From a bacterium (GTDB taxonomy: Bacteria > Patescibacteriota > Dojkabacteria > B142 > OLB20), in NCBI GenBank assembly GCA_021463645.1, contig JAJTYI010000004.1, forward strand, positions 174,277 to 238,276: a stretch of DNA of 64,000 nucleotides, given 5' to 3'. Position numbers and translations under genes: made by a program. How positions within the stretch are numbered: the stretch's first letter is position 1; each line of letters starts with the position of its first letter. Of the stretch, positions 1 to 64,000 are shown piece after piece. Under the pieces are notes generated by a model that saw only the letters and a program-made list of their open reading frames with translations, made no database searches and was not told where the DNA came from.

Positions 1-1
1 T

Positions 2-643
2 TTCGACGACCGAATTGATCCCGATGTGCTTGAAAATGTTTTGGAAAGTATTAAATTACTTGAGAAGCAAGGAGCTGAGCTTGTAGATATCGACTTACTG
101 GATCCGAAATATTCAATAGCAGTTTATACAGTTGTTCAGAGAAGTGAAGTCTCCTCGAATTTAGCGCGGATTGATGGCATAAGATATGGTCATTTTTCAG
201 AGAAAAATGCCGAAACTCTTTTGGACCAAATTGCTCTTAATCGAGGTGAAGGATTTGGTCACGAAGCAATTCAGAGAAGTATGACTGGAGCATATACTCT
301 CTCGTCAGGGTATTACGATGCATACTACAAAAAAGCTCAGCAAGTAAGGACTTTGATAATTCGAGATTTTGATAAAGCATTTGAGAATGTGGATGTGATT
401 ATGGCGCCGACTATGCCAACAACTGCACCTAAACTTGGCGTGACAAAGAACAATCCAATTTTTGGTGAACTTGCAGATGTTCTCACCGAACCAAGTGCTT
501 TGGCAGGTCTTCCATGTATTAGTATTCCAACAGGCTATGACAAAAATGGTTTACCAATAGGTACACAGATTATTGGAAAGCAATTTGATGAAAAATCAGT
601 TCTTACAACAGCGCATTTATTTGAAAAACTATTAAATAATTAA
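2..643 (+). CDS. gatA: Glu-tRNA(Gln)/Asp-tRNA(Asn) amidotransferase subunit A, C-terminal part (5' end outside window)
   Basis: Frame is open from the window edge (nt 2). C-terminal amidase-family sequence is present (AYTLSSGYYDAYYKKAQQVR, ALAGLPCISIPTG, GLPIGTQIIGKQFDE). The stop lies 1 nt before the gatB start. Confidence 0.92.
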   Translation, partial: FDDRIDPDVLENVLESIKLLEKQGAELVDIDLLDPKYSIAVYTVVQRSEVSSNLARIDGIRYGHFSEKNAETLLDQIALNRGEGFGHEAIQRSMTGAYTLSSGYYDAYYKKAQQVRTLIIRDFDKAFENVDVIMAPTMPTTAPKLGVTKNNPIFGELADVLTEPSALAGLPCISIPTGYDKNGLPIGTQIIGKQFDEKSVLTTAHLFEKLLNN

Positions 644-644
644 A

Positions 645-2081
645 ATGTATCAACTTGTAATTGGTTTGGAGGTTCATATCCAACCATCTACAAAATCAAA
701 GATGTTCTGCGGATGTAACGCCAAGTATTTTGGTAGTGCTCCAAATACTTATACTTGTCCTGTTTGCTTAGGACTACCTGGAGCATTGCCAGTTCCAAAT
801 AAAGTGGCAATTGAAAAATGTTTGAAACTAGGATTAGCTCTAAACTGTAAAATCAATAAACAATCAAAATTCGACAGAAAACATTATTTCTATCCTGACT
901 TACCGAAGGGATATCAGATCTCACAGTATGATATGCCATTCTGCTACGAAGGTTTTCTCGAAATCGACACTGACAAAGATGCTAAGAGAATTAGAATAAC
1001 GAGAATTCATATGGAAGAAGATACGGCAAAGTCCATTCATAACGAAAATGAAACTCTCATCGATATTAACAAATCTGGTGTACCCCTCGTCGAACTTGTC
1101 ACGGAACCTGATTTTCAAGATATTAAAGAAGTCCTCGCTTTTGCGAAAAGACTTCGACAGATTGTGAGGTATTTAGATATAAGTACTGCTGATATGGAAA
1201 AAGGTCAGATGCGTTTCGAGCTCAATATGTCTTTGAAAAAGGCTGGCGACAAAGGTTTACCAAAATATAAAGTTGAAGTGAAAAATATCGGATCAATTTC
1301 CGTTCTTGAGAAAGTAATAAACTATGAATACGAAAGACAGAGTAAAATTCTAGATGACGGTAAAAATCCAGATCAGGAAACGAGAGGCTTGAGAGATTTG
1401 TCTGGTAAAACTCATAGCCAGAGAAAAAAAGAAGTAGCTGAGGATTATCGATATTTCCCAGAGCCAGATATTCCACCAATAAACGTTGACGATAAATGGC
1501 TCGAAGAAATTAAAATCCAGATAGGAGAGCTTCCGCAAGACAAAAAATACAGATTCATCGAGAACTTTAAGCTCGAACCATCTACTGCAGAGACTATTAT
1601 CTCAAATAAAAATCGTGCGCAGTGGTTTGAGGATGCTATTGAAAACGAAAAAAATCACGAGACAATCGCACTTTTTGGAAAATGGTTTATTCGAGATGTC
1701 TTGGGAATGGCAAAGGTAGACAAGATTAAACTCAAAGACTTGAAGTTCGGTGGTAAAGATTTATTGGAGTTGGTTCAAATGATTAGGAATGGAGAGCTTT
1801 CTGGTACATTGGCCAAGCAAGTACTTGATGAAATGTACAAGACAGGTGCCAAACCTCAGGAAATTGTTGAAAAACGTGGTCTCAAATTGGTTAGTGACGA
1901 AGGTGAACTTAATGAAATCGTAGACCGGGTATTGCGAGATAATTCAAAAGTTTTGGATGATATTAATAAAAATCCAAATATTATAAAATTCCTACTTGGT
2001 CAGGTGATGAAGATGACAAAAGGTAAAGCAGATCCTCAGAAAGCAATGAAATTAATAGAATCAAAACTTTCGAAAAACTAA
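645..2081 (+). CDS. gatB: Asp-tRNA(Asn)/Glu-tRNA(Gln) amidotransferase subunit B
   Basis: 478 aa. N-terminal GLEVHIQ..KMFCGC..CPVCLGLPGALP motif and C-terminal helical tail typical of GatB. Directly follows gatA. Confidence 0.95.
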   Translation: MYQLVIGLEVHIQPSTKSKMFCGCNAKYFGSAPNTYTCPVCLGLPGALPVPNKVAIEKCLKLGLALNCKINKQSKFDRKHYFYPDLPKGYQISQYDMPFCYEGFLEIDTDKDAKRIRITRIHMEEDTAKSIHNENETLIDINKSGVPLVELVTEPDFQDIKEVLAFAKRLRQIVRYLDISTADMEKGQMRFELNMSLKKAGDKGLPKYKVEVKNIGSISVLEKVINYEYERQSKILDDGKNPDQETRGLRDLSGKTHSQRKKEVAEDYRYFPEPDIPPINVDDKWLEEIKIQIGELPQDKKYRFIENFKLEPSTAETIISNKNRAQWFEDAIENEKNHETIALFGKWFIRDVLGMAKVDKIKLKDLKFGGKDLLELVQMIRNGELSGTLAKQVLDEMYKTGAKPQEIVEKRGLKLVSDEGELNEIVDRVLRDNSKVLDDINKNPNIIKFLLGQVMKMTKGKADPQKAMKLIESKLSKN

Positions 2082-2145
2082 TTACCGTTTTAACTATTCA
2101 GCTAGCCTGATTCGTTTTAATTGACGAAGTAACCTAGCAAATACT

Positions 2146-2931
2146 ATGAAAGTAATTATCTGTAAACCCACAAATTTTGAAGTTGATTTTCAAGTCAATC
2201 CTAAATTAGATAAAAGACTTAAAATCGATAAAACAAAAGTTTTTGGTGAATATGTGGGATTAAGAACTGTATTAAAAGACCTCGGATTCGAAGTGATTGA
2301 AATTAATCAAGAACCAAACATGCCAAATATGGTTTATGTCGGTGATTGGGGGTTTTTACATGAAGACACTTTTTTTGTGGCTAAATTCAAGAAGACACCT
2401 CGGAGAAAAGAAAGCAAATACGCAAAGAACTTGATAGAAAGAATGGGATTTAAAACAACTACAACGCCAAATCGAGATTATTTTTCAGGGGCTGACCTAA
2501 CTAAGTCAAAAGATAAATATTACTTTGGATGGGGGAAGAGGACAGCTGTAAAATCACAGGATCATCTTGAGAAATTCTTGAACACAACTTTGATTGATTT
2601 TAAAATCACGGATCATATCTATAATCATCTTAATAAGTGTCTTGGACCAATTGATGACAATAATGTAGTCTATTACCCTGATGCATTTAACATGATTGAG
2701 CATGCTAAGGTTTGTTATCACTTTCCAAATCCAATAGCTGTTACTGATGAAGATGCAAAATTATATGCAACAAGTTTTATTAAGATTGAGGACAAAATAC
2801 TTGTTCCAAAAGGAATTTCCGAAGAATTGCACACAAGTCTGTTAGGATTGGGATTAGATATTATCGAACTCAAAGTTGATGAATATGTGAAAGGTGGGCA
2901 AGGTTTGAAGTCACTATGTTTATTTTTATAA
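2146..2931 (+). CDS. Guanidino-group-modifying (amidinotransferase/DDAH/deiminase-like, pentein fold) family protein
   Basis: 261 aa. Ordered pattern PNMVYVGD, PRRKES, FSGADL, GWGKRT, HLN and C-terminal GGQGLKSLC (candidate catalytic Cys) resembles the amidinotransferase/DDAH superfamily. Family-level call only. Confidence 0.55.
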   Translation: MKVIICKPTNFEVDFQVNPKLDKRLKIDKTKVFGEYVGLRTVLKDLGFEVIEINQEPNMPNMVYVGDWGFLHEDTFFVAKFKKTPRRKESKYAKNLIERMGFKTTTTPNRDYFSGADLTKSKDKYYFGWGKRTAVKSQDHLEKFLNTTLIDFKITDHIYNHLNKCLGPIDDNNVVYYPDAFNMIEHAKVCYHFPNPIAVTDEDAKLYATSFIKIEDKILVPKGISEELHTSLLGLGLDIIELKVDEYVKGGQGLKSLCLFL

Positions 2932-2942
2932 AATTTCCCAAC

Positions 2943-4043
2943 ATGCATTCAAATAATACAGACACAATTGTACAGTTAATTCACGATTTCGTTTCATTCA
3001 AAACCGTTTCTAGTGGAAGTGACATCATAAAAGAAGAACTGATAAATTTTATTGAATTATTTGTGCAGAAAGTTGGGTTACAAACTTATAAGTTCTATAG
3101 AAATGGAAAACCTTCAATGTTGATTTATCATCCACAAAAAGAGAATTGGAATTTCTCATTATTACTTCATGGTCATATAGATGTCGTTCATGCTCATGAA
3201 GAGCAATATCATACCTTCATCAACGAAGGTCGAATACATGGAAGAGGGACATTAGACATGAAAGGATCTGTTGCCGTATTTGTATTATTATTGAAGAATT
3301 TGTATTTATCAAATCAGCTCTCTCCAAATGTAGGAATTATGTTAACTTCTGACGAAGAACAAGGTGGTGTTGATGGCGTGAAATATCTTCTCGACGAAGA
3401 AAGTATAACATCGGATTTTTTCATCACAGGCGAGCCTACCGATTTGTATATTGTTAATAGACACAAAGGCGTATGGAGAAGTAAGTTAACCATTCAAGGC
3501 ACCAGTGCACATAGTTCAACACCTTGGCTAGGTGAGAATTCTTTACACAAAACCTCGAAGTACATTTCAGACTTTGTAGCTAAGAATCCACAACCCTTAT
3601 CTTCAGAGTGGAAAAGCACTTATAGTTTTAATAAAATAGAAAGTGGTGACTCAATAAATAAAATTCCTGATGTTTCATCAGTATGGATTGATATACGCTT
3701 TACCACAAATGAAGAATTGAATAATTTAATAAGCAGTATAAATGAAATTTTTAAGGATGTTGAAATCGAAACCCTTTTTACATCACCTCCGTTAGAAACC
3801 AGCGAAGATAATGAGAAAATTAAAAAACTCAATAATATAATTCAAGTTAAATTACGAAATAAATCAGAGTTGCATAGTAAAGAATATGCAACTGACGCAA
3901 GATACGCGAGTTTGCATAATATTCCTGCAATTGTATTTGGTCCGAGTGGTAATGGAATTCATGAGGTAGATGAATATGTGGAGATTTCGAGTTTAGAAAA
4001 ATACTACGAGATACTAGAAGATTTTTGTATGAATTTTAAATAG
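2943..4043 (+). CDS. M20 family metallopeptidase/deacylase (ArgE/DapE-like)
   Basis: ORF 2916-4043; the ATG at 2943 is preferred because it avoids overlap. Metal-ligand motifs HGHIDVV, GRGTLDMKG, SDEEQGG and GEPT match the M20 family. Confidence 0.8.
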   Translation: MHSNNTDTIVQLIHDFVSFKTVSSGSDIIKEELINFIELFVQKVGLQTYKFYRNGKPSMLIYHPQKENWNFSLLLHGHIDVVHAHEEQYHTFINEGRIHGRGTLDMKGSVAVFVLLLKNLYLSNQLSPNVGIMLTSDEEQGGVDGVKYLLDEESITSDFFITGEPTDLYIVNRHKGVWRSKLTIQGTSAHSSTPWLGENSLHKTSKYISDFVAKNPQPLSSEWKSTYSFNKIESGDSINKIPDVSSVWIDIRFTTNEELNNLISSINEIFKDVEIETLFTSPPLETSEDNEKIKKLNNIIQVKLRNKSELHSKEYATDARYASLHNIPAIVFGPSGNGIHEVDEYVEISSLEKYYEILEDFCMNFK

Positions 4044-4515
4044 TCTTATTGGATTTTCCTCTATGAACTTTGAGTGAAATAAGAGAGAGTGATGTAATTG
4101 CCAAAGTTGTTAATAGGGACATCACCGGGATTGTGATAAATCCTAGATATTCAAACTCTTTAACATCGCAAGGACGACCAACCCCGCAAGGTACAACTCC
4201 TAATCCAGTTTCTTGAATGTAGACGTGGTAAGCTGCTACGAGGATAGTTAAGATTGAAAAGGGAAGTATATAATAAGCTATTCGTTTTTCCTTCAACCAT
4301 AGTCCTATTGTCGAGATAATTGCAATTGGATAAATCCCCATTCTTTGGTACCAACACAAATCGCAAGGTGGAATCGAGTTATCAGGATTGAACAGATCCA
4401 TAGATTTAAGATTTGCTACAGGATCTCCATAGAATCCAATGTAGAGTGAACCAATTACAGCAATCCATACAAATAGGAAAATTAATTTTTCTGGGGTGAT
4501 TGTGATTTTTTTCAT
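4036..4515 (-). CDS. Disulfide bond formation protein, DsbB/BdbC family
   Basis: 159 aa with four hydrophobic helices. CDLCWYQR (CxxC plus WxQR) and a second Cys pair (PCGVGRPC), as in DsbB/BdbC. Confidence 0.8.
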   Translation of the reverse strand: MKKITITPEKLIFLFVWIAVIGSLYIGFYGDPVANLKSMDLFNPDNSIPPCDLCWYQRMGIYPIAIISTIGLWLKEKRIAYYILPFSILTILVAAYHVYIQETGLGVVPCGVGRPCDVKEFEYLGFITIPVMSLLTTLAITSLSLISLKVHRGKSNKTI

Positions 4516-4556
4516 TAAGAATAATTAGTTTGAGATTTAATTACGATTCGAACAGG

Positions 4557-4710
4557 CTTCTCGTCCCGCATTTGTAACATCATTAGAAATTAATCATATG
4601 AGTCGGGCGGGACTTCCCGTATAATCTCACTTCGTTCGATTTACGGGATAAACTTCTCGTCCCGCCTCTGTAACAATATCAGAGATAAATCATATGAGTC
4701 GGGCGGGACT
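4557..4710. repeat. Tandem duplication (96-nt period) carrying the 3' end of tRNA-Lys
   Basis: 58-nt copies at 4557-4614 and 4653-4710 (CTTCTCGTCCCGC..ATCATATGAGTCGGGCGGGACT). The second copy runs into the real tRNA-Lys. In the first copy the T-arm position holds an extended hairpin (GGCGGGAC..GTCCCGCC on the minus strand). Confidence 0.8.
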
Positions 4711-4766
4711 CGAACCCGCAACCACTGGCTTAAAAGGCCATTGCTCTACCATTGAGCTACCAACCC
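4695..4766 (-). tRNA. tRNA-Lys (anticodon UUU)
   Basis: Hand-folded 72-nt cloverleaf on the minus strand: acceptor GGGTTGG/CCGACTC, D arm GCTC-AATGGTA-GAGC, anticodon loop CTTTTAA, T arm GCGGG-TTCGAGT-CCCGC, discriminator A. No encoded CCA. Confidence 0.9.
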
Positions 4767-4842
4767 ATCTAAAAAGTCTAGGCTTTCACTTCGTTAAAGC
4801 CAGACTTTTTGATGCCCCGTACGAACGAAGTGAGTCACGGGA
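4751..4842. repeat. Copy 1 of a ~92-bp direct repeat: first 16 nt of tRNA-Lys, its 5' leader hairpin, and a CCCCG hairpin
   Basis: ATTGAGCTACCAACCCATCTAAAAAGTCTAGGCTTTCACTTCGTTAAAGCCAGACTTTTTGATGCCCCGT is identical over 70 nt to 4962-5031. Similarity continues with mismatches to 4842 and 5053. Confidence 0.85.
4771..4810 (-). terminator. Hairpin flanked by A-run and T-run (bidirectional terminator-like), 5 nt upstream of the tRNA-Lys 5' end
   Basis: AAAAAGTCTAGGCTTT-loop-AAAGCCAGACTTTTT forms a ~14-bp stem with one bulge and T-runs on both strands. Confidence 0.45.
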
Positions 4843-4961
4843 CCTCTATATTACTAAATTTAAAAGAACAATTTCTCTTCAAATACCCCCCGTACAACTT
4901 CGCTGTGCTTGTTTACGGGGCTAGTTCGGGTAAGCTCATAAATTCGCTAACCCCTCACTAG

Positions 4962-5053
4962 ATTGAGCTACCAACCCATCTAAAAAGTCTAGGCTTTCAC
5001 TTCGTTAAAGCCAGACTTTTTGATGCCCCGTTCGAACAGAGTGAGAAACGGGG
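4962..5053. repeat. Copy 2 of the ~92-bp repeat (orphan tRNA-Lys 5' fragment, positions 1-16, plus leader hairpins)
   Basis: See 4751-4842. Homology to the tRNA stops inside the D loop (after GGGTTGGTAGCTCAAT on the minus strand). Confidence 0.85.
4982..5021 (-). terminator. Second copy of the hairpin plus T-run; plausible terminator of the rnhB-yraN transcript
   Basis: Same sequence as 4771-4810, located ~180 nt downstream of the yraN stop on the minus strand. Confidence 0.45.
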
Positions 5054-5198
5054 CCTTTTCTAATAAAAATGTAAAAGGTCAACTAATTTGAATTCAGATT
5101 TTCTGTTGCCCCGTACGAACGAAGAGAGTTACGGGGCCTCTATATATCAAGAACTCTCGAAATTGCGAAGCAATTATCGAGGACCTAATTTAAAAGAA

Positions 5199-5585
5199 CT
5201 AAAAAATAGCACCTTTAATATGCTTTACCGCTATGATTTTATCATATCTTCCAAATATAACGCCAACAAAATCAATCCTCCAATCACAATTTTCTAAATT
5301 TTTTCTACTCAACCACACACGACATGTTTTTATAAGACTTTTAGTTTTCTTCTTGGTGATGGTTTGCTCGAGCATAATCTCGGATTTCGATGATAAGCTC
5401 TTTACTTCTATAAAAACAATTTCATTCCCATCCATGCAAACGAGATCGATTTCACCACCTTGTATAACAAAATTTCTATCTAGGATTTCAAAACCTTTTT
5501 TCTGTAGAAACTTTGAAACGAATTCTTCGCCAGCATACCCAACATGTTTATTATGAGATTTTCCTTTTATTGTTTGCGATATCAC
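5199..5585 (-). CDS. yraN: YraN family (UPF0102) endonuclease-like protein
   Basis: 128 aa. GYAGEEFVSKFLQKKGFEILDRNF..GEIDLV...IVFIEVKS matches the YraN/UPF0102 core. The rnhB-yraN linkage is classic. Confidence 0.85.
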   Translation of the reverse strand: MISQTIKGKSHNKHVGYAGEEFVSKFLQKKGFEILDRNFVIQGGEIDLVCMDGNEIVFIEVKSLSSKSEIMLEQTITKKKTKSLIKTCRVWLSRKNLENCDWRIDFVGVIFGRYDKIIAVKHIKGAIF

Positions 5586-6192
5586 CGATAGGCTTAAAAC
5601 TCAATCTATGCAATGGAGTTATACCATATTTTTTTATCGCATCGATATGTGTCGCGGTACCATATCCTACATTTTTTACAAAGTTATAATCAGGATATTT
5701 AGAGTCGAAATCATGCATTAACCTATCTCTGTATACTTTGGCAACAATCGAAGCACAGCTGATAGAGTAGTGGAGTGAGTCTCCCTTGAGTACTTGTAGT
5801 GAGTTCTTTTGTTTTAGAGTTGGGAAGTGTCCATCAATTAGAAAGTAAGTATCTTTGTTGGAATATTCTTCTAGTATGGTATGGATTAATGATTCCACAG
5901 TTTTCCCAATACCTGCTTTGTTAATCTGGTCAACTTCGCCAATTTTGATAATACTATCACTGCTATGAATTAATCCTGATATTAATTCTCGGTTTTTTTT
6001 GGTGACTTTTTTTGAGTCTGTAACTCCGGGGATAATTTTAGAATTTTGGGTATAGATGTAAGCTCCTACTACAACTGGTCCAGCAAAAGCACCACGACCA
6101 ACTTCATCGATACCGATGATATTTTTAAATCCTTTGGAAAGTAATTCTAGTTCGAGATGGTTACTTGCTGTCCTTATCGGCAGTTTCTTCAT
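5551..6192 (-). CDS. rnhB: Ribonuclease HII
   Basis: 213 aa with IGIDEVGRGAFAGPVVVGA and SIVAKVYRD motifs. Confidence 0.93.
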   Translation of the reverse strand: MKKLPIRTASNHLELELLSKGFKNIIGIDEVGRGAFAGPVVVGAYIYTQNSKIIPGVTDSKKVTKKNRELISGLIHSSDSIIKIGEVDQINKAGIGKTVESLIHTILEEYSNKDTYFLIDGHFPTLKQKNSLQVLKGDSLHYSISCASIVAKVYRDRLMHDFDSKYPDYNFVKNVGYGTATHIDAIKKYGITPLHRLSFKPIGDIANNKRKIS

Positions 6193-6676
6193 CTTTTGGT
6201 TCTGGTGTTTTTTCCTCTTTTACTTCTTCTACTGAGACTTCTTCCTCTTTTACTTCATCTTCAATCACTTCTTCTGGAGCGGAATCCTCTTCGGCAACAG
6301 CATAAAAATCCTCCAGTTGTAAACCTTCTGAAGTTCTAACTTTAAGGGCTTTTTTACCGATTCTGTCTCGTAAGTAGTAAAGTTTTGATCTTTTAGTATT
6401 TCCTTTTTTAGTAATAACAATCTTTTTAATGTTTGGGCTGTGTAATGGCCAGATTTTTTCTACGCCAATTCCTGAGCTGATTTTTCTGACTGTAAACATC
6501 TTTCTCAATCCTGAACCTTTGATAGCAATTATAAGGCCTTTGAATACCTGGATTCTTTGTCTGTTTTTCTCTCGAACTAATGTATGTACTTCGACCTGAT
6601 CTCCAACTGCGATCTCAGGAACTCTTCTAACAAAGTTCTTTTCAACTTTTGTAAGCAAATCTGTATTCATGATCAA
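6161..6676 (-). CDS. rplS: 50S ribosomal protein L19 with a ~55-aa acidic C-terminal extension
   Basis: L19 core (VGDQVEVH..RIQVFKG..IAIKGSG..FTVRK..GVEKIWPLHSP) followed by an E/D/K-rich tail (EEDSAPEEVIEDEVKEEEVSVEEVKEEK...). Confidence 0.93.
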   Translation of the reverse strand: MIMNTDLLTKVEKNFVRRVPEIAVGDQVEVHTLVREKNRQRIQVFKGLIIAIKGSGLRKMFTVRKISSGIGVEKIWPLHSPNIKKIVITKKGNTKRSKLYYLRDRIGKKALKVRTSEGLQLEDFYAVAEEDSAPEEVIEDEVKEEEVSVEEVKEEKTPEPKDEETADKDSK

Positions 6677-6747
6677 ATTTATAAATAATTACAACTGCAT
6701 AAAGCGATTAATGATTTTACCATCTAGTAGGTGCTTTTGTAAAAGTA

Positions 6748-7059
6748 TTAATCTAAATTATTTTTCTGGGATAGGACTTTGATTTCTCGAAGCTCCTGCC
6801 GTATATCTCTTAGTGCAATTTCTACTGCTGTTAAGCGAGATGCAATTTTATAGTCTTTGGTATCGTTCTCAAGAAAAAAAGTTATTGGTTTTTTCAGTAA
6901 ATCACTGATTTGCTGTAGTTTGTCAATTGGTGGACAAATACGATTTGATTCATAACCAGAAATGGTTTTATCTGAGACACTCAAGGCTACTGCTACTTGA
7001 AGTTGGGACATTTTTGCATCTTCTCTAGCGGTTTTAATTTTTGCACCAATATTGTTCAT
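6748..7059 (-). CDS. XRE-family helix-turn-helix transcriptional regulator
   Basis: 103 aa. N-terminal IKTAREDAKMSQLQVAVALSVSDKTISGYES is a typical HTH_3 segment. Confidence 0.8.
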   Translation of the reverse strand: MNNIGAKIKTAREDAKMSQLQVAVALSVSDKTISGYESNRICPPIDKLQQISDLLKKPITFFLENDTKDYKIASRLTAVEIALRDIRQELREIKVLSQKNNLD

Positions 7060-7090
7060 ATACTTGACAGAATAATAATTAACTATTTAA

Positions 7091-7705
7091 TTACTTTTCC
7101 AGTGCTTTTTGAATGAGTTCCCAGCGAAATCCTTTTCTGAGGAGAAATTGCACTATTTTTTCATTCAATTGCTCTGTTGTAAGGTTCTTGTGTATTAGCA
7201 ATCTTCTTTTCTTCTCAGCAAGTTGTTTTATTGAAGAAATCTCATTCTCTGATAGGTCCGCTTTCCCAAATGCGTTTTCAATTATATCATTACTTATGCC
7301 TTTACCAAGCAATTCACTTCTTATTTCGTTAATACTTCGATTTTTGAAAGTGACTCTTTGGTCAATCCACCATTCCGTAAACTTTGTATCATCAATATGT
7401 CCCTCTTTTTTCAATGTTTCTATTATCTCATCTTGATTCTTATTTTCTTGCTTTGAGAGATATTGTCGAACTTCTTTTTCAGATCTGGGTCTTCGAGAAA
7501 TAAGATTGATTAATTTTACTTTTAATTCGAGAGTTTCAGTTAATAATTTAATCCTATCCAGATCCTCTTCTGTGATTTCCTTATCGATATATAAGTTTTC
7601 GTCAACAAGTATACTTTCTAATACACTAAAAGTATACTTTGAGTCAACATAAATGGCAATCTTTTGTGCATTTCGCACACCTCTTTTGAGTCTGGTGATC
7701 TTCAT
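7091..7705 (-). CDS. recX: RecX family regulatory protein
   Basis: 204 aa, all-helical repeat protein. RRPRSEKEVRQYL and later repeats resemble the RecX three-repeat architecture. Confidence 0.7.
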   Translation of the reverse strand: MKITRLKRGVRNAQKIAIYVDSKYTFSVLESILVDENLYIDKEITEEDLDRIKLLTETLELKVKLINLISRRPRSEKEVRQYLSKQENKNQDEIIETLKKEGHIDDTKFTEWWIDQRVTFKNRSINEIRSELLGKGISNDIIENAFGKADLSENEISSIKQLAEKKRRLLIHKNLTTEQLNEKIVQFLLRKGFRWELIQKALEK

Positions 7706-7708
7706 CTA

Positions 7709-8737
7709 TCAGATTTTCATCAGATATTGAACAGTTAATCCGGGCTTTTTGGACTCTATCGCAGATAATTCGGGAAAAAGTATATTTTTTAGAGACATGC
7801 TGTATAGCGAAAATGGATTATCTTCGTTTTCGTACCTAATAAAGTTTGGATTATTAAGACTTGCTAGACTTGCTATTAAGTCATACGCTTCTTTATCTTC
7901 TCCTAATTCATCGATAAGTCCGTTTTCTATAGCTTGTGTCCCTGTATAGACTCTTCCATCAGCTAACTCAATAACTTCTTCTTTGGTCATGCCTCTTCCG
8001 TCAGCAACTATCTCGATGAACTCGTCGTAAATATCATCTAAGATTCCTTGATAAAGGATGTAAGCTTCACTTTCTTTGTCTTTTAGGTCTTCTCCCGCTT
8101 TATTTTTACCTTCAGTATTAACTATATTTACTTGTTCTAGTCCTACTTTGTCAAATAGTTCCTCATAATCAACGTATGATGCTATAACTCCGATACTGCC
8201 CGTAACTGTTACTTCTGATGCTACTATTTGATCTGCAGGTGCTGAAACCATATAACCTCCTGATGCCGCGGTATCTTGCATGAATGCTACAACAGGTTTC
8301 CCAGTTTCTTTAAATTCCACTACTTTATTGTAAATTAGTTTTGAGGCATAGACATCTCCACCAGGAGAATCCACTTCAAGTAGAAGCGCTTTTACTAAGT
8401 CATCGTTTTGTGCTTGGTCAATCTTTTTAATTATTTCACTAGTCATGTCTGGAGTTTCGTTTCCCCACATATCGGTAGTTTTTTGTCTCGATATTACGTC
8501 TTTAACTTCAACGATAGCAACTGTTTGGGTTTCGTCCCCGCTTTGAACAACTTGAGATGAATATTGGTTTTCATCCACAGGAACAGAAGATAATGCAAAC
8601 ATAAAAACGCAACAGCATATTAGTAATGCGAAAAATGAGAAGATTATTAGTATAAGGATGGCTTTGTTACTTTTCATATTTGTAGATAATAAATTACTTA
8701 ATAAATTAAGATTAACATATAATTCTACAAAAAACAT
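7709..8737 (-). CDS. sppA: Signal peptide peptidase SppA (36K type)
   Basis: DSPGGDVYAS and AASGGYMVSAPADQIVASEVTVTGSIGV (Ser nucleophile region). N-terminal TM anchor. An alternative start at 8677 (MKSNKAIL) is plausible. Confidence 0.88.
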   Translation of the reverse strand: MFFVELYVNLNLLSNLLSTNMKSNKAILILIIFSFFALLICCCVFMFALSSVPVDENQYSSQVVQSGDETQTVAIVEVKDVISRQKTTDMWGNETPDMTSEIIKKIDQAQNDDLVKALLLEVDSPGGDVYASKLIYNKVVEFKETGKPVVAFMQDTAASGGYMVSAPADQIVASEVTVTGSIGVIASYVDYEELFDKVGLEQVNIVNTEGKNKAGEDLKDKESEAYILYQGILDDIYDEFIEIVADGRGMTKEEVIELADGRVYTGTQAIENGLIDELGEDKEAYDLIASLASLNNPNFIRYENEDNPFSLYSMSLKNILFPELSAIESKKPGLTVQYLMKI

Positions 8738-8807
8738 GGGGATATAATATGCGAAAATGCTACATATATTGAAAATTTTATGCTGGAAATATTGAGACTT
8801 TTAGGGG

Positions 8808-9290
8808 TTATTCAATTGTAAGTTTATTCTCTTTCGCTGCTTTTTTCCCGAGTACGTGTTCAACTTCGCTACGAACAAAGTTAATTGCGATTTTCAGATT
8901 GTAATCGTCTGAAAAACTTAATGCTTTGTTGTTTTCGCTTTTGGTTCTTTCGCTAGCTTTAATCATATTGATTAATTTGATTGCATCTTCGATAGTTCCG
9001 GTATTAAGGTGTTCTTTTGCAATAACATCCATATTAATTGCATCGTCTTTATCAAGTTTGGCTTTTTTCCAGAGGTTTTTGAGTGCAGTCTTTAAATCTT
9101 CTTTCTTCATGGGTTTGCGGACACAGAGGTTATCGGTTTGTGAGGTTGGAATCGAAATACTTATATTTGTATCAGGAAACTCAAGTTCGAAATATTCAAT
9201 AAGATTTCCACCAACTTCTTCTTGATGGATATCTTTGATTTTTCCGCAACCATAAATAGGGTAGACGATGGTATCGTTAATTTTGTACAT
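8808..9290 (-). CDS. CarD/CdnL family transcriptional regulator
   Basis: 160 aa. N-terminal RID-like domain: YKINDTIVYPIYGCGKIKDIHQEEVGGNLIEYFELEF. Confidence 0.85.
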   Translation of the reverse strand: MYKINDTIVYPIYGCGKIKDIHQEEVGGNLIEYFELEFPDTNISISIPTSQTDNLCVRKPMKKEDLKTALKNLWKKAKLDKDDAINMDVIAKEHLNTGTIEDAIKLINMIKASERTKSENNKALSFSDDYNLKIAINFVRSEVEHVLGKKAAKENKLTIE

Positions 9291-9351
9291 CTCGTTTATG
9301 TGAAATATTCGGATATAATGTTCTATGCATTATAACAGAAAAACGACGATA

Positions 9352-10401
9352 TTATAACCGGAATAACCGAGCAAGAATTTTGCCAAGTAAATCTTGTTTC
9401 TTTTCGGTTGTAGCTGTGAGCCTATCTGTGAAAAGAAAATCTGCGACAAGAGCACCTAAACTTGCCACAGCCATCGCTAGAAGCTTTAAGCGAGGGAAAA
9501 ATAGGAAAACAAATACCACAAAGGTTATGTAAGTAATAAATTTTACAATGTCATCTATGTTTTTATATAAACTCTGTTTTATAGATAACTTTAGTATTGA
9601 TTCATCATCTTTCATTTTCGATTTCTCCATAACTTCGGCATATTTCTTTGCGATAAGATAAAATCCTAGTGCGTTTCTGGCGATTTCAATAATTAGAATG
9701 AATAGAATTATATTAATTGTGGTATTGAAATTATCGTAAAAATTGATTCCTCTCACCATTAAATCGTAATCACCAATTCGTGCTACCAGTTCTGTGTTGA
9801 GATTTTCAGGTAAGAAAAACAGTCTCTCAGAGTCAATAGTGAGAAAGAAAACAAATAGTGTAATTTCAAAAAAATCAGTAAAATTTGCAACAAAGCTGTC
9901 TTTAAATGAATCAAAATCTTTGCGATTCCCAGGTCTTGTTAAAAACGCGGTAGTAATGACAAGGACAAAGGTGAGAACAACAGTAAAAATTGTAACATCG
10001 TAAACTGACCCGACATATTTAAAAAGAAATATTAAAAGAAAGTATAGATACACATTAATAACAAATGCATACAGTGGCGCTAAATTTTTTAGTAAATTCT
10101 TAAGTTTTCTTAAAGCATTTCGTGAAAATCTCTTAATTGCCTCGTAAATATCTATGGACGTCAAAGAGCCATCAATAACTCTTTTAATAATTTCTACAGC
10201 TTGGTCACGGAGACCAACAAACACCAAGATACTTAAGAATATAAATAGAGTTGTTAAACCAATCAGAGTAATACGTAAAATCTGGTATACAATCATAAAT
10301 AGAGGATTGATGAAGAAGTAGCTAATTAATGCTAAAAACAGGAAAATCCCTAAATAAAACAGGAATAAAGATTTCTTAGATTTGAAAATTTTATTCTTCA
10401 T
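9352..10401 (-). CDS. Polytopic membrane protein of unknown function
   Basis: 349 aa with about 8 hydrophobic segments and no recognisable motif. Overlaps the fur stop by 11 nt, so probably co-transcribed. Confidence 0.6.
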   Translation of the reverse strand: MKNKIFKSKKSLFLFYLGIFLFLALISYFFINPLFMIVYQILRITLIGLTTLFIFLSILVFVGLRDQAVEIIKRVIDGSLTSIDIYEAIKRFSRNALRKLKNLLKNLAPLYAFVINVYLYFLLIFLFKYVGSVYDVTIFTVVLTFVLVITTAFLTRPGNRKDFDSFKDSFVANFTDFFEITLFVFFLTIDSERLFFLPENLNTELVARIGDYDLMVRGINFYDNFNTTINIILFILIIEIARNALGFYLIAKKYAEVMEKSKMKDDESILKLSIKQSLYKNIDDIVKFITYITFVVFVFLFFPRLKLLAMAVASLGALVADFLFTDRLTATTEKKQDLLGKILARLFRL

Positions 10402-10813
10402 CGTTTATACAATCTTTGCATAATCCGTAGAATTCAAAAACATGATCTGTGATTGTGAAATCATTAATTTCGTTTTTTGTTGATTCGAGTGCACTCTCTA
10501 GAGATTTTGATTTGATACAAGATATCTTTTTACAATGTTTACAGATCAAATGATGATGATGCTCTAGTATAGTTAATTCATATTTTGGTGCCTCGCTTTG
10601 AAGTTGGATTTGGTCGAGGATTTTATTTTCAACGAAAAAATTAAGATTTCTATAAACGGTAGCTCTATCCATTTTTGATTTTAATAACTCAACAAGCTCT
10701 GGAGCGCTATAGGATGTGTGATTACCTAGGAACAACTCTAGGATTTGCATCCTGGAGTTGTTTAGTTTTAGTCCTTTCGATTTTAAGTCTTTTATAAAGT
10801 TTGTGGTTTCCAT
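10391..10813 (-). CDS. fur: Fur family transcriptional regulator
   Basis: 140 aa. Winged helix (RATVYRNL), HHHHLICKHCKK and CKDC metal-site motifs. Confidence 0.88.
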   Translation of the reverse strand: METTNFIKDLKSKGLKLNNSRMQILELFLGNHTSYSAPELVELLKSKMDRATVYRNLNFFVENKILDQIQLQSEAPKYELTILEHHHHLICKHCKKISCIKSKSLESALESTKNEINDFTITDHVFEFYGLCKDCINDEE

Positions 10814-10930
10814 GACTTAATCATAAAATTGAAAGAGTAATAATACAAGATTCGGACACATATTGTCTCATATTTCCAAATTATTGATGAATCTGTTTTT
10901 TCAGACTCAATTGGTCGAAAGTGACTTTTC

Positions 10931-10939
10931 GGGTATAAT
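10931..10939 (+). promoter_or_regulatory. Candidate -10 element (GGGTATAAT) upstream of the repeat-containing tRNA-Asn leader
   Basis: Perfect TATAAT at 10934-10939, ~250 nt upstream of tRNA-Asn. No other + strand gene lies between. Confidence 0.35.
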
Positions 10940-10949
10940 CAAATGAGGT

Positions 10950-11137
10950 GTAGACGAACACGAGCTTAAGCGATGTGTGAGTCTAACCGAATTTGTCCCG
11001 TAAACGAGCATCGCGAGTTGTACGGGACCTAACTCTTTGTTCTATATAATTGCAAAGGCGTTGACGAACACGAGCGTAAGCGATGTGTGAGACTAGCCGA
11101 ATTTGTCCCGTAAACGAGCATCGCGAGTTGTACGGGG
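10950..11137. repeat. Two 78-bp direct repeats (10950-11027, 11060-11137), each ending in a CCCGTA..TACGGG hairpin
   Basis: GT(A/T)GACGAACACGAGC(T/G)TAAGCGATGTGTGAG(T/A)CTA(A/G)CCGAATTTGTCCCGTAAACGAGCATCGCGAGTTGTACGGG occurs twice, 110-nt period, with 4 mismatches by eye. Confidence 0.85.
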
Positions 11138-11190
11138 GGATACCAATCTAAGTGTAGTAAACTATTTGTGAGTTATAAAGACAGAAGTAA

Positions 11191-11262
11191 TGGCCAGTAG
11201 CACAATGGTAGTGCAATCCGCTGTTAACGGATAGGTTCTAGGTTCGAGTCCTAGCTGGCCAG
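11191..11262 (+). tRNA. tRNA-Asn (anticodon GUU)
   Basis: Hand-folded 72-nt cloverleaf: acceptor TGGCCAG/CTGGCCA, D arm GCAC-AATGGTA-GTGC, anticodon loop CTGTTAA, T arm CTAGG-TTCGAGT-CCTAG, discriminator G. Confidence 0.9.
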
Positions 11263-11425
11263 TTTTGAAAATTTAGGTTCTCCCACTTCGCTAATGCTTC
11301 GTGGGACTAACCATCAGTAAGGTTCACAAGTTCACTAACTGAGGGTTTAGGAATCCCTGTCTGCCGACAGGCAGGCTGCTCGACTAGCCAAAGGTTCCCC
11401 TGCTCCATTTCATTTCGCAGGACTA
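11251..11425. repeat. Copy 1 of a ~175-bp direct repeat that starts with the last 12 nt of tRNA-Asn
   Basis: CTAGCTGGCCAGTTTTGAAA(A/G)TTTAGGTTCTCCCACTTCGCTAA..., including the palindrome CCCTGTCTGCCGACAGGCAGG, recurs at 11527-11702. Confidence 0.85.
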
Positions 11426-11526
11426 CCCCTCACTTTCGTCAGGGCAAGCCAGCTCTAAGCCTCTACTTCGACAAGCTCGGTATCGGCAAGACCTGGTTGA
11501 GGAGTCCCTGTCTGCCGACAGGCAGG

Positions 11527-11702
11527 CTAGCTGGCCAGTTTTGAAAGTTTAGGTTCTCCCACTTCGCTAACGCTTCGTGGGACTAATCAGCAGTAAAGTT
11601 CGCAAACTCACTAACTGCTGATTGAGGAATCCCTGTCTGCCGACAGGCAGGCTGCTCGACCAGCCATAGGTTCCCCTGCTCCATTTTATTACGTGGGACT
11701 AA
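11527..11702. repeat. Copy 2 of the ~175-bp repeat (orphan tRNA-Asn 3' end plus trailer)
   Basis: See 11251-11425. A third copy of CCCTGTCTGCCGACAGGCAGG alone precedes it at about 11503-11526. Confidence 0.85.
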
Positions 11703-11741
11703 TAATTGCCTTAAATCTGATTGTACAATTTCAATTATCCA

Positions 11742-13010
11742 TTAAGAGGATTCGTGTACTTTTATTAATGCTCTTCCCAAACCATCGATTACTCCTACAA
11801 CCAGCGCATTCCCCATAAAAAATGCTCTTTTTGTATCGCTATGTCCTTTTGTATGATTATCGGGAAACATACATAATCGTTCCAATTCTATTGGAGTGAG
11901 TCTTCGGAGCCCTTTCGGTGTTTGTATTACATGTTTAAATCTTGAAGGTGAAGAACCTCCTTCGCTCGTAATAATTGTACGTGAAGGTTTATCAAGTGGG
12001 TCGGGAAATGCAACAGCGCCTTCTTTGTATATGAATTCGTAACCGTTCGCACCCTTACGAGGCTCATTCTTTGCTCCTTTGAGATAGGCCCATCTATCTA
12101 AATCTGTTTTTGAAATAAAAAATTCGTCAGAAATTTCATTCAAATCTTTTATTATAATATCATTTAAAGTTATAGTTTTACCTATGTATATTGGTTTAAC
12201 TATGGCCGTATATGCAGTGCCGTTAATCATTATTCCTGAATTTGCAAAAGGGGATTTTTTAGGTTTTGTTAGATTAAATGTGTTTGATACAACAACAGGG
12301 TCCGGATTAATTTCTATCATGTTGATTTGGCTTAAAACTTTTGCGGGGAAAGATTGCTGAACAACGCCTTCCTCTTCTAACCATTTAAGTGGATTGATTT
12401 TTCTGTTTAATTTATTGAAGATGTTAGAGCCCTGCCGATAACCTATAATAAATATTCTTCTTCTGCGTTGAGGCATTCCGTAATCAGCAGCATTAATTAC
12501 TCTCCATTCAACGGAATAACCTAGTTCACTTAGTGAGGATAAAATGATTGCAAAATCACGTCCTCGTCGAGAGGCAGGTGAGGACAGAAGTCTATCAACA
12601 TTTTCTAGTAGTAGATACTTAGGTGCTTTTTTCCCTTGTTTCTTTAATATTTTATAAATTGACCACCACAGAACACCTTTTTTTCCTTCAAGACCAGCGG
12701 ATGCTGATAAATTACGTGCAACAGAATAATCTTGGCAAGGAAATCCCCCAACTAGTAAATCATGTACAGGAACTTTATCTATTACATTTGCCACATCAAT
12801 ATTTGTGAATTCTGAATTCACTACATCATTTCCAAAGCGATTAACATAAACCTGGTGAGCGTGTTGTGTCTTTGTAGCAGGTTCCCACTGATTAAACCAT
12901 ATTGTATTATAGTTCTCGTGGTATGATTTGCGTTGTTCAGGGGTTCCCTCAAGGCCGAGTCTAAAACCTCCAACACCAGCAAATAGCTCCACTACTTTTA
13001 TTTTTTCCAT
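11742..13010 (-). CDS. dcm: DNA (cytosine-5)-methyltransferase (type II R-M methylase)
   Basis: 422 aa. Motif I ELFAGVGGFRLG, motif IV GGFPCQDYS, motif VI ENV, motif VIII QRRRRIFIIG, and C-terminal GNALVV. Confidence 0.93.
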   Translation of the reverse strand: MEKIKVVELFAGVGGFRLGLEGTPEQRKSYHENYNTIWFNQWEPATKTQHAHQVYVNRFGNDVVNSEFTNIDVANVIDKVPVHDLLVGGFPCQDYSVARNLSASAGLEGKKGVLWWSIYKILKKQGKKAPKYLLLENVDRLLSSPASRRGRDFAIILSSLSELGYSVEWRVINAADYGMPQRRRRIFIIGYRQGSNIFNKLNRKINPLKWLEEEGVVQQSFPAKVLSQINMIEINPDPVVVSNTFNLTKPKKSPFANSGIMINGTAYTAIVKPIYIGKTITLNDIIIKDLNEISDEFFISKTDLDRWAYLKGAKNEPRKGANGYEFIYKEGAVAFPDPLDKPSRTIITSEGGSSPSRFKHVIQTPKGLRRLTPIELERLCMFPDNHTKGHSDTKRAFFMGNALVVGVIDGLGRALIKVHESS

Positions 13011-13125
13011 GAATCAAAACAATATTTTATATGAATACTTTATGATATCATTAATTCTAATATGGATCAAGATATGGATTAAGCATATTAAGTTTACTAA
13101 TTATAATATTTAAGAATCTATTAAA

Positions 13126-13884
13126 ATGAATTCCAGGTTTGATGAAATTTTGAAAATAGAGGGTAATCCACCTAGTCAAAGTGTAGTTTATGAGAAAAGA
13201 TTAAATAGAATAAAGGAGGCGATTAGCTGGCCAACTGGCACATTTGAGAATAAAGAGTATACCACAATTTGGAGTGGTGAACAGGGATATGAAATAAAAT
13301 TAGGTAAACCTGGGAAAGAGTCTCAAACAAATTATGCAGGACAGTTAAATATACATGATATGAGACCCGATATCTTTCACCATGGAGAAAATCTTAATTT
13401 AGCGGCAACATTCGGAAATGTCATTTATGACTTAGAAGAAGTCGCACGAACAGATAGATACTGCGTTGAATTATTAGCTGTGTTATTTTTTAGATCCGCT
13501 TTTTTGTTAGACCACAAAGAACAACGTGATGAGACTGATAAAGTTTTCTTCCGATATGAACCAAACTTAGAGGTAGTCAAATATATCTCTGAGAGAATTC
13601 CAGAATTACATGGGATGCCTCCTATTGTTTTTTTGCAATATATAGATGCAATAGCGTTAAATGAGGATGTAAAGTACTACTCTAAAGGTAAAAACTTAAA
13701 GCATCAAAATACAGGAGGAAAAAATAATTACCTGACATATGTAATGATAACAGCTGTAATGACTGGAGATTTACCTATTAGTGCAATAGCAAGCAAGTTG
13801 TTGCGTTCAAATGTGTCAGCGATAAGTAATAAAGATGCATTAAATGTTTTACCACATCTAAGAGGAGGGAATTTACTACCATAA
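13126..13884 (+). CDS. Putative type II restriction endonuclease (positional inference only)
   Basis: 252-aa ORF transcribed divergently from the C5-methyltransferase, 115 nt apart. No nuclease motif recognised by eye. Confidence 0.4.
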   Translation: MNSRFDEILKIEGNPPSQSVVYEKRLNRIKEAISWPTGTFENKEYTTIWSGEQGYEIKLGKPGKESQTNYAGQLNIHDMRPDIFHHGENLNLAATFGNVIYDLEEVARTDRYCVELLAVLFFRSAFLLDHKEQRDETDKVFFRYEPNLEVVKYISERIPELHGMPPIVFLQYIDAIALNEDVKYYSKGKNLKHQNTGGKNNYLTYVMITAVMTGDLPISAIASKLLRSNVSAISNKDALNVLPHLRGGNLLP

Positions 13885-13925
13885 ATAGAATTGTAGCAAT
13901 TAGTTCAAAACAATAATAAATTCAA

Positions 13926-13957
13926 AGAGCTCCCCAAAATTGGGAAGCTCTTTTTTT
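13926..13957. terminator. Rho-independent terminator between convergent genes
   Basis: GAGCTCCCC-AAAATT-GGGAAGCTC stem (9 positions, one mismatch) followed by TTTTTTT. Sits 42 nt after the 13884 stop. Confidence 0.7.
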
Positions 13958-13986
13958 AATTTCTGTGAAGCTTTTGTGAGTCTTCT

Positions 13987-14511
13987 TTAGACAGAAACTG
14001 ATTTTACATCTTCTGCGTGATTCTCAGTAAAGATACTCTCAACTAAATCTTCTTCACTACTGTGTGCTGATACAGCAACGAGAATTCCACCTTCTTTAAT
14101 TCTTTCTTCATAGACTCTTGCGTCTTCTTCAGGTAATCCTAGACCTGTTAATGCTCCAATCAAACCACCGGCTAAGGCTCCGGTTGCAACTCCAGAAGTA
14201 ACTGTAGCTGCATCTCCAGTCAATCCTAACGCAGCTGCTATTGGACCACCGACGAATAAAGCTCCGATACCTGGTAATACAAAACTTGCAAGTAAACCAG
14301 CTAATCCTCCTAATATTGCACCCGATGTAGCACCTGCTACTGCTCCTTCTGCAACGTCTGAACCAGTCTCTTCTGCAATTCTTTTTCCTTCTGATCTATC
14401 CTTAACTACGATAGAAATATCTTTAGGATCGTATCCTTGAGATTTTAGTGAATTAATTGCCTCCTCTGCAGATTCACGTTCTGCAAAAATACCGAAAATA
14501 GTATTTGCCAT
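13987..14511 (-). CDS. General stress protein 17M-like (YflT domain plus glycine-zipper)
   Basis: 174 aa. N-terminal FGIFAERESAEEAINSLKSQGYDPKDISIV, a central Gly/Ala-rich glycine-zipper segment, and a strong AGGAGG Shine-Dalgarno 8 nt upstream of the ATG. Confidence 0.75.
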   Translation of the reverse strand: MANTIFGIFAERESAEEAINSLKSQGYDPKDISIVVKDRSEGKRIAEETGSDVAEGAVAGATSGAILGGLAGLLASFVLPGIGALFVGGPIAAALGLTGDAATVTSGVATGALAGGLIGALTGLGLPEEDARVYEERIKEGGILVAVSAHSSEEDLVESIFTENHAEDVKSVSV

Positions 14512-14750
14512 GGTATTTGCCTCCTTATAAAAAATAAAATAAAAAATATAAATCTATCTTTCAACAAATAGTTTCGTAAACACAATGAACTCAATTATTA
14601 ATAAGCATAGAATAAGTTTGTTACTTTAATAATCAAGTCCCAGTTAAAGTTTAGAAACTATATCTATAATAACTTTAGTGAGTTAAGGAAAAATTTAAGT
14701 TTTGTAAAAATTTGATGAAGGGAACTACGAGTTAAGAGGGAGGAAGAGTT

Positions 14751-15179
14751 CTAGTCTACATTTGTGATTGTTATGGTTTTTTCATTAAAGTTTATTTTTT
14801 CTCCTTGTTTTTTTCCTAACACTGCTTTGCCTAATGGAGAATCAACGGATAATAAGTTCTTACTGATATCTGCTTCAATGGACTCAACTAATCGGAAACT
14901 TTTTGAATCTGTATCAATATCGATGTCAAACCATTTCCCTAGCAAAATTTCATCTCCATCAACGTAGTCAGGTAACGCCTCGGCATCATTTAATATATCT
15001 TCAAGCTCTTTTAGCTTCTGATTATGTGCCTGCAAGTTTGTAGAAACTGCAGCGGCTTCCTTGAAGGAATCCATCGGACCTCCACGTTTTACACCTTCTT
15101 CTAATTCGTTCTTAAGAAAGTCTCTTTTTGCTTTTAATTCTTTTTGTAGCTCGAGTAATTTTTGATTAGAAATTTTCAT
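14751..15179 (-). CDS. GreA/Gfh-like transcript cleavage factor family protein
   Basis: 142 aa. N-terminal coiled coil, then a C-terminal FKBP-like domain (SVDSPLGKAVLGKKQGEKINF). Confidence 0.75.
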   Translation of the reverse strand: MKISNQKLLELQKELKAKRDFLKNELEEGVKRGGPMDSFKEAAAVSTNLQAHNQKLKELEDILNDAEALPDYVDGDEILLGKWFDIDIDTDSKSFRLVESIEADISKNLLSVDSPLGKAVLGKKQGEKINFNEKTITITNVD

Positions 15180-15205
15180 AAATTTTCAATTATTGACTAA
15201 TTATA

Positions 15206-15214
15206 TGGTATAAA
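15206..15214 (+). promoter_or_regulatory. Candidate extended -10 promoter (TGGTATAAA) for 15263 gene
   Basis: TGnTATAAA lies 49 nt upstream of the ATG. The same 9-mer recurs at 16286-16294 upstream of the SDR gene. Confidence 0.4.
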
Positions 15215-15262
15215 AGGTTTTTAGGGAACATGTTTCCATATGTTTAAGTTCTGAGTTAAATT

Positions 15263-16243
15263 ATGTTTCTAAGAGAAAATACCCAAGAATCTAGGTTTAC
15301 TCCACCCAGTTTTGATGAATTAGTCAATGAGCATAAAGCCAAATCCTTTTTAAGCCCAAAGGGGGTGATTCTAAACTTGCCAGTGGATCGAGACTTAGAT
15401 TGTTATAATCCATCTGGGCCCTTTGTATTAATCCCGGGTGGAAATACCTCGATGTTTGCCAGAGTTGAACCTAGAGCGATAGAAGGTTCTTTGTCCGTTC
15501 CTTACAAACGTAAAGATGGTTTATGGAGACCCGTTCGTGATATTGCTGGGTTAAATCTTGAAGATCCATCAGTTGTGAATATCAAAGGTGAAAATATTTT
15601 AATTGGAGTGAGAGTGTGGCCAGAACCTACAGCGGATAATCCTTTTGCTACAAATTACAGAAATGAATTCTACAGAATAAATGGGGATTTTGAAGAGTAT
15701 GAAATGATAGGCTATGGGCCAGACCGTCAAAAGGATACACAACTTATTGATCTTGGTGACGATGGAATTGGTGTTATGACACGCCCTCATTTAGATGCTT
15801 TGAGAAGGGGTGTACTCGCATTCACGATAATAGAATCATTAAATGATTTAGTCCCAGAAAACCTAATAAATGCAAACATAATTTTCAATCAAGTACCACC
15901 TGGGAATTGGGTGGGGGTGAATCAACTATTTTTGTTGAATGATGGAACTATTGGAGTATTAGGTCATGTGGCAAAAGAAGATGAAAAAGGTAAAAGCTAT
16001 GCAGCAATGGTATTTAGATATAACTGGAAGGCTCACTTAGTTACCCCCATAGAAGTTATAGCAACACCCGATGATTTCCCAAAATTTGAGAGTAAAACTC
16101 CTAAACATAGGAATGTAATTTTTCCTTCGTCTTTGGTAATCAATCCTGGAAATTCTTCAAGAGCAATTCTATATGCAGGCTTGGGTGATGCAAGTACAGG
16201 GTATTTAAATACATACAATCCATTCTTTGGGTTATATCCTTAA
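15263..16243 (+). CDS. Hypothetical protein (possibly beta-propeller, DUF1861/GH-like; unverified)
   Basis: 326-aa ORF with uniform coding-like composition. Only a weak recollection of similarity to DUF1861-type proteins. Confidence 0.55.
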   Translation: MFLRENTQESRFTPPSFDELVNEHKAKSFLSPKGVILNLPVDRDLDCYNPSGPFVLIPGGNTSMFARVEPRAIEGSLSVPYKRKDGLWRPVRDIAGLNLEDPSVVNIKGENILIGVRVWPEPTADNPFATNYRNEFYRINGDFEEYEMIGYGPDRQKDTQLIDLGDDGIGVMTRPHLDALRRGVLAFTIIESLNDLVPENLINANIIFNQVPPGNWVGVNQLFLLNDGTIGVLGHVAKEDEKGKSYAAMVFRYNWKAHLVTPIEVIATPDDFPKFESKTPKHRNVIFPSSLVINPGNSSRAILYAGLGDASTGYLNTYNPFFGLYP

Positions 16244-16285
16244 TTTAAAAATATACAAGATACTGATTTATTTTTTTAAAAATTA

Positions 16286-16294
16286 TGGTATAAA
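16286..16294 (+). promoter_or_regulatory. Candidate extended -10 promoter (TGGTATAAA) for SDR gene
   Basis: Identical 9-mer to 15206-15214, 28 nt upstream of the ATG at 16322. Confidence 0.4.
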
Positions 16295-16321
16295 AATAAT
16301 AATTAATAATATTTATAAAAG

Positions 16322-16981
16322 ATGAAAACAATTATCATTACAGGAGTTAGCAATGGTCTAGGTTATCAACTTGCTAAAAAAGCATTGGATGCAGGACATA
16401 GAGTTGTTGGTATCTCTAGGTCAATCCCTGATTTAAAGATCGAACATATAAAAGCTGATCTTACAGAAGAGGACGGATTGAATGCAATCGTAAAAACAAT
16501 CAAAGAAAAGTATTCGAAATTTGATGTGTTAATCAATTGTGCTGGTATGCTTTCAGTGAAGCCATTAGGGAAAGTTGATTACACAGAAACATTGAATTTG
16601 TTTAGACTAAATGTAATTGCTCCACTTTTCTTGGTCTCCGAGCTTGTTGAAATAATAAAATCAAACGAAGCAGATATCGTTAATATTGGTTCGACAGTTG
16701 GATCCAAGGCTTATGAGAAGCAAGCCGCTTATGGTGCTTCAAAATGGGCGGTTCGTGGACTGAACCAAAATCTACAATTAGAATTTAAAAATACCAAATG
16801 TAGAGTTATCGGTTTTAATCCTGGCGGTTTTAAATCAAATTTCTTTGAAAAAGCTACTGGGACTGAAAATAACGATTGGAGTGGTTGGATGAATCCATCA
16901 GAAATTGCTGAATTCATACTACAGATATTAGCATTGCCAAAGAATATGGAGGTTTCAGATATCAATTTAAACAGGAAATAA
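16322..16981 (+). CDS. Short-chain dehydrogenase/reductase (SDR) family oxidoreductase
   Basis: 219 aa with TGVSNGLG (TGxxxGxG), NCAG and YGASKWA (YxxxK) motifs. Confidence 0.88.
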   Translation: MKTIIITGVSNGLGYQLAKKALDAGHRVVGISRSIPDLKIEHIKADLTEEDGLNAIVKTIKEKYSKFDVLINCAGMLSVKPLGKVDYTETLNLFRLNVIAPLFLVSELVEIIKSNEADIVNIGSTVGSKAYEKQAAYGASKWAVRGLNQNLQLEFKNTKCRVIGFNPGGFKSNFFEKATGTENNDWSGWMNPSEIAEFILQILALPKNMEVSDINLNRK

Positions 16982-17000
16982 CGAATTCTATTTTAAAAAT

Positions 17001-17009
17001 TGCTATACT
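17001..17009 (+). promoter_or_regulatory. Candidate extended -10 promoter (TGCTATACT)
   Basis: Located 21 nt upstream of the ATG at 17030. The same 9-mer occurs at 36032-36040 upstream of ccdA. Confidence 0.4.
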
Positions 17010-17029
17010 TAGTTACTTAGGATATTTAT

Positions 17030-17677
17030 ATGTATAGAACTAGGAAATCATTTAAAAATATTGCCATCCATATGATGATTATGGCAATGGTCCTTTTTAC
17101 ACAAATTTTCTATGACACTGTATATGCTCAGACCGAAGAGCAAGAATACAATCAAGAAGTGAAAATTGTTACAAACCCTGCACTAAAGTTACAACTAGAC
17201 CTACCCACAGATCAGGAATATCCCTCCAAAAGTTTCGATATAGTTCTTACAGTAGACTCTCTCATCGATTCGAATCGAGTGGGGGTCAAATGGTTTTATA
17301 ATGAAAGGTTATTAAACATAGCTGAACCTGAAAGAGATATCATTTCAGTTGTAAAAGGACAGAAAACGACACTGCGAAAAACATTTACCCCTGAGGTAAT
17401 ACTTCCACCTTCAACTGTTAATAGACGTGTTGAAATCGCGGTTGAGGTCAATGGTTTTGTAGCTGGAGAAAATTATATAAGCTCTAACAAAACTGAGCTG
17501 GTATTCACTCCTGATATGGTGATAACTCCAACATTGGATAGTTATACTCGAGCAAAAACTATAAGTACCATAAGAGTTTGGAGTCTCTGGACAGGTGCGA
17601 TAATTCTATTGGGTTTGGCAATTTTCTTCGTAATTAGACAATTTAGGGAATACCTAAACCATGACGAGGTAGTATAA
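17030..17677 (+). CDS. Hypothetical exported protein with C-terminal membrane anchor
   Basis: 215 aa. N-terminal signal-like helix ending VYAQ, and a C-terminal TM (WTGAIILLGLAIFFVI). Confidence 0.6.
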   Translation: MYRTRKSFKNIAIHMMIMAMVLFTQIFYDTVYAQTEEQEYNQEVKIVTNPALKLQLDLPTDQEYPSKSFDIVLTVDSLIDSNRVGVKWFYNERLLNIAEPERDIISVVKGQKTTLRKTFTPEVILPPSTVNRRVEIAVEVNGFVAGENYISSNKTELVFTPDMVITPTLDSYTRAKTISTIRVWSLWTGAIILLGLAIFFVIRQFREYLNHDEVV

Positions 17678-17710
17678 ACACGGCATTTTCACATTAACCT
17701 CAGAAACTAC

Positions 17711-17719
17711 TGTTATACT
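17711..17719 (+). promoter_or_regulatory. Candidate extended -10 promoter (TGTTATACT) giving a leaderless recJ mRNA
   Basis: The hexamer ends 5 nt before the recJ ATG (17725), and there is no Shine-Dalgarno. Confidence 0.35.
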
Positions 17720-17724
17720 TTTGT

Positions 17725-19440
17725 ATGAATTGGAAAGTTAAACCAAAAATCCCGGCTAACATCAGAAAAAAATTAAGTGGTTTTGATGATTTGACTGCAC
17801 AGCTTGCGTATAACCGAAATATCGAAACATCCGATGACCTCGAAACTTTCCTGAATCCAGAACTCGATTCTCTAAATAATACAGGGAAACTAAATGATAT
17901 TGAAAAAGCAGTTCAAATAATTCTCGAAAAGGTCAAATCAAAAGAGAAAATTTATATCTACGGTGATTACGATGTTGATGGTATATGTTCAACATCGATT
18001 CTTTTTGATTTTCTTTTTAGGTCACTGGGAGCGAATGTCATGCCATATATTCCCAGTAGATTTGATGAAGGATATGGTATCAACCCAACAGCAATCAAAA
18101 AACTCCAAGACGAAGGAGCAGGGTTGATAATATCTGTAGATTGCGGTATTCGTGATGGAAAGATATTAAATGAAGTGCTCTCTTTGAAAACTGACTTGAT
18201 AATTACCGACCACCATCAAACTCCCGAAAACGAAGAAGATTTAGAAATACTGAAAAAAACTGCCAAAGCGGTTGTTCATCCTCTTCTAAACGATTACATA
18301 TTCAAAGATATTTGTGCAACAACTGTTGTTTGGCATCTAATTAGAGAGCTAGCAATTGAGGCAAAAAAACAGAAATTATTAATAGAAGATTTTGATGCTC
18401 TAAAATATTTAGACCTTGTGGCACTCGCAACAGTTTGTGATGTGATGCCATTGATAAACCAAAACAGGGTTATAGTTGCAGAAGGTTTGAAGCAGATGAA
18501 GGATACGCAGAATACTGGACTAAGAGAATTGCTTATGGTTTCGGGAATTTCTTCTGAAGATTTAGCTGCATATCATCTTGGATATGTCCTTGGACCTAGG
18601 TTGAATGCTTCGGGTAGACTAGAAACGGCACTTGATGGTGTAAGATTGCTCACTTCTAACAATTCCGAAAAAGTTACAGAACTTGCCAAGAAACTTAGTG
18701 ATTTGAACACAAAGAGACAGGAAATGACAAAAGAACTTATGTTTGAGTCAGAAAAACTACTCGAATCCTGGGGTTCAGATAAAAAGTTGATTTTAATTAC
18801 TGGGCAGGAGTGGCCTGAGGGTCTTGTAGGGTTAGTAGCTGGTAGGTTATGTGAAAAATATCACAGACCAGTGATTGTCTTATCTCTGAAAGATGGTGTG
18901 GCGGTGGGATCATGTAGAAGTACTTCTTCGTTTCATATTACAAAAGCGATTTCTCTAGAGGCTGATAAATTGGAAAGATACGGAGGACATGCACAAGCAG
19001 CAGGATTGACTATAAAAGAAGAAAATATTAGGAATTTTGCAGACAATATGCTCAAGTATGCTACAGAGGAAATTTCGGATGAAGATTTAGAGAAGATACT
19101 TTCGATTGAGATGGAGCTATCAGAGGATATTATTAATAAGGACACCCTTGAAGATATAAATCAATTTGGACCATTTGGTTTCGGGAATAAAGAACCTATC
19201 ATCTCGATAAACTCCGTAAAAGTTATTAATGTTAAAAGAGTAGGAAATGGAGGGGATCATCTCAAACTCACTTTCAGAAAAGATGTCGCGACCATTGATG
19301 CTATTGGATTCAAAATTGGAGAGAAATTCGCTAGAATTAAACCAGGAGATATCTTAAACATTGCTGGATATCTCGATTTGAATAAATTCAATGGAGTAGA
19401 GAGTGTTCAGTTCAAAATTGTTGATATACAAAATGGATAG
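17725..19440 (+). CDS. recJ: Single-stranded-DNA-specific exonuclease RecJ
   Basis: 571 aa. DHH motifs (IYIYGDYDVDGICST, VDCG, ITDHH), DHHA1 region (GGHAQAAG) and a C-terminal OB-like domain. Confidence 0.93.
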   Translation: MNWKVKPKIPANIRKKLSGFDDLTAQLAYNRNIETSDDLETFLNPELDSLNNTGKLNDIEKAVQIILEKVKSKEKIYIYGDYDVDGICSTSILFDFLFRSLGANVMPYIPSRFDEGYGINPTAIKKLQDEGAGLIISVDCGIRDGKILNEVLSLKTDLIITDHHQTPENEEDLEILKKTAKAVVHPLLNDYIFKDICATTVVWHLIRELAIEAKKQKLLIEDFDALKYLDLVALATVCDVMPLINQNRVIVAEGLKQMKDTQNTGLRELLMVSGISSEDLAAYHLGYVLGPRLNASGRLETALDGVRLLTSNNSEKVTELAKKLSDLNTKRQEMTKELMFESEKLLESWGSDKKLILITGQEWPEGLVGLVAGRLCEKYHRPVIVLSLKDGVAVGSCRSTSSFHITKAISLEADKLERYGGHAQAAGLTIKEENIRNFADNMLKYATEEISDEDLEKILSIEMELSEDIINKDTLEDINQFGPFGFGNKEPIISINSVKVINVKRVGNGGDHLKLTFRKDVATIDAIGFKIGEKFARIKPGDILNIAGYLDLNKFNGVESVQFKIVDIQNG

Positions 19441-20149
19441 GATCTTTAATTGGATTAATACAAATATACTCTATGTTTTCTTAGTATTTCTAATACTTCT
19501 CAACCTCTTACCTATAGTTGCACCAATATTACTCCATTACGAGCAATATGACTTATCCAGAGCTATTTACAACTTGTATTCTTTTTTTTGTCATCAGCAA
19601 CACTGGAAGAGTCTACACTTGCACGATCACCAGATTGCCTGGTGTGCTAGAGATATGTTCATTTGGGGTAGTATGCTATTTGTGCTGGTTATGGTTCTGA
19701 TTAGAAAAGTAAAACCGCTAAGTCTTTGGTGGTTAATAATATATTCTTTCCCAATGCTAATTGATGGTGGTTTACAGACATTCGCTGTTTTAGTTGGTTA
19801 TAGTGATTCATCTGCATTTTATGTAAGTAATAATTTTTCTAGAATGTTGACCGGTACAATTTTTGGTAGTGGATTTGGATTGTATATGTTTCCGAGGATG
19901 AAAGAATTGGTTCGACAAGAGAAGACAGAAACTTCTTCTGGAAATGGCTTTAAATTATTTAAAGGAGGTACAAATCATTTAAGAATTGTACTTTTAATAA
20001 TTCCAGTTATGTTTTTGCTATATATTGTTTTCATTCAAGTTTGGCAAATCACCTCAACCGAATATCTGCCATCGAATTTCCTCGATACAGAGACTAAATT
20101 ACCAGAAGATAATAGGGATTGGTTTCTCCGAAGACAAAGAGGAATTTGA
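19433..20149 (+). CDS. DUF2085-family membrane protein
   Basis: SFFCHQQHWKSLHL (the CHQ motif of DUF2085) and about 5 TM helices. The ATG at 19433 overlaps the recJ stop; the ORF is open from 19403. Confidence 0.7.
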   Translation: MDRIFNWINTNILYVFLVFLILLNLLPIVAPILLHYEQYDLSRAIYNLYSFFCHQQHWKSLHLHDHQIAWCARDMFIWGSMLFVLVMVLIRKVKPLSLWWLIIYSFPMLIDGGLQTFAVLVGYSDSSAFYVSNNFSRMLTGTIFGSGFGLYMFPRMKELVRQEKTETSSGNGFKLFKGGTNHLRIVLLIIPVMFLLYIVFIQVWQITSTEYLPSNFLDTETKLPEDNRDWFLRRQRGI

Positions 20150-20207
20150 TATTGTAATATCTCGAATTTACAATTTGCAAAAAATACTTCACCGAGTATT
20201 TTCATGA

Positions 20208-20216
20208 TGCTATAAT
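20208..20216 (+). promoter_or_regulatory. Candidate extended -10 promoter (TGCTATAAT) of the V/A-ATPase operon
   Basis: Perfect TGnTATAAT, 41 nt upstream of the first operon ATG (20257). Confidence 0.5.
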
Positions 20217-20256
20217 CCCATTTCTGTTTATTTGAAAATATTAATTTCAGCTAATT

Positions 20257-20571
20257 ATGAGTACTGATAAACCAATAAACGCGGACTTGAATTCGATTTT
20301 ACAAATCGAGAAAAAATTTAAGATACAAAAGAGAAAATTGCTAGAAGAGATGTCATCAAATACTGAGAAAAGTAAAAAAGAGTCAATAACTAAAATTAAT
20401 GACTTGAAAAAACAGCTATCAATGATAACTAGCGTTGATAATAACTCCGAGACTGAAACTATACCAGTAGATGCTGAAGCGAAATCTGAAGTTACCAAAG
20501 AACTAAGTCAAAAAATGCAAAAGAATTCTGCAAAAGCAGAAGAACTTCTAGATAAATATTTATTTTCATAA
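20257..20571 (+). CDS. Putative V/A-type ATPase peripheral-stalk subunit (G/H-like coiled coil)
   Basis: 104-aa charged coiled-coil protein in the position held by subunit G/H (ntpF/atpG) in the G-I-K-E-C-F-A-B-D operon order. Positional call. Confidence 0.5.
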   Translation: MSTDKPINADLNSILQIEKKFKIQKRKLLEEMSSNTEKSKKESITKINDLKKQLSMITSVDNNSETETIPVDAEAKSEVTKELSQKMQKNSAKAEELLDKYLFS

Positions 20572-20586
20572 CTTTTAAATATAAAC

Positions 20587-22623
20587 ATGAGTGTCATTGC
20601 CTGTGATATATACAAACTTGTATTCAAAAGAGAACAGATAATTCCTGTTCTTAAAAACATTGCCCTGTCACAGAATGTCGAGCTGGTCGAACCAGTTGTT
20701 GTGCTTCAGGGTTTATCTGAAATATCTGAAACCAGAATTTCAAGATTAAAAGAAGAGGTTGCTAAAATTGAGAAAATTATTAACTACCTCAAATTAAACG
20801 AAGAAGAAAACAAGAAGGCTATTAGTGACAAATTTGTTACAAATACCTTGAAAGATTACACAAATTTAAGTCATGAAGTTGATGATTTTGCAGAACAACT
20901 TGATTTAGTAAACCAGCCAAATGCTAAGGGAGAAGTTCAATCTTCGACCAATATTGTCGGGGATATTAGACAAGATGCTCAAGCTTCCAAATTGCCGTCC
21001 GAGTTGCTCACAAGTGAACTAGTATATCAAAAACTTTTAACCGTGGAGAATGAAAAAGTTAGTGAGTTACTTGAGGAGCTGGAAACAATAAGTCCGATAA
21101 ATGTATCTGTCTTTTCTAAGGATAAACATGATACAGAACTATTGCTGATTTCTGTAAAAGATGATGCTGAGTTTGTCGATAGTTTTATTGATCATAATTC
21201 TAGTTTTATCAAATCGATAGACTCCGGCGAGTCAGTACCTGTTACGTTAGCGTTTGAAAATAATAACGAAAAAGTAAGTGAAGTGAGTAACGAGACGTTT
21301 GAATTGCCAAAATTAAAGACAAAACTTAAGTTAACTCAGTTAGAAGTTCTCTTCGATGTATTAATGCTCGAAATCACTGCATACGAAAATACCAAGTTTA
21401 TCGGTGAATATTCTGGAGATGATTATGAAACAAAATCGAAAACTTATGTAGAACTTCATGCATGGGTTGATAAAGAAGGCTATGCAGTATTATCAAAATT
21501 GGTGGATTCTATCGATCAAGGTGCATATTTACAGAAACTCTCCACCGCCCACCGAAGCGACGTTCGAACAAAAATGTCTAATAACTCTTTGATAAAACCT
21601 TTCGAAATTGTAACGGAGTTCATGGGAATCCCCGGTTCCAAAGAATTGGATCCATCACCATTCTTGGCGTTTTTCTTTGTTGTGTTTTTCGGCTTCGCTC
21701 TTGGAGACGCAGGTTATGGTTTCCTAATCCTCACCGGTTTGCTTTATTATCTATTTGCCAAAAAGCCACAGGGAACCATTAGAGAGGGTATCAAATTGAT
21801 GATTTACTGTAGTATTTCCACAATATTCTTTGGAGCAATTACTGGAGGTTGGTTTGGAGTTGATGTCAACGTAGTAGGAGGAACTCTTGGTGAAACTTTG
21901 AGGAGTATGAAACAAATTGACCTTCAGTCTTCGATCATCTTGGTACTTGTACTTTCTCTAGTTGCAGGTTTTATTCAACAATTGTTTGGAGTATTCCTAG
22001 AATTGGTCACTTACTTCAAAAATGGAGACAAAATTGGTGGTTTGTCAGGACCTGGAACCTGGATTTTGCTTTTATTGACGATGGTCTTGGTGGCAGTTTC
22101 TGGAATGTCTCCAGCACTTGCTTTTGTGAAGGATATCCAAGCTCCACTTTTAATTATTGTGTTAGTACTATTTGCTTTCGGACAAGGTAGAAAACAAAAG
22201 AATATATTCCTAAGACCATTAATTGGTATCGGAAGTATCTTCAATATTACAAGCTATCTTTCAAACACTCTTTCATATGCCCGTTTATTGGCACTAGGCT
22301 TGGCTACCGGAGTTATTGCTAGTGTGATTAACTTAATTGCTTCGATTTTGGGTGGAACTGATTCAATATTTGGAATAATAGTCACAGTTTTGATTTTGAT
22401 TATTGGGCATCTTTTCAATATTGCGTTAAACGTATTAGGTACATTCGTAAATATTATCCGCCTTCAATTGGTTGAATTTTTCCCAAGATTCTATCAAGCA
22501 CAAGGTGTTGCAATTGAACCAAAAGGTTACAAACCTATGTATATCAAAGTTCCTGAAAATTCAACTAAATTTGGACCTATTCATATTAATATCTCTAATT
22601 TATTTATTAATTCACAAAAATGA
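20587..22623 (+). CDS. atpI: V/A-type ATPase subunit I (a-subunit, stator/proton channel)
   Basis: 678 aa. Soluble N-terminal half and a C-terminal polytopic domain containing LSYARLLALGLATG (the essential Arg motif). Confidence 0.88.
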   Translation: MSVIACDIYKLVFKREQIIPVLKNIALSQNVELVEPVVVLQGLSEISETRISRLKEEVAKIEKIINYLKLNEEENKKAISDKFVTNTLKDYTNLSHEVDDFAEQLDLVNQPNAKGEVQSSTNIVGDIRQDAQASKLPSELLTSELVYQKLLTVENEKVSELLEELETISPINVSVFSKDKHDTELLLISVKDDAEFVDSFIDHNSSFIKSIDSGESVPVTLAFENNNEKVSEVSNETFELPKLKTKLKLTQLEVLFDVLMLEITAYENTKFIGEYSGDDYETKSKTYVELHAWVDKEGYAVLSKLVDSIDQGAYLQKLSTAHRSDVRTKMSNNSLIKPFEIVTEFMGIPGSKELDPSPFLAFFFVVFFGFALGDAGYGFLILTGLLYYLFAKKPQGTIREGIKLMIYCSISTIFFGAITGGWFGVDVNVVGGTLGETLRSMKQIDLQSSIILVLVLSLVAGFIQQLFGVFLELVTYFKNGDKIGGLSGPGTWILLLLTMVLVAVSGMSPALAFVKDIQAPLLIIVLVLFAFGQGRKQKNIFLRPLIGIGSIFNITSYLSNTLSYARLLALGLATGVIASVINLIASILGGTDSIFGIIVTVLILIIGHLFNIALNVLGTFVNIIRLQLVEFFPRFYQAQGVAIEPKGYKPMYIKVPENSTKFGPIHINISNLFINSQK

Positions 22624-23093
22624 CAATTGGAGTTGTTCTAGCCGTAACAGCTGCTGTGGTAAGTATTTTACTTGCCGGTACGGGGAGTATCTTGGGTACT
22701 CTTTCAGCAGCAAAAAGTGGTGCAGGAGTTGTTTCCGAAAAGCCAAAAGCATTCGGAGGAGCTTTACTAACATCTGCCTTGCCAAGTTCACAAGGTATTT
22801 ATGGATTTCTTGCAGCAGTTATCGTACTGCAAAAAATTGGTTTAATTTCTGGAGAACTAGCAATGATTGACACAAATGTCGGTTTAGCTTTGTTGTTCGG
22901 AGCTATGCCTGTAGCATTCTTGGGTCTAATCTCGGGTATTGCACAGGGTAAAGTAGTTCAAGCAGGAACAAGAATCCTTGCAAATAATCCAGCAGATGTT
23001 GGAAAAGCAGTAATTCTAGCTGTTCTTGTAGAAAGTATGGCTGTTTTCGGACTACTACTTTCGATTTTAGTAATCAACAGTATTCAAGTTTAA
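22620..23093 (+). CDS. atpK: V/A-type ATPase subunit K (proteolipid, c-ring)
   Basis: 157 aa, four Gly/Ala-rich TM helices, ion-binding Glu in the last helix (AVLVESMAVFGL). The ATG overlaps the subunit I stop (ATGA). Confidence 0.88.
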   Translation: MTIGVVLAVTAAVVSILLAGTGSILGTLSAAKSGAGVVSEKPKAFGGALLTSALPSSQGIYGFLAAVIVLQKIGLISGELAMIDTNVGLALLFGAMPVAFLGLISGIAQGKVVQAGTRILANNPADVGKAVILAVLVESMAVFGLLLSILVINSIQV

Positions 23094-23102
23094 CCAAATA
23101 AT

Positions 23103-23642
23103 ATGGACGATTTTTTACAAAAAATTCAAAACATAAAAGATCAGAAGCTTGATGAGCTTAAACAGTCACTTACAGAAATACAAAACCGAGAATTAGACCC
23201 TATAAGGCGTGAGGAGTTATCTCTGAAAAATCTCGTAAGTCAGAAGACTGAACAGAAAAAGGTTCTAAAAGAATCCAGAGAAGAGTTCTTGGAAAAGAAT
23301 TCAAAGATGGGAACTCAGAGTGCTGTGAAAAAGGAATTACTTGAAAAATTTATTAAAGAGTATATGCAGAAATTATATAAAGACTCTTCTCGATACAAAG
23401 ATTTACTGGTGAGAAATCTTGAGAAAATCAAGGATGAAAAAGGAACCTTAAATATCGACGAAAATTCATACTCTCTAGTTAAAAGTGTGGTAAAAGATAG
23501 TTGGGACATAAAGATTGATAATGAGTTGAATGGTTTTATTTTTGATTCTCAAACTGTTTCAGTCCAATTGACTGAAGATATTGTGAGACGAGAGATTTTT
23601 GAGAACAACAAAACTGCGTTAAATCAGATTTTGTTCGCATAA
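23103..23642 (+). CDS. atpE: V/A-type ATPase subunit E (peripheral stalk)
   Basis: 179 aa. Long N-terminal charged helix plus a C-terminal globular part, in the correct operon position. Confidence 0.7.
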   Translation: MDDFLQKIQNIKDQKLDELKQSLTEIQNRELDPIRREELSLKNLVSQKTEQKKVLKESREEFLEKNSKMGTQSAVKKELLEKFIKEYMQKLYKDSSRYKDLLVRNLEKIKDEKGTLNIDENSYSLVKSVVKDSWDIKIDNELNGFIFDSQTVSVQLTEDIVRREIFENNKTALNQILFA

Positions 23643-23643
23643 T

Positions 23644-24426
23644 ATGAGTAATGTCAATGTAGGTACAATTTTTGCTTTAGAGTCACAGATACCAACATTC
23701 TCTGATTTATCATCGTTGCTTGGAGTTGAAAAGACTTCTCTAGGAAATGTTATGCAATCTTGGGGTTTATTCGGGAATACTCGTGATAATTCTGATATGT
23801 TGAGTATGGTGCATGAAAAGGAAAGAGAGATGCTTTTTGAATTATTAAAGATCTCGGAAGGTGACCAGTTTTTTGAAACAATGGTTTGGTTAAAATACGA
23901 AATGGTGCAAATTCGCAAAATATTTCGTGAGATGGCCAGTCTACTAAGTTCAGAACGTGAAAAGTACAAGGAAAAGTTAAGAATGATTAATTATCCGAAT
24001 AAAAAGATTGAAGACAAAATCGGCAAGTTCTACGATGAAGTGCCCTTAAAAATTGAGATATTTGAACTTGAGTTATTGCTCGATGAACTCTACATTCAAA
24101 TACAAGAGCTATTTGTCAGGAGGAATAAAGTTAAAAAAGAATACATAAATACTTTGAGAAATTTGTACGAAGAGTCGTCAAAGATTAGAAGAGAATATTT
24201 AGAAAATGATAACAAAGATAGTCAGGATGCCTTGGAAGAAATGAACAAAGAAATTGCCTTGAAAGAGACAAGTTATATTTCTGAGGCCTTGATACAGATG
24301 GATTCTACACTTGTAGCTTTATCTTATCTAATCAAATTGAAATATTTCTTTTACGATTTAAATCTTTTGATTTCTGGGGTAAGTAACAAAGAAAATAATT
24401 TATTAATTGATTACAGCTTTAGATAA
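23644..24426 (+). CDS. atpC: Putative V/A-type ATPase subunit C (d-type), unusually short
   Basis: 260-aa helical protein at the subunit C position between E and F. No motif verified by eye. Confidence 0.55.
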   Translation: MSNVNVGTIFALESQIPTFSDLSSLLGVEKTSLGNVMQSWGLFGNTRDNSDMLSMVHEKEREMLFELLKISEGDQFFETMVWLKYEMVQIRKIFREMASLLSSEREKYKEKLRMINYPNKKIEDKIGKFYDEVPLKIEIFELELLLDELYIQIQELFVRRNKVKKEYINTLRNLYEESSKIRREYLENDNKDSQDALEEMNKEIALKETSYISEALIQMDSTLVALSYLIKLKYFFYDLNLLISGVSNKENNLLIDYSFR

Positions 24427-24744
24427 ATGACATCGGGAAGTTTATACATAATTGGTGATAAATATATAGTTGATACCTACCGAATCCTTGGCTGTAAAGG
24501 CTTGGTATACGAAGAAGCAAAGTTAAATTCTATTATCGAATATATTGAAGCTAATTTTGAAAGGATAGGAGGAATTTTATTGACAGATGAAGTCTATGAT
24601 GAAGATTCTAAGTTAATCAGAAAAATAGATAATTTAGAAATACCATGGATAGTTTTACCATCACTTGAGGAGAATGGAAACAAAGGATATCAAGAGTTGG
24701 AAAGATTAGCAGAGAAAGCTATCGGAATGAAAATAAAAATTTGA
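24427..24744 (+). CDS. atpF: V/A-type ATPase subunit F
   Basis: 105 aa. LYIIGDKYIVDTYRILGCKG (the typical subunit F beginning), in the correct position. Start abuts the subunit C stop. Confidence 0.78.
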   Translation: MTSGSLYIIGDKYIVDTYRILGCKGLVYEEAKLNSIIEYIEANFERIGGILLTDEVYDEDSKLIRKIDNLEIPWIVLPSLEENGNKGYQELERLAEKAIGMKIKI

Positions 24745-24772
24745 TAAATAATTTAAATTAACGAAAAAGATA

Positions 24773-26596
24773 ATGACAGGAAAAATTGTAAAAATATCAG
24801 GACCTCTAGTCGTTGCAGAGAATATCCCTTCTGCAAGACTTTACGATGTTGTTAAAGTTGGTAATGAAAAACTGACAGGTGAGATTATTGAAATTAGAGA
24901 TAATCGTGCATGGATTCAGGTTTACGAAGAGACTAGTGGTGTTAGTGTCGGAGAAGAAGTGGAGACAACTGGCGAACCTCTAAGTGTTGAGCTTGGACCT
25001 GGTTTATTGAAGAGTATTTATGATGGGATTCAGCGACCACTTGAGGAAATCTCCAAAAAAGGTGGAATCTTCATTACAAGAGGAATAAATGTACCTGCAC
25101 TAAATCGTGATAAAAAATGGGATTTCGTTCCAACAGTTAAGAAGGGGGACAAAGTCCAACAAGGAGATATTTTGGGAGAAGTACAAGAGACAAATCTTAT
25201 TAGCCACAAGATTATGGTTCCCCCAAATGTATCAGGGGAAATTTTAGAAGTTAAATCCGGAAAATATACTGTTGATGAGATTGTTGCAATTATCGACTAC
25301 GATGGAAAAAAGATCGAAGTTAAAATGTATCAAAAATGGCCAATCAGAAAACCAAGAGCGTATAAACAAAAGTTTGTCCCTACGAAACCACTTATCACAG
25401 GACAACGTGTTTTCGATACTTTCTTTCCATTAACCAAAGGGGGAGTTGCCGCAATTCCTGGTCCATTCGGATCTGGTAAGAGCGTATCACAACAGCAAAT
25501 CGCAAAATGGTGCGATGCACAAATTATTGTCTATATAGGTTGTGGTGAAAGAGGAAACGAAATGACTGATGTTCTGAAAGAATTTCCAGAATTGAAAGAT
25601 CCAAACAGTGGAGATCCTTTGATGGAAAGAACTATTTTGATAGCTAATACTTCAAATATGCCAATCGCTGCTAGAGAAGCCTCAATTTATACAGGTATTA
25701 CAATTGCAGAGTATTTCAGAGATATGGGTCTAGATGTTGCACTTATGGCTGATTCTACATCAAGATGGGCAGAAGCATTACGTGAAATATCTGGAAGATT
25801 GGAAGAAATGCCTGGAGAAGAAGGTTACCCTGCATATCTGACATCTAGAATTGCAGAATTTTACGAACGAGCTGGCCGAGTAAGCCCACTCGGAAACAAA
25901 TCCAATGAAGGTAGCGTAACTGTAATTGGAGCTGTTTCTCCACCAGGAGGAGACTTATCAGAACCAGTCTCTCAAGGTACGCTTCAAGTTACTAAGGTTT
26001 TTTGGGCACTAGATTCTTCACTTGCATATGCTCGACATTATCCTGCCATCAATTGGTTAAATAGCTATTCCAGATATGATGATGTGGTTGAGAAGTTCTA
26101 CGACTTAGAAGTTAATCCAGAATTCTCTCAATTACGTCGACAAAGCTTGGAATTACTACAAAAAGAAGCTGAGTTATTGGAGATTATCAGAATTGTTGGA
26201 ATGGACTCACTATCAGTTAAGGATAGATTGATTCTTGATGTCGCAAAATCTTTGCGAGAAGACTATTTACAACAATTCGCATTTGACCCAATCGATACTT
26301 ACACTTCACTAAACAAGCAATATTATATGTTAAAAGCAATTATCACTTTCTATGAAATTGCCGTTCAAATCGCTGAAACTAGTGATGAATTTGATATTGA
26401 GGAATTACTGGATTTGCCTGTTAAAGAAGAAATAGTTGGAATGAAATTGGTTCCTGAGAGTGAGATATCAAAAATTGAATCTCTTTCTAAGAAAATTACA
26501 AAAGAATTGATGAAATTCAAACCTGAAAAAGACGTAACAGAGGCAGATCAACCTGATTACTACCGTGTGATTCGAGACCTCGATGATGAAATCTAA
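24773..26596 (+). CDS. atpA: V/A-type ATPase catalytic subunit A
   Basis: 607 aa. Walker A GPFGSGKSV, GERGNEM, Walker B LMADSTSRWAEALREIS, and the bulge (non-homologous) region typical of A subunits. Confidence 0.96.
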   Translation: MTGKIVKISGPLVVAENIPSARLYDVVKVGNEKLTGEIIEIRDNRAWIQVYEETSGVSVGEEVETTGEPLSVELGPGLLKSIYDGIQRPLEEISKKGGIFITRGINVPALNRDKKWDFVPTVKKGDKVQQGDILGEVQETNLISHKIMVPPNVSGEILEVKSGKYTVDEIVAIIDYDGKKIEVKMYQKWPIRKPRAYKQKFVPTKPLITGQRVFDTFFPLTKGGVAAIPGPFGSGKSVSQQQIAKWCDAQIIVYIGCGERGNEMTDVLKEFPELKDPNSGDPLMERTILIANTSNMPIAAREASIYTGITIAEYFRDMGLDVALMADSTSRWAEALREISGRLEEMPGEEGYPAYLTSRIAEFYERAGRVSPLGNKSNEGSVTVIGAVSPPGGDLSEPVSQGTLQVTKVFWALDSSLAYARHYPAINWLNSYSRYDDVVEKFYDLEVNPEFSQLRRQSLELLQKEAELLEIIRIVGMDSLSVKDRLILDVAKSLREDYLQQFAFDPIDTYTSLNKQYYMLKAIITFYEIAVQIAETSDEFDIEELLDLPVKEEIVGMKLVPESEISKIESLSKKITKELMKFKPEKDVTEADQPDYYRVIRDLDDEI

Positions 26597-26626
26597 ACTG
26601 ATTATATTAAATTAATATTTTGAAAA

Positions 26627-28006
26627 ATGAAAAAGTGGTATAAAACAATAAAAGAGCTCTACGGTCCTTTGTTGATTGTGGAAGGTGTCGAAAATGCGAA
26701 GTTTGAAGATCTTGTCGAAGTTGAGACTCAAGATGGTGAGATAAGAAAAGGTCGTGTGTTAGAAGCTAGAGATGATCGTGCTGTTGTGCAAATGTTTGAC
26801 ACAACATCTGGAATCGATATTAAAAACTCGAAAGCTTCATTCTTAGGAAAAACTTTGAAATTAGGAGTCAGCGAATTGATGTTGGGAAGAGTATTTAATG
26901 GTTTCGGTGATGTAATGGATGGTGGAGAAGAAATCATTCCTGAGAAAGAGCTTGATATCAATGGTTTCCCATTGAATCCATATATGAGGGAATTCCCAGA
27001 GGATTTCATCCAAACTGGAGTATCGACAATCGATGTTATGAACACATTGGTACAAGGGCAAAAACTTCCAATTTTCTCTGTTGCTGGATTACCACACTCA
27101 AAGTTAGCTGCTCAAATTGTTCGTCAATCAAAAGTTATCAAGGAAGGTAAAGTCGATTCCAACTTTGCCATAGTTTTTGGTGCAATTGGTATCACATTTG
27201 AAGAATCACAATTCTTCATCAATGAATTCAAGAAAACTGGTGCATTGTTCAAAACTGTAATGTTTATTAACCTCGCTAACGATCCTGTTATTGAAAGAAT
27301 AACCTTGCCAAGGTTGGCTTTAACAACTGCAGAATACCTAGCTTACGAGAAAAATATGAATGTGCTAGTCGTTTTGACTGATATTACGAACTACTGTAAT
27401 TCACTAAGAGAAGTCTCGGCAGCCAGAAAAGAAGTGCCAGGTAGAAGGAGTTATCCAGGATACATGTATACCGACCTAGCTTCATTATATGAAAGAGCAG
27501 GTAAAGTTGATGGCTCTACAGGTTCGATTACACAGTTGCCAATTTTAACAATGCCTGAAGGAGATAAAACACACCCAATTCCTGATTTGACTGGTTATAT
27601 TACAGAAGGACAAATCGTTCTTGCTCCAGAGTTGGAGAAAAAGGGAATCAATCCTCCAGTTGCAGTATTGGCATCACTCTCTAGATTGATGAATAAGGGT
27701 ATTGGAGAAGGTAAAACTCGAGAAGATCACTCAGGAGTCGCAAATCAATTGTTTGCTGGATATGCAAAAGGACGAGAACTCAGAGAACTAGCACAAATCC
27801 TAGGAGAATCATCTCTTAGTGAAGACGATAGAAAATTTGTTCAATTTGTAGATGCTTTTGAGAAAGAATTCGTAAACCAAGGTTATGAAAATGATAGATC
27901 GATTGAAGAAAGTTTGAATTTAGGATGGAAATTGCTTGCAATGTTGCCCGAAAAAGAACTCAAAAGAGTGAAGAAAGAGCACATCGAAAAATATATGAAT
28001 AAATAA
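26627..28006 (+). CDS. atpB: V/A-type ATPase subunit B
   Basis: 459 aa. [43 protein letters not shown] and SLSRLM motifs. Confidence 0.96.
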
Positions 28007-28626
28007 TGGCAAAAGAGAACGTAATTCCAACAAGACAAGAGTTAATGCGTTTGAAAAACAAGCGCAAGAGTGTCAAGCGTGGCCATAAGCTTTTGAAGGA
28101 TAAGCGTGATAATCTCGTACAAATATTCATGTCCAATTACAGAATTGCACTAAAGATGCGTGGCGAATTGGAAGAAAAGTATGGAGAAATTATGAAAAGA
28201 TATAATTTCGCAATGTTGAATATTGATGAAGAATATCTCGAGTTACTTGCAAAAAATCCCGACACAAAAATCCGCATTTTCAGTGAAACAAAAAACGTTC
28301 TAGGAGTAAAAATTCCAGAAATGGATGTGAAAGTTTCTGGTAACTTTCTAAATTACTCTCTAGCTCAAACCAATCATCATCTTGATGTTTCGCTTAAAAA
28401 TTTAAGAGAACTTTTACCAGATTTGGTAAAACTTGTAGAACTAGAGTTCAAGGTCAGAAGATTGGCAACTGAAATAGAAAAAACCAGACGACGTGTAAAT
28501 GCCCTCGAGTATGTAATTCTCCCAGAAATTGACCAAAATGTTCACTACATTCAGGCAAAACTAGCCGAAGACGCCCTCCAGACGACTGTCAGGTTGATGA
28601 AGATGAAAGTTAAAATTGCCGATTAA
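28006..28626 (+). CDS. atpD: V/A-type ATPase subunit D (central stalk)
   Basis: 206 aa. PTRQELMRLKNKRKSVKRGHKLLKDKRD and the C-terminal TRRRVNALEYVILP motif. The ATG overlaps the subunit B stop by 1 nt. Confidence 0.92.
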   Translation: MAKENVIPTRQELMRLKNKRKSVKRGHKLLKDKRDNLVQIFMSNYRIALKMRGELEEKYGEIMKRYNFAMLNIDEEYLELLAKNPDTKIRIFSETKNVLGVKIPEMDVKVSGNFLNYSLAQTNHHLDVSLKNLRELLPDLVKLVELEFKVRRLATEIEKTRRRVNALEYVILPEIDQNVHYIQAKLAEDALQTTVRLMKMKVKIAD

Positions 28627-28653
28627 AGTTATTTAACTCTGAACTATCGAGAT

Positions 28654-30018
28654 TCAAATTCCCAAAGGGTATCTTTTACATAAAATGCTCACTTCCTTTG
28701 CAACTCTCTTTACATCCTTGTGATTTGCCACTTTAGTATTAAATTCCGTAAAATCCATATCCTGCCAATCTTTTACTACTTCCATAACTTCATTCATCCA
28801 TTTTGCGATTTGTTTCATTTCTGGTTCCCTCATACCACGAGTGGTAATCCAAGGTGTACCTACTCTCAATGCGGATGGATCTGCAGGTGGACGTTTTTCT
28901 TGAGGCATGGTGTTCATATTGGCAATTATTCCAGCATAATCTAATGCTCTCGCATACTTCTTACCAAAAAGTCCTTTGTTACTTAGGTCAATAAGCACTA
29001 GATGTTTGTCAGTCCCCCCTGTAATTATTTCAAAACCATACTGTTCAAGTTCTTTTGCCAAAACTTGTGCATTTTTCACAACTTGTTTTGCATATTTTTT
29101 GAATTCAGGAGTTAATGCTTCTTTAAGTCCCACCGCAATTCCAGCAATACTATGGTTGTGTGGTCCACCTTGAAGTCCAGGGAAAATTGCTCTGTTGATT
29201 TTCTTCATCAGATCGGCTTTACCTAAAATTATTGCTCCTCTGTTGCATCGAAGAGTTTTGTGAGTAGTCATGGTAACTACGTCAGCGTAACCTACAGGTG
29301 TGTTCATAACTCCTGCGCCTATTAAACCAGCTTCGTGAGCAATATCAGCAAGATAATAAGCTCCTACGGAGTGGGCAATTTCGGACATTCTTTTATAGTC
29401 AATATCTCTAGGATACGCAGTTCCACCTGTGATGATCATTTTTGGTTTTTCTTTTTTAGCAATTTTCTCAATTTCTTTGTAATCTAAGAGTTTTGTCTTT
29501 GGGTCGGTTTTGTACTGTACTGCTTCATAGAATTTCGAAGTAACGTTCACCTTGCGTTTCCCACCTGCATAAAACATAACATTTGGGACAAATTCTGCTG
29601 AATCGCTCTTTGGATTATATGACCATCCATGCGATAAATGACCCCCATCTGGAAGATACATTCCCATAATCTTGTCACCAGGTTTTAAAAGTCCAATATA
29701 AACTGATAGATTTGCAGGGCTTCCGGATAATGCTTGAACATTAACTTCCCAGTCTTTGGGCAATTTAAAGAACTTCTTTGCACGCTCAATTGCTAACAGC
29801 TCTAATTTATCAATGTGATAGTTACCTTCGTAATATCTTGCATTTGGATAACCCTCCGAATATTTATTCATAAAAACTGATCCAACTGCTTCACGAACTG
29901 CTTTTGAAGTGAAATTCTCGGATGGAATCATTGATAATTTCTCTTGTTGTTTTTTTTCTTCTGCCTTCAATATTTCATATACATCTTTATCTGCGGATTT
30001 GAGGTTTTTCTGTGACAT
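28654..30018 (-). CDS. glyA: Serine hydroxymethyltransferase
   Basis: 454 aa. SENFTS, YSEGYP and VTMTTHKTLR (PLP-lysine motif). Confidence 0.95.
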   Translation of the reverse strand: MSQKNLKSADKDVYEILKAEEKKQQEKLSMIPSENFTSKAVREAVGSVFMNKYSEGYPNARYYEGNYHIDKLELLAIERAKKFFKLPKDWEVNVQALSGSPANLSVYIGLLKPGDKIMGMYLPDGGHLSHGWSYNPKSDSAEFVPNVMFYAGGKRKVNVTSKFYEAVQYKTDPKTKLLDYKEIEKIAKKEKPKMIITGGTAYPRDIDYKRMSEIAHSVGAYYLADIAHEAGLIGAGVMNTPVGYADVVTMTTHKTLRCNRGAIILGKADLMKKINRAIFPGLQGGPHNHSIAGIAVGLKEALTPEFKKYAKQVVKNAQVLAKELEQYGFEIITGGTDKHLVLIDLSNKGLFGKKYARALDYAGIIANMNTMPQEKRPPADPSALRVGTPWITTRGMREPEMKQIAKWMNEVMEVVKDWQDMDFTEFNTKVANHKDVKRVAKEVSILCKRYPLGI

Positions 30019-30175
30019 GGTGAGACTAATAAAAAATTATTTAAAAATCTGTGGGGCAATAAAGCTAGTATTAAATACTATACAACAAGATATTTTGAGT
30101 TGAGAGTTTTAACATTTCATTTCTTTAAACATGAATTTATTATAGTGAATCATAAGTTTAAATAATAGTACGATG

Positions 30176-30184
30176 TGGTAAAAT
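30176..30184 (+). promoter_or_regulatory. Candidate extended -10 promoter (TGGTAAAAT)
   Basis: TGnTAAAAT, 29 nt upstream of the ATG at 30213. Confidence 0.35.
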
Positions 30185-30212
30185 CCATATTATTATTTAA
30201 ATATACATCAAA

Positions 30213-30539
30213 ATGCCTGATACCAGACCCGAACAATTTAAACATGACGATGATCCATATTATGCATGGCTTACACTTAACTTAGGTGCAAATGTCCTTA
30301 ATAATCCTGTAGACACACTCGATAAAATAAAAGACACATTTGATAATCTTTCGACTGGTCAACAAGAGGCGATTCTAGCTCAGCAAGTCGCATATGATAA
30401 AGGTTATGAAAACGGGAGCAAAGGAATAGTAATTCCAAGTTTAGAGAGTATAAAATTGGGTCAGAACCAATATCAAGCCTATATGAACGGTTATGAAGAT
30501 GGTGTAAATCGTTCAGACCCATTTGAAGATGTCAATTAG
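30213..30539 (+). CDS. Small hypothetical protein with two AYxxGYxxG (RMF-like) motifs
   Basis: 108 aa, with AYDKGYENGSKG and AYMNGYEDGVNR. Confidence 0.5.
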   Translation: MPDTRPEQFKHDDDPYYAWLTLNLGANVLNNPVDTLDKIKDTFDNLSTGQQEAILAQQVAYDKGYENGSKGIVIPSLESIKLGQNQYQAYMNGYEDGVNRSDPFEDVN

Positions 30540-30615
30540 GTCTATTTTTCCGTGCACTGAGAATTCTGTAGTTTAGGAAATCCTAACAATTACTTTATTT
30601 TAAAACTTGTAATAT

Positions 30616-30840
30616 ATGGAATCGAATACTGAAAAGCCTGATGTTGAGTCGACATATGATATTCTTCTGGCTGAACTCATATTAGGTGTCTTGGGTAATT
30701 CTAAAGTATCTTTTTATACTAATAATAGATTGGTGGGATGGGTAGCACCTCAAGCTGAGGGGAGCAATGGAGTTAAAAAAACAAATTCAGGAGAATCCGA
30801 TGGATCACCGAACGTTTCAACATATTTTCCTAAAGTTTGA
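30616..30840 (+). CDS. Small hypothetical protein
   Basis: 74-aa ORF between two other small + strand ORFs. No motif found. Confidence 0.35.
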   Translation: MESNTEKPDVESTYDILLAELILGVLGNSKVSFYTNNRLVGWVAPQAEGSNGVKKTNSGESDGSPNVSTYFPKV

Positions 30841-30865
30841 ATTAATTTAAAAAATATATAATTAA

Positions 30866-31168
30866 ATGAGTCTTGAATCAGGATATAGCTTTAATCCAGA
30901 ATATATAATTTCAAATTATTGGGAAACTGCATTGAGAAACTTCCCTAGTCAATTACTTTATTCAGATGATAGGCCAATAACATTAGCAGAAACATTAAAA
31001 GAATATAATTTAAAATCCATATACTATGCAGGCTGTGAAGGATATTATCTTAATATTTCAGGTTATGCATATGGTGATCACGACAATCCATATTTAAGCT
31101 TAGCCTATAAGCAAGGATGGCAGGATGCGGATATGGCTGAGCGAGCAAAACGGCATGGGAAAATTTGA
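30866..31168 (+). CDS. Small hypothetical protein with GY/GW (RMF-like) motifs
   Basis: 100 aa, with AGCEGYYLNISG and AYKQGWQDADMA. Confidence 0.5.
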   Translation: MSLESGYSFNPEYIISNYWETALRNFPSQLLYSDDRPITLAETLKEYNLKSIYYAGCEGYYLNISGYAYGDHDNPYLSLAYKQGWQDADMAERAKRHGKI

Positions 31169-31223
31169 AAATCTTTTATAGTTATTCTTAAAGATACTGA
31201 CTCTACCCAACCCTCATTAATTC

Positions 31224-31232
31224 TGCTAGAAT
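31224..31232 (+). promoter_or_regulatory. Candidate extended -10 promoter (TGCTAGAAT)
   Basis: Located 26 nt upstream of the TTG start at 31258. Confidence 0.35.
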
Positions 31233-31257
31233 CCATAGATATTAGGTTTTAATTCTT

Positions 31258-32556
31258 TTGAAAAAAGTCGCAATCATAGGTGGAGGTATTCTTGGACTGA
31301 CACTCGCCTATGAACTCTCACATAAAGGTTTCAAAGTAACGATTATTGAGAAGAACTCAGATTGGGGAGGATTGGCTTCTGGTTTCAAGATAGGTGATAC
31401 TTACATTGAAAAATATTATCATCACTGGTTCAGAAGCGATCACGATATCCAGGAATTAATCAAAGAACTCGGACTTGAGCACAAAATGTATTTCCCTGCT
31501 AGCTCTATGGGTATATATATCGATGGGGAATTACATAGCTTTTCTGGAAGTATTGATTTGCTCAAATTCAAACCACTAAATATTTTCAACAGAATTAGAG
31601 CTGGAGTTGTATCACTCTATCTTTCAAAATCAAAATACAAAAGAAGTTACGAAAAAATCAAAGCAATCGATTGGGCGAGGAAGTATTTTGGCAAACAAGC
31701 AACTGAGATTATCTGGGAACCACTCCTGGTAGGGAAGTTCGGCAAAAAGTATAAAGATATCTCTATGAGTTGGCTTTGGGCTAGAATTCATGATAGAGCG
31801 AGTTCAAGGCCGAATCCAATAGGTAAGGAGTATCTTGGATACATGGATGGGGGTTTTCAGCTACTAATTGATACATTGGTACACAAACTTCAAGAATTCG
31901 AAGTAAAATTAGTTAATAATACCACGATTGAGTCATATAGAAAGGTTGAGAACAAACACGAGATTAACTTTGATGGGAAAACCGAGAAATTTGATATTGT
32001 AGTAAGTACAATCCCGGGACCTATTTTTAATAAATTATTCCCTGTTAACAACGAATTCAAGAGAAGTGTAGATAATATTAAATATATTGGCGCTACCTGT
32101 ATGATTTTGGAGTTGTCGGAAAGCATTACGCCTTACTACTGGTTAAACATAAATGACAAAAAAGCTCCATTCTTAGCACTTGTAGAACATACAAATTTTG
32201 TTGAAAAACAGAAATACGATGATAAAATCATAGTGTACATTGCAAAGTATGTTGACCCAGAGGATGCGTTGTTCAAGAAATCCGAAGAAGAGTTATTTGA
32301 TTTATATTGTGAATATTTGCCCAAGATAAACGATAAATTTGATAAGAGTTGGGTGACTGATAGGCATTTCTTCAAGTCGCCTTACGCACAACATGTTGTA
32401 ACGACAGATTACAAAATGCCAGAATACGATACAAATATTGAAGGTTTGTATTATGCGAACTTTACACAAATTTTTCCGCATGATCGTGGTACGAACTATG
32501 CGGTTGAACAAGCCAAATTATTATCTAAGTTAATTGATTCAAAACATGGAGATTAA
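31258..32556 (+). CDS. FAD/NAD(P)-binding oxidoreductase (amine oxidase/protoporphyrinogen oxidase-like)
   Basis: 432 aa. N-terminal dinucleotide fold VAIIGGGILGLTLAYELSHKGFKVTIIEKNSDWGGLA. TTG start. Confidence 0.82.
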   Translation: MKKVAIIGGGILGLTLAYELSHKGFKVTIIEKNSDWGGLASGFKIGDTYIEKYYHHWFRSDHDIQELIKELGLEHKMYFPASSMGIYIDGELHSFSGSIDLLKFKPLNIFNRIRAGVVSLYLSKSKYKRSYEKIKAIDWARKYFGKQATEIIWEPLLVGKFGKKYKDISMSWLWARIHDRASSRPNPIGKEYLGYMDGGFQLLIDTLVHKLQEFEVKLVNNTTIESYRKVENKHEINFDGKTEKFDIVVSTIPGPIFNKLFPVNNEFKRSVDNIKYIGATCMILELSESITPYYWLNINDKKAPFLALVEHTNFVEKQKYDDKIIVYIAKYVDPEDALFKKSEEELFDLYCEYLPKINDKFDKSWVTDRHFFKSPYAQHVVTTDYKMPEYDTNIEGLYYANFTQIFPHDRGTNYAVEQAKLLSKLIDSKHGD

Positions 32557-34615
32557 AATTTTTCTCATTTGGTATTTATTGATGTTCGCTTTTGGCATTA
32601 TTGGGTTACCAATTACTTCATACATATTTAAAAACTGGAAAGACAAAGGTTATGCTTTTAGTAAATTCATCGGATTGTTCTCTTTTGGTATTGTTTGGTG
32701 GTTTCTTTCTGCAATCAAAATCCTACCATATACACAATATGTAGGCTGGGCACTTTTTGTTTTAGCAATTGCAGGGTCACTTTATTGGATTTACAGGACC
32801 AAATTCAAAATTACGAAATACATGATAATTGAAGAGTTCCTTTTTCTTGGAACTATATTAATTTGGACATATATCAGATCTTTTAATCCACGAGCAGAAG
32901 GTACAGAAAAGATGATGAATCTTGCTTTTATGAACTCTATCAATCGTACGGAGAATTTTCCTCCGTTAGACCCTTGGTTAGCACAAGGTGGAAATATTAA
33001 TTATTACTATATCGGTCACTATCTATTTGCAATTATTGGCAAACTCGGGAATATATCAATGAGTTATGTTTACAATTACGCATTGGTCACGATTATTGCA
33101 CAGACTTTTACTGGTCTTTTCGGAGTGTTTATGGAATTATTCAAAAAAGGGAGAGAATGGATCAAGATTACTTTTGCATTACTAGGCGCTACTTGGATAT
33201 CTTATGCAGGAAACCTTCATATGGCTTACAACTGGTTTGCATCTTATTTCAAAGGGGAGGCCTTCACTTATTTTTTCCCTGATTCTACTAGAATCATCGA
33301 GTTTACAATCAACGAATACCCGGCATATAGCATAGTGTTAGGTGATGTTCATGGGCATTATTTGGCACTACCTTTTCTAGTTATTGTTATTGCACTTGCA
33401 ATGGTTGCTTTAACCAAGAAGATCGGTACGAAGTCCAAAATCAAATTCAATCTAATAATTTCACCCTTGATCATCGGGCTCTATGGAATCAATAGTTGGG
33501 ATATGATAACTGCATTGTTTATATTTACGCTCATACATTTATATCAGACAGTGGGTTTGAAGGAAGTACTAGAAATTAAAATTAAATATTTTTTAATAGC
33601 CGAAGCCACGCTTCTCTTTCCTGGGTTGATTCTTATGCTACCCTACATAATTAATTACAGTCCAGCCGTTGGTCCAGAAGGTGGTTTTCCTGTTGGTATA
33701 GTACCGTTTAGAACGAAGAGTGCACCATTGCCATGGATGCAATTCTGGTTCCAGTTCTTGATTGCCCCGTTCTTGTTCATGATTGCCTTGTGGTTGAAAA
33801 TTATCAAAGAGAGCGCACTGAAGTTGTTTCCTGTTTTACTGACAATCACTGCGATTTCATTAATAATCGGTGTTGAGTTTTTCTACATAAAAGACATCTT
33901 CGATGCTTCCAATAAACCATATTTCAGAACTAATACTGTTTTCAAATTTTATTACCATGCATGGGTAATTTTCGGAGTTGCAGCAGTGAGTTACATTTTT
34001 GCGATACTAAACGCAGAAGCAGTGAAAACAAAATCCAAACTAAAGAAATTCCAAACTCCATACAAATATTTTGTATTCTCAATATCTTCACTAATTTTCA
34101 TAATGACTTTTGTCTATATCTTCGTGGCAGTTGACGATTTCTACCCCACAGACAACAAAGAAATTCAGCAAACAATGGACGGAATTGACTACATCCGAAA
34201 AGAAAAACCCTCAGACTACAAGGCTATCACTTGGTTAAGGCAAAACATTGAAGGACAGCCAGTGATACTTGAAGAAGTTGGTGATGCTTATACTTATTCG
34301 GCAAGAATTTCATCCACAACTGGATTACCTACGGTAATGGGGTGGCCCACACATGAGTGGCAATGGAGAGGTACATCTGAGGAGGCGTTTAAAAGGAAAG
34401 CTGAGGTTGAGAGTTTTTATAATGGGACGGTAACCGACGAAGCTTACAAAGAATTTTTGTCGAGATATAAAGTTGAATTAATTTTCGTAGGGAACAAAGA
34501 AAGAGAAAGCTATTCACAGATTGACGAAGAAAGGATAAAAAGCTACGGTGAAGTAATTTATGATGAAACAGATACTTTCATAGTCAGGGTTGATGATTCG
34601 TATCTTGAAAGCTAA
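32546..34615 (+). CDS. DUF2298 (Chlor_Arch_YYY) polytopic membrane protein, glycosyltransferase-39-like
   Basis: About 690 aa with more than 12 TM helices. GGNINYYYIGHYL is the eponymous YYY motif; a C-terminal soluble domain follows. ORF is open from 32534 (TTG); ATG at 32546. Confidence 0.8.
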   Translation: MEIKIFLIWYLLMFAFGIIGLPITSYIFKNWKDKGYAFSKFIGLFSFGIVWWFLSAIKILPYTQYVGWALFVLAIAGSLYWIYRTKFKITKYMIIEEFLFLGTILIWTYIRSFNPRAEGTEKMMNLAFMNSINRTENFPPLDPWLAQGGNINYYYIGHYLFAIIGKLGNISMSYVYNYALVTIIAQTFTGLFGVFMELFKKGREWIKITFALLGATWISYAGNLHMAYNWFASYFKGEAFTYFFPDSTRIIEFTINEYPAYSIVLGDVHGHYLALPFLVIVIALAMVALTKKIGTKSKIKFNLIISPLIIGLYGINSWDMITALFIFTLIHLYQTVGLKEVLEIKIKYFLIAEATLLFPGLILMLPYIINYSPAVGPEGGFPVGIVPFRTKSAPLPWMQFWFQFLIAPFLFMIALWLKIIKESALKLFPVLLTITAISLIIGVEFFYIKDIFDASNKPYFRTNTVFKFYYHAWVIFGVAAVSYIFAILNAEAVKTKSKLKKFQTPYKYFVFSISSLIFIMTFVYIFVAVDDFYPTDNKEIQQTMDGIDYIRKEKPSDYKAITWLRQNIEGQPVILEEVGDAYTYSARISSTTGLPTVMGWPTHEWQWRGTSEEAFKRKAEVESFYNGTVTDEAYKEFLSRYKVELIFVGNKERESYSQIDEERIKSYGEVIYDETDTFIVRVDDSYLES

Positions 34616-35459
34616 GAAATGCATCATATGTGTTTTGCATTAACATTGCCACACCCAGAGGTCCGATCCCTCCAGGTACTGGTGTAAGCCATGAAGCTTT
34701 TTCTTGGACTGCTTCTACCTCAACATCTCCAGTAACTATACCATTAACAATAGAATAGCCAGAGTCAATTATTATGACATCTTGTTTCAGGTTACTACTA
34801 TTTTGAAGAGTGATAATTTTATTCCCTGTAGCTGTGACTATGATATCGGCATTTTGTAAATATTTCTCCAAATTTTTTGTTTTTGAGTGCGCAAGGGTGA
34901 CGGTTGCATCAAGGTTGAGTAGTCTACCAGCTAAAGGTCTACCAATAAGTATATTATGGTTGATAACTAGCACGTTTTTACCAGTCAGGAATTCTGAGAG
35001 AGATTCACCGTAACTTTTTGAAATATGCTCGATTGCATACATAATTGCTTTCGGAGTTGCTCCTAGGAATTCTTGTGATTCGTTGTGCCAGATTTTCCCC
35101 AGACTGTTACTTGTCAAGCCATCAACATCTTTCTGCGGATCGATTAACTCGAGAAGTGGTTTTACTTCACTACCTGGTGTTGGTAGTTGAAGAATTATCC
35201 CATGCACAGTTTTGTCGTCGTTTAGTTCTTCAATCTTTGAGCTAACAAAAGCGAAGTCACCTGTCTGGTATTTGTAAACGTCAATATCAATACCTATTTC
35301 TTTCCCAACCTTTTCTTTGATTGATACATATACATTGCTTGGCTTTTCATCACCAATTTGAATTATTGCTAATCGTGGTTTTTCTGAAAGCTCAGATAAT
35401 TTCACTTTTATGTCTTCGAGTAAATTATTTGATAATTGTTTTCCTTGTAATAGTTGCAT
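34584..35459 (-). CDS. folD: Bifunctional methylenetetrahydrofolate dehydrogenase/methenyl-THF cyclohydrolase
   Basis: 291 aa. VYVSIKEK, HGIILQLP, VINHNILIGRPLA and PVPGGIGPLGVAML. Confidence 0.93.
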   Translation of the reverse strand: MQLLQGKQLSNNLLEDIKVKLSELSEKPRLAIIQIGDEKPSNVYVSIKEKVGKEIGIDIDVYKYQTGDFAFVSSKIEELNDDKTVHGIILQLPTPGSEVKPLLELIDPQKDVDGLTSNSLGKIWHNESQEFLGATPKAIMYAIEHISKSYGESLSEFLTGKNVLVINHNILIGRPLAGRLLNLDATVTLAHSKTKNLEKYLQNADIIVTATGNKIITLQNSSNLKQDVIIIDSGYSIVNGIVTGDVEVEAVQEKASWLTPVPGGIGPLGVAMLMQNTYDAFLSFQDTNHQP

Positions 35460-35568
35460 CGGATTTGAAATTTATAGGCAATTATAACTTATTCTACAAA
35501 CTAATTAAAAAACTGTTTACTTCTTACAAAGTTTTAGATAAATTGTTTATAGTATTTCACATTTATAA

Positions 35569-36015
35569 ATGGATAAAAATAAAAAAGCAATTATAGGTAC
35601 AATATTTGCTATTACTTCTTTGTTAGCAGGATTATCCATTTATGTTAGTTGGGAGTTACGAAGAGATCTCGCACCAGAAGATACTTCTGCAGATGTAGGA
35701 ACACCTGTCCCATCAGTAATAGAACCTACTAAAGATATTGATAAAAAGAAAGAACCTACAAAAGTCCCTCCTACTAAAGTTCCACCTACCAAAGTCCCTC
35801 CTACAACCGTTCCAGTAACCTCAGCACCTGGTGTTACCAGACCAGCTGGTGGAGGTGGAGGGGTTATCGCTACACCTGTTCCATCTGGTCCGTTACCATC
35901 AACTGCTCTTGTGAATGATAGGGTTGATACATTGATTTTTGGATCATTGTTAATGATGGCAGGGATGATACTCTATCGAAAATACTTCTCCTTCGGTAAT
36001 AAACACCAAACGTAA
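35569..36015 (+). CDS. Pro/Thr-rich surface protein with LPSTA sortase-type C-terminal sorting signal
   Basis: 148 aa. N-terminal TM/signal, KVPPT x3 repeat, then LPSTA, a hydrophobic stretch (LIFGSLLMMAGMILY) and a basic tail (RKY). Confidence 0.6.
   Translation: MDKNKKAIIGTIFAITSLLAGLSIYVSWELRRDLAPEDTSADVGTPVPSVIEPTKDIDKKKEPTKVPPTKVPPTKVPPTTVPVTSAPGVTRPAGGGGGVIATPVPSGPLPSTALVNDRVDTLIFGSLLMMAGMILYRKYFSFGNKHQT
35761..35805 (+). repeat. 15-nt coding tandem repeat x3 (KVPPT)
   Basis: AAAGTCCCTCCTACT / AAAGTTCCACCTACC / AAAGTCCCTCCTACA. Confidence 0.8.
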
Positions 36016-36031
36016 AATATCAACAATTATC

Positions 36032-36040
36032 TGCTATACT
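36032..36040 (+). promoter_or_regulatory. Candidate extended -10 promoter (TGCTATACT) for ccdA
   Basis: Located 25 nt upstream of the ATG at 36065. Confidence 0.4.
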
Positions 36041-36064
36041 TGTCATTGTTTTATATGATTAACA

Positions 36065-36805
36065 ATGGATTTTAGTCTAATAATTCCATCATTTATCGCC
36101 GGTTTGGCAAGTTTCATAATGCCATGTACTTTTCCACTGGTACCTAGTTTCATTGCATTTGTAAGTGGAGGAAAAAAGTTAGGTGAGGATAGTTTATCCT
36201 CGAGAGACCAAAAAGTACGTACTCTAATTAATTCCCTGACATTTATTTTGGGGTTTAGTTTAGTCTTTATATTTTTTGGAATAATTGCCGGTTTGATAGG
36301 TAATCATCTTGGTCAGTATAGGATTGTACTCGGTAAAGTTGGTGGAATCATTATTATCGTTTTTGGATTGCTACTTATGGATGTAATCAAAATCAAATCT
36401 TTACAGCAATCTTTTAAGATTTCACTTCCAAAGGTTTTAATGCCTGGTACACCAGGAAGTTCTTTCTTAGTTGGTTCTTCAATAGGCTTGGGTTGGTCTC
36501 CATGTATAGGACCAATATTAGGTTCGGTGCTTTTGTTAGCTTCAACATCATCTACAGTATGGCAAGGGGCAATTCTACTAATCTTCTTCTCGATTGGTTT
36601 AGGGATTCCGTTTTTTCTTACTGCGTTATTTGGTGTTTCAATTTTGGGCAAATTTAACCGTAGAAAAAATTTATTGAAATACGTAAATATAATCGGAGGA
36701 ATACTCTTAGTATTACTCGGGTTAATGCAATTAACTGATAAACTCAGCTTATTTATTGGAAAACTTTATCAGATAAACTCATCCTCATTGTTAGAATTTC
36801 TATAA
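36065..36805 (+). CDS. ccdA: Cytochrome c biogenesis/thiol-disulfide transfer protein CcdA (DsbD-beta family)
   Basis: 246 aa, 6 TM helices. FIMPCTFPLVP and WSPCIGPILG, the two conserved Cys-Pro motifs. Confidence 0.88.
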   Translation: MDFSLIIPSFIAGLASFIMPCTFPLVPSFIAFVSGGKKLGEDSLSSRDQKVRTLINSLTFILGFSLVFIFFGIIAGLIGNHLGQYRIVLGKVGGIIIIVFGLLLMDVIKIKSLQQSFKISLPKVLMPGTPGSSFLVGSSIGLGWSPCIGPILGSVLLLASTSSTVWQGAILLIFFSIGLGIPFFLTALFGVSILGKFNRRKNLLKYVNIIGGILLVLLGLMQLTDKLSLFIGKLYQINSSSLLEFL

Positions 36806-36885
36806 AAAGTGTGATTTTCTTGCACAAATCACGTTTAAATGACTAGACTCAAAAAAAACTGAGTTTTTTTATTGTAAAAGAGTAA

Positions 36886-37857
36886 ATGAGTAAAATTATA
36901 AAAATCGGCTTAATACTTCCATTCTTAACCTTAATAGCACTAATCTCAATTAGTTATACTTTCTATGGAGAGCTGTTTTTGAGTTTTTTGCCTTATGCCG
37001 TAGGAATATATTTGGTGTATATGATTACATTCACTATCTTATTAGTTGCAAGTGGAGCCGATATCAAACGTGCAAATACTTACTGGGTTAATTGGTTTTT
37101 TGTTTTTATGATATTCCTTGGAATATTTTCTTTTTATTTTGATCTGGGTGTTAGTGCTGCTGATGAGAATTCCAAATCTCTGAAAGTTGTCAGTGCTAAT
37201 ATTTGGTACAAAAACAACGAAATCGATGAAATGAAAAATTTCTTGGAAAATGAAGACGCAGACATCGTAATGTTGACGGAATTTACAAATACACATTATG
37301 AGGCGCTACGAGATTATTTCGATATTAATTACAAATACCAAAGCCTCAGAATAGATGATTTAAGCTTTCCCTACACAGGGAAAGTTGTTTTTAGTAGATA
37401 CCCACTAACAAATTATTCTGAGGGGAAAAATAAGTTTGATGAACTATTTCTAAGGAGTAGCGTGGAAGTTGATGGGAAGAATCTTAATTTAGTAATGGTA
37501 CATACAACTGCACCTGTAAATGTGAGTTATTACAACAGCCGAAATGCTCAGTTAGAATATCTTAAAACGGATGTGATTACAGAAACCAGTCAAAACACTT
37601 TGTTAACGGGTGATTTTAATGTTTCTCCTTGGTCTCCAAGATTTCTCGAAGTCAATAGGTATCTAAATAATCTCTCTATGGACAGAGTGCGTACAAATGA
37701 ATTCGACTACACCTGGGAATATCAAGGTAACGATTTCTTCAAATCCCACATAGACCACACCTACACTTCGGAAGGGCTAACCACAACTTCCTACGAATAC
37801 AAAGACTTCCCCGGTTCAGACCACAAAGCTCAAGTTTTCACTCTTGCTTTCGAATAA
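36886..37857 (+). CDS. Endonuclease/exonuclease/phosphatase (EEP) family protein with N-terminal membrane anchor
   Basis: 323 aa. 3 TM helices, then VVSANIW, DIVMLTEF, GDFN and GSDHKA motifs. Confidence 0.82.
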   Translation: MSKIIKIGLILPFLTLIALISISYTFYGELFLSFLPYAVGIYLVYMITFTILLVASGADIKRANTYWVNWFFVFMIFLGIFSFYFDLGVSAADENSKSLKVVSANIWYKNNEIDEMKNFLENEDADIVMLTEFTNTHYEALRDYFDINYKYQSLRIDDLSFPYTGKVVFSRYPLTNYSEGKNKFDELFLRSSVEVDGKNLNLVMVHTTAPVNVSYYNSRNAQLEYLKTDVITETSQNTLLTGDFNVSPWSPRFLEVNRYLNNLSMDRVRTNEFDYTWEYQGNDFFKSHIDHTYTSEGLTTTSYEYKDFPGSDHKAQVFTLAFE

Positions 37858-38183
37858 CCACTCAAGGAAATATTATCTTTCCAAAATTCAATAATAAGAT
37901 AAGGTAGTAAAGCAAAAGATCCAACAAACAAAATTGCAAAAGCAAATATTATTCTATATTTCTCTTTTCCTGTGAGAATCACCCAAAAGGCAACTAAAGT
38001 GGCAAGAATTCCAATATCTAGAAACATGGCTCTGGAAAAACCACTATTCTGAAGGGATCTCAATACTCCAATATCTGGCCCGAAGAAACCAGTCTCTTCA
38101 AGTATTGCGTAGATGATTAGAAATATATAAGCTAAGCCTAGTATAATTGCTATCTGTCTATTTTTATTAAGTTTAATTTTCAT
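37830..38183 (-). CDS. Small membrane protein, unknown function
   Basis: 117 aa with 4 hydrophobic helices. Confidence 0.55.
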   Translation of the reverse strand: MKIKLNKNRQIAIILGLAYIFLIIYAILEETGFFGPDIGVLRSLQNSGFSRAMFLDIGILATLVAFWVILTGKEKYRIIFAFAILFVGSFALLPYLIIEFWKDNISLSGYSKARVKT

Positions 38184-38210
38184 TGGTTATTAATTATTAC
38201 AAATTTTGTC

Positions 38211-39062
38211 ATGATACAAAAAGAAAAAGAAGTAATTAAATTAGAAAATGGAAAAACAATTTCATATTCTGTTTATGGAAACGAAAATGGATTACCTATT
38301 CTGATGTGTCATGGTGTGAACGGGACTCGTATGCAGGCTATGAAATTCGCTGATACTGCAAACGAGCTCAATTTAAAATTAATCACACCAGACAGGCCTG
38401 GTTATGGCGAATCAACCGCTGTAGAGAAACGAGATTATCTAGAATGGGCTGATGAGATTTCTGAATTTCTCGACATTTTGGGAATTGAGAAACTTGGTAT
38501 TTTGGGGATCTCTGCAGGTGCTAACTATGCACTGGCATGCGTTTATAAGTACCCCAACCGATTTAGAAAGGCGGTGATGGTGAGCGCTACATCAGGAGCT
38601 TTTCTTTATCGAAAAGGTTCAGAAAAAAAACTGGCAGAGATGGTGCTTTCACATCCCAAACTTTTACATCTGTACATGGGATTTGTTGCTAAAGCGAATG
38701 GTAAAACAAAGGAATTAAAATTTAATCTTCAAAAATTTGGATTATCTGATTCCGATGTGGAATTATTTGAAAACCTAGATATTCCTGAACTCATAGATAT
38801 GAGTGAAAGAGAAGCGTACATAAATGGACCCGAAGCACCAGCCTCAGATGTCCTTAGGATGCTCAAAGATATCGATTTCGACTCAAGATCAATAAAAAAG
38901 CAAATAACTTTCTGGTACGGTGCACAAGACAAAATTGTGCCGTTAGAAACAATGGCTTTCATTGAGAAAATCGTTCCAAAATATAAGTTAGTTATCAAAT
39001 CAGAAGCAGGTCATCTACTGATTTTTCAGCATTTGAGGGAAATATTGTCGGAATTTGTTTAA
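38211..39062 (+). CDS. Alpha/beta hydrolase fold protein
   Basis: 283 aa. HGVNGT oxyanion region, nucleophile elbow GISAGA (GxSxG) and a C-terminal GH. Confidence 0.85.
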   Translation: MIQKEKEVIKLENGKTISYSVYGNENGLPILMCHGVNGTRMQAMKFADTANELNLKLITPDRPGYGESTAVEKRDYLEWADEISEFLDILGIEKLGILGISAGANYALACVYKYPNRFRKAVMVSATSGAFLYRKGSEKKLAEMVLSHPKLLHLYMGFVAKANGKTKELKFNLQKFGLSDSDVELFENLDIPELIDMSEREAYINGPEAPASDVLRMLKDIDFDSRSIKKQITFWYGAQDKIVPLETMAFIEKIVPKYKLVIKSEAGHLLIFQHLREILSEFV

Positions 39063-39079
39063 TCTCGTGTATAGCGTGG

Positions 39080-39583
39080 TTACTTTTTTAGTTTTATCTT
39101 CTTAAGCTCTTGGAGTAGCTCATCTAAATCAAGTGGTTCGGTATACATGGTGGTGTTACCTTGATTATCTTTTGGCCAGGCAGACTTCGGTCTATCCCAG
39201 TATAGTTCTACCCCAATGTTATCAGGATCTCGAAGATAAATAGCTTCTGAAACTCCGTGGTCAGAGGCTCCTTCGAGCGGATATTTATTTTCATTCAATT
39301 TCTTTACAACTTTAGCGAGTTCGTATCTTTCAGGATACAGGATTGCAAAATGATATAGACCCGCATATCCCATTGGCTGAGGTGGAATACCTTCCCCTTG
39401 CCAAGTATTTAATCCTATATGATGATGATAACCGCCTGCTGAGAGAAATACTGCAGAATCTCCAAAACGAGTGGTAATTTCAAATCCCAGAAGTTTGTTA
39501 TAAAAATCAAGTGATTTATCTATATTTGAAACAGTCAGATGAATATGTCCGATTTTAACTTTGGGGTGAATTGCCATGAACAT
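39080..39583 (-). CDS. VOC family protein (glyoxalase/bleomycin resistance/extradiol dioxygenase-like)
   Basis: 167 aa. IGHIHLTVSNIDKSLDFYNKLLGFEIT, HHHIGLN and SEAIYLRDPDNIGVELY. Confidence 0.85.
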   Translation of the reverse strand: MFMAIHPKVKIGHIHLTVSNIDKSLDFYNKLLGFEITTRFGDSAVFLSAGGYHHHIGLNTWQGEGIPPQPMGYAGLYHFAILYPERYELAKVVKKLNENKYPLEGASDHGVSEAIYLRDPDNIGVELYWDRPKSAWPKDNQGNTTMYTEPLDLDELLQELKKIKLKK

Positions 39584-39626
39584 ATACTAACACAATTGAG
39601 ACTGTTTTTTAATTTCTGATAAGAGG

Positions 39627-39866
39627 TCAATCGTTTTTCTTATTGAACAAACTCCAACCAGTCAATATTAATATTGCTAAGTACATCACAAATCCATATA
39701 CACAAGCTGGTAAATCCGCGATTGTGAATCCTTTATCCCCACAATTTACGATTGCATCAGTACAACCTGCTGGTGAGAAAAGTTCATAGTATGAAAGATA
39801 GCCAGAGAATAAAACCCCGGCAATTGCAAGCACAAGGATGACTTGTAGAGTTTTTTTGTAAGGCAT
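39627..39866 (-). CDS. Small two-TM membrane protein with extracytoplasmic Cys pair
   Basis: 79 aa. The loop CTDAIVNC lies between two TM helices. Vaguely VKOR-like, but there is no CxxC. Confidence 0.5.
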   Translation of the reverse strand: MPYKKTLQVILVLAIAGVLFSGYLSYYELFSPAGCTDAIVNCGDKGFTIADLPACVYGFVMYLAILILTGWSLFNKKND

Positions 39867-39907
39867 ATAGAAAAATGTAACAATTAAAATAGTAGTTTAT
39901 TCGTTAT

Positions 39908-39997
39908 CACCACTGAACCTCCCCTTGTCACTCCTGCGAAAGCGGGAGTCTAATGAGGATGTATAGTTTCCTGCCTCCGCAGGAAAGACAAGTGGTG
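39908..39997. other. GC-rich three-helix structured element (possible small RNA, UTR element or REP-like repeat)
   Basis: Closing helix CACCA/TGGTG plus CTTGTC/GACAAG encloses two perfect 8-bp hairpins: ACTCCTGC-GAAA-GCGGGAGT (39930-39949) and TTTCCTGC-CTCC-GCAGGAAA (39967-39986). Confidence 0.3.
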
Positions 39998-40046
39998 TTA
40001 ATACCATTCAATTGGATTATAGAACTTGTTATGAAGGATGTAAACA

Positions 40047-40742
40047 TCAGTATCTTTCAGATTCGAGTGATAATTTACCGTTATCAATATGCAAATAGAA
40101 CGAAAGGCCAAAATTTATAAAACCAACGTTAATGTATTTCTTCTCAGGCATAAATGCTGGTGAATGAGTATGGGCTGCAACTAATATTGTTTCATCAGGT
40201 AGGTTTTTTGCATAGTTTATATGAGGATTGTTGAGTTTTTTGAATAATTGAGCGTATTTACTTTCTCCCATAAGGAAAAGTAAAGATTTCTGAAGAAAAA
40301 TGTAAAATCTGTAAGACTGATTTAATTTGTTGAAGTTATTAACCAAACGATTAAATTTGATATAAGTTTCGTTTGTAATTGAGTCGTTTGCAATCAAATG
40401 TCCGTGAGTGATTAGTAAATCTGCACCTTCCTCTTTGTAGTGATATTCGTTATGAGCCTCGTCACAGAATTGAAAAATTCTGTCATCACACCATTCTTTC
40501 CTGTCATGATTTCCATAGATAAATATACATTTCTTTGATTTCATCAAAGGAAACAACCCAGTCCACTTAGATTTGAATACATCATCAAGCGACAAGCTGT
40601 AATAACTCCATAAATCCCCATTAATAATCAACTTATCACATCTGGAAATGAGATTTTCTAGGTAAGCATAACGTTTTTTGTGAAATACACCGGTTATGTG
40701 AGTGTCTGAAATTACAATGGTTTTAAGTTTTTTATCGTTCAT
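40047..40742 (-). CDS. Calcineurin-like metallophosphoesterase
   Basis: 231 aa. VISDTH, GDLW, GNHD, THGH and AAHTH motifs. Confidence 0.85.
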   Translation of the reverse strand: MNDKKLKTIVISDTHITGVFHKKRYAYLENLISRCDKLIINGDLWSYYSLSLDDVFKSKWTGLFPLMKSKKCIFIYGNHDRKEWCDDRIFQFCDEAHNEYHYKEEGADLLITHGHLIANDSITNETYIKFNRLVNNFNKLNQSYRFYIFLQKSLLFLMGESKYAQLFKKLNNPHINYAKNLPDETILVAAHTHSPAFMPEKKYINVGFINFGLSFYLHIDNGKLSLESERY

Positions 40743-41125
40743 ATTAATTCTTTAAGTAAGGGTTCTATCAAATTTGGAATTTCATCAGGTTCATTGTATT
40801 TGATTACATGGGGAGACATCGTATTAAAATATGCAGGAGGATTATAGGTTTGATTATGAATGAAAATTATAGGTATATTGTATGCATCTGCCCAACCGAT
40901 TTCAATTCCTGCGCCAGTTGAGGGGTAACTGATTTCGGCAATAAAAACTTTACTGTCATGTATCTCTTTTTTTGAATCTGGATGATAATCTCTATTGTCG
41001 GGAGGGAGGATAAATCCGTACATATCCCATAATTTGGAATTTTTTATGGGTAGGTAGAGATCGTTAACGAAATCATAACCAGACGAATGTGCTACATAGA
41101 TTTTGGGTTTCATAGTATAATCCAA
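40739..41125 (-). CDS. Nucleoside 2-deoxyribosyltransferase-fold protein (DNPH1/Rcl-like)
   Basis: 128 aa. SKVFIAEISYPSTGAGIEIGWADAYNIPIIFI matches the catalytic-Glu block of the NDT/DNPH1 family. Paralogue of 58770-59180. Confidence 0.72.
   Translation of the reverse strand: MDYTMKPKIYVAHSSGYDFVNDLYLPIKNSKLWDMYGFILPPDNRDYHPDSKKEIHDSKVFIAEISYPSTGAGIEIGWADAYNIPIIFIHNQTYNPPAYFNTMSPHVIKYNEPDEIPNLIEPLLKELI
41116..41121 (+). promoter_or_regulatory. Candidate -10 element (TATAAT)
   Basis: Perfect hexamer 27 nt upstream of the ATG at 41149. Confidence 0.3.
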
Positions 41126-41148
41126 ACATTTTAATAACCTATTGTATT

Positions 41149-41604
41149 ATGTCTTTTTATGAAATTCCAACAAATAGTAGAATGTGGCAAGTAATTGTCA
41201 ACTCTGCTAAAAATGATGCTTTGACTGCATTATATATGAGGGGAAAGATAAAAGAAGTAGAGTTATATAGAAAGCTCTGGGTTTCAGAGATGCCAGTTTG
41301 CGATGCCATTGTGGGTGGGATGTATAGTTATGGATTAGTACCTGATGGGTATCAAGTTGTAGAAACCAGAGTAAAAACAGGATTTTCATCAACATATCAT
41401 GCTTTTCTATTTAATGATTCAAGTGGTGAAATTATTGATCCAACTGCTGCACAATTCTTCAATCCAAATTTTAATTCTCCTGGTTCTGCCGTATATAGGA
41501 TGCAAAGCAAGAACCCAAATGGAGTAATTGTGCGAGCTGATTTGGGTTTAGGTATACTCGTCACCTGCATTAACGATGTGAGAGGGGTGAGGTATCTCAT
41601 TTAG
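41149..41604 (+). CDS. Hypothetical protein, possible transglutaminase-like Cys-His-Asp peptidase fold
   Basis: 151 aa. The spacing of PVCDAIVGG ... YHAFLFNDSSGEIIDPTA resembles the C...HAW.E...W..DPT core of transglutaminase-like enzymes. Weak evidence. Confidence 0.45.
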   Translation: MSFYEIPTNSRMWQVIVNSAKNDALTALYMRGKIKEVELYRKLWVSEMPVCDAIVGGMYSYGLVPDGYQVVETRVKTGFSSTYHAFLFNDSSGEIIDPTAAQFFNPNFNSPGSAVYRMQSKNPNGVIVRADLGLGILVTCINDVRGVRYLI

Positions 41605-41728
41605 TAGTAACTTCACAGGTTTGTTGCGGTTTGCGATATTCCTTTTGGTGTTAGACATACTGATCTGCGTATACTTGTCTCTGTGGAATCAGATTTTTGT
41701 TTCTCACCAAGTCGGAAAAGAATTATTT

Positions 41729-42358
41729 TCATAACTTTTTATCGTAGTGAAAAAATTTTATTCCTGCATTTTCAGCTGCGACTTTGTCCGACCTTAATGA
41801 ATCTCCTACCATTAAAATTTTTCCTTTATCAGGATTATCAAATTTCTCATTGATAATCTCGAAACCAGATACATCTGGCTTTGGATATTCAACATTATCA
41901 AGAGTGGCAATTATTTCGAATTTTTCTTTTACCCCAGATTCTTTAAGCAGATAATCTATTGTTTGATAGTTATTATTTGACCATATAGCATGTTTAAGCT
42001 CTGTATTTGATGATTTAATCAAATTAATAACTTCGTTGTTTGGCTTGGCATATTCTAATGCGCTTAATTCACGTTCTTTGAATAATTCAATTACTTTTTG
42101 AATTGAGGATTTACCGTATTTTCTGGAGTATAAATCAATTTCGGTATAGGGAAATAATTGATATATAAACTCATCCTTGTCTAGGATTAACTCTGGATCA
42201 ACGTCGTTGAAAACTGAGTACAGTCTTCCTAAAAATTCATATGAAGTTTCTCCTTTCGTCCAGTCTAGTTTATATATGACTAAATCGAAATCCCAGATAA
42301 TGAATTCTATGTTGTTTTTCTCGATATACTTTTCAAGTTTTTGTTCAGTATTTGTCAT
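41729..42358 (-). CDS. HAD superfamily hydrolase (phosphatase/nucleotidase-like)
   Basis: 209 aa. IWDFDLVIY (DxD), S/T motif II and VGDSLRSD (motif IV). Confidence 0.82.
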   Translation of the reverse strand: MTNTEQKLEKYIEKNNIEFIIWDFDLVIYKLDWTKGETSYEFLGRLYSVFNDVDPELILDKDEFIYQLFPYTEIDLYSRKYGKSSIQKVIELFKERELSALEYAKPNNEVINLIKSSNTELKHAIWSNNNYQTIDYLLKESGVKEKFEIIATLDNVEYPKPDVSGFEIINEKFDNPDKGKILMVGDSLRSDKVAAENAGIKFFHYDKKL

Positions 42359-42366
42359 ATTATTTT

Positions 42367-42831
42367 TTAGTTACTAACTCCTGAGAAAAATATTTGTCCA
42401 ATCTTCTGGCCGATCATTAACTTAATTGGGAACTTGCTTGCATTATAAATCTCGCAGGTAATCACTGAGTCGGTCAATGGGTCGACAAGTACAGAAGAGA
42501 TATTAGTGAATAAACCGATTTGGGCAAGTGAAGGTTTTCCGTCAAAGATTGCCATTGTTTCTGAATTACAGTAAATCTTTTCTTCTGTTTTTCCAATTAT
42601 AAACTCACCAGGAGATAAAGTATAAGATTTATTTTTAACTTTAATAGGAGTTAACTCTTTTTCTTTTGGTTTTCCTCCGTTGAAGTATTTTCCTTTCGGT
42701 TTAACCTGGAATAATAAAGATCCCAAATGCATTTCGTATGAAACTGACCCGAGAAATTCTCCTTTAAATGGGGTTATTCCTATTATTTCGTCTTTGATAT
42801 ATTTGATTATTTTTTTATCTGAGAAGAACAT
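42367..42831 (-). CDS. dcd: dCTP deaminase/dUTPase superfamily protein
   Basis: 154 aa. SYEMHLG, LSPGEFIIGKTEE, GKPSLAQIGLF, VDPLTDSVITCEIYN and GQKIGQIFF follow the dCTP deaminase pattern, with some divergent positions. Confidence 0.75.
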   Translation of the reverse strand: MFFSDKKIIKYIKDEIIGITPFKGEFLGSVSYEMHLGSLLFQVKPKGKYFNGGKPKEKELTPIKVKNKSYTLSPGEFIIGKTEEKIYCNSETMAIFDGKPSLAQIGLFTNISSVLVDPLTDSVITCEIYNASKFPIKLMIGQKIGQIFFSGVSN

Positions 42832-42864
42832 AATAATATGTTGTGGATTATGGTAAAAACTAAA

Positions 42865-43002
42865 TCGGAGCGATCCCGCCTATAAATAGGCGGGACGACC
42901 TCTCGCTCCCAAAGCGAGTGTTCTAGCCCCAGCCTCAACCAAAGGCTGATGTGCCTATGGCTCAATAGGCTGGTCCGCCTCTGGCGGAAACTGAACTACG
43001 CT
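42865..43002 (-). pseudogene. Degenerate tRNA-Pro copy with a 61-nt structured D-loop insertion and replaced T arm
   Basis: The minus strand matches the real tRNA-Pro at GCGTAGTTCAGT, GGCTAGAAC(A)CTCGCTTTGGGAGCGAGAGGTCG and TCGCTCCGA. The first 4 acceptor nt are missing, 42929-42989 is an inserted multi-hairpin, and the T arm is replaced by TCCCGCCT-ATTTAT-AGGCGGGA. Confidence 0.8.
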
Positions 43003-43241
43003 TGAATTTTATCGAGCAATTTACGACCTTGACCAGACTTTAGGAACTTCTCTTTATTTGTTCCACATTCTTTGCAATATTTCTGTTCGAAATAAAGCAA
43101 CTCATATGGAATATTATTTTTGGTGTATCGATTTGAGCCTTCATTGTGTTCTTTTAGTCTGTTCGTGATTGGTTTACTAGTATAACCTATGTAACGGTTT
43201 CCGTTTTTCTTACTCTTCAAAACATAAACAGAGTAACTCAT
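42996..43241 (-). CDS. GIY-YIG nuclease superfamily protein (small stand-alone, UPF0213-like)
   Basis: 81 aa. YVLKSKKNGNRYIGYT (GIY..YIG), R..EH..G core. The stop codon TAG lies inside tRNA-derived sequence (GCG-TAG-TTCAGT). Confidence 0.82.
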   Translation of the reverse strand: MSYSVYVLKSKKNGNRYIGYTSKPITNRLKEHNEGSNRYTKNNIPYELLYFEQKYCKECGTNKEKFLKSGQGRKLLDKIQA

Positions 43242-43264
43242 AGACTATCATTGTAAAAATTATA

Positions 43265-43338
43265 TCGGAGCGACTAGACTCGAACTAGCGACCTCTCGCT
43301 CCCAAAGCGAGCGTTCTAGCCAACTGAACTACGCTCCG
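43265..43338 (-). tRNA. tRNA-Pro (anticodon UGG)
   Basis: Hand-folded 74-nt cloverleaf: acceptor CGGAGCG/CGCTCCG, D arm GTTC-AGTTGGCTA-GAAC, anticodon loop TTTGGGA, T arm GCTAG-TTCGAGT-CTAGT, discriminator A. Confidence 0.9.
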
Positions 43339-43399
43339 ATATAATTTTCAAACAACAATCTAATTATCCTATTAATTATCAAGAATAATGAACTGCTTG

Positions 43400-43462
43400 C
43401 CCACGTAGCCTTAAGCGAAGGTGGGAACCTTGTCCCTGACTTGATCAGGGATACGCTCCGAT
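43400..43462. repeat. Orphan tRNA-Pro 5' fragment (leader plus first 9 nt) fused to two GC-rich hairpins
   Basis: Minus strand GAAAATTAAATCGGAGCGTA, compared with GAAAATTATATCGGAGCGTA at the real gene. Followed by hairpins TCCCTGA..TCAGGGA (43433-43451) and CCCAC..GTGGG (43400-43425). Confidence 0.75.
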
Positions 43463-43471
43463 TTAATTTTC

Positions 43472-43509
43472 AAAAAAGTGTGAGATTCGTAATCTACACA
43501 TTATTTTTT
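43472..43509. terminator. Bidirectional terminator-like hairpin between divergent tRNA-Pro and giant-protein operon
   Basis: AAAAAA-GTGT(G)AGATT-CGT-AATCTACAC-ATTATTTTTT: 9-bp stem with one bulge and U-runs on both strands. Confidence 0.45.
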
Positions 43510-43630
43510 CAGAGTAATTCTACCACATCCACATACATAATTCTTAAATATTACAAAAATTCCTAAATATTGTAGTGGTAATACTTTTGTGCTAATTTAT
43601 AGATGAAAATTAAATACATATTTCGCGTTT

Positions 43631-46600
43631 ATGAAGCTCACTCTTAACAGGCTTAGATTTTTGGTATCACTAGGTTGGATATTCCTTATTGGAATTTTTT
43701 CTGTTGTAGGAACTGATCGTGTTGGGAGTGTACTTTCTGCTACCTCTCCATGGACACAAACAGAATGGTCTGGAGGACAAACAGATGACCTGGCGATTGG
43801 AACGGTTACCACATATAAGCAGATGGAGAATTTAGTAACTACATCGGGGAATTTGACACTGGCGTTAAAGTCTCCTTGGATGAATGAGGATTGGGGTTAC
43901 CGAAAAAAGCTTGTAATTGACAACACAACCGCAAATTTAGGCATTGCTTCTGAACAGCATCTGGATTTTCCAGTATTAGTAACTTTAAACACCGATAATT
44001 TCGATTATTCTAAAGCGAATGAAGATGGGAGCGACATAAGGTTTACTGATAGCGATGCATTAACCCTTCTTGATTATCAAATTGAGACTTGGGATATCTC
44101 TGGAGATTCTTTTATTTGGGTTAAGATTCCTCAAATTGATTTAGACTCAGATACTGACAATTTCTATTTATATTATGGAAATGCCTCAGCTATAGATGCG
44201 CAGAATCCTAGCGGAGTTTGGAGCAATTCATTTGAAGGTGTTTGGTTGTTAAATGACCCAAATGATACAACTTTGGTTTTAGATAGTGCTGGTAATCCGA
44301 CTTCAGAGAATGGTACAGCGCTTGCTGGAATAACTAATGCCTCGAAGATTAAATCCGGAATAGGTGGTGCGTTACAATTTGGATCTATAACCACAGATTA
44401 TATAACTCTGGGTATGCCAGCAAATCTTGATTTCACCCCAAATGCACAAGAATTTACAATTGATGCATGGGTCAAGTTTCCAGTCAATGCATCAGGGACT
44501 TTTTTTAGCAAAGGATCGAACACAGCGGCTAATATACAGTACGAGATGTATATTGGAACCAATAGACTTTATAGTCGAGTTGGAGGTGTAGCAAGAGATT
44601 CCACAAAGATAATTGGAGATGGAGAATGGCATCATATAGTTCTTCGTAATTACAATTCATCTGGATTGAAAATTTTTCAATATGTAGATGGATTGCAGGG
44701 AGGTACGCCTATTGCATCTGGGGCAGGAGTAATAACTGATAGAGATGTGATAATAGGAGGAAGAAGAAGTTCTACTAATGCAAACATTACATCAAGTTTA
44801 TCAGCAGGAGTAGAAATGGCAATGGTTAGGGCATCTAGTGTTGCACGTACTCCAGCATGGATTGCTGCCACCTTCAAATCTGAAAGTAACAGTTTTTTTG
44901 AATTTGAGTCAGAAGAAATGAAATACGAGACAAACGGATCTGTTTTATCAAATATCTTAGATGCAGAAGTGTTGCAAGATTGGGGAGTACTAAATTATAC
45001 AAACACTGGATCATCAAGCTTAGAAGTGAAGGTGAGAAGTGGAAATGAACCAGATTTATCTGACTCGGAACAGAGTTGGAGTGAGTGTTCTACAATTTCG
45101 TCTGGATCTACATTGGGAAGTGGAGGATGTGTTACAAATAAAACAAGATATATTCAATACAAAGTTGAATTCGTTGCAACTGATGCACAGACGCCTATTT
45201 TGGAAGATATTTCTTTAGCTTTTACACTAGCTGATATTGTTCGGCCTCCTACAAATGCAACTAACATTGAGATAGCTAATTTTTCTAGTGGAGATTGGAT
45301 TAATTCGTCTCCCACAATAACTTGGGATCCAGGAGTCGACAATGATGGAGGGAGCGGAATTTTAGGTTATTGTGTTTCGGTTGATGAGTCAGAACCAGAT
45401 TCAACTCATTCACTTGATCCAGAAGCAAATGCAGGAATTCTTCAGGGTTTGGATGATGGAGTTGTATCTTCAGCTTGCCCATATATTGTTGAAGGTGAGG
45501 AATTCAACTTGTCATCAATAAATGGATTAAATTTAACTTCTGGAAAGCAATATTATTTCTCGATAAAAGCTATCGATCAAAGTGATAACATTAACAATAC
45601 TGGTGCTTTCCAAGACTTACTATCATTCAAGTTCGACAATACACCACCAACACCACCCAGCTATGTTTCAATGCCTACAAACTTTCTATCATCAAAGAGT
45701 GTTACTGTGAGTTGGCCTTCAACTGGACCTGGTAGCGCAGAAGATGTTCATTCAGGGATTGCAGGTTTACAGTATAAAATCGGAACAGATGGAACATGGT
45801 ATGGGGATTTGCATACTGGCGTAGAAGACATAAACGACATACTAGTTAATGACGGATCATATACAACAAGCCCCGATTATGATTATTCTCAATTAATTGA
45901 AGGTACTAATTTCTTCTACATCAGAGCTGTTGACAATTTAGGAAATGTAACTTCAGATCAAGATGTAACGACTGGTTTAATCAAGATTAACACTTCTGCA
46001 CCATCAAAAGTTCTAAATCTATCAGTAAATAATTCAAATAATACTGAAAATAGTTATTCTTTTGATTGGGATCAGCCCGCCACCTTCACGGGTCAAGCTA
46101 GTGGTATTAGCTATTGTTACACAATTAATACTATCCCAGATGAGAACTCCTGTACTTTTACAGAACCAGGTGTTACAGAACTTCCTTCAGATGCGTATGC
46201 AACACAACCTGGGGTGAATACACTTTATGTTGTAGCAAAAGATGAAGCGGGAAATATTAACTATGCAACTTATAGTGAAACAGGCGCAAGTATAACTTTT
46301 ACATATTCAGGTAGTGCACCTGGTATACCTACAAATACTGACATATCTGATATTTCAATAAAGTCTACGGAGAATTGGAGACTTGTAATTTCTTGGAATA
46401 GCCCAACTAATATAGGTGCTGGTGTCTCCTATTACAATATTTATCGTAAGGTGGGTGAAGCGTCTTGTCTATCCAATTTTAGTTCTTTCAGTAAAGTAGG
46501 CTCAAGTAACAGTACTTCGTATATTGATCCCGATCTTCAACCAGTTCTTTACAGTTACTGTATAAAAGCATGTGATAGTGCCAATAATTGTTCTGCAAGT

Positions 46601-47872
46601 TCAGGAACTGCAAGTCGTGTTCCTACTGGTAAATTCACGGAAGCTGCATTATTATCTAGTGAAGTCGAGGTGTTGTCCGTAACAACTAGAAAAGCACTAA
46701 TTAGCTGGGTGACAGATAGGGTTAGTGATTCGAAAATTGAATATGGACTAGAGTCCGGAAAATATTTTGAAGAGGAAGTGAGTAATAGTGCCCAAGTGAT
46801 AAGCCACAATATTACTCTTAACAATTTGACACCAGGAACAACATATTTTTATAAAGTTAAATGGACTGATGTAGATGGGAATACTGGTGTAAGTGATGAA
46901 AAGTCTTTTGCCACTTTACCTCCTCCAGTAGTGTCAAATGTTTCGGCAAGTGCTATTACTACGAATTCAGCATTAATAAACTTCAGAGTGAGAAATGCAA
47001 CAAGAGTGTCCCTCGTATACGGGACAACAGAAACTTACGGAGGGAGTGAAGAAATTGCTACTTCGACTGAAGAATCTGAATATTCGATTCGATTGGGTAA
47101 TTTACAAGATGGAGTTACCTATAATTATAAATTCTTCCTGCAGGATATTGACGGAAATAATAATGACTCTGTTGTAAATTTCCAATTTGCGACTTTGCCA
47201 CTACCACAAATTAATAATCTAAGATTCGAAGAAGTGAAGAATACATCTCAACCAACAGTTAATGTATTTTGGGAAACCAATGTATTAACACTTGGATTTG
47301 TAGAATATGTAAATCAGGACAACCCAAGTGAGGATAGAACCCAAGCCGAAAGTGAATATTCCAATGAGCACGAATTAACCCTAACCGGATTAACTGCGAA
47401 TACAAATTACACTTTAATAGTTAGTGCCAGAGATTCTCTTGGGAATGTAGTTCAATCGGGGGAGTTTACATTCACTACTGCAAGTGACTCTAGGCCACCT
47501 GCAATATCAAATGTAAAAATTGAAACACGTCTTTCCGATGCCTCAGTAGAATTCGGTGCAGATGTATCGGCACAATTGATACTTACCTGGGACACAGATG
47601 AACTTGCTACAAGTCAAGTTCAGTTCGCACAAGGAACATCTGGAGACTATACTCAAAAAACTGCACTTGATGAAAATTTGACCTTTAATCACTTAGTGGT
47701 TATAAATAACTTAAGCCCGAGTAGCGTTTATAAATTACAAGTTTTGTCAAAAGATGATGTAGGTAATGAGGCAAGGGGTAAGAATATTGTCACGATTACT
47801 GCACAATCAAAAGAAAATCCTTTGGAAGTCATTTTTGGAAGGTTGTCGGAGGTATTTGGTTTCTTAAGATAG
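43631..47872 (+). CDS. Giant secreted/anchored surface protein: DUF2341-like, LamG/ConA-like lectin, multiple FN3/Ig-like repeats
   Basis: 1413 aa. N-terminal signal anchor, SPWTQTEWSGG, DUF2341 pattern (WGYRKK..DFPVLV..DGSDIRF..IWVKIP..YLYYGN), a LamG-like block, and FN3-like repeats (ISWVTDRVSDSKIEYG...). Paralogue of the next gene. Confidence 0.85.
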   Translation: MKLTLNRLRFLVSLGWIFLIGIFSVVGTDRVGSVLSATSPWTQTEWSGGQTDDLAIGTVTTYKQMENLVTTSGNLTLALKSPWMNEDWGYRKKLVIDNTTANLGIASEQHLDFPVLVTLNTDNFDYSKANEDGSDIRFTDSDALTLLDYQIETWDISGDSFIWVKIPQIDLDSDTDNFYLYYGNASAIDAQNPSGVWSNSFEGVWLLNDPNDTTLVLDSAGNPTSENGTALAGITNASKIKSGIGGALQFGSITTDYITLGMPANLDFTPNAQEFTIDAWVKFPVNASGTFFSKGSNTAANIQYEMYIGTNRLYSRVGGVARDSTKIIGDGEWHHIVLRNYNSSGLKIFQYVDGLQGGTPIASGAGVITDRDVIIGGRRSSTNANITSSLSAGVEMAMVRASSVARTPAWIAATFKSESNSFFEFESEEMKYETNGSVLSNILDAEVLQDWGVLNYTNTGSSSLEVKVRSGNEPDLSDSEQSWSECSTISSGSTLGSGGCVTNKTRYIQYKVEFVATDAQTPILEDISLAFTLADIVRPPTNATNIEIANFSSGDWINSSPTITWDPGVDNDGGSGILGYCVSVDESEPDSTHSLDPEANAGILQGLDDGVVSSACPYIVEGEEFNLSSINGLNLTSGKQYYFSIKAIDQSDNINNTGAFQDLLSFKFDNTPPTPPSYVSMPTNFLSSKSVTVSWPSTGPGSAEDVHSGIAGLQYKIGTDGTWYGDLHTGVEDINDILVNDGSYTTSPDYDYSQLIEGTNFFYIRAVDNLGNVTSDQDVTTGLIKINTSAPSKVLNLSVNNSNNTENSYSFDWDQPATFTGQASGISYCYTINTIPDENSCTFTEPGVTELPSDAYATQPGVNTLYVVAKDEAGNINYATYSETGASITFTYSGSAPGIPTNTDISDISIKSTENWRLVISWNSPTNIGAGVSYYNIYRKVGEASCLSNFSSFSKVGSSNSTSYIDPDLQPVLYSYCIKACDSANNCSASSGTASRVPTGKFTEAALLSSEVEVLSVTTRKALISWVTDRVSDSKIEYGLESGKYFEEEVSNSAQVISHNITLNNLTPGTTYFYKVKWTDVDGNTGVSDEKSFATLPPPVVSNVSASAITTNSALINFRVRNATRVSLVYGTTETYGGSEEIATSTEESEYSIRLGNLQDGVTYNYKFFLQDIDGNNNDSVVNFQFATLPLPQINNLRFEEVKNTSQPTVNVFWETNVLTLGFVEYVNQDNPSEDRTQAESEYSNEHELTLTGLTANTNYTLIVSARDSLGNVVQSGEFTFTTASDSRPPAISNVKIETRLSDASVEFGADVSAQLILTWDTDELATSQVQFAQGTSGDYTQKTALDENLTFNHLVVINNLSPSSVYKLQVLSKDDVGNEARGKNIVTITAQSKENPLEVIFGRLSEVFGFLR

Positions 47873-47876
47873 TTCG

Positions 47877-50800
47877 ATGCATGCAAAGAAAATTCTTGCG
47901 ATAAAAACTCTTAGTTTCTCAGTGTTATTCGTAGCTGTAATTTTTCTTGGAACACGAATCAAAGGTAATTTAAATGAGTTCGGTAATGTACTTTCAGCCA
48001 ACTCCCCTTGGATTCAGACAGATTGGAGTGGGGGTGTATATAACCAAATTGTAACGGGTAATGTAAATACTTATATATCCGAAACCGCTATTGATGCTGC
48101 TCTGAATGGTGAAATTAAATTACTTGAAAAAGAGGAGTGGGCTGTTGATTATAATGGATGGCAATATCGTAAGAAAATAAATTTTAATAACACTGATGCA
48201 TTTCTAAATGTCGAAAGTCAAGACTTGATTGATTTTCCGGTTCTTATTGTTCTTCAGCAAGGTGTAAATTTTGATTATACTAAATCTAAAGATAATGGTC
48301 AGGACATACGATTTGCTGATTCAAATGGAAATGTATTAAATTATGAAATAGAAAGATGGGAAGAAAATGGATCCTCCTATATTTGGGTAAAAGTCCCTCA
48401 GATTGATCAAAATTCAAATTCAAGTTATATATATGTCTACTACGGAAATTCTAGTGCATCAGATAGTCAAAACATTACTGGAGTTTGGAAGGATGATTAT
48501 AAAGGAGTATGGCATTTTAAGGAAGTTGTACATAATTCATGCACTGGTAATGTAAATGATACTTGTGATTCTACAATCAACTCAATTAACGGTTCATGGA
48601 CTGGCACTTTCCTTTCTGCAAATGGAAAAATTGGAAAAGCAGGTCAGTTTACTAATAATGCTACTAATTTCCTGGATTTCGGAGATAATGCAGTCTTTGA
48701 TTTTGGGAATAGCGACTTTACTATAGAGACTTGGTCGAATAGAAATATTGTCAATAGTGATTGGAATTCATCTGTGATTACAAAATGGAATACTGGAGCA
48801 TCACCATCAACAAATGAATGGTCAATTTCTTGGGGTTCTGGAGGTTCAAGATCTACTGTCCCTGGTTTTACGATGGTATCTGGATCTACTAATTATAATG
48901 CTAATTCAACCGAAAGTTTACTTACACAAACATGGAATCATATCGTAGCAGTCAGAGAAAACACGAATATACTTTTATATGTTAACGGAGTATTGCATGC
49001 AACAACTCCTGTTGGGTCTGTTTCTGTAAATAATGTACCCGGAAGAACACTTAAAGTTGCTAAAATTGATGCAGGGAGTTATGGATTTGATGGTTTGATA
49101 GATGAAATAAAGATTTCTAGAACTGCAAAGTCCCGATCGTGGATAGCGGCAACTTATAAGTCGGAAAATAATCAATTTGCCTCCTTTTCTCAAGAAGATC
49201 TCAAATATAATGATAGTGGTTATCTAGTTTCAAACATTCTTGATTCAGGTGTGTCAATGGACTGGGGATTACTAAACTACACAAGTTCAGGAACAGGTAC
49301 GGTAACAGTTAAGGTACGAACAGACAACTCGTCTGATATGAGTGGAGCAACAGGCTGGGGAACGTGTGGTGCAGTTACAAGCGGAACTGACACTTCTGCA
49401 AACAACTGTGTAGACGATGGAGATAGATATATCCAATATCAAGTAACTCTTCAACCAAGTGGAGCATCAACTCCAGTATTTGAAGATATTAGCATAGCTT
49501 TTGTTCCATCAGATCAACTAGCACCAGAAGTAAACGCAACAGATGTTGAAATCTCAGGACTTGCAAACAGCGGAGATTGGTATGCAACAGAACCAACAAT
49601 CACATGGACAGCAGGAGCAGATGACTTAGGGGGTAATGGGATTTTAGGATATTGTATAGCAATAGATGAAGCAGAACCAAATGCCAGTAACGGACTAAAT
49701 CCAGCGATGACCTCAGGAATACTAACAGGTAAGAATGACGGAGTAGCACAAGAGTATTGCCCCTACATAGTAGTGGGAGAAGAATTAGAGGTAAGTGCAG
49801 TAATAGGACTGGATTTGATTGCAGGTAAACAATACTACATATCAATAAAAGCAGTAGATATCGCAGGAAATATCTACACAGGAACAGATGAAACATGGAA
49901 AGATCTACTATCATTCAAGTATGACAACGAAGAACCAACAGCACCATTCTACATATCATTACCCGCAAACTTTCTATCATCAAAAGACGTAGTAGTAACA
50001 TGGCCGGTAGGAGTAGGAGGAGCAGATGACTTACACTCAGGACTAGCAGGACTACAGTACAGGATAGGAGACACAGGAACATGGTATGGAGACCTACATA
50101 CAGGAACAGAAGATATCAATGACCTACTAATAAACGACGGTTCGTATGTAACAGACGAGACATACGATTACCCAGAACTAGTAGAAGGAAACAACCTAAT
50201 CTACTTCAGGGCAGTAGATAATCTAGGGAATGTAACAGCACCAGAGAACTATGTAAAAGGAATATTGAAGCTAAATACAGTGGCACCATCTCCAGTAAGA
50301 AATCTCTCCGTAAACCCAATAAACGGAACAGAAAACAATTACACATTTACATGGGATGTCCCAGGAACATATACAGGATCAAGTTCAGGGATAAGATACT
50401 GTTACACAGTAAACGCAATACCGTCAGTATCAAATTGCATATACACAGATCCGGGAGTAACAACCATAGGACCAGATGCATATGCAACACAACCAGGAGA
50501 GAATACAATGTACGTAGTAGCAAAAGATGAAGCAGGAAACATCAACTATGCAACATACTCGGAACCAGGATCAAGTGTAACGTATACATACTCAGGAACA
50601 GCACCAGGAATGGCACAGAACTTGGATGTAGCAGATATCTCGGTAAAAGCAACACTGAATTGGAGACTGGTACTATCGTGGGATCAACCAACAAACATAG
50701 GAGCAGGGATATCCTACTACAATATTTATCGTAGTGAGACAGCAACTTCATGTGTATCTTCACAGAGTGCATTCACAAAAGTAGGGTCAAGTACAAGTAC

Positions 50801-52151
50801 ATCATACATAGATCCAAACCTACAACAAAAAACATACAATTATTGTATAAAGGCATGTGATAGTGCAAACAACTGTTCAGCGAGTTCAGGGACGGTAGGG
50901 AGATTACCAACAGGGAAGTTCACGGAACCAGCAGAGTTGCTATCTCCACCGGAGGTAGTGAGTTTTACAACAAGGAAGGCAGTGATTAATTGGATAACAG
51001 ACAGAGTATCAGACTCTAGTATTCAGTATGGTCTTGAAAGTGGTGTCTACTTCGAAGCAGAAGTAGCAAACAGTAATCAACTAGCTGTACATACAATTCC
51101 TCTCAATAATCTCGAACCAGGAACTACATACTATTACAGAGCAAAATGGACTGATGTAGATGGAAACACAGGTGTAAGTGAGGAAAAAACTTTCTCTACT
51201 CTTCCGGCCCCAACAATCTCAAACACAATAACAACTAACGTCACTACAAATTCGGCGGTTGTCACATTTTTAGTAAGAAATTCAGTAGAAGCAACTATTT
51301 TATACGGATTATCCGATAATTATGGTGGCTCACAAACGATACCAACCTCTACAATAGAGTCGACTTATTCATTGCAACTTACAAATCTTCAAGAAGGTAC
51401 ATTGTACAACTACAAACTGAATCTATTGGATGTCGATGGGAATAACTATACTTATTTTGAGAATCATCAATTTACAACATTACCATATCCGCGAGTACAA
51501 GATATCCAAGTACAAGAAGTAAAAAACAGCGCTCAACCAACAGTCGATGTAAATTGGATATCAAATGTACCAATAAGTACCCAAGTTAATTACTATCCTC
51601 TAGATGACACTAATCAGAAAAGGGATAAGCTCGATGTAGAATTAAAAACAGAACACAAAATATCGATTTCAGAATTACAACCAAACAGAAGATACGGTAT
51701 GATAATAACTGGAAGAGATGCAATAGGAAATCAAGCTGTATCTGATGAATATCAATTCACAACAGCAGCAGACTCAAGACCACCAGAAATAAGAAACATA
51801 AAGGTAGAGACAAGAGTAAGTAATACAAATACAGGAGAACAAGCACAAACACAGTTGATAGTGACATGGGATACGGATGAAGAAGCAACAAGTCAGATAG
51901 AATATGGAGAAGGTTCAGGAGGGACATATACACAGAGGAGTTTGGTAGATGACAATCTAACGTTCAATCATTTAGTAATAGTAAACAATCTACGACCAAG
52001 TAGTGTGTATCACTTCAGAGTGGTATCGGCAGATAGTGCAGGGAATGAATCAAGTGGAAAGAATGTAGTAACGATAACAGCACAAGTAAGTGAAAACCCA
52101 TTGGACATAATTATCTCTAGATTAACTGAAGTGTTTGGTTTTATCCGCTAG
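47877..52151 (+). CDS. Giant surface protein, paralogue of 43631-47872 (DUF2341-like, LamG-like, FN3 repeats)
   Basis: 1424 aa with the same architecture and the same C-terminal tail (ENPLDIIISRLTEVFGFIR). Starts 4 nt after the previous stop. Confidence 0.85.
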   Translation: MHAKKILAIKTLSFSVLFVAVIFLGTRIKGNLNEFGNVLSANSPWIQTDWSGGVYNQIVTGNVNTYISETAIDAALNGEIKLLEKEEWAVDYNGWQYRKKINFNNTDAFLNVESQDLIDFPVLIVLQQGVNFDYTKSKDNGQDIRFADSNGNVLNYEIERWEENGSSYIWVKVPQIDQNSNSSYIYVYYGNSSASDSQNITGVWKDDYKGVWHFKEVVHNSCTGNVNDTCDSTINSINGSWTGTFLSANGKIGKAGQFTNNATNFLDFGDNAVFDFGNSDFTIETWSNRNIVNSDWNSSVITKWNTGASPSTNEWSISWGSGGSRSTVPGFTMVSGSTNYNANSTESLLTQTWNHIVAVRENTNILLYVNGVLHATTPVGSVSVNNVPGRTLKVAKIDAGSYGFDGLIDEIKISRTAKSRSWIAATYKSENNQFASFSQEDLKYNDSGYLVSNILDSGVSMDWGLLNYTSSGTGTVTVKVRTDNSSDMSGATGWGTCGAVTSGTDTSANNCVDDGDRYIQYQVTLQPSGASTPVFEDISIAFVPSDQLAPEVNATDVEISGLANSGDWYATEPTITWTAGADDLGGNGILGYCIAIDEAEPNASNGLNPAMTSGILTGKNDGVAQEYCPYIVVGEELEVSAVIGLDLIAGKQYYISIKAVDIAGNIYTGTDETWKDLLSFKYDNEEPTAPFYISLPANFLSSKDVVVTWPVGVGGADDLHSGLAGLQYRIGDTGTWYGDLHTGTEDINDLLINDGSYVTDETYDYPELVEGNNLIYFRAVDNLGNVTAPENYVKGILKLNTVAPSPVRNLSVNPINGTENNYTFTWDVPGTYTGSSSGIRYCYTVNAIPSVSNCIYTDPGVTTIGPDAYATQPGENTMYVVAKDEAGNINYATYSEPGSSVTYTYSGTAPGMAQNLDVADISVKATLNWRLVLSWDQPTNIGAGISYYNIYRSETATSCVSSQSAFTKVGSSTSTSYIDPNLQQKTYNYCIKACDSANNCSASSGTVGRLPTGKFTEPAELLSPPEVVSFTTRKAVINWITDRVSDSSIQYGLESGVYFEAEVANSNQLAVHTIPLNNLEPGTTYYYRAKWTDVDGNTGVSEEKTFSTLPAPTISNTITTNVTTNSAVVTFLVRNSVEATILYGLSDNYGGSQTIPTSTIESTYSLQLTNLQEGTLYNYKLNLLDVDGNNYTYFENHQFTTLPYPRVQDIQVQEVKNSAQPTVDVNWISNVPISTQVNYYPLDDTNQKRDKLDVELKTEHKISISELQPNRRYGMIITGRDAIGNQAVSDEYQFTTAADSRPPEIRNIKVETRVSNTNTGEQAQTQLIVTWDTDEEATSQIEYGEGSGGTYTQRSLVDDNLTFNHLVIVNNLRPSSVYHFRVVSADSAGNESSGKNVVTITAQVSENPLDIIISRLTEVFGFIR

Positions 52152-52197
52152 GGTGTTAAAACTTGCCAATGTAAAACAAAACAATTAATATAAAGTA

Positions 52198-54585
52198 TTG
52201 AAAAATCTTATGGAATCGAAACCAATTATACAACTCAAGAATGTAACTAAAGATTTTCAGGTCAAAATTCAGGAAATTAAAGTTTTAAGAGGTATTACTT
52301 TAGATATAATGCCAGGGGAGTTTGTTGTCATATTGGGTCCATCTGGGTCAGGTAAATCAACCATCTTAAATCTAATTCTTGGGTTAGAACCTCCTACAAG
52401 TGGGGAAGTAATATTCAAAGGTATTCCAATACATAATCAAACACCTGATTTTATTGCGGAAATTAGAAAAAATGAAGTCGGAATGGTACATCAGCAAGCA
52501 AATTGGATTAGATCACTTTCTGTAATTGAAAATGTTGGTTTCCCATTGGCACTTAGGAACATTCCTAAACACAAATTAATGAACAAAGCTAGAGAGAAGC
52601 TCGATATTTTCGGTATGGGTGGTTGGGCAAATTTCATGCCTAGCGAACTTTCTTCTGGACAGCAACAAAAAGTGGGTTTGGCAAGAGCACTAGTGACAGA
52701 TCCAGATATCATAGTTGCAGATGAGCCTACAGGAAACTTGGACTTTAAAAGTGGAAGAAGATTAGTAGAGTTGTTATCCGGTCTGACGAAAGATGGGAAA
52801 ACCGTAATTATGGTTACCCATGACTTGGAGTATATTGAGTTTGCAGACAGAATCATCAGAATTCTAGATGGAAAAGTCTTTGAAGAGATTAATAACAAAC
52901 ATGGGAAACACAATATAGATGAACTTAAGCAAAAAATAGTTACTCAAAATGTTGAAGCAGAAAAGTTTTACGAATCCGCAGAGGACAGTGCTCCTAGCGT
53001 ATATAGGGCAAAATCAAAGATGCAGAAATTCAAACAAAGTATCAAAGCGTTCAATATGAAATCTGCAATAAAAAAAGAATTGCAGTCTTATAAAATAATC
53101 ATAGAATTATTTTTCGTTGTTATTACACTTTTATTAGTAATCATATCAATAGGGTATAGATTTATTGATAAGTTCCTTGGTTTTAAATATTGGCCTAATT
53201 TTATGAGGACAATTCAGTATAGATTTTCGGATATTTACTATAAATTCTTAGACAAAATAGTTCAGTATCGAGGTGAAAGCGTGAATTTCGCAGATATGAT
53301 TGATCTTTCAGTAAAGAATCTTATGTCTAAAAAAACTAGAACTTACGTAACTGTTGGTGGTGTTGCAATGGGAATTGCTTTTACAGTATTCCTAGTTTCT
53401 ATAGGCTTTGGATTAGAACGGCTGGTTCTACAGAATTTTTCAAAGTTAGATCAACTTCGTTCAATTGATGCATATTCTTCAGTTAGTCAAAATGTCCAAA
53501 TTAACGATAAAACTGTCTCGGATTTGAAGAATGTAACCGGAGTTGAACAAGTACTTCCAATTATCGCGATTGCTGGTAAAGTTAATCTTCAAGGATCTGA
53601 GACAGATATTGTAGCTTATGGGGTTGAAAGAGAGTACTTGAGGAGATCAGACCTAAACTTACTACATGGGGAATTTTTTCCAGATTTACAAATTGCACAA
53701 AACACAGACAATGTAAAAGGTGAAGAAGATGCTGTATCTGATGAAACACTAGAAGAAGATGGTAATCAAGTTAAAAAAGTTCGTATTCCTCAAAATTCAC
53801 AACAACAAACAGTTGTAAATACAGCTTTTTTGGATTTATTCGGTTTAGAGTATGAATCTGCTATTGGTAGCGAGTTTGATGTTTCGTTGATCGCTACTCA
53901 AGAATTAGCGGAAGGAGAAGAAGTGGATTTGGAAAGTTACCCTACAACTTATAAAATCACATCTGTTGTTTCTAATTTTTCTATTCCAGTGATTTACGTT
54001 CCGCTAAAAGATGTACAAGCCCTAGGGGTACAAACATATTCACAAGCCAGAATTATTACTGCATCCCAAGACAACGTACCAGAAGTAAGACAAAAAATAG
54101 ATGTCATGGGATATAGAACGGAATCAATTTTAGACACTATCACACAAATAGAGTCCACTTTCAGAAATATTAGGTTGGTATTAACTAGTGTTGGTATGGT
54201 TGCCCTAGCTGTTGCATCATTTGGTATGTTTAATACATTGACTGTGTCTCTACTTGAAAGGATTCGAGAGGTGGGTCTTCTAAAAGTGATGGGGATGAAG
54301 AGTGTTGAGATCAAGGATTTGTTCCTCACGGAGTCAATCTTGTTAGGACTCGGAGGTGGAGTTCTTGGAATTGTAATCGGATTGGTTAGCGGAACAGTTG
54401 TTTCTACAATTATTTCATCTATTGCTATTTCTCGTGGTTACGAATCTATTCAGGTTGCGAGTATACCATTCGCATCTCTGATGGCAATTCTTCTTGTAGC
54501 TACAGTAACTGGAATGCTCACAGGTCTATATCCATCTAGACGTGCCACAAACATTTCTGCACTTAACGCATTAAGATACGAATAA
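52198..54585 (+). CDS. Fused ABC transporter: ATP-binding domain plus FtsX/MacB-type permease
   Basis: 795 aa. Walker A GPSGSGKST, signature LSSGQQQKV, Walker B IIVADEPTGNLD and H-loop VTHD. Then the FtsX/MacB-type permease domain, with a large loop between TM helices and the C-terminal LYPSRRA motif. TTG at 52198 or ATG at 52210. Confidence 0.88.
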   Translation: MKNLMESKPIIQLKNVTKDFQVKIQEIKVLRGITLDIMPGEFVVILGPSGSGKSTILNLILGLEPPTSGEVIFKGIPIHNQTPDFIAEIRKNEVGMVHQQANWIRSLSVIENVGFPLALRNIPKHKLMNKAREKLDIFGMGGWANFMPSELSSGQQQKVGLARALVTDPDIIVADEPTGNLDFKSGRRLVELLSGLTKDGKTVIMVTHDLEYIEFADRIIRILDGKVFEEINNKHGKHNIDELKQKIVTQNVEAEKFYESAEDSAPSVYRAKSKMQKFKQSIKAFNMKSAIKKELQSYKIIIELFFVVITLLLVIISIGYRFIDKFLGFKYWPNFMRTIQYRFSDIYYKFLDKIVQYRGESVNFADMIDLSVKNLMSKKTRTYVTVGGVAMGIAFTVFLVSIGFGLERLVLQNFSKLDQLRSIDAYSSVSQNVQINDKTVSDLKNVTGVEQVLPIIAIAGKVNLQGSETDIVAYGVEREYLRRSDLNLLHGEFFPDLQIAQNTDNVKGEEDAVSDETLEEDGNQVKKVRIPQNSQQQTVVNTAFLDLFGLEYESAIGSEFDVSLIATQELAEGEEVDLESYPTTYKITSVVSNFSIPVIYVPLKDVQALGVQTYSQARIITASQDNVPEVRQKIDVMGYRTESILDTITQIESTFRNIRLVLTSVGMVALAVASFGMFNTLTVSLLERIREVGLLKVMGMKSVEIKDLFLTESILLGLGGGVLGIVIGLVSGTVVSTIISSIAISRGYESIQVASIPFASLMAILLVATVTGMLTGLYPSRRATNISALNALRYE

Positions 54586-54590
54586 AATTT

Positions 54591-55655
54591 ATGGGTGATT
54601 TCGATATTAGCCAAATAAATAATGCTAGTGAACAAGAATCGCCAAAAAACAAGCGTAACTTTTCCTCAATTGTTAAAAAAGGTCTAATTATTTTCTCACT
54701 AATTTTTGTTGTTATCTCTGCAATTTTTATCTATTCATATAAGTATAGAAATAGGTCAGATGATATAACCATAGGATATTCATCTGAGGAAGATATAGCC
54801 CTAGTGAGTATAGCTGAGAATTTAAAATATTTTGCAGATAAAGAAGTGGAGATTGATTATCGAAACTATGATGACGAATTAGAATTAATTCAAGCGCTTT
54901 CAGAGTCAAAGGTTGACGTGGTCTTTGTGGAGGACCTATCTATAGTAATGGCAAATCCCGCAGAAAATAAAAATAAAATCATAACTTCGGTTTTAAATGC
55001 AGAAAAATATTTTTTTGTTGTCGACGTAAAGAAAGGTGTTTTTGATGTTTCGAGTTTGAGTGGCCAAGAATTAGGTGTACCAGATTCATATAAAACAGAT
55101 TATTGGCTCGCAAAAGGATTGATTAATGCAGGAATAGATAAAAGGGACGTGATTATTGAAACCTACAAGCCTGAGAAACTGGCAGAAGAGTTGGCTAATG
55201 CAGAGGTAACCGGAATTTTTGCATGGCAGCCATATGTATATGAATCTGAGACATTTGAAGGTTCTGAAGTTCAACAAATTGTTTTACCAATTCAAAGAGA
55301 AGAGCAATCTTATAATTATCTATTAACTTCGGAAAGTTATCTTGAAAATAATGCAGAGGATTTGAAAAAATTGGTTTTATCTTTAATATCCGCTGAACAA
55401 TACATCGTAGAAAATAACGACATCTCTGTAGAATATCTAGCGGGTGAGTGGTCTAGTGAAAAAAGATATGTAACAGAAATTTTGAATTCATACAATTACG
55501 AAGTAAATATTTCTCGAGAATCCAAACTATCGTTATCTGAAAAATACGAATGGTCAAAGACAAAATCCCGCAGTCAAGACGAGGAATTTCAAATCGAAAG
55601 TATCTACTACTACAATCTTTTGAGAGAAATCGACCCGAAAAGAGCTGAGTTTTGA
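54591..55655 (+). CDS. Membrane-anchored periplasmic-binding-protein-like protein (NMT1/SsuA-like)
   Basis: 354 aa. N-terminal TM, then ITIGYSSEEDIALVSIAENLKYFADKEVEIDYRNY..ALSESKVDVVF and ELGVPDSY..TGIFAWQPY, the pattern of type 2 SBPs of the NMT1/TauA/SsuA class. Confidence 0.6.
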   Translation: MGDFDISQINNASEQESPKNKRNFSSIVKKGLIIFSLIFVVISAIFIYSYKYRNRSDDITIGYSSEEDIALVSIAENLKYFADKEVEIDYRNYDDELELIQALSESKVDVVFVEDLSIVMANPAENKNKIITSVLNAEKYFFVVDVKKGVFDVSSLSGQELGVPDSYKTDYWLAKGLINAGIDKRDVIIETYKPEKLAEELANAEVTGIFAWQPYVYESETFEGSEVQQIVLPIQREEQSYNYLLTSESYLENNAEDLKKLVLSLISAEQYIVENNDISVEYLAGEWSSEKRYVTEILNSYNYEVNISRESKLSLSEKYEWSKTKSRSQDEEFQIESIYYYNLLREIDPKRAEF

Positions 55656-55661
55656 TAGAAT
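55653..55661 (+). promoter_or_regulatory. Candidate extended -10 promoter (TGATAGAAT) for pgl-gnd-zwf
   Basis: Overlaps the stop codon of the upstream gene, 28 nt before the pgl ATG. Confidence 0.35.
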
Positions 55662-55688
55662 GTTTAGTTAATTAATATCGTCGAAAAA

Positions 55689-56414
55689 ATGTTTCAGATT
55701 AAAACATCAACCAAACCTGCTTTTAATTCTGCAAAGAGAAATATAGAACTACTTAGTTCCCAATTGTCACATAAAAATAATGTAACATGGCTTTTGGCAG
55801 GAGGTTCTGCAATAAATATCTACAGAGAAATGCTTGATTTAATAAAATTAGACTTGGATTTCTCCAGATTAAGTATTTCTTTGGGAGATGAAAGATATTC
55901 TAAAAATCCCGCTCACAAGGATGCAACTTGGCCAATATTTGAAAAGTTGGAACTATTTGTCGAATTAAAGAAACTTGGAGCGAATATATTTCAAATATTG
56001 TCTGGAAAATCTATAGAAAAAGATGCAGACAGATTTAATAACTTCCTTAAAGATCGACTCAGAGATAGTGATTTTATATTATGTAATCTTGGAGTTGGTA
56101 CCGATTCACACACAGCAGGAATTCTTCCGATGAATGACATGAAACTTTTTGAAGAAACTTACCCTGAGAATCGACTGGCAGTAGGACACAAACATGGTGG
56201 AGTACATCCCAAAAGAATTACTGTTACTCCCGGTTTTCTCAAGAAAGCAAACAAAATTACCGTTTTTATGATAGGTTCTGATAAAAAGCCCGTTCTAAAA
56301 GAGCTTCATAAATATAAAGAACTCGAAAAAACACAGAATATGATTTACAAACATCCAGCCCTTGTTACATCTCTAATGTCCGCCGAGGTATTCACGGATC
56401 AAAAGTTATCTTAG
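55689..56414 (+). CDS. pgl: 6-phosphogluconolactonase
   Basis: 241 aa. LLAGGSAINIY, SLGDERY and GVGTDSHTAGILP (NagB/6PGL family), in context with gnd and zwf. Confidence 0.85.
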   Translation: MFQIKTSTKPAFNSAKRNIELLSSQLSHKNNVTWLLAGGSAINIYREMLDLIKLDLDFSRLSISLGDERYSKNPAHKDATWPIFEKLELFVELKKLGANIFQILSGKSIEKDADRFNNFLKDRLRDSDFILCNLGVGTDSHTAGILPMNDMKLFEETYPENRLAVGHKHGGVHPKRITVTPGFLKKANKITVFMIGSDKKPVLKELHKYKELEKTQNMIYKHPALVTSLMSAEVFTDQKLS

Positions 56415-56434
56415 TTTTTAGCCTTTTATACGTC

Positions 56435-57355
56435 ATGAAAAAAGAAATTGGATTTATTGGTTTAGGTAGTATGGGTTTAAATATGGTTTACAAACTATTA
56501 GATGAAGACTATATAGTTCATGCTTGGAACAGAAGCGAGGGGGCAAGACTAGAAGCCGAGAAAGCTGGTGCAAAAGTTTACGAATCCATTGGAGAAATGG
56601 CAAAAGCATTAAAAGAAGATGAAAGACTCTTCTGGAGTATGGTAAGTGCAGGTCCAGCAGTTGATGAGGTGCTAACTGAATTGAAAAAATATGTTAGGAA
56701 AGGAGATTTAGTTGTTGAAGGTGCTAATTCATTTTACGAGGATAGCGTAAAACGTCATGATGAATTTGCTAGTCTTGGTGTTTATTATTTTGATGCCGGG
56801 GTTAGTGGCGGTTTGGGAGGTGCGAGGAATGGTGCCTGTATTATGATTGGTGGTGACAAGAAAATTTTCGATGAGCATCTTGAGCAAATAGTTAAGGATT
56901 TAGCGATTGAAGATGGTTATGGCTACTTCGGAGAAACGGGAGCTGGGCATTATGTCAAAATGGTACATAATGCTATTGAATATGCAATGATGCAGGCTAT
57001 GGGCGAAGGAATGAATCTAATTTCAAAATCGCAATACAAAGATGTTGATTTCGAGAAATTAACAGATGTCTGGAATCACGGGAGTATTATAGAAGGACGT
57101 TTGATGGGCTTTTTGAAAGATGCATTATCAAAGGATAATAATCTTGAGAAAACAGAAAGTGAAGTAGGTTCACTAGGAACTGGTGAATGGTCTGTCAGAG
57201 AAGCTTTGAAGAACGAAGTCCCATTTTCTGCAATCGCAGGAAGTGTTTTCGCGAGGTATAATTCTAGAGGAAATGACGACTTCTCTGCAAAAGTTGTCCA
57301 GGCATTACGAGTTGAGTTTGGAGGTCACAATTCACAAGAACGACCACAGAAATAA
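56435..57355 (+). CDS. gnd: 6-phosphogluconate dehydrogenase, short (~300 aa) decarboxylating form
   Basis: 306 aa. IGFIGLGSMGLNM, DAGVSGG and GAGHYVKMVHNAIEYAMMQAMGEG. Confidence 0.9.
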   Translation: MKKEIGFIGLGSMGLNMVYKLLDEDYIVHAWNRSEGARLEAEKAGAKVYESIGEMAKALKEDERLFWSMVSAGPAVDEVLTELKKYVRKGDLVVEGANSFYEDSVKRHDEFASLGVYYFDAGVSGGLGGARNGACIMIGGDKKIFDEHLEQIVKDLAIEDGYGYFGETGAGHYVKMVHNAIEYAMMQAMGEGMNLISKSQYKDVDFEKLTDVWNHGSIIEGRLMGFLKDALSKDNNLEKTESEVGSLGTGEWSVREALKNEVPFSAIAGSVFARYNSRGNDDFSAKVVQALRVEFGGHNSQERPQK

Positions 57356-57376
57356 ATATTTTTAACTAAAAACATA

Positions 57377-58777
57377 ATGATTTTAACAATTTTTGGTGCT
57401 ACAGGAGATCTTGCAAGAAGGATGTTATTTCCGTCACTCTATCATCTTCATAAACAAGGCCGACTTCCTAATGACCTGGAAATAGTCGGATTTGCTAGGC
57501 GTGAACTATCCAATGAACAATTTTGTGAGTATCTATCAGATGAATTCAAAAACTTATATGGAAATGTTTTCAATTTAGAAAGTTGGCAAAAATTTTGTGA
57601 AAAAATCACCTATTTTCAAGGCGACTTAGCGAGTGAAGCTGACTTCCAAAGACTTGGGAAAAAATTAGCAGAAGCGGATACAGATCTTCAGTCATGTACC
57701 GATAAGATCTTCTATTTAGCAATCAGTCCGGATTTATATCCGCAAACATTTTCAGGAATCAGAAAATCACAACTTGAAAGCATCTGTGAACACACAAAAC
57801 ACGTTCGAGTTGTAGTTGAAAAACCATTTGGAAAAAACTTAAAATCTTATTATGAATTGAATAATAACTTAATAGATATTTTCGATGAGGAACAGATCTA
57901 TCGTATTGATCATTATTTAGGAAAAGAAACCGTAAAGAACATTTTGAATTTTAGAGCTGCAAATCCATTATTTTTTAACGACTGGAACAAAAACACGATA
58001 GATCGAATAGATGTGAAAGTGATGGAATCCCTAGGAGTTGGAACTCGAGCAGAATATTATGACGAGTATGGACAAATGAGGGATTTGGTTCAAAGTCATG
58101 GCTTGCAGTTATTATCTCTTGTGATGTCAGAATTACCTGACGAACTCACAGCAGACAAAATACGTAACTCGAAAACTGAGATCCTGCAGAGTTTGTATGT
58201 GGAGAGTATGGAAAACGATGTTGTTCGGGGACAGTATGGCAGTGGAATTATAGATGGCTACCCAGTTAAATCTTACAAGGAAGAGCATGAGAAGTTGGTA
58301 GAGTCAAATACCGAGACTTATGTACATATAAAAGCACATTCAAGGCTTGAAACCTGGGAGGGTGTTGAGATTAATTTGATTAGTGGCAAAAGAATGCAAA
58401 GTAAAGAGACTTCTATTACATTACATTTTAAGAGCCAAGAGCGAGTAAAAGGCATCCCTTCGAAAAATAAACTAATATTCCAACTTCAACCAAGTGAGGG
58501 TATTACACTTGACTTACAGGTGAAAAAACCGGGTTTAAATGAGCTCGAGGTTGTCCCAATGGTTTTCAAATATCAAGACAATTTTAGAGTACTACTTCCA
58601 GATGCTTATGAATCTCTGCTTTTAGATATATTTAAAGGCAATAAATCGAGTTTTATTAGTAATGAAGAATTAGAAGCATCATGGAAATTTATTGATCCAA
58701 TATTAGAGCTATGGAATACTGAAAATTCTCGACCGGTGATTTATCCTGCGGGAAGTAAGTATTTGCAGATTAATTAA
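57377..58777 (+). CDS. zwf: Glucose-6-phosphate 1-dehydrogenase
   Basis: 466 aa. IFGATGDLARR, EKPFG and RIDHYLGKE motifs. Confidence 0.95.
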   Translation: MILTIFGATGDLARRMLFPSLYHLHKQGRLPNDLEIVGFARRELSNEQFCEYLSDEFKNLYGNVFNLESWQKFCEKITYFQGDLASEADFQRLGKKLAEADTDLQSCTDKIFYLAISPDLYPQTFSGIRKSQLESICEHTKHVRVVVEKPFGKNLKSYYELNNNLIDIFDEEQIYRIDHYLGKETVKNILNFRAANPLFFNDWNKNTIDRIDVKVMESLGVGTRAEYYDEYGQMRDLVQSHGLQLLSLVMSELPDELTADKIRNSKTEILQSLYVESMENDVVRGQYGSGIIDGYPVKSYKEEHEKLVESNTETYVHIKAHSRLETWEGVEINLISGKRMQSKETSITLHFKSQERVKGIPSKNKLIFQLQPSEGITLDLQVKKPGLNELEVVPMVFKYQDNFRVLLPDAYESLLLDIFKGNKSSFISNEELEASWKFIDPILELWNTENSRPVIYPAGSKYLQIN

Positions 58778-59180
58778 ATTGGAATTCTTTAAAATAGGAT
58801 TCCAACATATTCTCGAGATCAGGGAAATCTTTGTACCACATAAACTGAAATCTATCATAGTCAATCCCTCGTAGCATTCTAGATACAATTTGACCTTCTA
58901 ACGCTATCGCAAGTACTGGTTTCCCGACGTGTACTGCATGCATAACTTCCATACCTACTCCATGAGAAGGATAACTAACTTCCGCAATAACTATATCTGC
59001 TGATTCGACTGCTTTGATATCCATATTGTAAAGAGTTCGCATATCATCGACTGGGCCTGTACCGAACCACGGAATGATTTCTGCATATTTCGGTAGAACC
59101 TCTTTATTAATTTTAATTAAGTGGGGATTCTCACTCTCCATAATTAAATTTACGGCGTAATAGACTTTAGGTTTCTTCAT
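58770..59180 (-). CDS. NDT-fold protein, DNPH1/Rcl/MilB-like putative (deoxy)nucleotide N-glycosidase
   Basis: 136 aa. ADIVIAEVSYPSHGVGMEVMHAVHVGKPVLAI matches the DNPH1-type catalytic-Glu block. Last gene of the ThyA-like operon. Confidence 0.72.
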   Translation of the reverse strand: MKKPKVYYAVNLIMESENPHLIKINKEVLPKYAEIIPWFGTGPVDDMRTLYNMDIKAVESADIVIAEVSYPSHGVGMEVMHAVHVGKPVLAIALEGQIVSRMLRGIDYDRFQFMWYKDFPDLENMLESYFKEFQFN

Positions 59181-59697
59181 TTTTAATTAATTGATAAAAA
59201 AATTCAAAATCCCCATTTTTACATGTGGGGAGTGCTCGATTGAAGTATTTCTCTGAATCTTCAAGCAGATAGATATTATTGATTCCTGCTTTTAACATTT
59301 TTTCTGAACATGGTTTGCAACACCACCACTCTCCAAATAAATAGGCATCTGCTCCTTTGATATCTATTCCCTTTTCTGTGGCGAGATTAATTGCTTTTGG
59401 TTCTGCATGGTTTTCATAATCACAACCTGGACACAAATGATAGTCTTGCCCAGATGGAGTGCCTAATTTCACTCTTTCACAGCCATTTTTTATATGATAG
59501 TCTGATCCATCTGCAGCTTTTACTAGTACTTTTCCATTTCTGACAAAAACAACTCCTACTGGTGACTTAGGTTCATAGCCAGTGTCATATGCATCTGTCT
59601 TAGCGATATCCATCGCAACTTGCATAAACTTGTTAGTAATTGGAACATACTGATATGGTTTGCCTGGTATTTCGTAGGGATAATTGATTTTTTTCAT
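59167..59697 (-). CDS. CDA-fold zinc deaminase (dCMP deaminase/ComEB-like)
   Basis: 176 aa. NHAEPKAI (HAE) and WWCCKPCSEKM (PCxxC), plus an extra Cys/His cluster (CERV..HLCPGC) suggesting a second zinc site. Confidence 0.8.
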   Translation of the reverse strand: MKKINYPYEIPGKPYQYVPITNKFMQVAMDIAKTDAYDTGYEPKSPVGVVFVRNGKVLVKAADGSDYHIKNGCERVKLGTPSGQDYHLCPGCDYENHAEPKAINLATEKGIDIKGADAYLFGEWWCCKPCSEKMLKAGINNIYLLEDSEKYFNRALPTCKNGDFEFFYQLIKNEET

Positions 59698-59698
59698 A

Positions 59699-59935
59699 TT
59701 AGTTTTCTGATGGGGTAGTATCTAGTGGCTCCTTATGGTAACCGCCTGTAACAGCAGTTCCATCAGTTCCTACGCGACCATCCATTGTTTCCAATCTATT
59801 ATCATCACCATCGTTTGGTGTTAAACCAAATTTTTCTGCTGCATGTCTTCTATCCCCTTCATTATGGTTGTAATTCCTTACGAAAAAAGTTTTAACTAAC
59901 ATAATTAATTTCTTAATATCTAAATTCCTAAACAT
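59699..59935 (-). CDS. Small acidic Gly/Asp-rich hypothetical protein (paralogue of the next ORF)
   Basis: 78 aa with AEKFGLTPND core. The true start may be the ATG at 59902. Confidence 0.5.
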   Translation of the reverse strand: MFRNLDIKKLIMLVKTFFVRNYNHNEGDRRHAAEKFGLTPNDGDDNRLETMDGRVGTDGTAVTGGYHKEPLDTTPSEN

Positions 59936-60208
59936 CTTAATTTTTTGAGTGTCTTATTGGTTCTTCATCTATATCTCCAGACTGAAAAACCCCATCGTGT
60001 CCAGCATACTTTCCTTCATCATGAGGACCAATTTCATATTCGTAGTTTTCTTTTTCATTGGGTGGTTCGCCGAAGTGTTTTCCTGCGTCTGGGGGTTCTG
60101 TTCCATCAGCAGACCACCAATCCTGTCTGCCCTCAATATCATTGTAAAATCTAAATTGTGCTCTTATCAAAATTGTTTAATATCTAAATTTCTAAATATC
60201 TAAATTCC
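59915..60208 (-). promoter_or_regulatory. Three copies of the 14-nt motif AATATCTAAATT(C/T)C (59915-59928, 60179-60192, 60195-60208)
   Basis: Read on the minus strand as G(G/A)AATTTAGATATT. The copies lie 8-12 nt upstream of the likely starts of both small ORFs. Confidence 0.35.
59937..60170 (-). CDS. Small acidic Gly/Asp/Pro-rich hypothetical protein
   Basis: 77 aa with AGKHFGEPPNE core. TTG start; no in-frame ATG near the 5' end. Confidence 0.5.
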   Translation of the reverse strand: MIRAQFRFYNDIEGRQDWWSADGTEPPDAGKHFGEPPNEKENYEYEIGPHDEGKYAGHDGVFQSGDIDEEPIRHSKN

Positions 60209-61033
60209 CTAATGAGCTCGTATCCCCTTAATCGCTTTCAATGGTTTGTATTGTGATTTCAAATCTTCCACAATTTCGTCAATGAGTGTAACATCTCCAG
60301 ATTCTGCTCTTTTCAGGGAATTCTTTGGCAAATGAAGTTGAATTTCGGAATGATCTGATGTTCTTTTAATTAATTCTTCGGCGGCTTCGTATTGGTCGGA
60401 GTAGAAATGTGCATTGCTAATGCTATGTGAATACATCCCAACTCGAACTTTTAGTTCTTGTGCAATTATATGTTGAAGTAATGCAAATCCTGCAACGTCA
60501 TGGGGAAGTCCTAGAAACACATCATTTGAGCGGATGATATTATGCATGCATAGTTTTCCACCGATAATGTTGAGAGTGAAAGCAAATAAACAAGGAACAT
60601 TTTTTCGTGGTTTACCAGTCAGTCCATCAGAGGTCGGATCCCATGCTATTACTACACCATGTCTGGAAGTAGGTTTCTCTTTTAGATGTTTAATTAACTC
60701 GGAAAGCTGATCTCTCCCAAAATGTTTCCTCCATCTATAGCCATACGAAGTCACTTTTCCATCTTCCTCTATGAAATCATCCCAGATTTTGGTGTATGGT
60801 CGTAACCATTCTGGGTCATTTTCGCCAAGCAAAAACCATAACTGCTCAGCCACGAATATTTTTAAGGGTAGTTTGCGAAGAGTGAGTAGGGGAAAACCTT
60901 TAGATAAATCAATGTTGAAGTGAGCTCCTGGAATAGCTTTACAAACGTATCCTGAACGAGAATTCTTGTCTTCGATACCTTCCTCTAGGATTTGTTTTAC
61001 AAGTTTTTGGTAGGTCTTGTCGAAATTGGTCAT
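60209..61033 (-). CDS. Thymidylate synthase (ThyA) family protein, atypical: Asp at the Asn177-equivalent position (possible cytosine-nucleotide methylase/hydroxymethylase)
   Basis: 274 aa. Aligns by eye along E. coli ThyA: NSRSG (R21), IWDD, YGYRWR, SRHGVVIAWD, VPC148LFAF, IIRSND, LGLPHD179, NAHFY. Confidence 0.85.
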   Translation of the reverse strand: MTNFDKTYQKLVKQILEEGIEDKNSRSGYVCKAIPGAHFNIDLSKGFPLLTLRKLPLKIFVAEQLWFLLGENDPEWLRPYTKIWDDFIEEDGKVTSYGYRWRKHFGRDQLSELIKHLKEKPTSRHGVVIAWDPTSDGLTGKPRKNVPCLFAFTLNIIGGKLCMHNIIRSNDVFLGLPHDVAGFALLQHIIAQELKVRVGMYSHSISNAHFYSDQYEAAEELIKRTSDHSEIQLHLPKNSLKRAESGDVTLIDEIVEDLKSQYKPLKAIKGIRAH

Positions 61034-61210
61034 ATGAAACTTGGGCTAAATCTATGTTAATTTAACAGATTGAGTATATTAAAGGCAATATTTCAGATAG
61101 TAGGCTCCTCAAAAGAGTTGTTTGGCAATACATCTTAAACAGATTACATTCTTAATTATTTATACTTGAGTAGAATTTAGGATCATTTAATAAAGCCTCC
61201 TTTTTATTAA

Positions 61211-61218
61211 TGTATAAT
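61211..61218 (+). promoter_or_regulatory. Candidate -10 element (TGTATAAT) for the helicase gene
   Basis: Perfect TATAAT at 61213-61218, 43 nt upstream of the ATG at 61262. Confidence 0.35.
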
Positions 61219-61261
61219 CAAATTTACCTAAGCATTTATTGGGAAAAGATAAATAATTATT

Positions 61262-62548
61262 ATGACTAAACGAATAGAAATAAACCCACAATTCAAGAAA
61301 GCATTTAATACCCTAGAAAAGACAAATACAAACCTGCTTATTACTGGGAAAGCAGGGACGGGAAAATCAACTTTTTTGGACTATTTCGTCAACCATACCA
61401 AAAAAGCCTGTGTGGTATTAGCACCAACTGGTGTTGCAGCCTTGAATGTAAATGGAGAGACAATTCATTCATTTTTTCATTTTCATCCGCATATTACAAA
61501 AACGGAGGTAATTGCTAGGGCTAAGAGGGTTAAGAAAGACTCGATTTATAATAAGATTGAATTAATGATAATTGATGAGATTTCGATGGTGCGTGCTGAT
61601 TTGTTCGACTACATAGATGTTTTCCTCAGAACTGCTCGTAAGAACAAGTTGCCATTTGGTGGAGTGCAGCTTTGCCTTGTAGGTGACTTATTCCAACTCC
61701 CGCCGATTGTAATGGAGAACGAAAAGTCGTTCTTTAAAGACAATTACAACAGTCATTATTTCTTCGGAACAGAAGTATTCCGAGATATGTTCTTTAATCT
61801 TCGTTGTCTTGAACTTGATACTGTTTATCGTCAGTCGGACACGCAATTCATAAATGTTCTTAATGCTATCAGAGAAAATAAATTATCCGAAGAACATTAT
61901 GAATTTTTGAATGATCGAGTAAACGATGTAGAAAATGATGAGGATTATGTGACAATAGTAGCTACTAATAGGTCGGCTGATAAAATTAATTCAGATAACT
62001 TGAACAAACTGGACACGAAATCTAAGAAATATGTCGGAAACGTGAAAGGTAGATTGTCTGAAGGTGTTTATCCAACTGAATTAGAGCTAACTCTGAAAGT
62101 TGGCGCAAAAGTGATGTTTTTAAATAACGATAGTAATGGACGATGGGTCAATGGAACTGTAGGTGAAATTACAGAATTACTCGATGATAAAATAGTCGTG
62201 GGAACAGATTCAGGACAATCTTATGAAGTGGAACCTCACGAGTGGGAAGTGAATAAATACGTGTATGATGAAGACAGCAAATCTCTAGAACAGGAACTTG
62301 TCGGATCATTCAAGCAATTTCCCCTTCGTTTATCATGGGCAATTACTGTTCACAAAAGCCAGGGAAAGACTTTTGACAATGTAATTATTGATATGGGTTG
62401 GGGTACTTTTGTTTCAGGACAATTATACGTGGCACTAAGCAGATGCAGGACTAGCGAAGGGCTTGTAATAAAAAGAAGGTCGAGGCTTAATGTTATCGAA
62501 ACAGATATCGTAGTAACTCAGTTCCTCGAAGGTATCGAACGTATATAG
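61262..62548 (+). CDS. PIF1/RecD-like superfamily 1 DNA helicase
   Basis: 428 aa. Walker A GKAGTGKST, LAPTGVAALNVNGETIHSFF, Walker B IIDEISMV, VGDLFQLPP and ITVHKSQGKTF. Confidence 0.9.
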   Translation: MTKRIEINPQFKKAFNTLEKTNTNLLITGKAGTGKSTFLDYFVNHTKKACVVLAPTGVAALNVNGETIHSFFHFHPHITKTEVIARAKRVKKDSIYNKIELMIIDEISMVRADLFDYIDVFLRTARKNKLPFGGVQLCLVGDLFQLPPIVMENEKSFFKDNYNSHYFFGTEVFRDMFFNLRCLELDTVYRQSDTQFINVLNAIRENKLSEEHYEFLNDRVNDVENDEDYVTIVATNRSADKINSDNLNKLDTKSKKYVGNVKGRLSEGVYPTELELTLKVGAKVMFLNNDSNGRWVNGTVGEITELLDDKIVVGTDSGQSYEVEPHEWEVNKYVYDEDSKSLEQELVGSFKQFPLRLSWAITVHKSQGKTFDNVIIDMGWGTFVSGQLYVALSRCRTSEGLVIKRRSRLNVIETDIVVTQFLEGIERI

Positions 62549-62580
62549 TTAAAATTGAAAAATTCCAATTATATGATTTC

Positions 62581-62735
62581 GGGTTGATTCAAAAGAGAAA
62601 TTTGGGTAGACTGATTAGTTTTTTAGGGTCAGTTAGTTCTGCTAGTAGGAGAACTCTTTCCAATTGAAATGTTTTACAATGAAGTTTTAGATCCTCAAGA
62701 GTCCTTTGACTCGCCGCATACATTCCTAGGTTTGG
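62581..62735 (+). repeat. Copy A of a 155-bp direct repeat (promoter-like block, leader, and first ~30 codons of a small ORF)
   Basis: The first 51 nt are identical to 63297-63347 and the remainder is about 80-85% identical by eye. Contains TTGATT-17 nt-TAGACT (62584-62612). The in-frame ORF stops after ...FLGLAT. Confidence 0.85.
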
Positions 62736-62821
62736 CAACCTAGTTAAGAATCAATAGTATAAATGCCTGTGAGATTTCAGTTCTTAGTGTATAATTGTGC
62801 TAATTTTTAAAGGCCAAATTA

Positions 62822-63115
62822 ATGAGCGATTTAGAAAATGGAGAAAATTCCATGTGTCCGAGTGCAGAGAGTGGTATACATCAGCCATGGGAACGAGTAA
62901 CTGTAGACAAGGATTTTGAGTTGAGGGTCCTTGAGGACAAGAGAACTGCAAGACATGTGAGGTGGATAACAAAGGAAATTATTTGTGAACATTGTGGTCT
63001 ACTACTAAGTACCGGTCATTATACAGAGGTTACTACCTTCAGATTGAAAAATTATGGTATAAGGAAGCAAATAAAGTACGAATTGTCTGCTGGTAACTTT
63101 GATTTATCGCAATAA
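62822..63115 (+). CDS. Hypothetical protein (97 aa) located between the two 155-bp repeats
   Basis: ORF only. Contains a CEHC pair; no recognisable family. Confidence 0.4.
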   Translation: MSDLENGENSMCPSAESGIHQPWERVTVDKDFELRVLEDKRTARHVRWITKEIICEHCGLLLSTGHYTEVTTFRLKNYGIRKQIKYELSAGNFDLSQ

Positions 63116-63296
63116 TTCTATATTTAAAATTTTTGACTAAAATAAGCGAAGTTAATAACGTAGCACCCTTCAAATAAATATTTATTGCAAGGCACCATCA
63201 GACATAGATATCTTAGGCTTTTCACTCATGTGTACTTTTTATATTTAACTATTCTTTTAAATATATTTTTCTATTAATACAGATAACATTGTTTTA

Positions 63297-63451
63297 GGGT
63301 TGATTCAAAAGAGAAATTTGGGTAGACTGATTAGTTTTTTAGGGTCAATTCGTTTTGTTAGTAGGAGAACTCTTTCCAACCGAAATGTTTTATGATGAGG
63401 GTTTAGTCACTCAAGAGTCGTTTGACTCACCGCATACATTCCTGGGTTTGG
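63297..63451 (+). repeat. Copy B of the 155-bp direct repeat
   Basis: See 62581-62735. Promoter-like TTGATT-17 nt-TAGACT at 63300-63328. Here the ORF continues to 63630. Confidence 0.85.
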
Positions 63452-63630
63452 TAGGGCAGTTGTTAAATCAGCATCCTTGGGAGCACAGTTTTAGTGGTGG
63501 TGGACAAGGGAACGGTAAGAAACCCCCTACAAAGATTAGAGGTACACAAGACCGTGCTAGAAGGGAAAAACATATTGTTCCACAAAAACCAGTTCCAACT
63601 ACCGTCCCAACTCCGAAAAAAGGAAAATAG
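63355..63630 (+). CDS. Hypothetical small protein with basic Pro/Lys-rich C-terminus
   Basis: 91 aa from TTG, or 81 aa from the ATG at 63385 (AGGAG lies upstream). The N-terminus is shared with the truncated copy A. Confidence 0.45.
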   Translation: MLVGELFPTEMFYDEGLVTQESFDSPHTFLGLVGQLLNQHPWEHSFSGGGQGNGKKPPTKIRGTQDRARREKHIVPQKPVPTTVPTPKKGK

Positions 63631-63643
63631 AAACTTGCAAATC

Positions 63644-63901
63644 TTATCCAGCGCGCCCGGTAAAGAGTTGGTTAATGCCTCCTCTATTTATCTCTTCATC
63701 ATATTGTGTGGATGTTATTAGGTGGTCTGTGCCTATTGCAGCAGCAGCTTCCGCAGGAGAAAATCCTTCTCTAATCATATCTTGGTATGCCTCTATTAAC
63801 AGATCTTGGTATGATTGTTCACCATCTCCATCACCTCTGGTGTGAAATACTTCTGACATGTTGAGTTTAATTAATATGAAATTTCTGAACCTTGAATTCA
63901 A
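63644..63901 (-). CDS. Hypothetical small acidic protein
   Basis: 85-aa ORF. A likelier start is the internal ATG at 63859 (MSEVFHTRGDGDGE...). Confidence 0.4.
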   Translation of the reverse strand: MNSRFRNFILIKLNMSEVFHTRGDGDGEQSYQDLLIEAYQDMIREGFSPAEAAAAIGTDHLITSTQYDEEINRGGINQLFTGRAG

Positions 63902-63915
63902 TAATTTCTTAACAC

Positions 63916-63999
63916 CTACTTTTCTTCGTTCCTCAGTTTTTCAAGTTCTCCCCAATCCGTCAAATCCCACTTTATCGGCGTGATTGCAACAATATTGTC
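63916..63999 (-). CDS. 3' end of a minus-strand ORF continuing beyond the window
   Basis: The frame reads ...DNIVAITPIKWDLTDWGELEKLRNEEK-stop (TAG at 63916-63918) and is open to the window edge. Confidence 0.3.
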   Translation of the reverse strand, partial: DNIVAITPIKWDLTDWGELEKLRNEEK

Positions 64000-64000
64000 A

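Follow-up and report, generated by a model that had tools for sequence, protein, structure and literature searches.

The window analysed here is a 64-kb stretch of DNA from a genome of Candidatus Dojkabacteria, an ultra-small bacterium of the CPR (Patescibacteria); the genome is cellular and of ordinary composition. Five minus-strand ORFs run head to tail from 61033 to 58770, separated by gaps of 38, 1 and 1 nt, with a 14-nt overlap between the last pair. This is the layout described in the initial annotation, and the ORF listing returned the same coordinates, gaps and overlap. The features of the operon, together with one accessory gene located elsewhere in the window, are as follows.

60209..61033, minus strand: ThyA-family enzyme of 274 aa, Asp-type, with an Xp12-like signature (N145, C148, L149, I167, S169, D171, D179)
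60590..60592, minus strand: codon of the catalytic Cys148, equivalent to E. coli Cys146 in alignments
60497..60499, minus strand: codon (GAC) of Asp179, equivalent to E. coli ThyA Asn177 in phmmer and MAFFT alignments
60187..60210, minus strand: leader motif AGGGAATTTAGATATTTAGAAATT, copy 1, immediately 3′ of the ThyA stop codon
59937..60170, minus strand: sORF1, 77 aa, acidic, Gly/Asp/Glu/Pro-rich and lineage-specific, with a TTG start; called as a gene in assembly L010
59907..59929, minus strand: leader motif AGGAATTTAGATATTAAGAAATT, copy 2, immediately 3′ of the sORF1 stop codon
59699..59935, minus strand: sORF2, 78 aa, a paralogue of sORF1 from tandem duplication of the unit and its leader
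59167..59697, minus strand: CDA-fold zinc deaminase of 176 aa with HAE ... CxxC (Pfam dCMP_cyt_deam_1, 40.6 bits against a cutoff of 25)
58770..59180, minus strand: DNPH1/Rcl-like protein of 136 aa with an NDT fold, matching rat Rcl/DNPH1 PDB chains (E=4.7e-13)
28654..30018, minus strand: SHMT (GlyA), a pathway accessory that would regenerate CH2-THF, unlinked to the operon in this genome

Since independent assemblies of this species (L010-L012, L013) contain the same five genes, and the pairing of deaminase and NDT-like genes recurs in further CPR lineages, the locus is not a product of chance. The operon shows a CPR-wide thymidylate cluster in a rearranged form that is specific to Dojkabacteria. 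Comparison of sORF1 with its counterpart in L005 gave a dN of 0.27 with saturated dS, and no match to sORF1 was found in Pfam, NCBIfam, PHROGs or PADLOC; the true start of sORF2 may be an internal Met, giving a protein of 67 aa. The neighbourhood of the operon is housekeeping in character, and no secondary-metabolite genes (methyltransferase, kinase or other) were seen near it.

The 274-aa protein was matched by Pfam Thymidylat_synt (E=2.4e-54), and its catalytic Cys148, R168/S169/D171 and H209/Y211 are conserved. In a phmmer alignment against three solved thymidylate synthases (TSs), Asp179 fell on the TS Asn ('rsndvflglphdvagfall' against 'rsadiflgvpfniasyall'), and MAFFT alignment with E. 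coli ThyA again placed it in the Asn177 column; Asp occupies this position in 120/120 of the closest homologues. In place of His147, Gln165 and Arg127 the window protein has Leu, Ile and His, respectively. The initial annotation had proposed each of these assignments, that of Asp179 from a manual alignment, and all were borne out, with three independent alignments agreeing on Asp179. The window enzyme also keeps the deoxyribose signature Ser169 and Arg124 (Ala and Lys in MilA and BcmA), and carries Asn at the E. coli L143 position, where hydroxymethylases have Asp or Glu. The TS fold is full-length, with the C-terminal tail included and D169 retained.

Cytosine-modifying ThyA homologues are best told apart by the residues at 177 and 147 (PMC8670742; PMC13326640), and N177D/N229D mutants turn their preference to dCMP (cited in PMC8670742, PMC13326640). 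The 274-aa enzyme is predicted to methylate dCMP at C5, with CH2-THF consumed and DHF released. Several features count against a dCMP substrate: all other TS catalytic residues are intact, the window enzyme has Leu instead of Pro at 147 and His at 127, and the protein scores 147.5 against NCBIfam TIGR03284 (thymidylate synthase), above the cutoff of 108.35. The intact residues and the TIGR03284 score would suit an enzyme that still methylates dUMP. A protonated Asp in a more hydrophobic pocket, with 147 and 165 non-polar, could behave like Asn and so still recognise uracil. The mutant preference for dCMP argues against such an enzyme, as does the fact that the characterised natural Asp-type members (T4 gp42, MilA, Xp12 and its relatives) all use a cytosine nucleotide.

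The distribution of the Asp-type enzyme was investigated in a scan of species-representative genomes, which yielded 447 confirmed stretches, and 84 Patescibacteria loci from it were examined. All 84 encode an enzyme with Asp177 and Asn143, with Pro or Leu at 147 and Val, Ile or Leu at 165, and the Asp-type enzyme is the form in every Patescibacteria locus that the scan gave, so that the view in the initial annotation of something unusual for a cellular locus is not supported. In a neighbour-joining tree, computed without support values, the window and CPR enzymes lie inside a large N-P-x-D-D clade with Xp12, while the canonical L-H-Q-D-N clade and the T4-type D-T-M-D-D clade stand apart. The best phage matches of the window enzyme are from Xp12, Mallos, DoCa10 and Pamexvirus phages (E 1e-44 to 3e-53, 35-42% identity), and share with it the 'KNVPC' and 'RSxD..GLP.D' motifs and an indel pattern; identity to the validated Xp12 enzyme itself is only ~35%. 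For the Xp12 enzyme and five relatives from metagenomes, LC-MS showed 5mdCMP to be the product (bioRxiv 10.1101/2024.12.05.627091). Judged by its residues and clade, the 'thyA' that the CPR module carries would not be a canonical dUMP methylase; the clade defined by Asp177, Asn143, Pro or Leu at 147 and a hydrophobic residue at 165 includes the Xp12 dCMP C5-methyltransferase. The cytosine substrate first suggested from Asp179 thus fits both the 177/147 diagnostics and the tree position beside the Xp12 dCMP methylase. This nesting apart from Asn-type TSs further weakens the case for dUMP methylation.

The gene neighbourhood was then considered. A CPR-specific CDA-fold deaminase lies within 1.5 kb of the Asp-type ThyA in 73/84 loci and a DHFR gene within the same distance in 71/84; Tmk and MazG are also linked in part of the 84, and in 28/84 other CPR loci SHMT belongs to the cluster too. 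Fusion proteins joining CDA to ThyA(D) (P0131) and PRA-PH to ThyA(D) (P0177) were found. The window deaminase belongs to this CPR-specific, dCMP-deaminase-like family (49% identity to the L004-type CPR deaminase), and its matches to Xp12-type deaminases, at E values of at least 0.02, place it in a separate subfamily. It is predicted to act on 5-methyl-dCMP (or dCMP) and to yield dTMP (or dUMP). The in-cis deaminases of Xp12-type enzymes are 5mC-selective and have been proposed to supply dT nucleotides, and deaminase and ThyA genes co-localise in 70% of cytosine-modified viral contigs compared with 6% of unmodified ones (bioRxiv 10.1101/2024.12.05.627091). Tight linkage to a deaminase is therefore typical of cytosine-modifying systems, a point against dUMP methylation; seven of the 84 loci, four of them with adequate flanks, have no deaminase nearby, which counts against dCMP as substrate.

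The same genes are also a textbook set for dTMP synthesis, and the canonical route from dCMP to dUMP, dUTP to dUMP and dUMP to dTMP accounts for the cluster equally well. By that route the deaminase would make dUMP, the DCD-like protein would be a dUTPase, DHFR, SHMT and Tmk would complete the pathway, and the DNPH1-like protein would be an unrelated salvage or catabolic enzyme. CPR folA complements E. coli ΔfolA, and CPR thyA has been taken as canonical in the literature (PMC11974145). In the linked "dCTP deaminase" homologue, Pro replaces the catalytic Glu in 58/58 loci, so that it offers no safe source of dUTP or dUMP, a further point against the canonical route. A short DCD-like protein that keeps the catalytic Glu is encoded at 42367-42831 in the window and is a possible dUTP source, and canonical Dut is also present in several loci. 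Neither ThyX nor another ThyA-family ORF turned up within the 64-kb window or the 84 loci (flanks of up to 10 kb on each side), and so the Asp-type gene would have to supply dTMP somehow, as the canonical route would have it. With the TIGR03284 cutoff passed and the catalytic residues intact save for the 177/165/147 triad, we regard methylation of dUMP, the main rival reading, as possible, though doubtful. The only thymidylate-synthase gene seen near the locus is of the Asp type.

The assignments of the deaminase and of the DNPH1-like protein made in the initial annotation were upheld, the former by its Pfam family and the latter by its rat Rcl/DNPH1 match and by an AF2 model (pLDDT 88) whose best 50 Foldseek matches were all DNPH1/Rcl. 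The 136-aa protein keeps the catalytic Y7, D54, S72, E78 and S100, with a divergent N-terminal phosphate loop. E78, in the motif 'GVGMEV', aligns with the Glu of Rcl 'GVGYEL', which we take to be the catalytic E93 of Rcl, and is invariant in 19 homologues, in agreement with the catalytic-Glu motif noted earlier. The protein is predicted to be a 2'-deoxynucleoside 5'-phosphate N-glycosidase. A DNPH1-like gene, a recurrent companion of the deaminase, is present in 22/84 loci, in five of them as one ORF with it; in one lineage (L092) the deaminase paired with it has an amidohydrolase fold, which is unrelated.

A glycosidase beside the deaminase, together with Asp177, would also suit hydroxymethylation of a cytosine nucleotide followed by deamination and cleavage to a free modified base or metabolite, as in MilA/MilB, BcmA/BcmB or a route from hm-dCMP through hm-dUMP to hmU. 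Human DCTD and then DNPH1 act on 5hm-dCMP and 5hm-dUMP, and PDB names DNPH1 '5-hydroxymethyl-dUMP N-hydrolase'. Transfer of a methyl and not a hydroxymethyl group is indicated by the DHFR coupling, which implies THF oxidation and hence methyl transfer, and by the Xp12-like Asn143 (Asp or Glu in T4 gp42 and MilA), D169 and the full TS fold with its C-terminal tail; a deoxyribose substrate is indicated since Ser167 and Arg126, a deoxy and not a ribo signature, are kept. The housekeeping context and the restriction of the NDT-like gene to a minority of loci also speak against this route, which we consider very improbable. Free-base synthesis on the MilA/MilB pattern was not supported, with three diagnostics failing (Ser169/Arg124, Asn at L143 and DHFR coupling).

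Taken together, the dCMP-methylase signature and the deaminase and DNPH1-like glycosidase alongside suggest that CPR thymidine nucleotides may come via 5-methyl-dCMP; that dCMP is methylated and then deaminated to dTMP, in a cellular version of the Xp12 route, is the reading that we prefer, though in our estimate about evenly balanced between true and false. What we observe is the order of the genes, the active-site residues, the place in the clade and the statistics on linkage and fusion; from these we infer what each enzyme uses and makes. The dCMP could be drawn from scavenged DNA, or from dCTP via the linked MazG or the Glu-less DCD-like protein acting as a diphosphatase. The Asp-type ThyA would convert dCMP and methylene-THF to 5-methyl-dCMP and dihydrofolate, the latter being recycled by the adjacent DHFR, with methylene-THF regenerated by SHMT. 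The co-transcribed CDA-fold deaminase would turn 5-methyl-dCMP into dTMP, to be phosphorylated by Tmk. With methylation at dCMP preceding deamination, the synthesis of thymidylate would bypass dUMP. The DNPH1-like protein most likely clears an unwanted deoxynucleotide (dUMP, hm-dUMP or surplus 5-methyl-dCMP), which would be cleaved to base and deoxyribose-5-phosphate; this is the assignment we hold least firmly. Of the three downstream fates first envisaged, methylation followed by deamination to dTMP was favoured by Xp12/mSCD logic and by the linkage of deaminase, DHFR, Tmk and SHMT, while cleavage to a free base as in MilA/MilB was not. In the third, 5-methyl-dCMP would be phosphorylated and incorporated to give pool-derived 5mC in DNA, as in Xp12, with the deaminase diverting part to dT. 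The enzyme clade and operon make-up do match those of phages that fully replace C by 5mC, but incorporation of 5mdC in E. coli required co-expression of T4 gp1 (bioRxiv 10.1101/2024.12.05.627091), and no promiscuous dNMP kinase of the gp1 type or dCTP-depleting system was identified. The genome is moreover that of a cell, with ordinary composition, and a literature search turned up no report of bulk 5mC in the DNA of CPR bacteria; such incorporation thus seems to us most unlikely. If 5-methyl-dCMP is indeed the precursor of dTMP, a route described until now in phages only would run in cells.

Among the closest known systems is the Xp12/Pamexvirus module, whose enzymes share the clade and signature of the CPR enzymes (N143, P147, hydrophobic 165, D169, D177). 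The phage operon (pyrophosphohydrolase, ThyA(D), dCMP deaminase and DHFR) has the same composition as the CPR module, with deaminase and DHFR in cis and with 5-methyl-dC nucleotides as the proposed source of dT nucleotides. That module is viral, whereas the window locus is cellular and housekeeping, with its own CPR-specific deaminase subfamily and Leu at 147, and CPR loci add DNPH1-like, Glu-less DCD-like, Tmk and SHMT genes. Canonical ThyA-FolA of E. coli has in common the fold, the Cys/Glu/Tyr/Arg set, the C-terminal tail, coupling to DHFR and SHMT, and dTMP as end product, but the window enzyme has Asp/Ile/Leu for Asn177/Gln165/His147, Phe for Trp83 and His for Arg127. The T4 system (gp56 dCTPase, gp42, cd, gp1) shares Asp at the specificity position, a dCMP substrate (predicted here) and the logic of diphosphatase and deaminase; unlike the window enzyme, gp42 has Asp at L143, belongs to a separate clade, releases THF rather than DHF and has its product incorporated into DNA. 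MilA/MilB and BcmA/BcmB, from antibiotic and antivitamin synthesis, likewise pair an Asp-type ThyA homologue with an NDT-fold N-glycosidase, yet MilA and BcmA carry the ribo-specific Ala/Lys, whereas the window enzyme has Ser/Arg, no acidic residue at 143, a DHFR/Tmk context and no tailoring genes. Finally, the human DCTD-DNPH1 axis (5hm-dCMP to 5hm-dUMP to hmU and dR5P) also combines a dCMP-family deaminase with a DNPH1-fold N-hydrolase; compared with human DNPH1, the N-terminal phosphate-binding loop is not conserved in the window protein, and the two genes here overlap or, in those five CPR loci, form a single ORF.

Five minus-strand open reading frames (ORFs) run head to tail at the positions assigned in the initial annotation (ORF listing), with gaps of 38, 1 and 1 nt and a 14-nt overlap of the final gene pair.

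Operon genes in the window, in order of transcription
61033-60209, minus strand, Asp-type ThyA homologue, 274 aa, hereafter ThyA(D)
60170-59937, minus strand, small acidic ORF sORF1, 77 aa
59935-59699, minus strand, small acidic ORF sORF2, 78 aa
59697-59167, minus strand, CDA-fold deaminase, 176 aa
59180-58770, minus strand, DNPH1/NDT-like protein, 136 aa

ThyA(D) is a full-length member of the thymidylate synthase (TS) family, matching Pfam PF00303 at 184.7 bits (E=2.4e-54) and NCBIfam TIGR03284 at 147.5 (cutoff 108.35). Its AF2 model (pLDDT 92) shows a complete TS, C-terminal tail included, with TM 0.8-0.86 against solved TSs. The annotation had placed Asp179 at the position of Asn177 in E. 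coli ThyA and had named a profile alignment giving Asn there as grounds for dropping the proposal; phmmer against three solved TSs and MAFFT against E. coli ThyA all gave Asp and so left the assignment unrefuted. The same alignments returned Leu149, Ile167 and His125 as the equivalents of His147, Gln165 and Arg127, again as proposed, and aligned Cys148 with Cys146 and a Phe with Trp83. The catalytic set of canonical ThyA (EC 2.1.1.45: Cys146, Glu58, Tyr94, Arg126/166, Ser167, Asp169, His207/Tyr209) is kept in full, and the uracil-reading set Asn177/Gln165/His147 is replaced by Asp179/Ile167/Leu149. N177D shifts preference to dCMP, and no positions mark out cytosine-modifying ThyA homologues better than 177 and 147 (PMC8670742); the Asp-for-Asn rule is already textbook (PMC8670742, PMC13326640).

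Three further marks bear on the product. At L143, bulky or non-acidic side chains accompany methyl products, and Asp or Glu accompanies hydroxymethyl products (PMC13326640); in one and the same alignment the window enzyme has Asn145 and T4 gp42 has Asp. D169N marks 5-hydroxy-dCMP synthases (PMC13326640) of the RB69/DLP3 type, and the window enzyme keeps Asp171. Ser167/Arg126 as against Ala/Lys distinguishes deoxy- from ribo-specific enzymes (PMC5175136), and here Ser169 and Arg124 are found, both positions being invariant in 84 of the 84 CPR loci examined. Judged by its sequence, the window enzyme reads as acting on dCMP (Asp), as non-hydroxymethyl (Asn, as in Xp12), as non-5-hydroxy and as deoxy-specific (Ser169, Arg124). 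Hydroxymethylation, or release of a free modified base by the logic of MilA and MilB, had been put forward for this operon; three diagnostic residues, together with coupling to DHFR, speak against both, and we consider them very unlikely.

Among 50,697 phage records, the top matches to ThyA(D) were from Xanthomonas phages Xp12, Mallos and DoCa10, Pamexvirus PA_LZ02 and phiH2, and Achromobacter phages (E 1e-44 to 3e-53, 35-42% identity), and these share with it an indel pattern and the blocks 'YGYRWR.HFGRDQ', 'AWDP..DG....KNVPC' and 'RS.D.F.GLP.D'. Over positions 143-147-165-169-177 the window protein reads N-L-I-D-D, and Xp12, Mallos and PA_LZ02 read N-P-(L/I)-D-D. The window enzyme carries the Xp12-type signature (Asp177, non-His147, a hydrophobic 165 and the Asn143 of 'KNVPC'), except that its residue 147 is Leu and not Pro. 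Neighbour-joining analysis of 146 sequences, with T4 gp42 as the root and without bootstrap or other support values, separated a clade of canonical Asn-type enzymes, a clade of T4-like hydroxymethylases (Asp143), and a large third clade with N143-P147-hydrophobic165-D169-D177 that takes in the window protein, other CPR proteins and the Xp12 group. In this unbootstrapped tree ThyA(D) grouped with validated dCMP methylases to the exclusion of Asn-type TSs and T4-type enzymes. LC-MS has shown production of 5-methyl-dCMP only for the enzyme of Xp12 and five relatives from metagenomes, and the in-cis deaminases of Xp12-type enzymes prefer 5mC substrates; the authors proposed that these deaminases supply dT nucleotides, bypassing dUMP methylation (bioRxiv 10.1101/2024.12.05.627091).

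The operon had been called unusual for a cellular locus. The Asp-type feature is real but is not peculiar to the window, being present in every Patescibacteria locus that the genome scan described below returned. The window itself shows 99% protein identity to L013, a Candidatus Dojkabacteria (WS6, CPR) MAG of the same species. Asp occupied the specificity site in 120/120 of the closest homologues from a 5.8-billion-protein collection; the few named sources among them were Parcubacteria, Colwellbacteria, Paceibacterota, Uhrbacteria, Minisyncoccota and 'Patescibacteria group'. Scanning one genome per GTDB species for the motif gave 447 confirmed stretches encoding a relative, and the best 80 of the 447 bore CPR-type names except for a few generically labelled MAGs. 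Across the 84 loci E58, Y94, R126, C146, R166, S167, D169 and H207 never vary, and Asn at 143 and Asp at 177 are found throughout; 147 is occupied by Pro in 74 loci and by Leu in 10, 165 by Val, Ile or Leu, and 209 by Tyr in 80 and by Trp in 4. In an exhaustive HMMER search, 120 of the 150 best cluster representatives had Asp177, in nearly all cases together with Phe83 and non-His147, and 25 had the canonical W-R-C-H-Q-R-D-N-H-Y pattern. Using T. maritima ThyX and E. coli ThyA as queries, phmmer found no ThyX and no second ThyA-family protein encoded in the window or the 84 loci (all ORFs compared; less than 10% of a genome). No earlier description of the CPR 'thyA' as Asp-type or as a member of the Xp12 clade turned up in the literature searched, and recent CPR work takes thyA/folA as a canonical unit (PMC11974145).

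The neighbourhood of ThyA(D) was compared across the same loci.

Genes at most 1.5 kb from ThyA(D) in the 84 CPR loci
CDA-fold deaminase, 73/84, usually divergent and just upstream
DHFR, 71/84, same strand
DCD-family gene, 47/84
SHMT, 28/84
Tmk, 23/84
MazG, 9/84

In the window, SHMT lies at 28654-30018. In L013 (99% ThyA identity), SurE, DHFR, a DCD-like gene and Tmk lie just past the point matching the window's right edge, with DHFR 4.3 kb from ThyA(D) in this near-identical, species-representative genome. Fusions among the Asp-type representatives join ThyA(D) to a dCMP-deaminase (CDA) domain (protein P0131) and to a PRA-PH pyrophosphohydrolase domain (P0177). A Pif1/Dda-like SF1B helicase (window 61262-62548, plus strand; PHROG 325, E=6e-83) separates ThyA(D) from the SurE-DHFR-DCD-like-Tmk block in the window species and in locus L014; it is missing at that site in the relatives L005 and L015 and is therefore probably a recent insertion. 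PADLOC matched none of the five operon proteins to a defence system, only the neighbouring Pif1/RecD-like helicase matching helicase models. Rfam found three tRNAs as the only RNA elements of the window, and a promoter and terminator scan of the operon gave counts below shuffled expectation.

Taken together, the best-supported reading, to which we give about an even chance and for which we infer all substrates, is that ThyA(D) converts dCMP to 5-methyl-dCMP, which is then deaminated to dTMP. The Asp-type enzyme would methylate dCMP with oxidation of methylene-THF to DHF, the linked DHFR and SHMT would recycle the folate, the deaminase would turn 5-methyl-dCMP into dTMP, and Tmk would take the dTMP onward. 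The dCMP might be drawn from dCTP via MazG or the Glu-less DCD-like protein described below, and an unwanted deoxynucleotide would probably be removed by the DNPH1-like enzyme.

A gene cluster of this content would fit the textbook route equally well, with ThyA(D) methylating dUMP after all; its pocket is more hydrophobic, and a protonated Asp there could recognise uracil. These would then be the first natural thymidylate synthases to read uracil with Asp. This is the main rival, and we hold it to be rather unlikely. Co-localisation of a deaminase with ThyA is a hallmark of cytosine-modifying viral contigs, occurring in 70% of them versus 6% of unmodified ones (bioRxiv 10.1101/2024.12.05.627091), and this weakens a plain dUMP-pathway reading of the context. 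The DCD-family protein linked to ThyA(D) weakens it too: alignment to solved DCDs and a MAFFT alignment placed Pro at the catalytic Glu138 in 58/58 loci. The protein shares the motif 'IID.GY.G.L..P..NNT' and scores above the TIGR02274 cutoff; five loci have a canonical Dut as well. Given the known mechanism, Pro at Glu138 should preclude dCTP deamination; a dNTP diphosphatase is more likely than a deaminase, and the ThyA(D)-linked 'dCTP deaminase' appears to be a systematically mis-annotated family. An arrangement in which a dCTP deaminase beside thyA supplies dUMP was rejected on the same 58/58 count. More favourable to dUMP methylation is a short DCD-like gene with the Glu kept, which lies in the window in a second nucleotide-metabolism cluster (40047-42831, minus strand).

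DCD-like genes and the second cluster
L013:4480-5139, Glu-less DCD-like gene, same species, just past the window's right edge; also in 57 other CPR loci
40047-40742, minus strand, window, metallophosphoesterase
40739-41125, minus strand, window, weak second NDT-like ORF
41729-42358, minus strand, window, HAD hydrolase
42367-42831, minus strand, window, short DCD-like protein, 154 aa, catalytic Glu kept

The deaminase has the CDA-fold motifs 'NHAEP' (H-A-E) and 'CCKPC' (C-x-x-C) and scores 40.6 bits against PF00383 (cutoff 25). Its assignment to a narrow orphan family (13 word-indexed homologues) was rejected, since it has 49% identity with the deaminase common in CPR bacteria and shares with that family '(I/N)YPY..G...YVP', 'GSDYH..N.CERVK', 'NHAEP' and 'WWCC.PC'. 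To the dCMP deaminases of Xp12, T4 and human it is only remotely related. Selectivity of deaminases for 5mC is reported as polyphyletic, and no sequence determinant for it was found in the paper reporting this.

The DNPH1-like protein matched Rcl/DNPH1 chains in sequence (E=4.7e-13), and the top 50 PDB matches of its AF2 model (pLDDT 88) were all DNPH1/Rcl (TM 0.70-0.81). The catalytic Glu for which a sequence block had been quoted is indeed inside that block, as E78, and is invariant among homologues; the DNPH1/Rcl set of Glu (E93), Tyr13, Asp69 and Ser87/Ser117 corresponds to E78, Y7, D54, S72 and S100. The N-terminal phosphate-binding loop differs, the window subfamily having 'AVNLIMES' where DNPH1-type homologues in the same alignment have 'ACSITGGR'; in rat Rcl this loop is 'GSIRGG'. 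Compared with DNPH1, catalytic residues are thus kept but the phosphate loop is not. An NDT/DNPH1-like gene occurs in 22/84 loci. It forms one ORF with the deaminase in five (L021, L055, L061, L071 and L090; frames inspected in L055, L061 and L090) and directly adjoins it in ten others and in the window.

Single-ORF fusions of CPR-type CDA deaminase and NDT/DNPH1-like domain
L055:11168-12097
L061:11304-12284
L090:11474-12400

In the L090 fusion the catalytic Glu of the NDT domain is apparently substituted. A Kerfeldbacteria locus with no nearby CDA-fold deaminase (L092:9606-11360) encodes an amidohydrolase-superfamily and NDT-like fusion 720 nt downstream of ThyA(D), the amidohydrolase domain best matching 5'-deoxyadenosine, 8-oxoguanine and guanine deaminases and apparently standing in for the deaminase partner as a non-homologous substitute. 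Such fusions and adjacencies indicate that deaminase and NDT-like protein are a conserved functional pair, which echoes the human DCTD-DNPH1 sequence. In the sister-lineage locus L005 (9634-9951), a weak MazG-like protein of 105 aa (E=0.0026, below the Pfam cutoff) follows the deaminase in place of the DNPH1-like gene.

Between ThyA(D) and the deaminase, sORF1 and sORF2 are paralogues, each preceded by the motif AGGAATTTAGATATT.AGAAATT, and the whole unit of motif and ORF has therefore been duplicated in tandem.

59699-60210, minus strand, window, duplicated unit of 23-24-nt A/T-rich leader motif and small acidic ORF

One copy is present in relatives whose ThyA is 91-92% identical (stop-interrupted in L005), and none in a relative at 82%. 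Non-synonymous divergence of the small ORFs (0.27) is near that of the deaminase (0.20), with synonymous sites saturated, which suggests that a genuine small acidic protein is encoded and that it evolves fast; four libraries gave no family match. Elsewhere in the window, two neighbouring giant ORFs of 1413 and 1424 aa occupy 43631-52151 (plus strand). Their place is taken in L005 by a 1380-aa ORF with DUF2341 and fn3 matches, beyond ABC-transporter (792 aa) and NMT1 (354 aa) genes.

That cells make dTMP from dUMP, through ThyA or ThyX, is regarded as a universal rule. Should ThyA(D) of Patescibacteria prove to methylate dCMP, an entire bacterial superphylum would make its dTMP independently of dUMP, as only a few phages are known to do. 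The scoring of 'thyA present' in metabolic reconstructions would then need revision, as would views of dUTP and uracil-in-DNA management and folate dependence in CPR bacteria, whose host folate-exchange models presently assume a canonical ThyA/FolA unit. Such a route would also point to phage-CPR gene flow and offer biotechnology a large pool of natural dCMP methylases, of DNPH1-like glycosidases and of deaminases that may prefer 5mC. A further reading, and a very unlikely one, is that 5-methyl-dC is incorporated into DNA: to bring 5mdCMP into DNA in the published assay, E. coli also expressed the promiscuous dNMP kinase T4 gp1 (bioRxiv 10.1101/2024.12.05.627091), and no T4 gp1-like promiscuous dNMP kinase was identified here. 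Slimmer still is the chance that Patescibacteria both make dTMP via 5-methyl-dCMP and pass some or all of their 5-methyl-dC on to the replisome, giving genomic DNA with pool-derived 5mC beyond methyltransferase motifs; they would then be the first cellular organisms with phage-style base substitution at the nucleotide level.

The dCMP-methylase pathway of phages is already known (bioRxiv 10.1101/2024.12.05.627091). The operon of Xp12, Mallos and PA_LZ02 comprises a pyrophosphohydrolase, ThyA(D), dCMP deaminase and DHFR. As in Xp12, a deaminase and DHFR lie in cis in CPR bacteria, the deaminase in the window operon and within 1.5 kb in 73/84 loci, and DHFR in 71/84. What is new is a cellular and apparently superphylum-wide variant of this known viral system.
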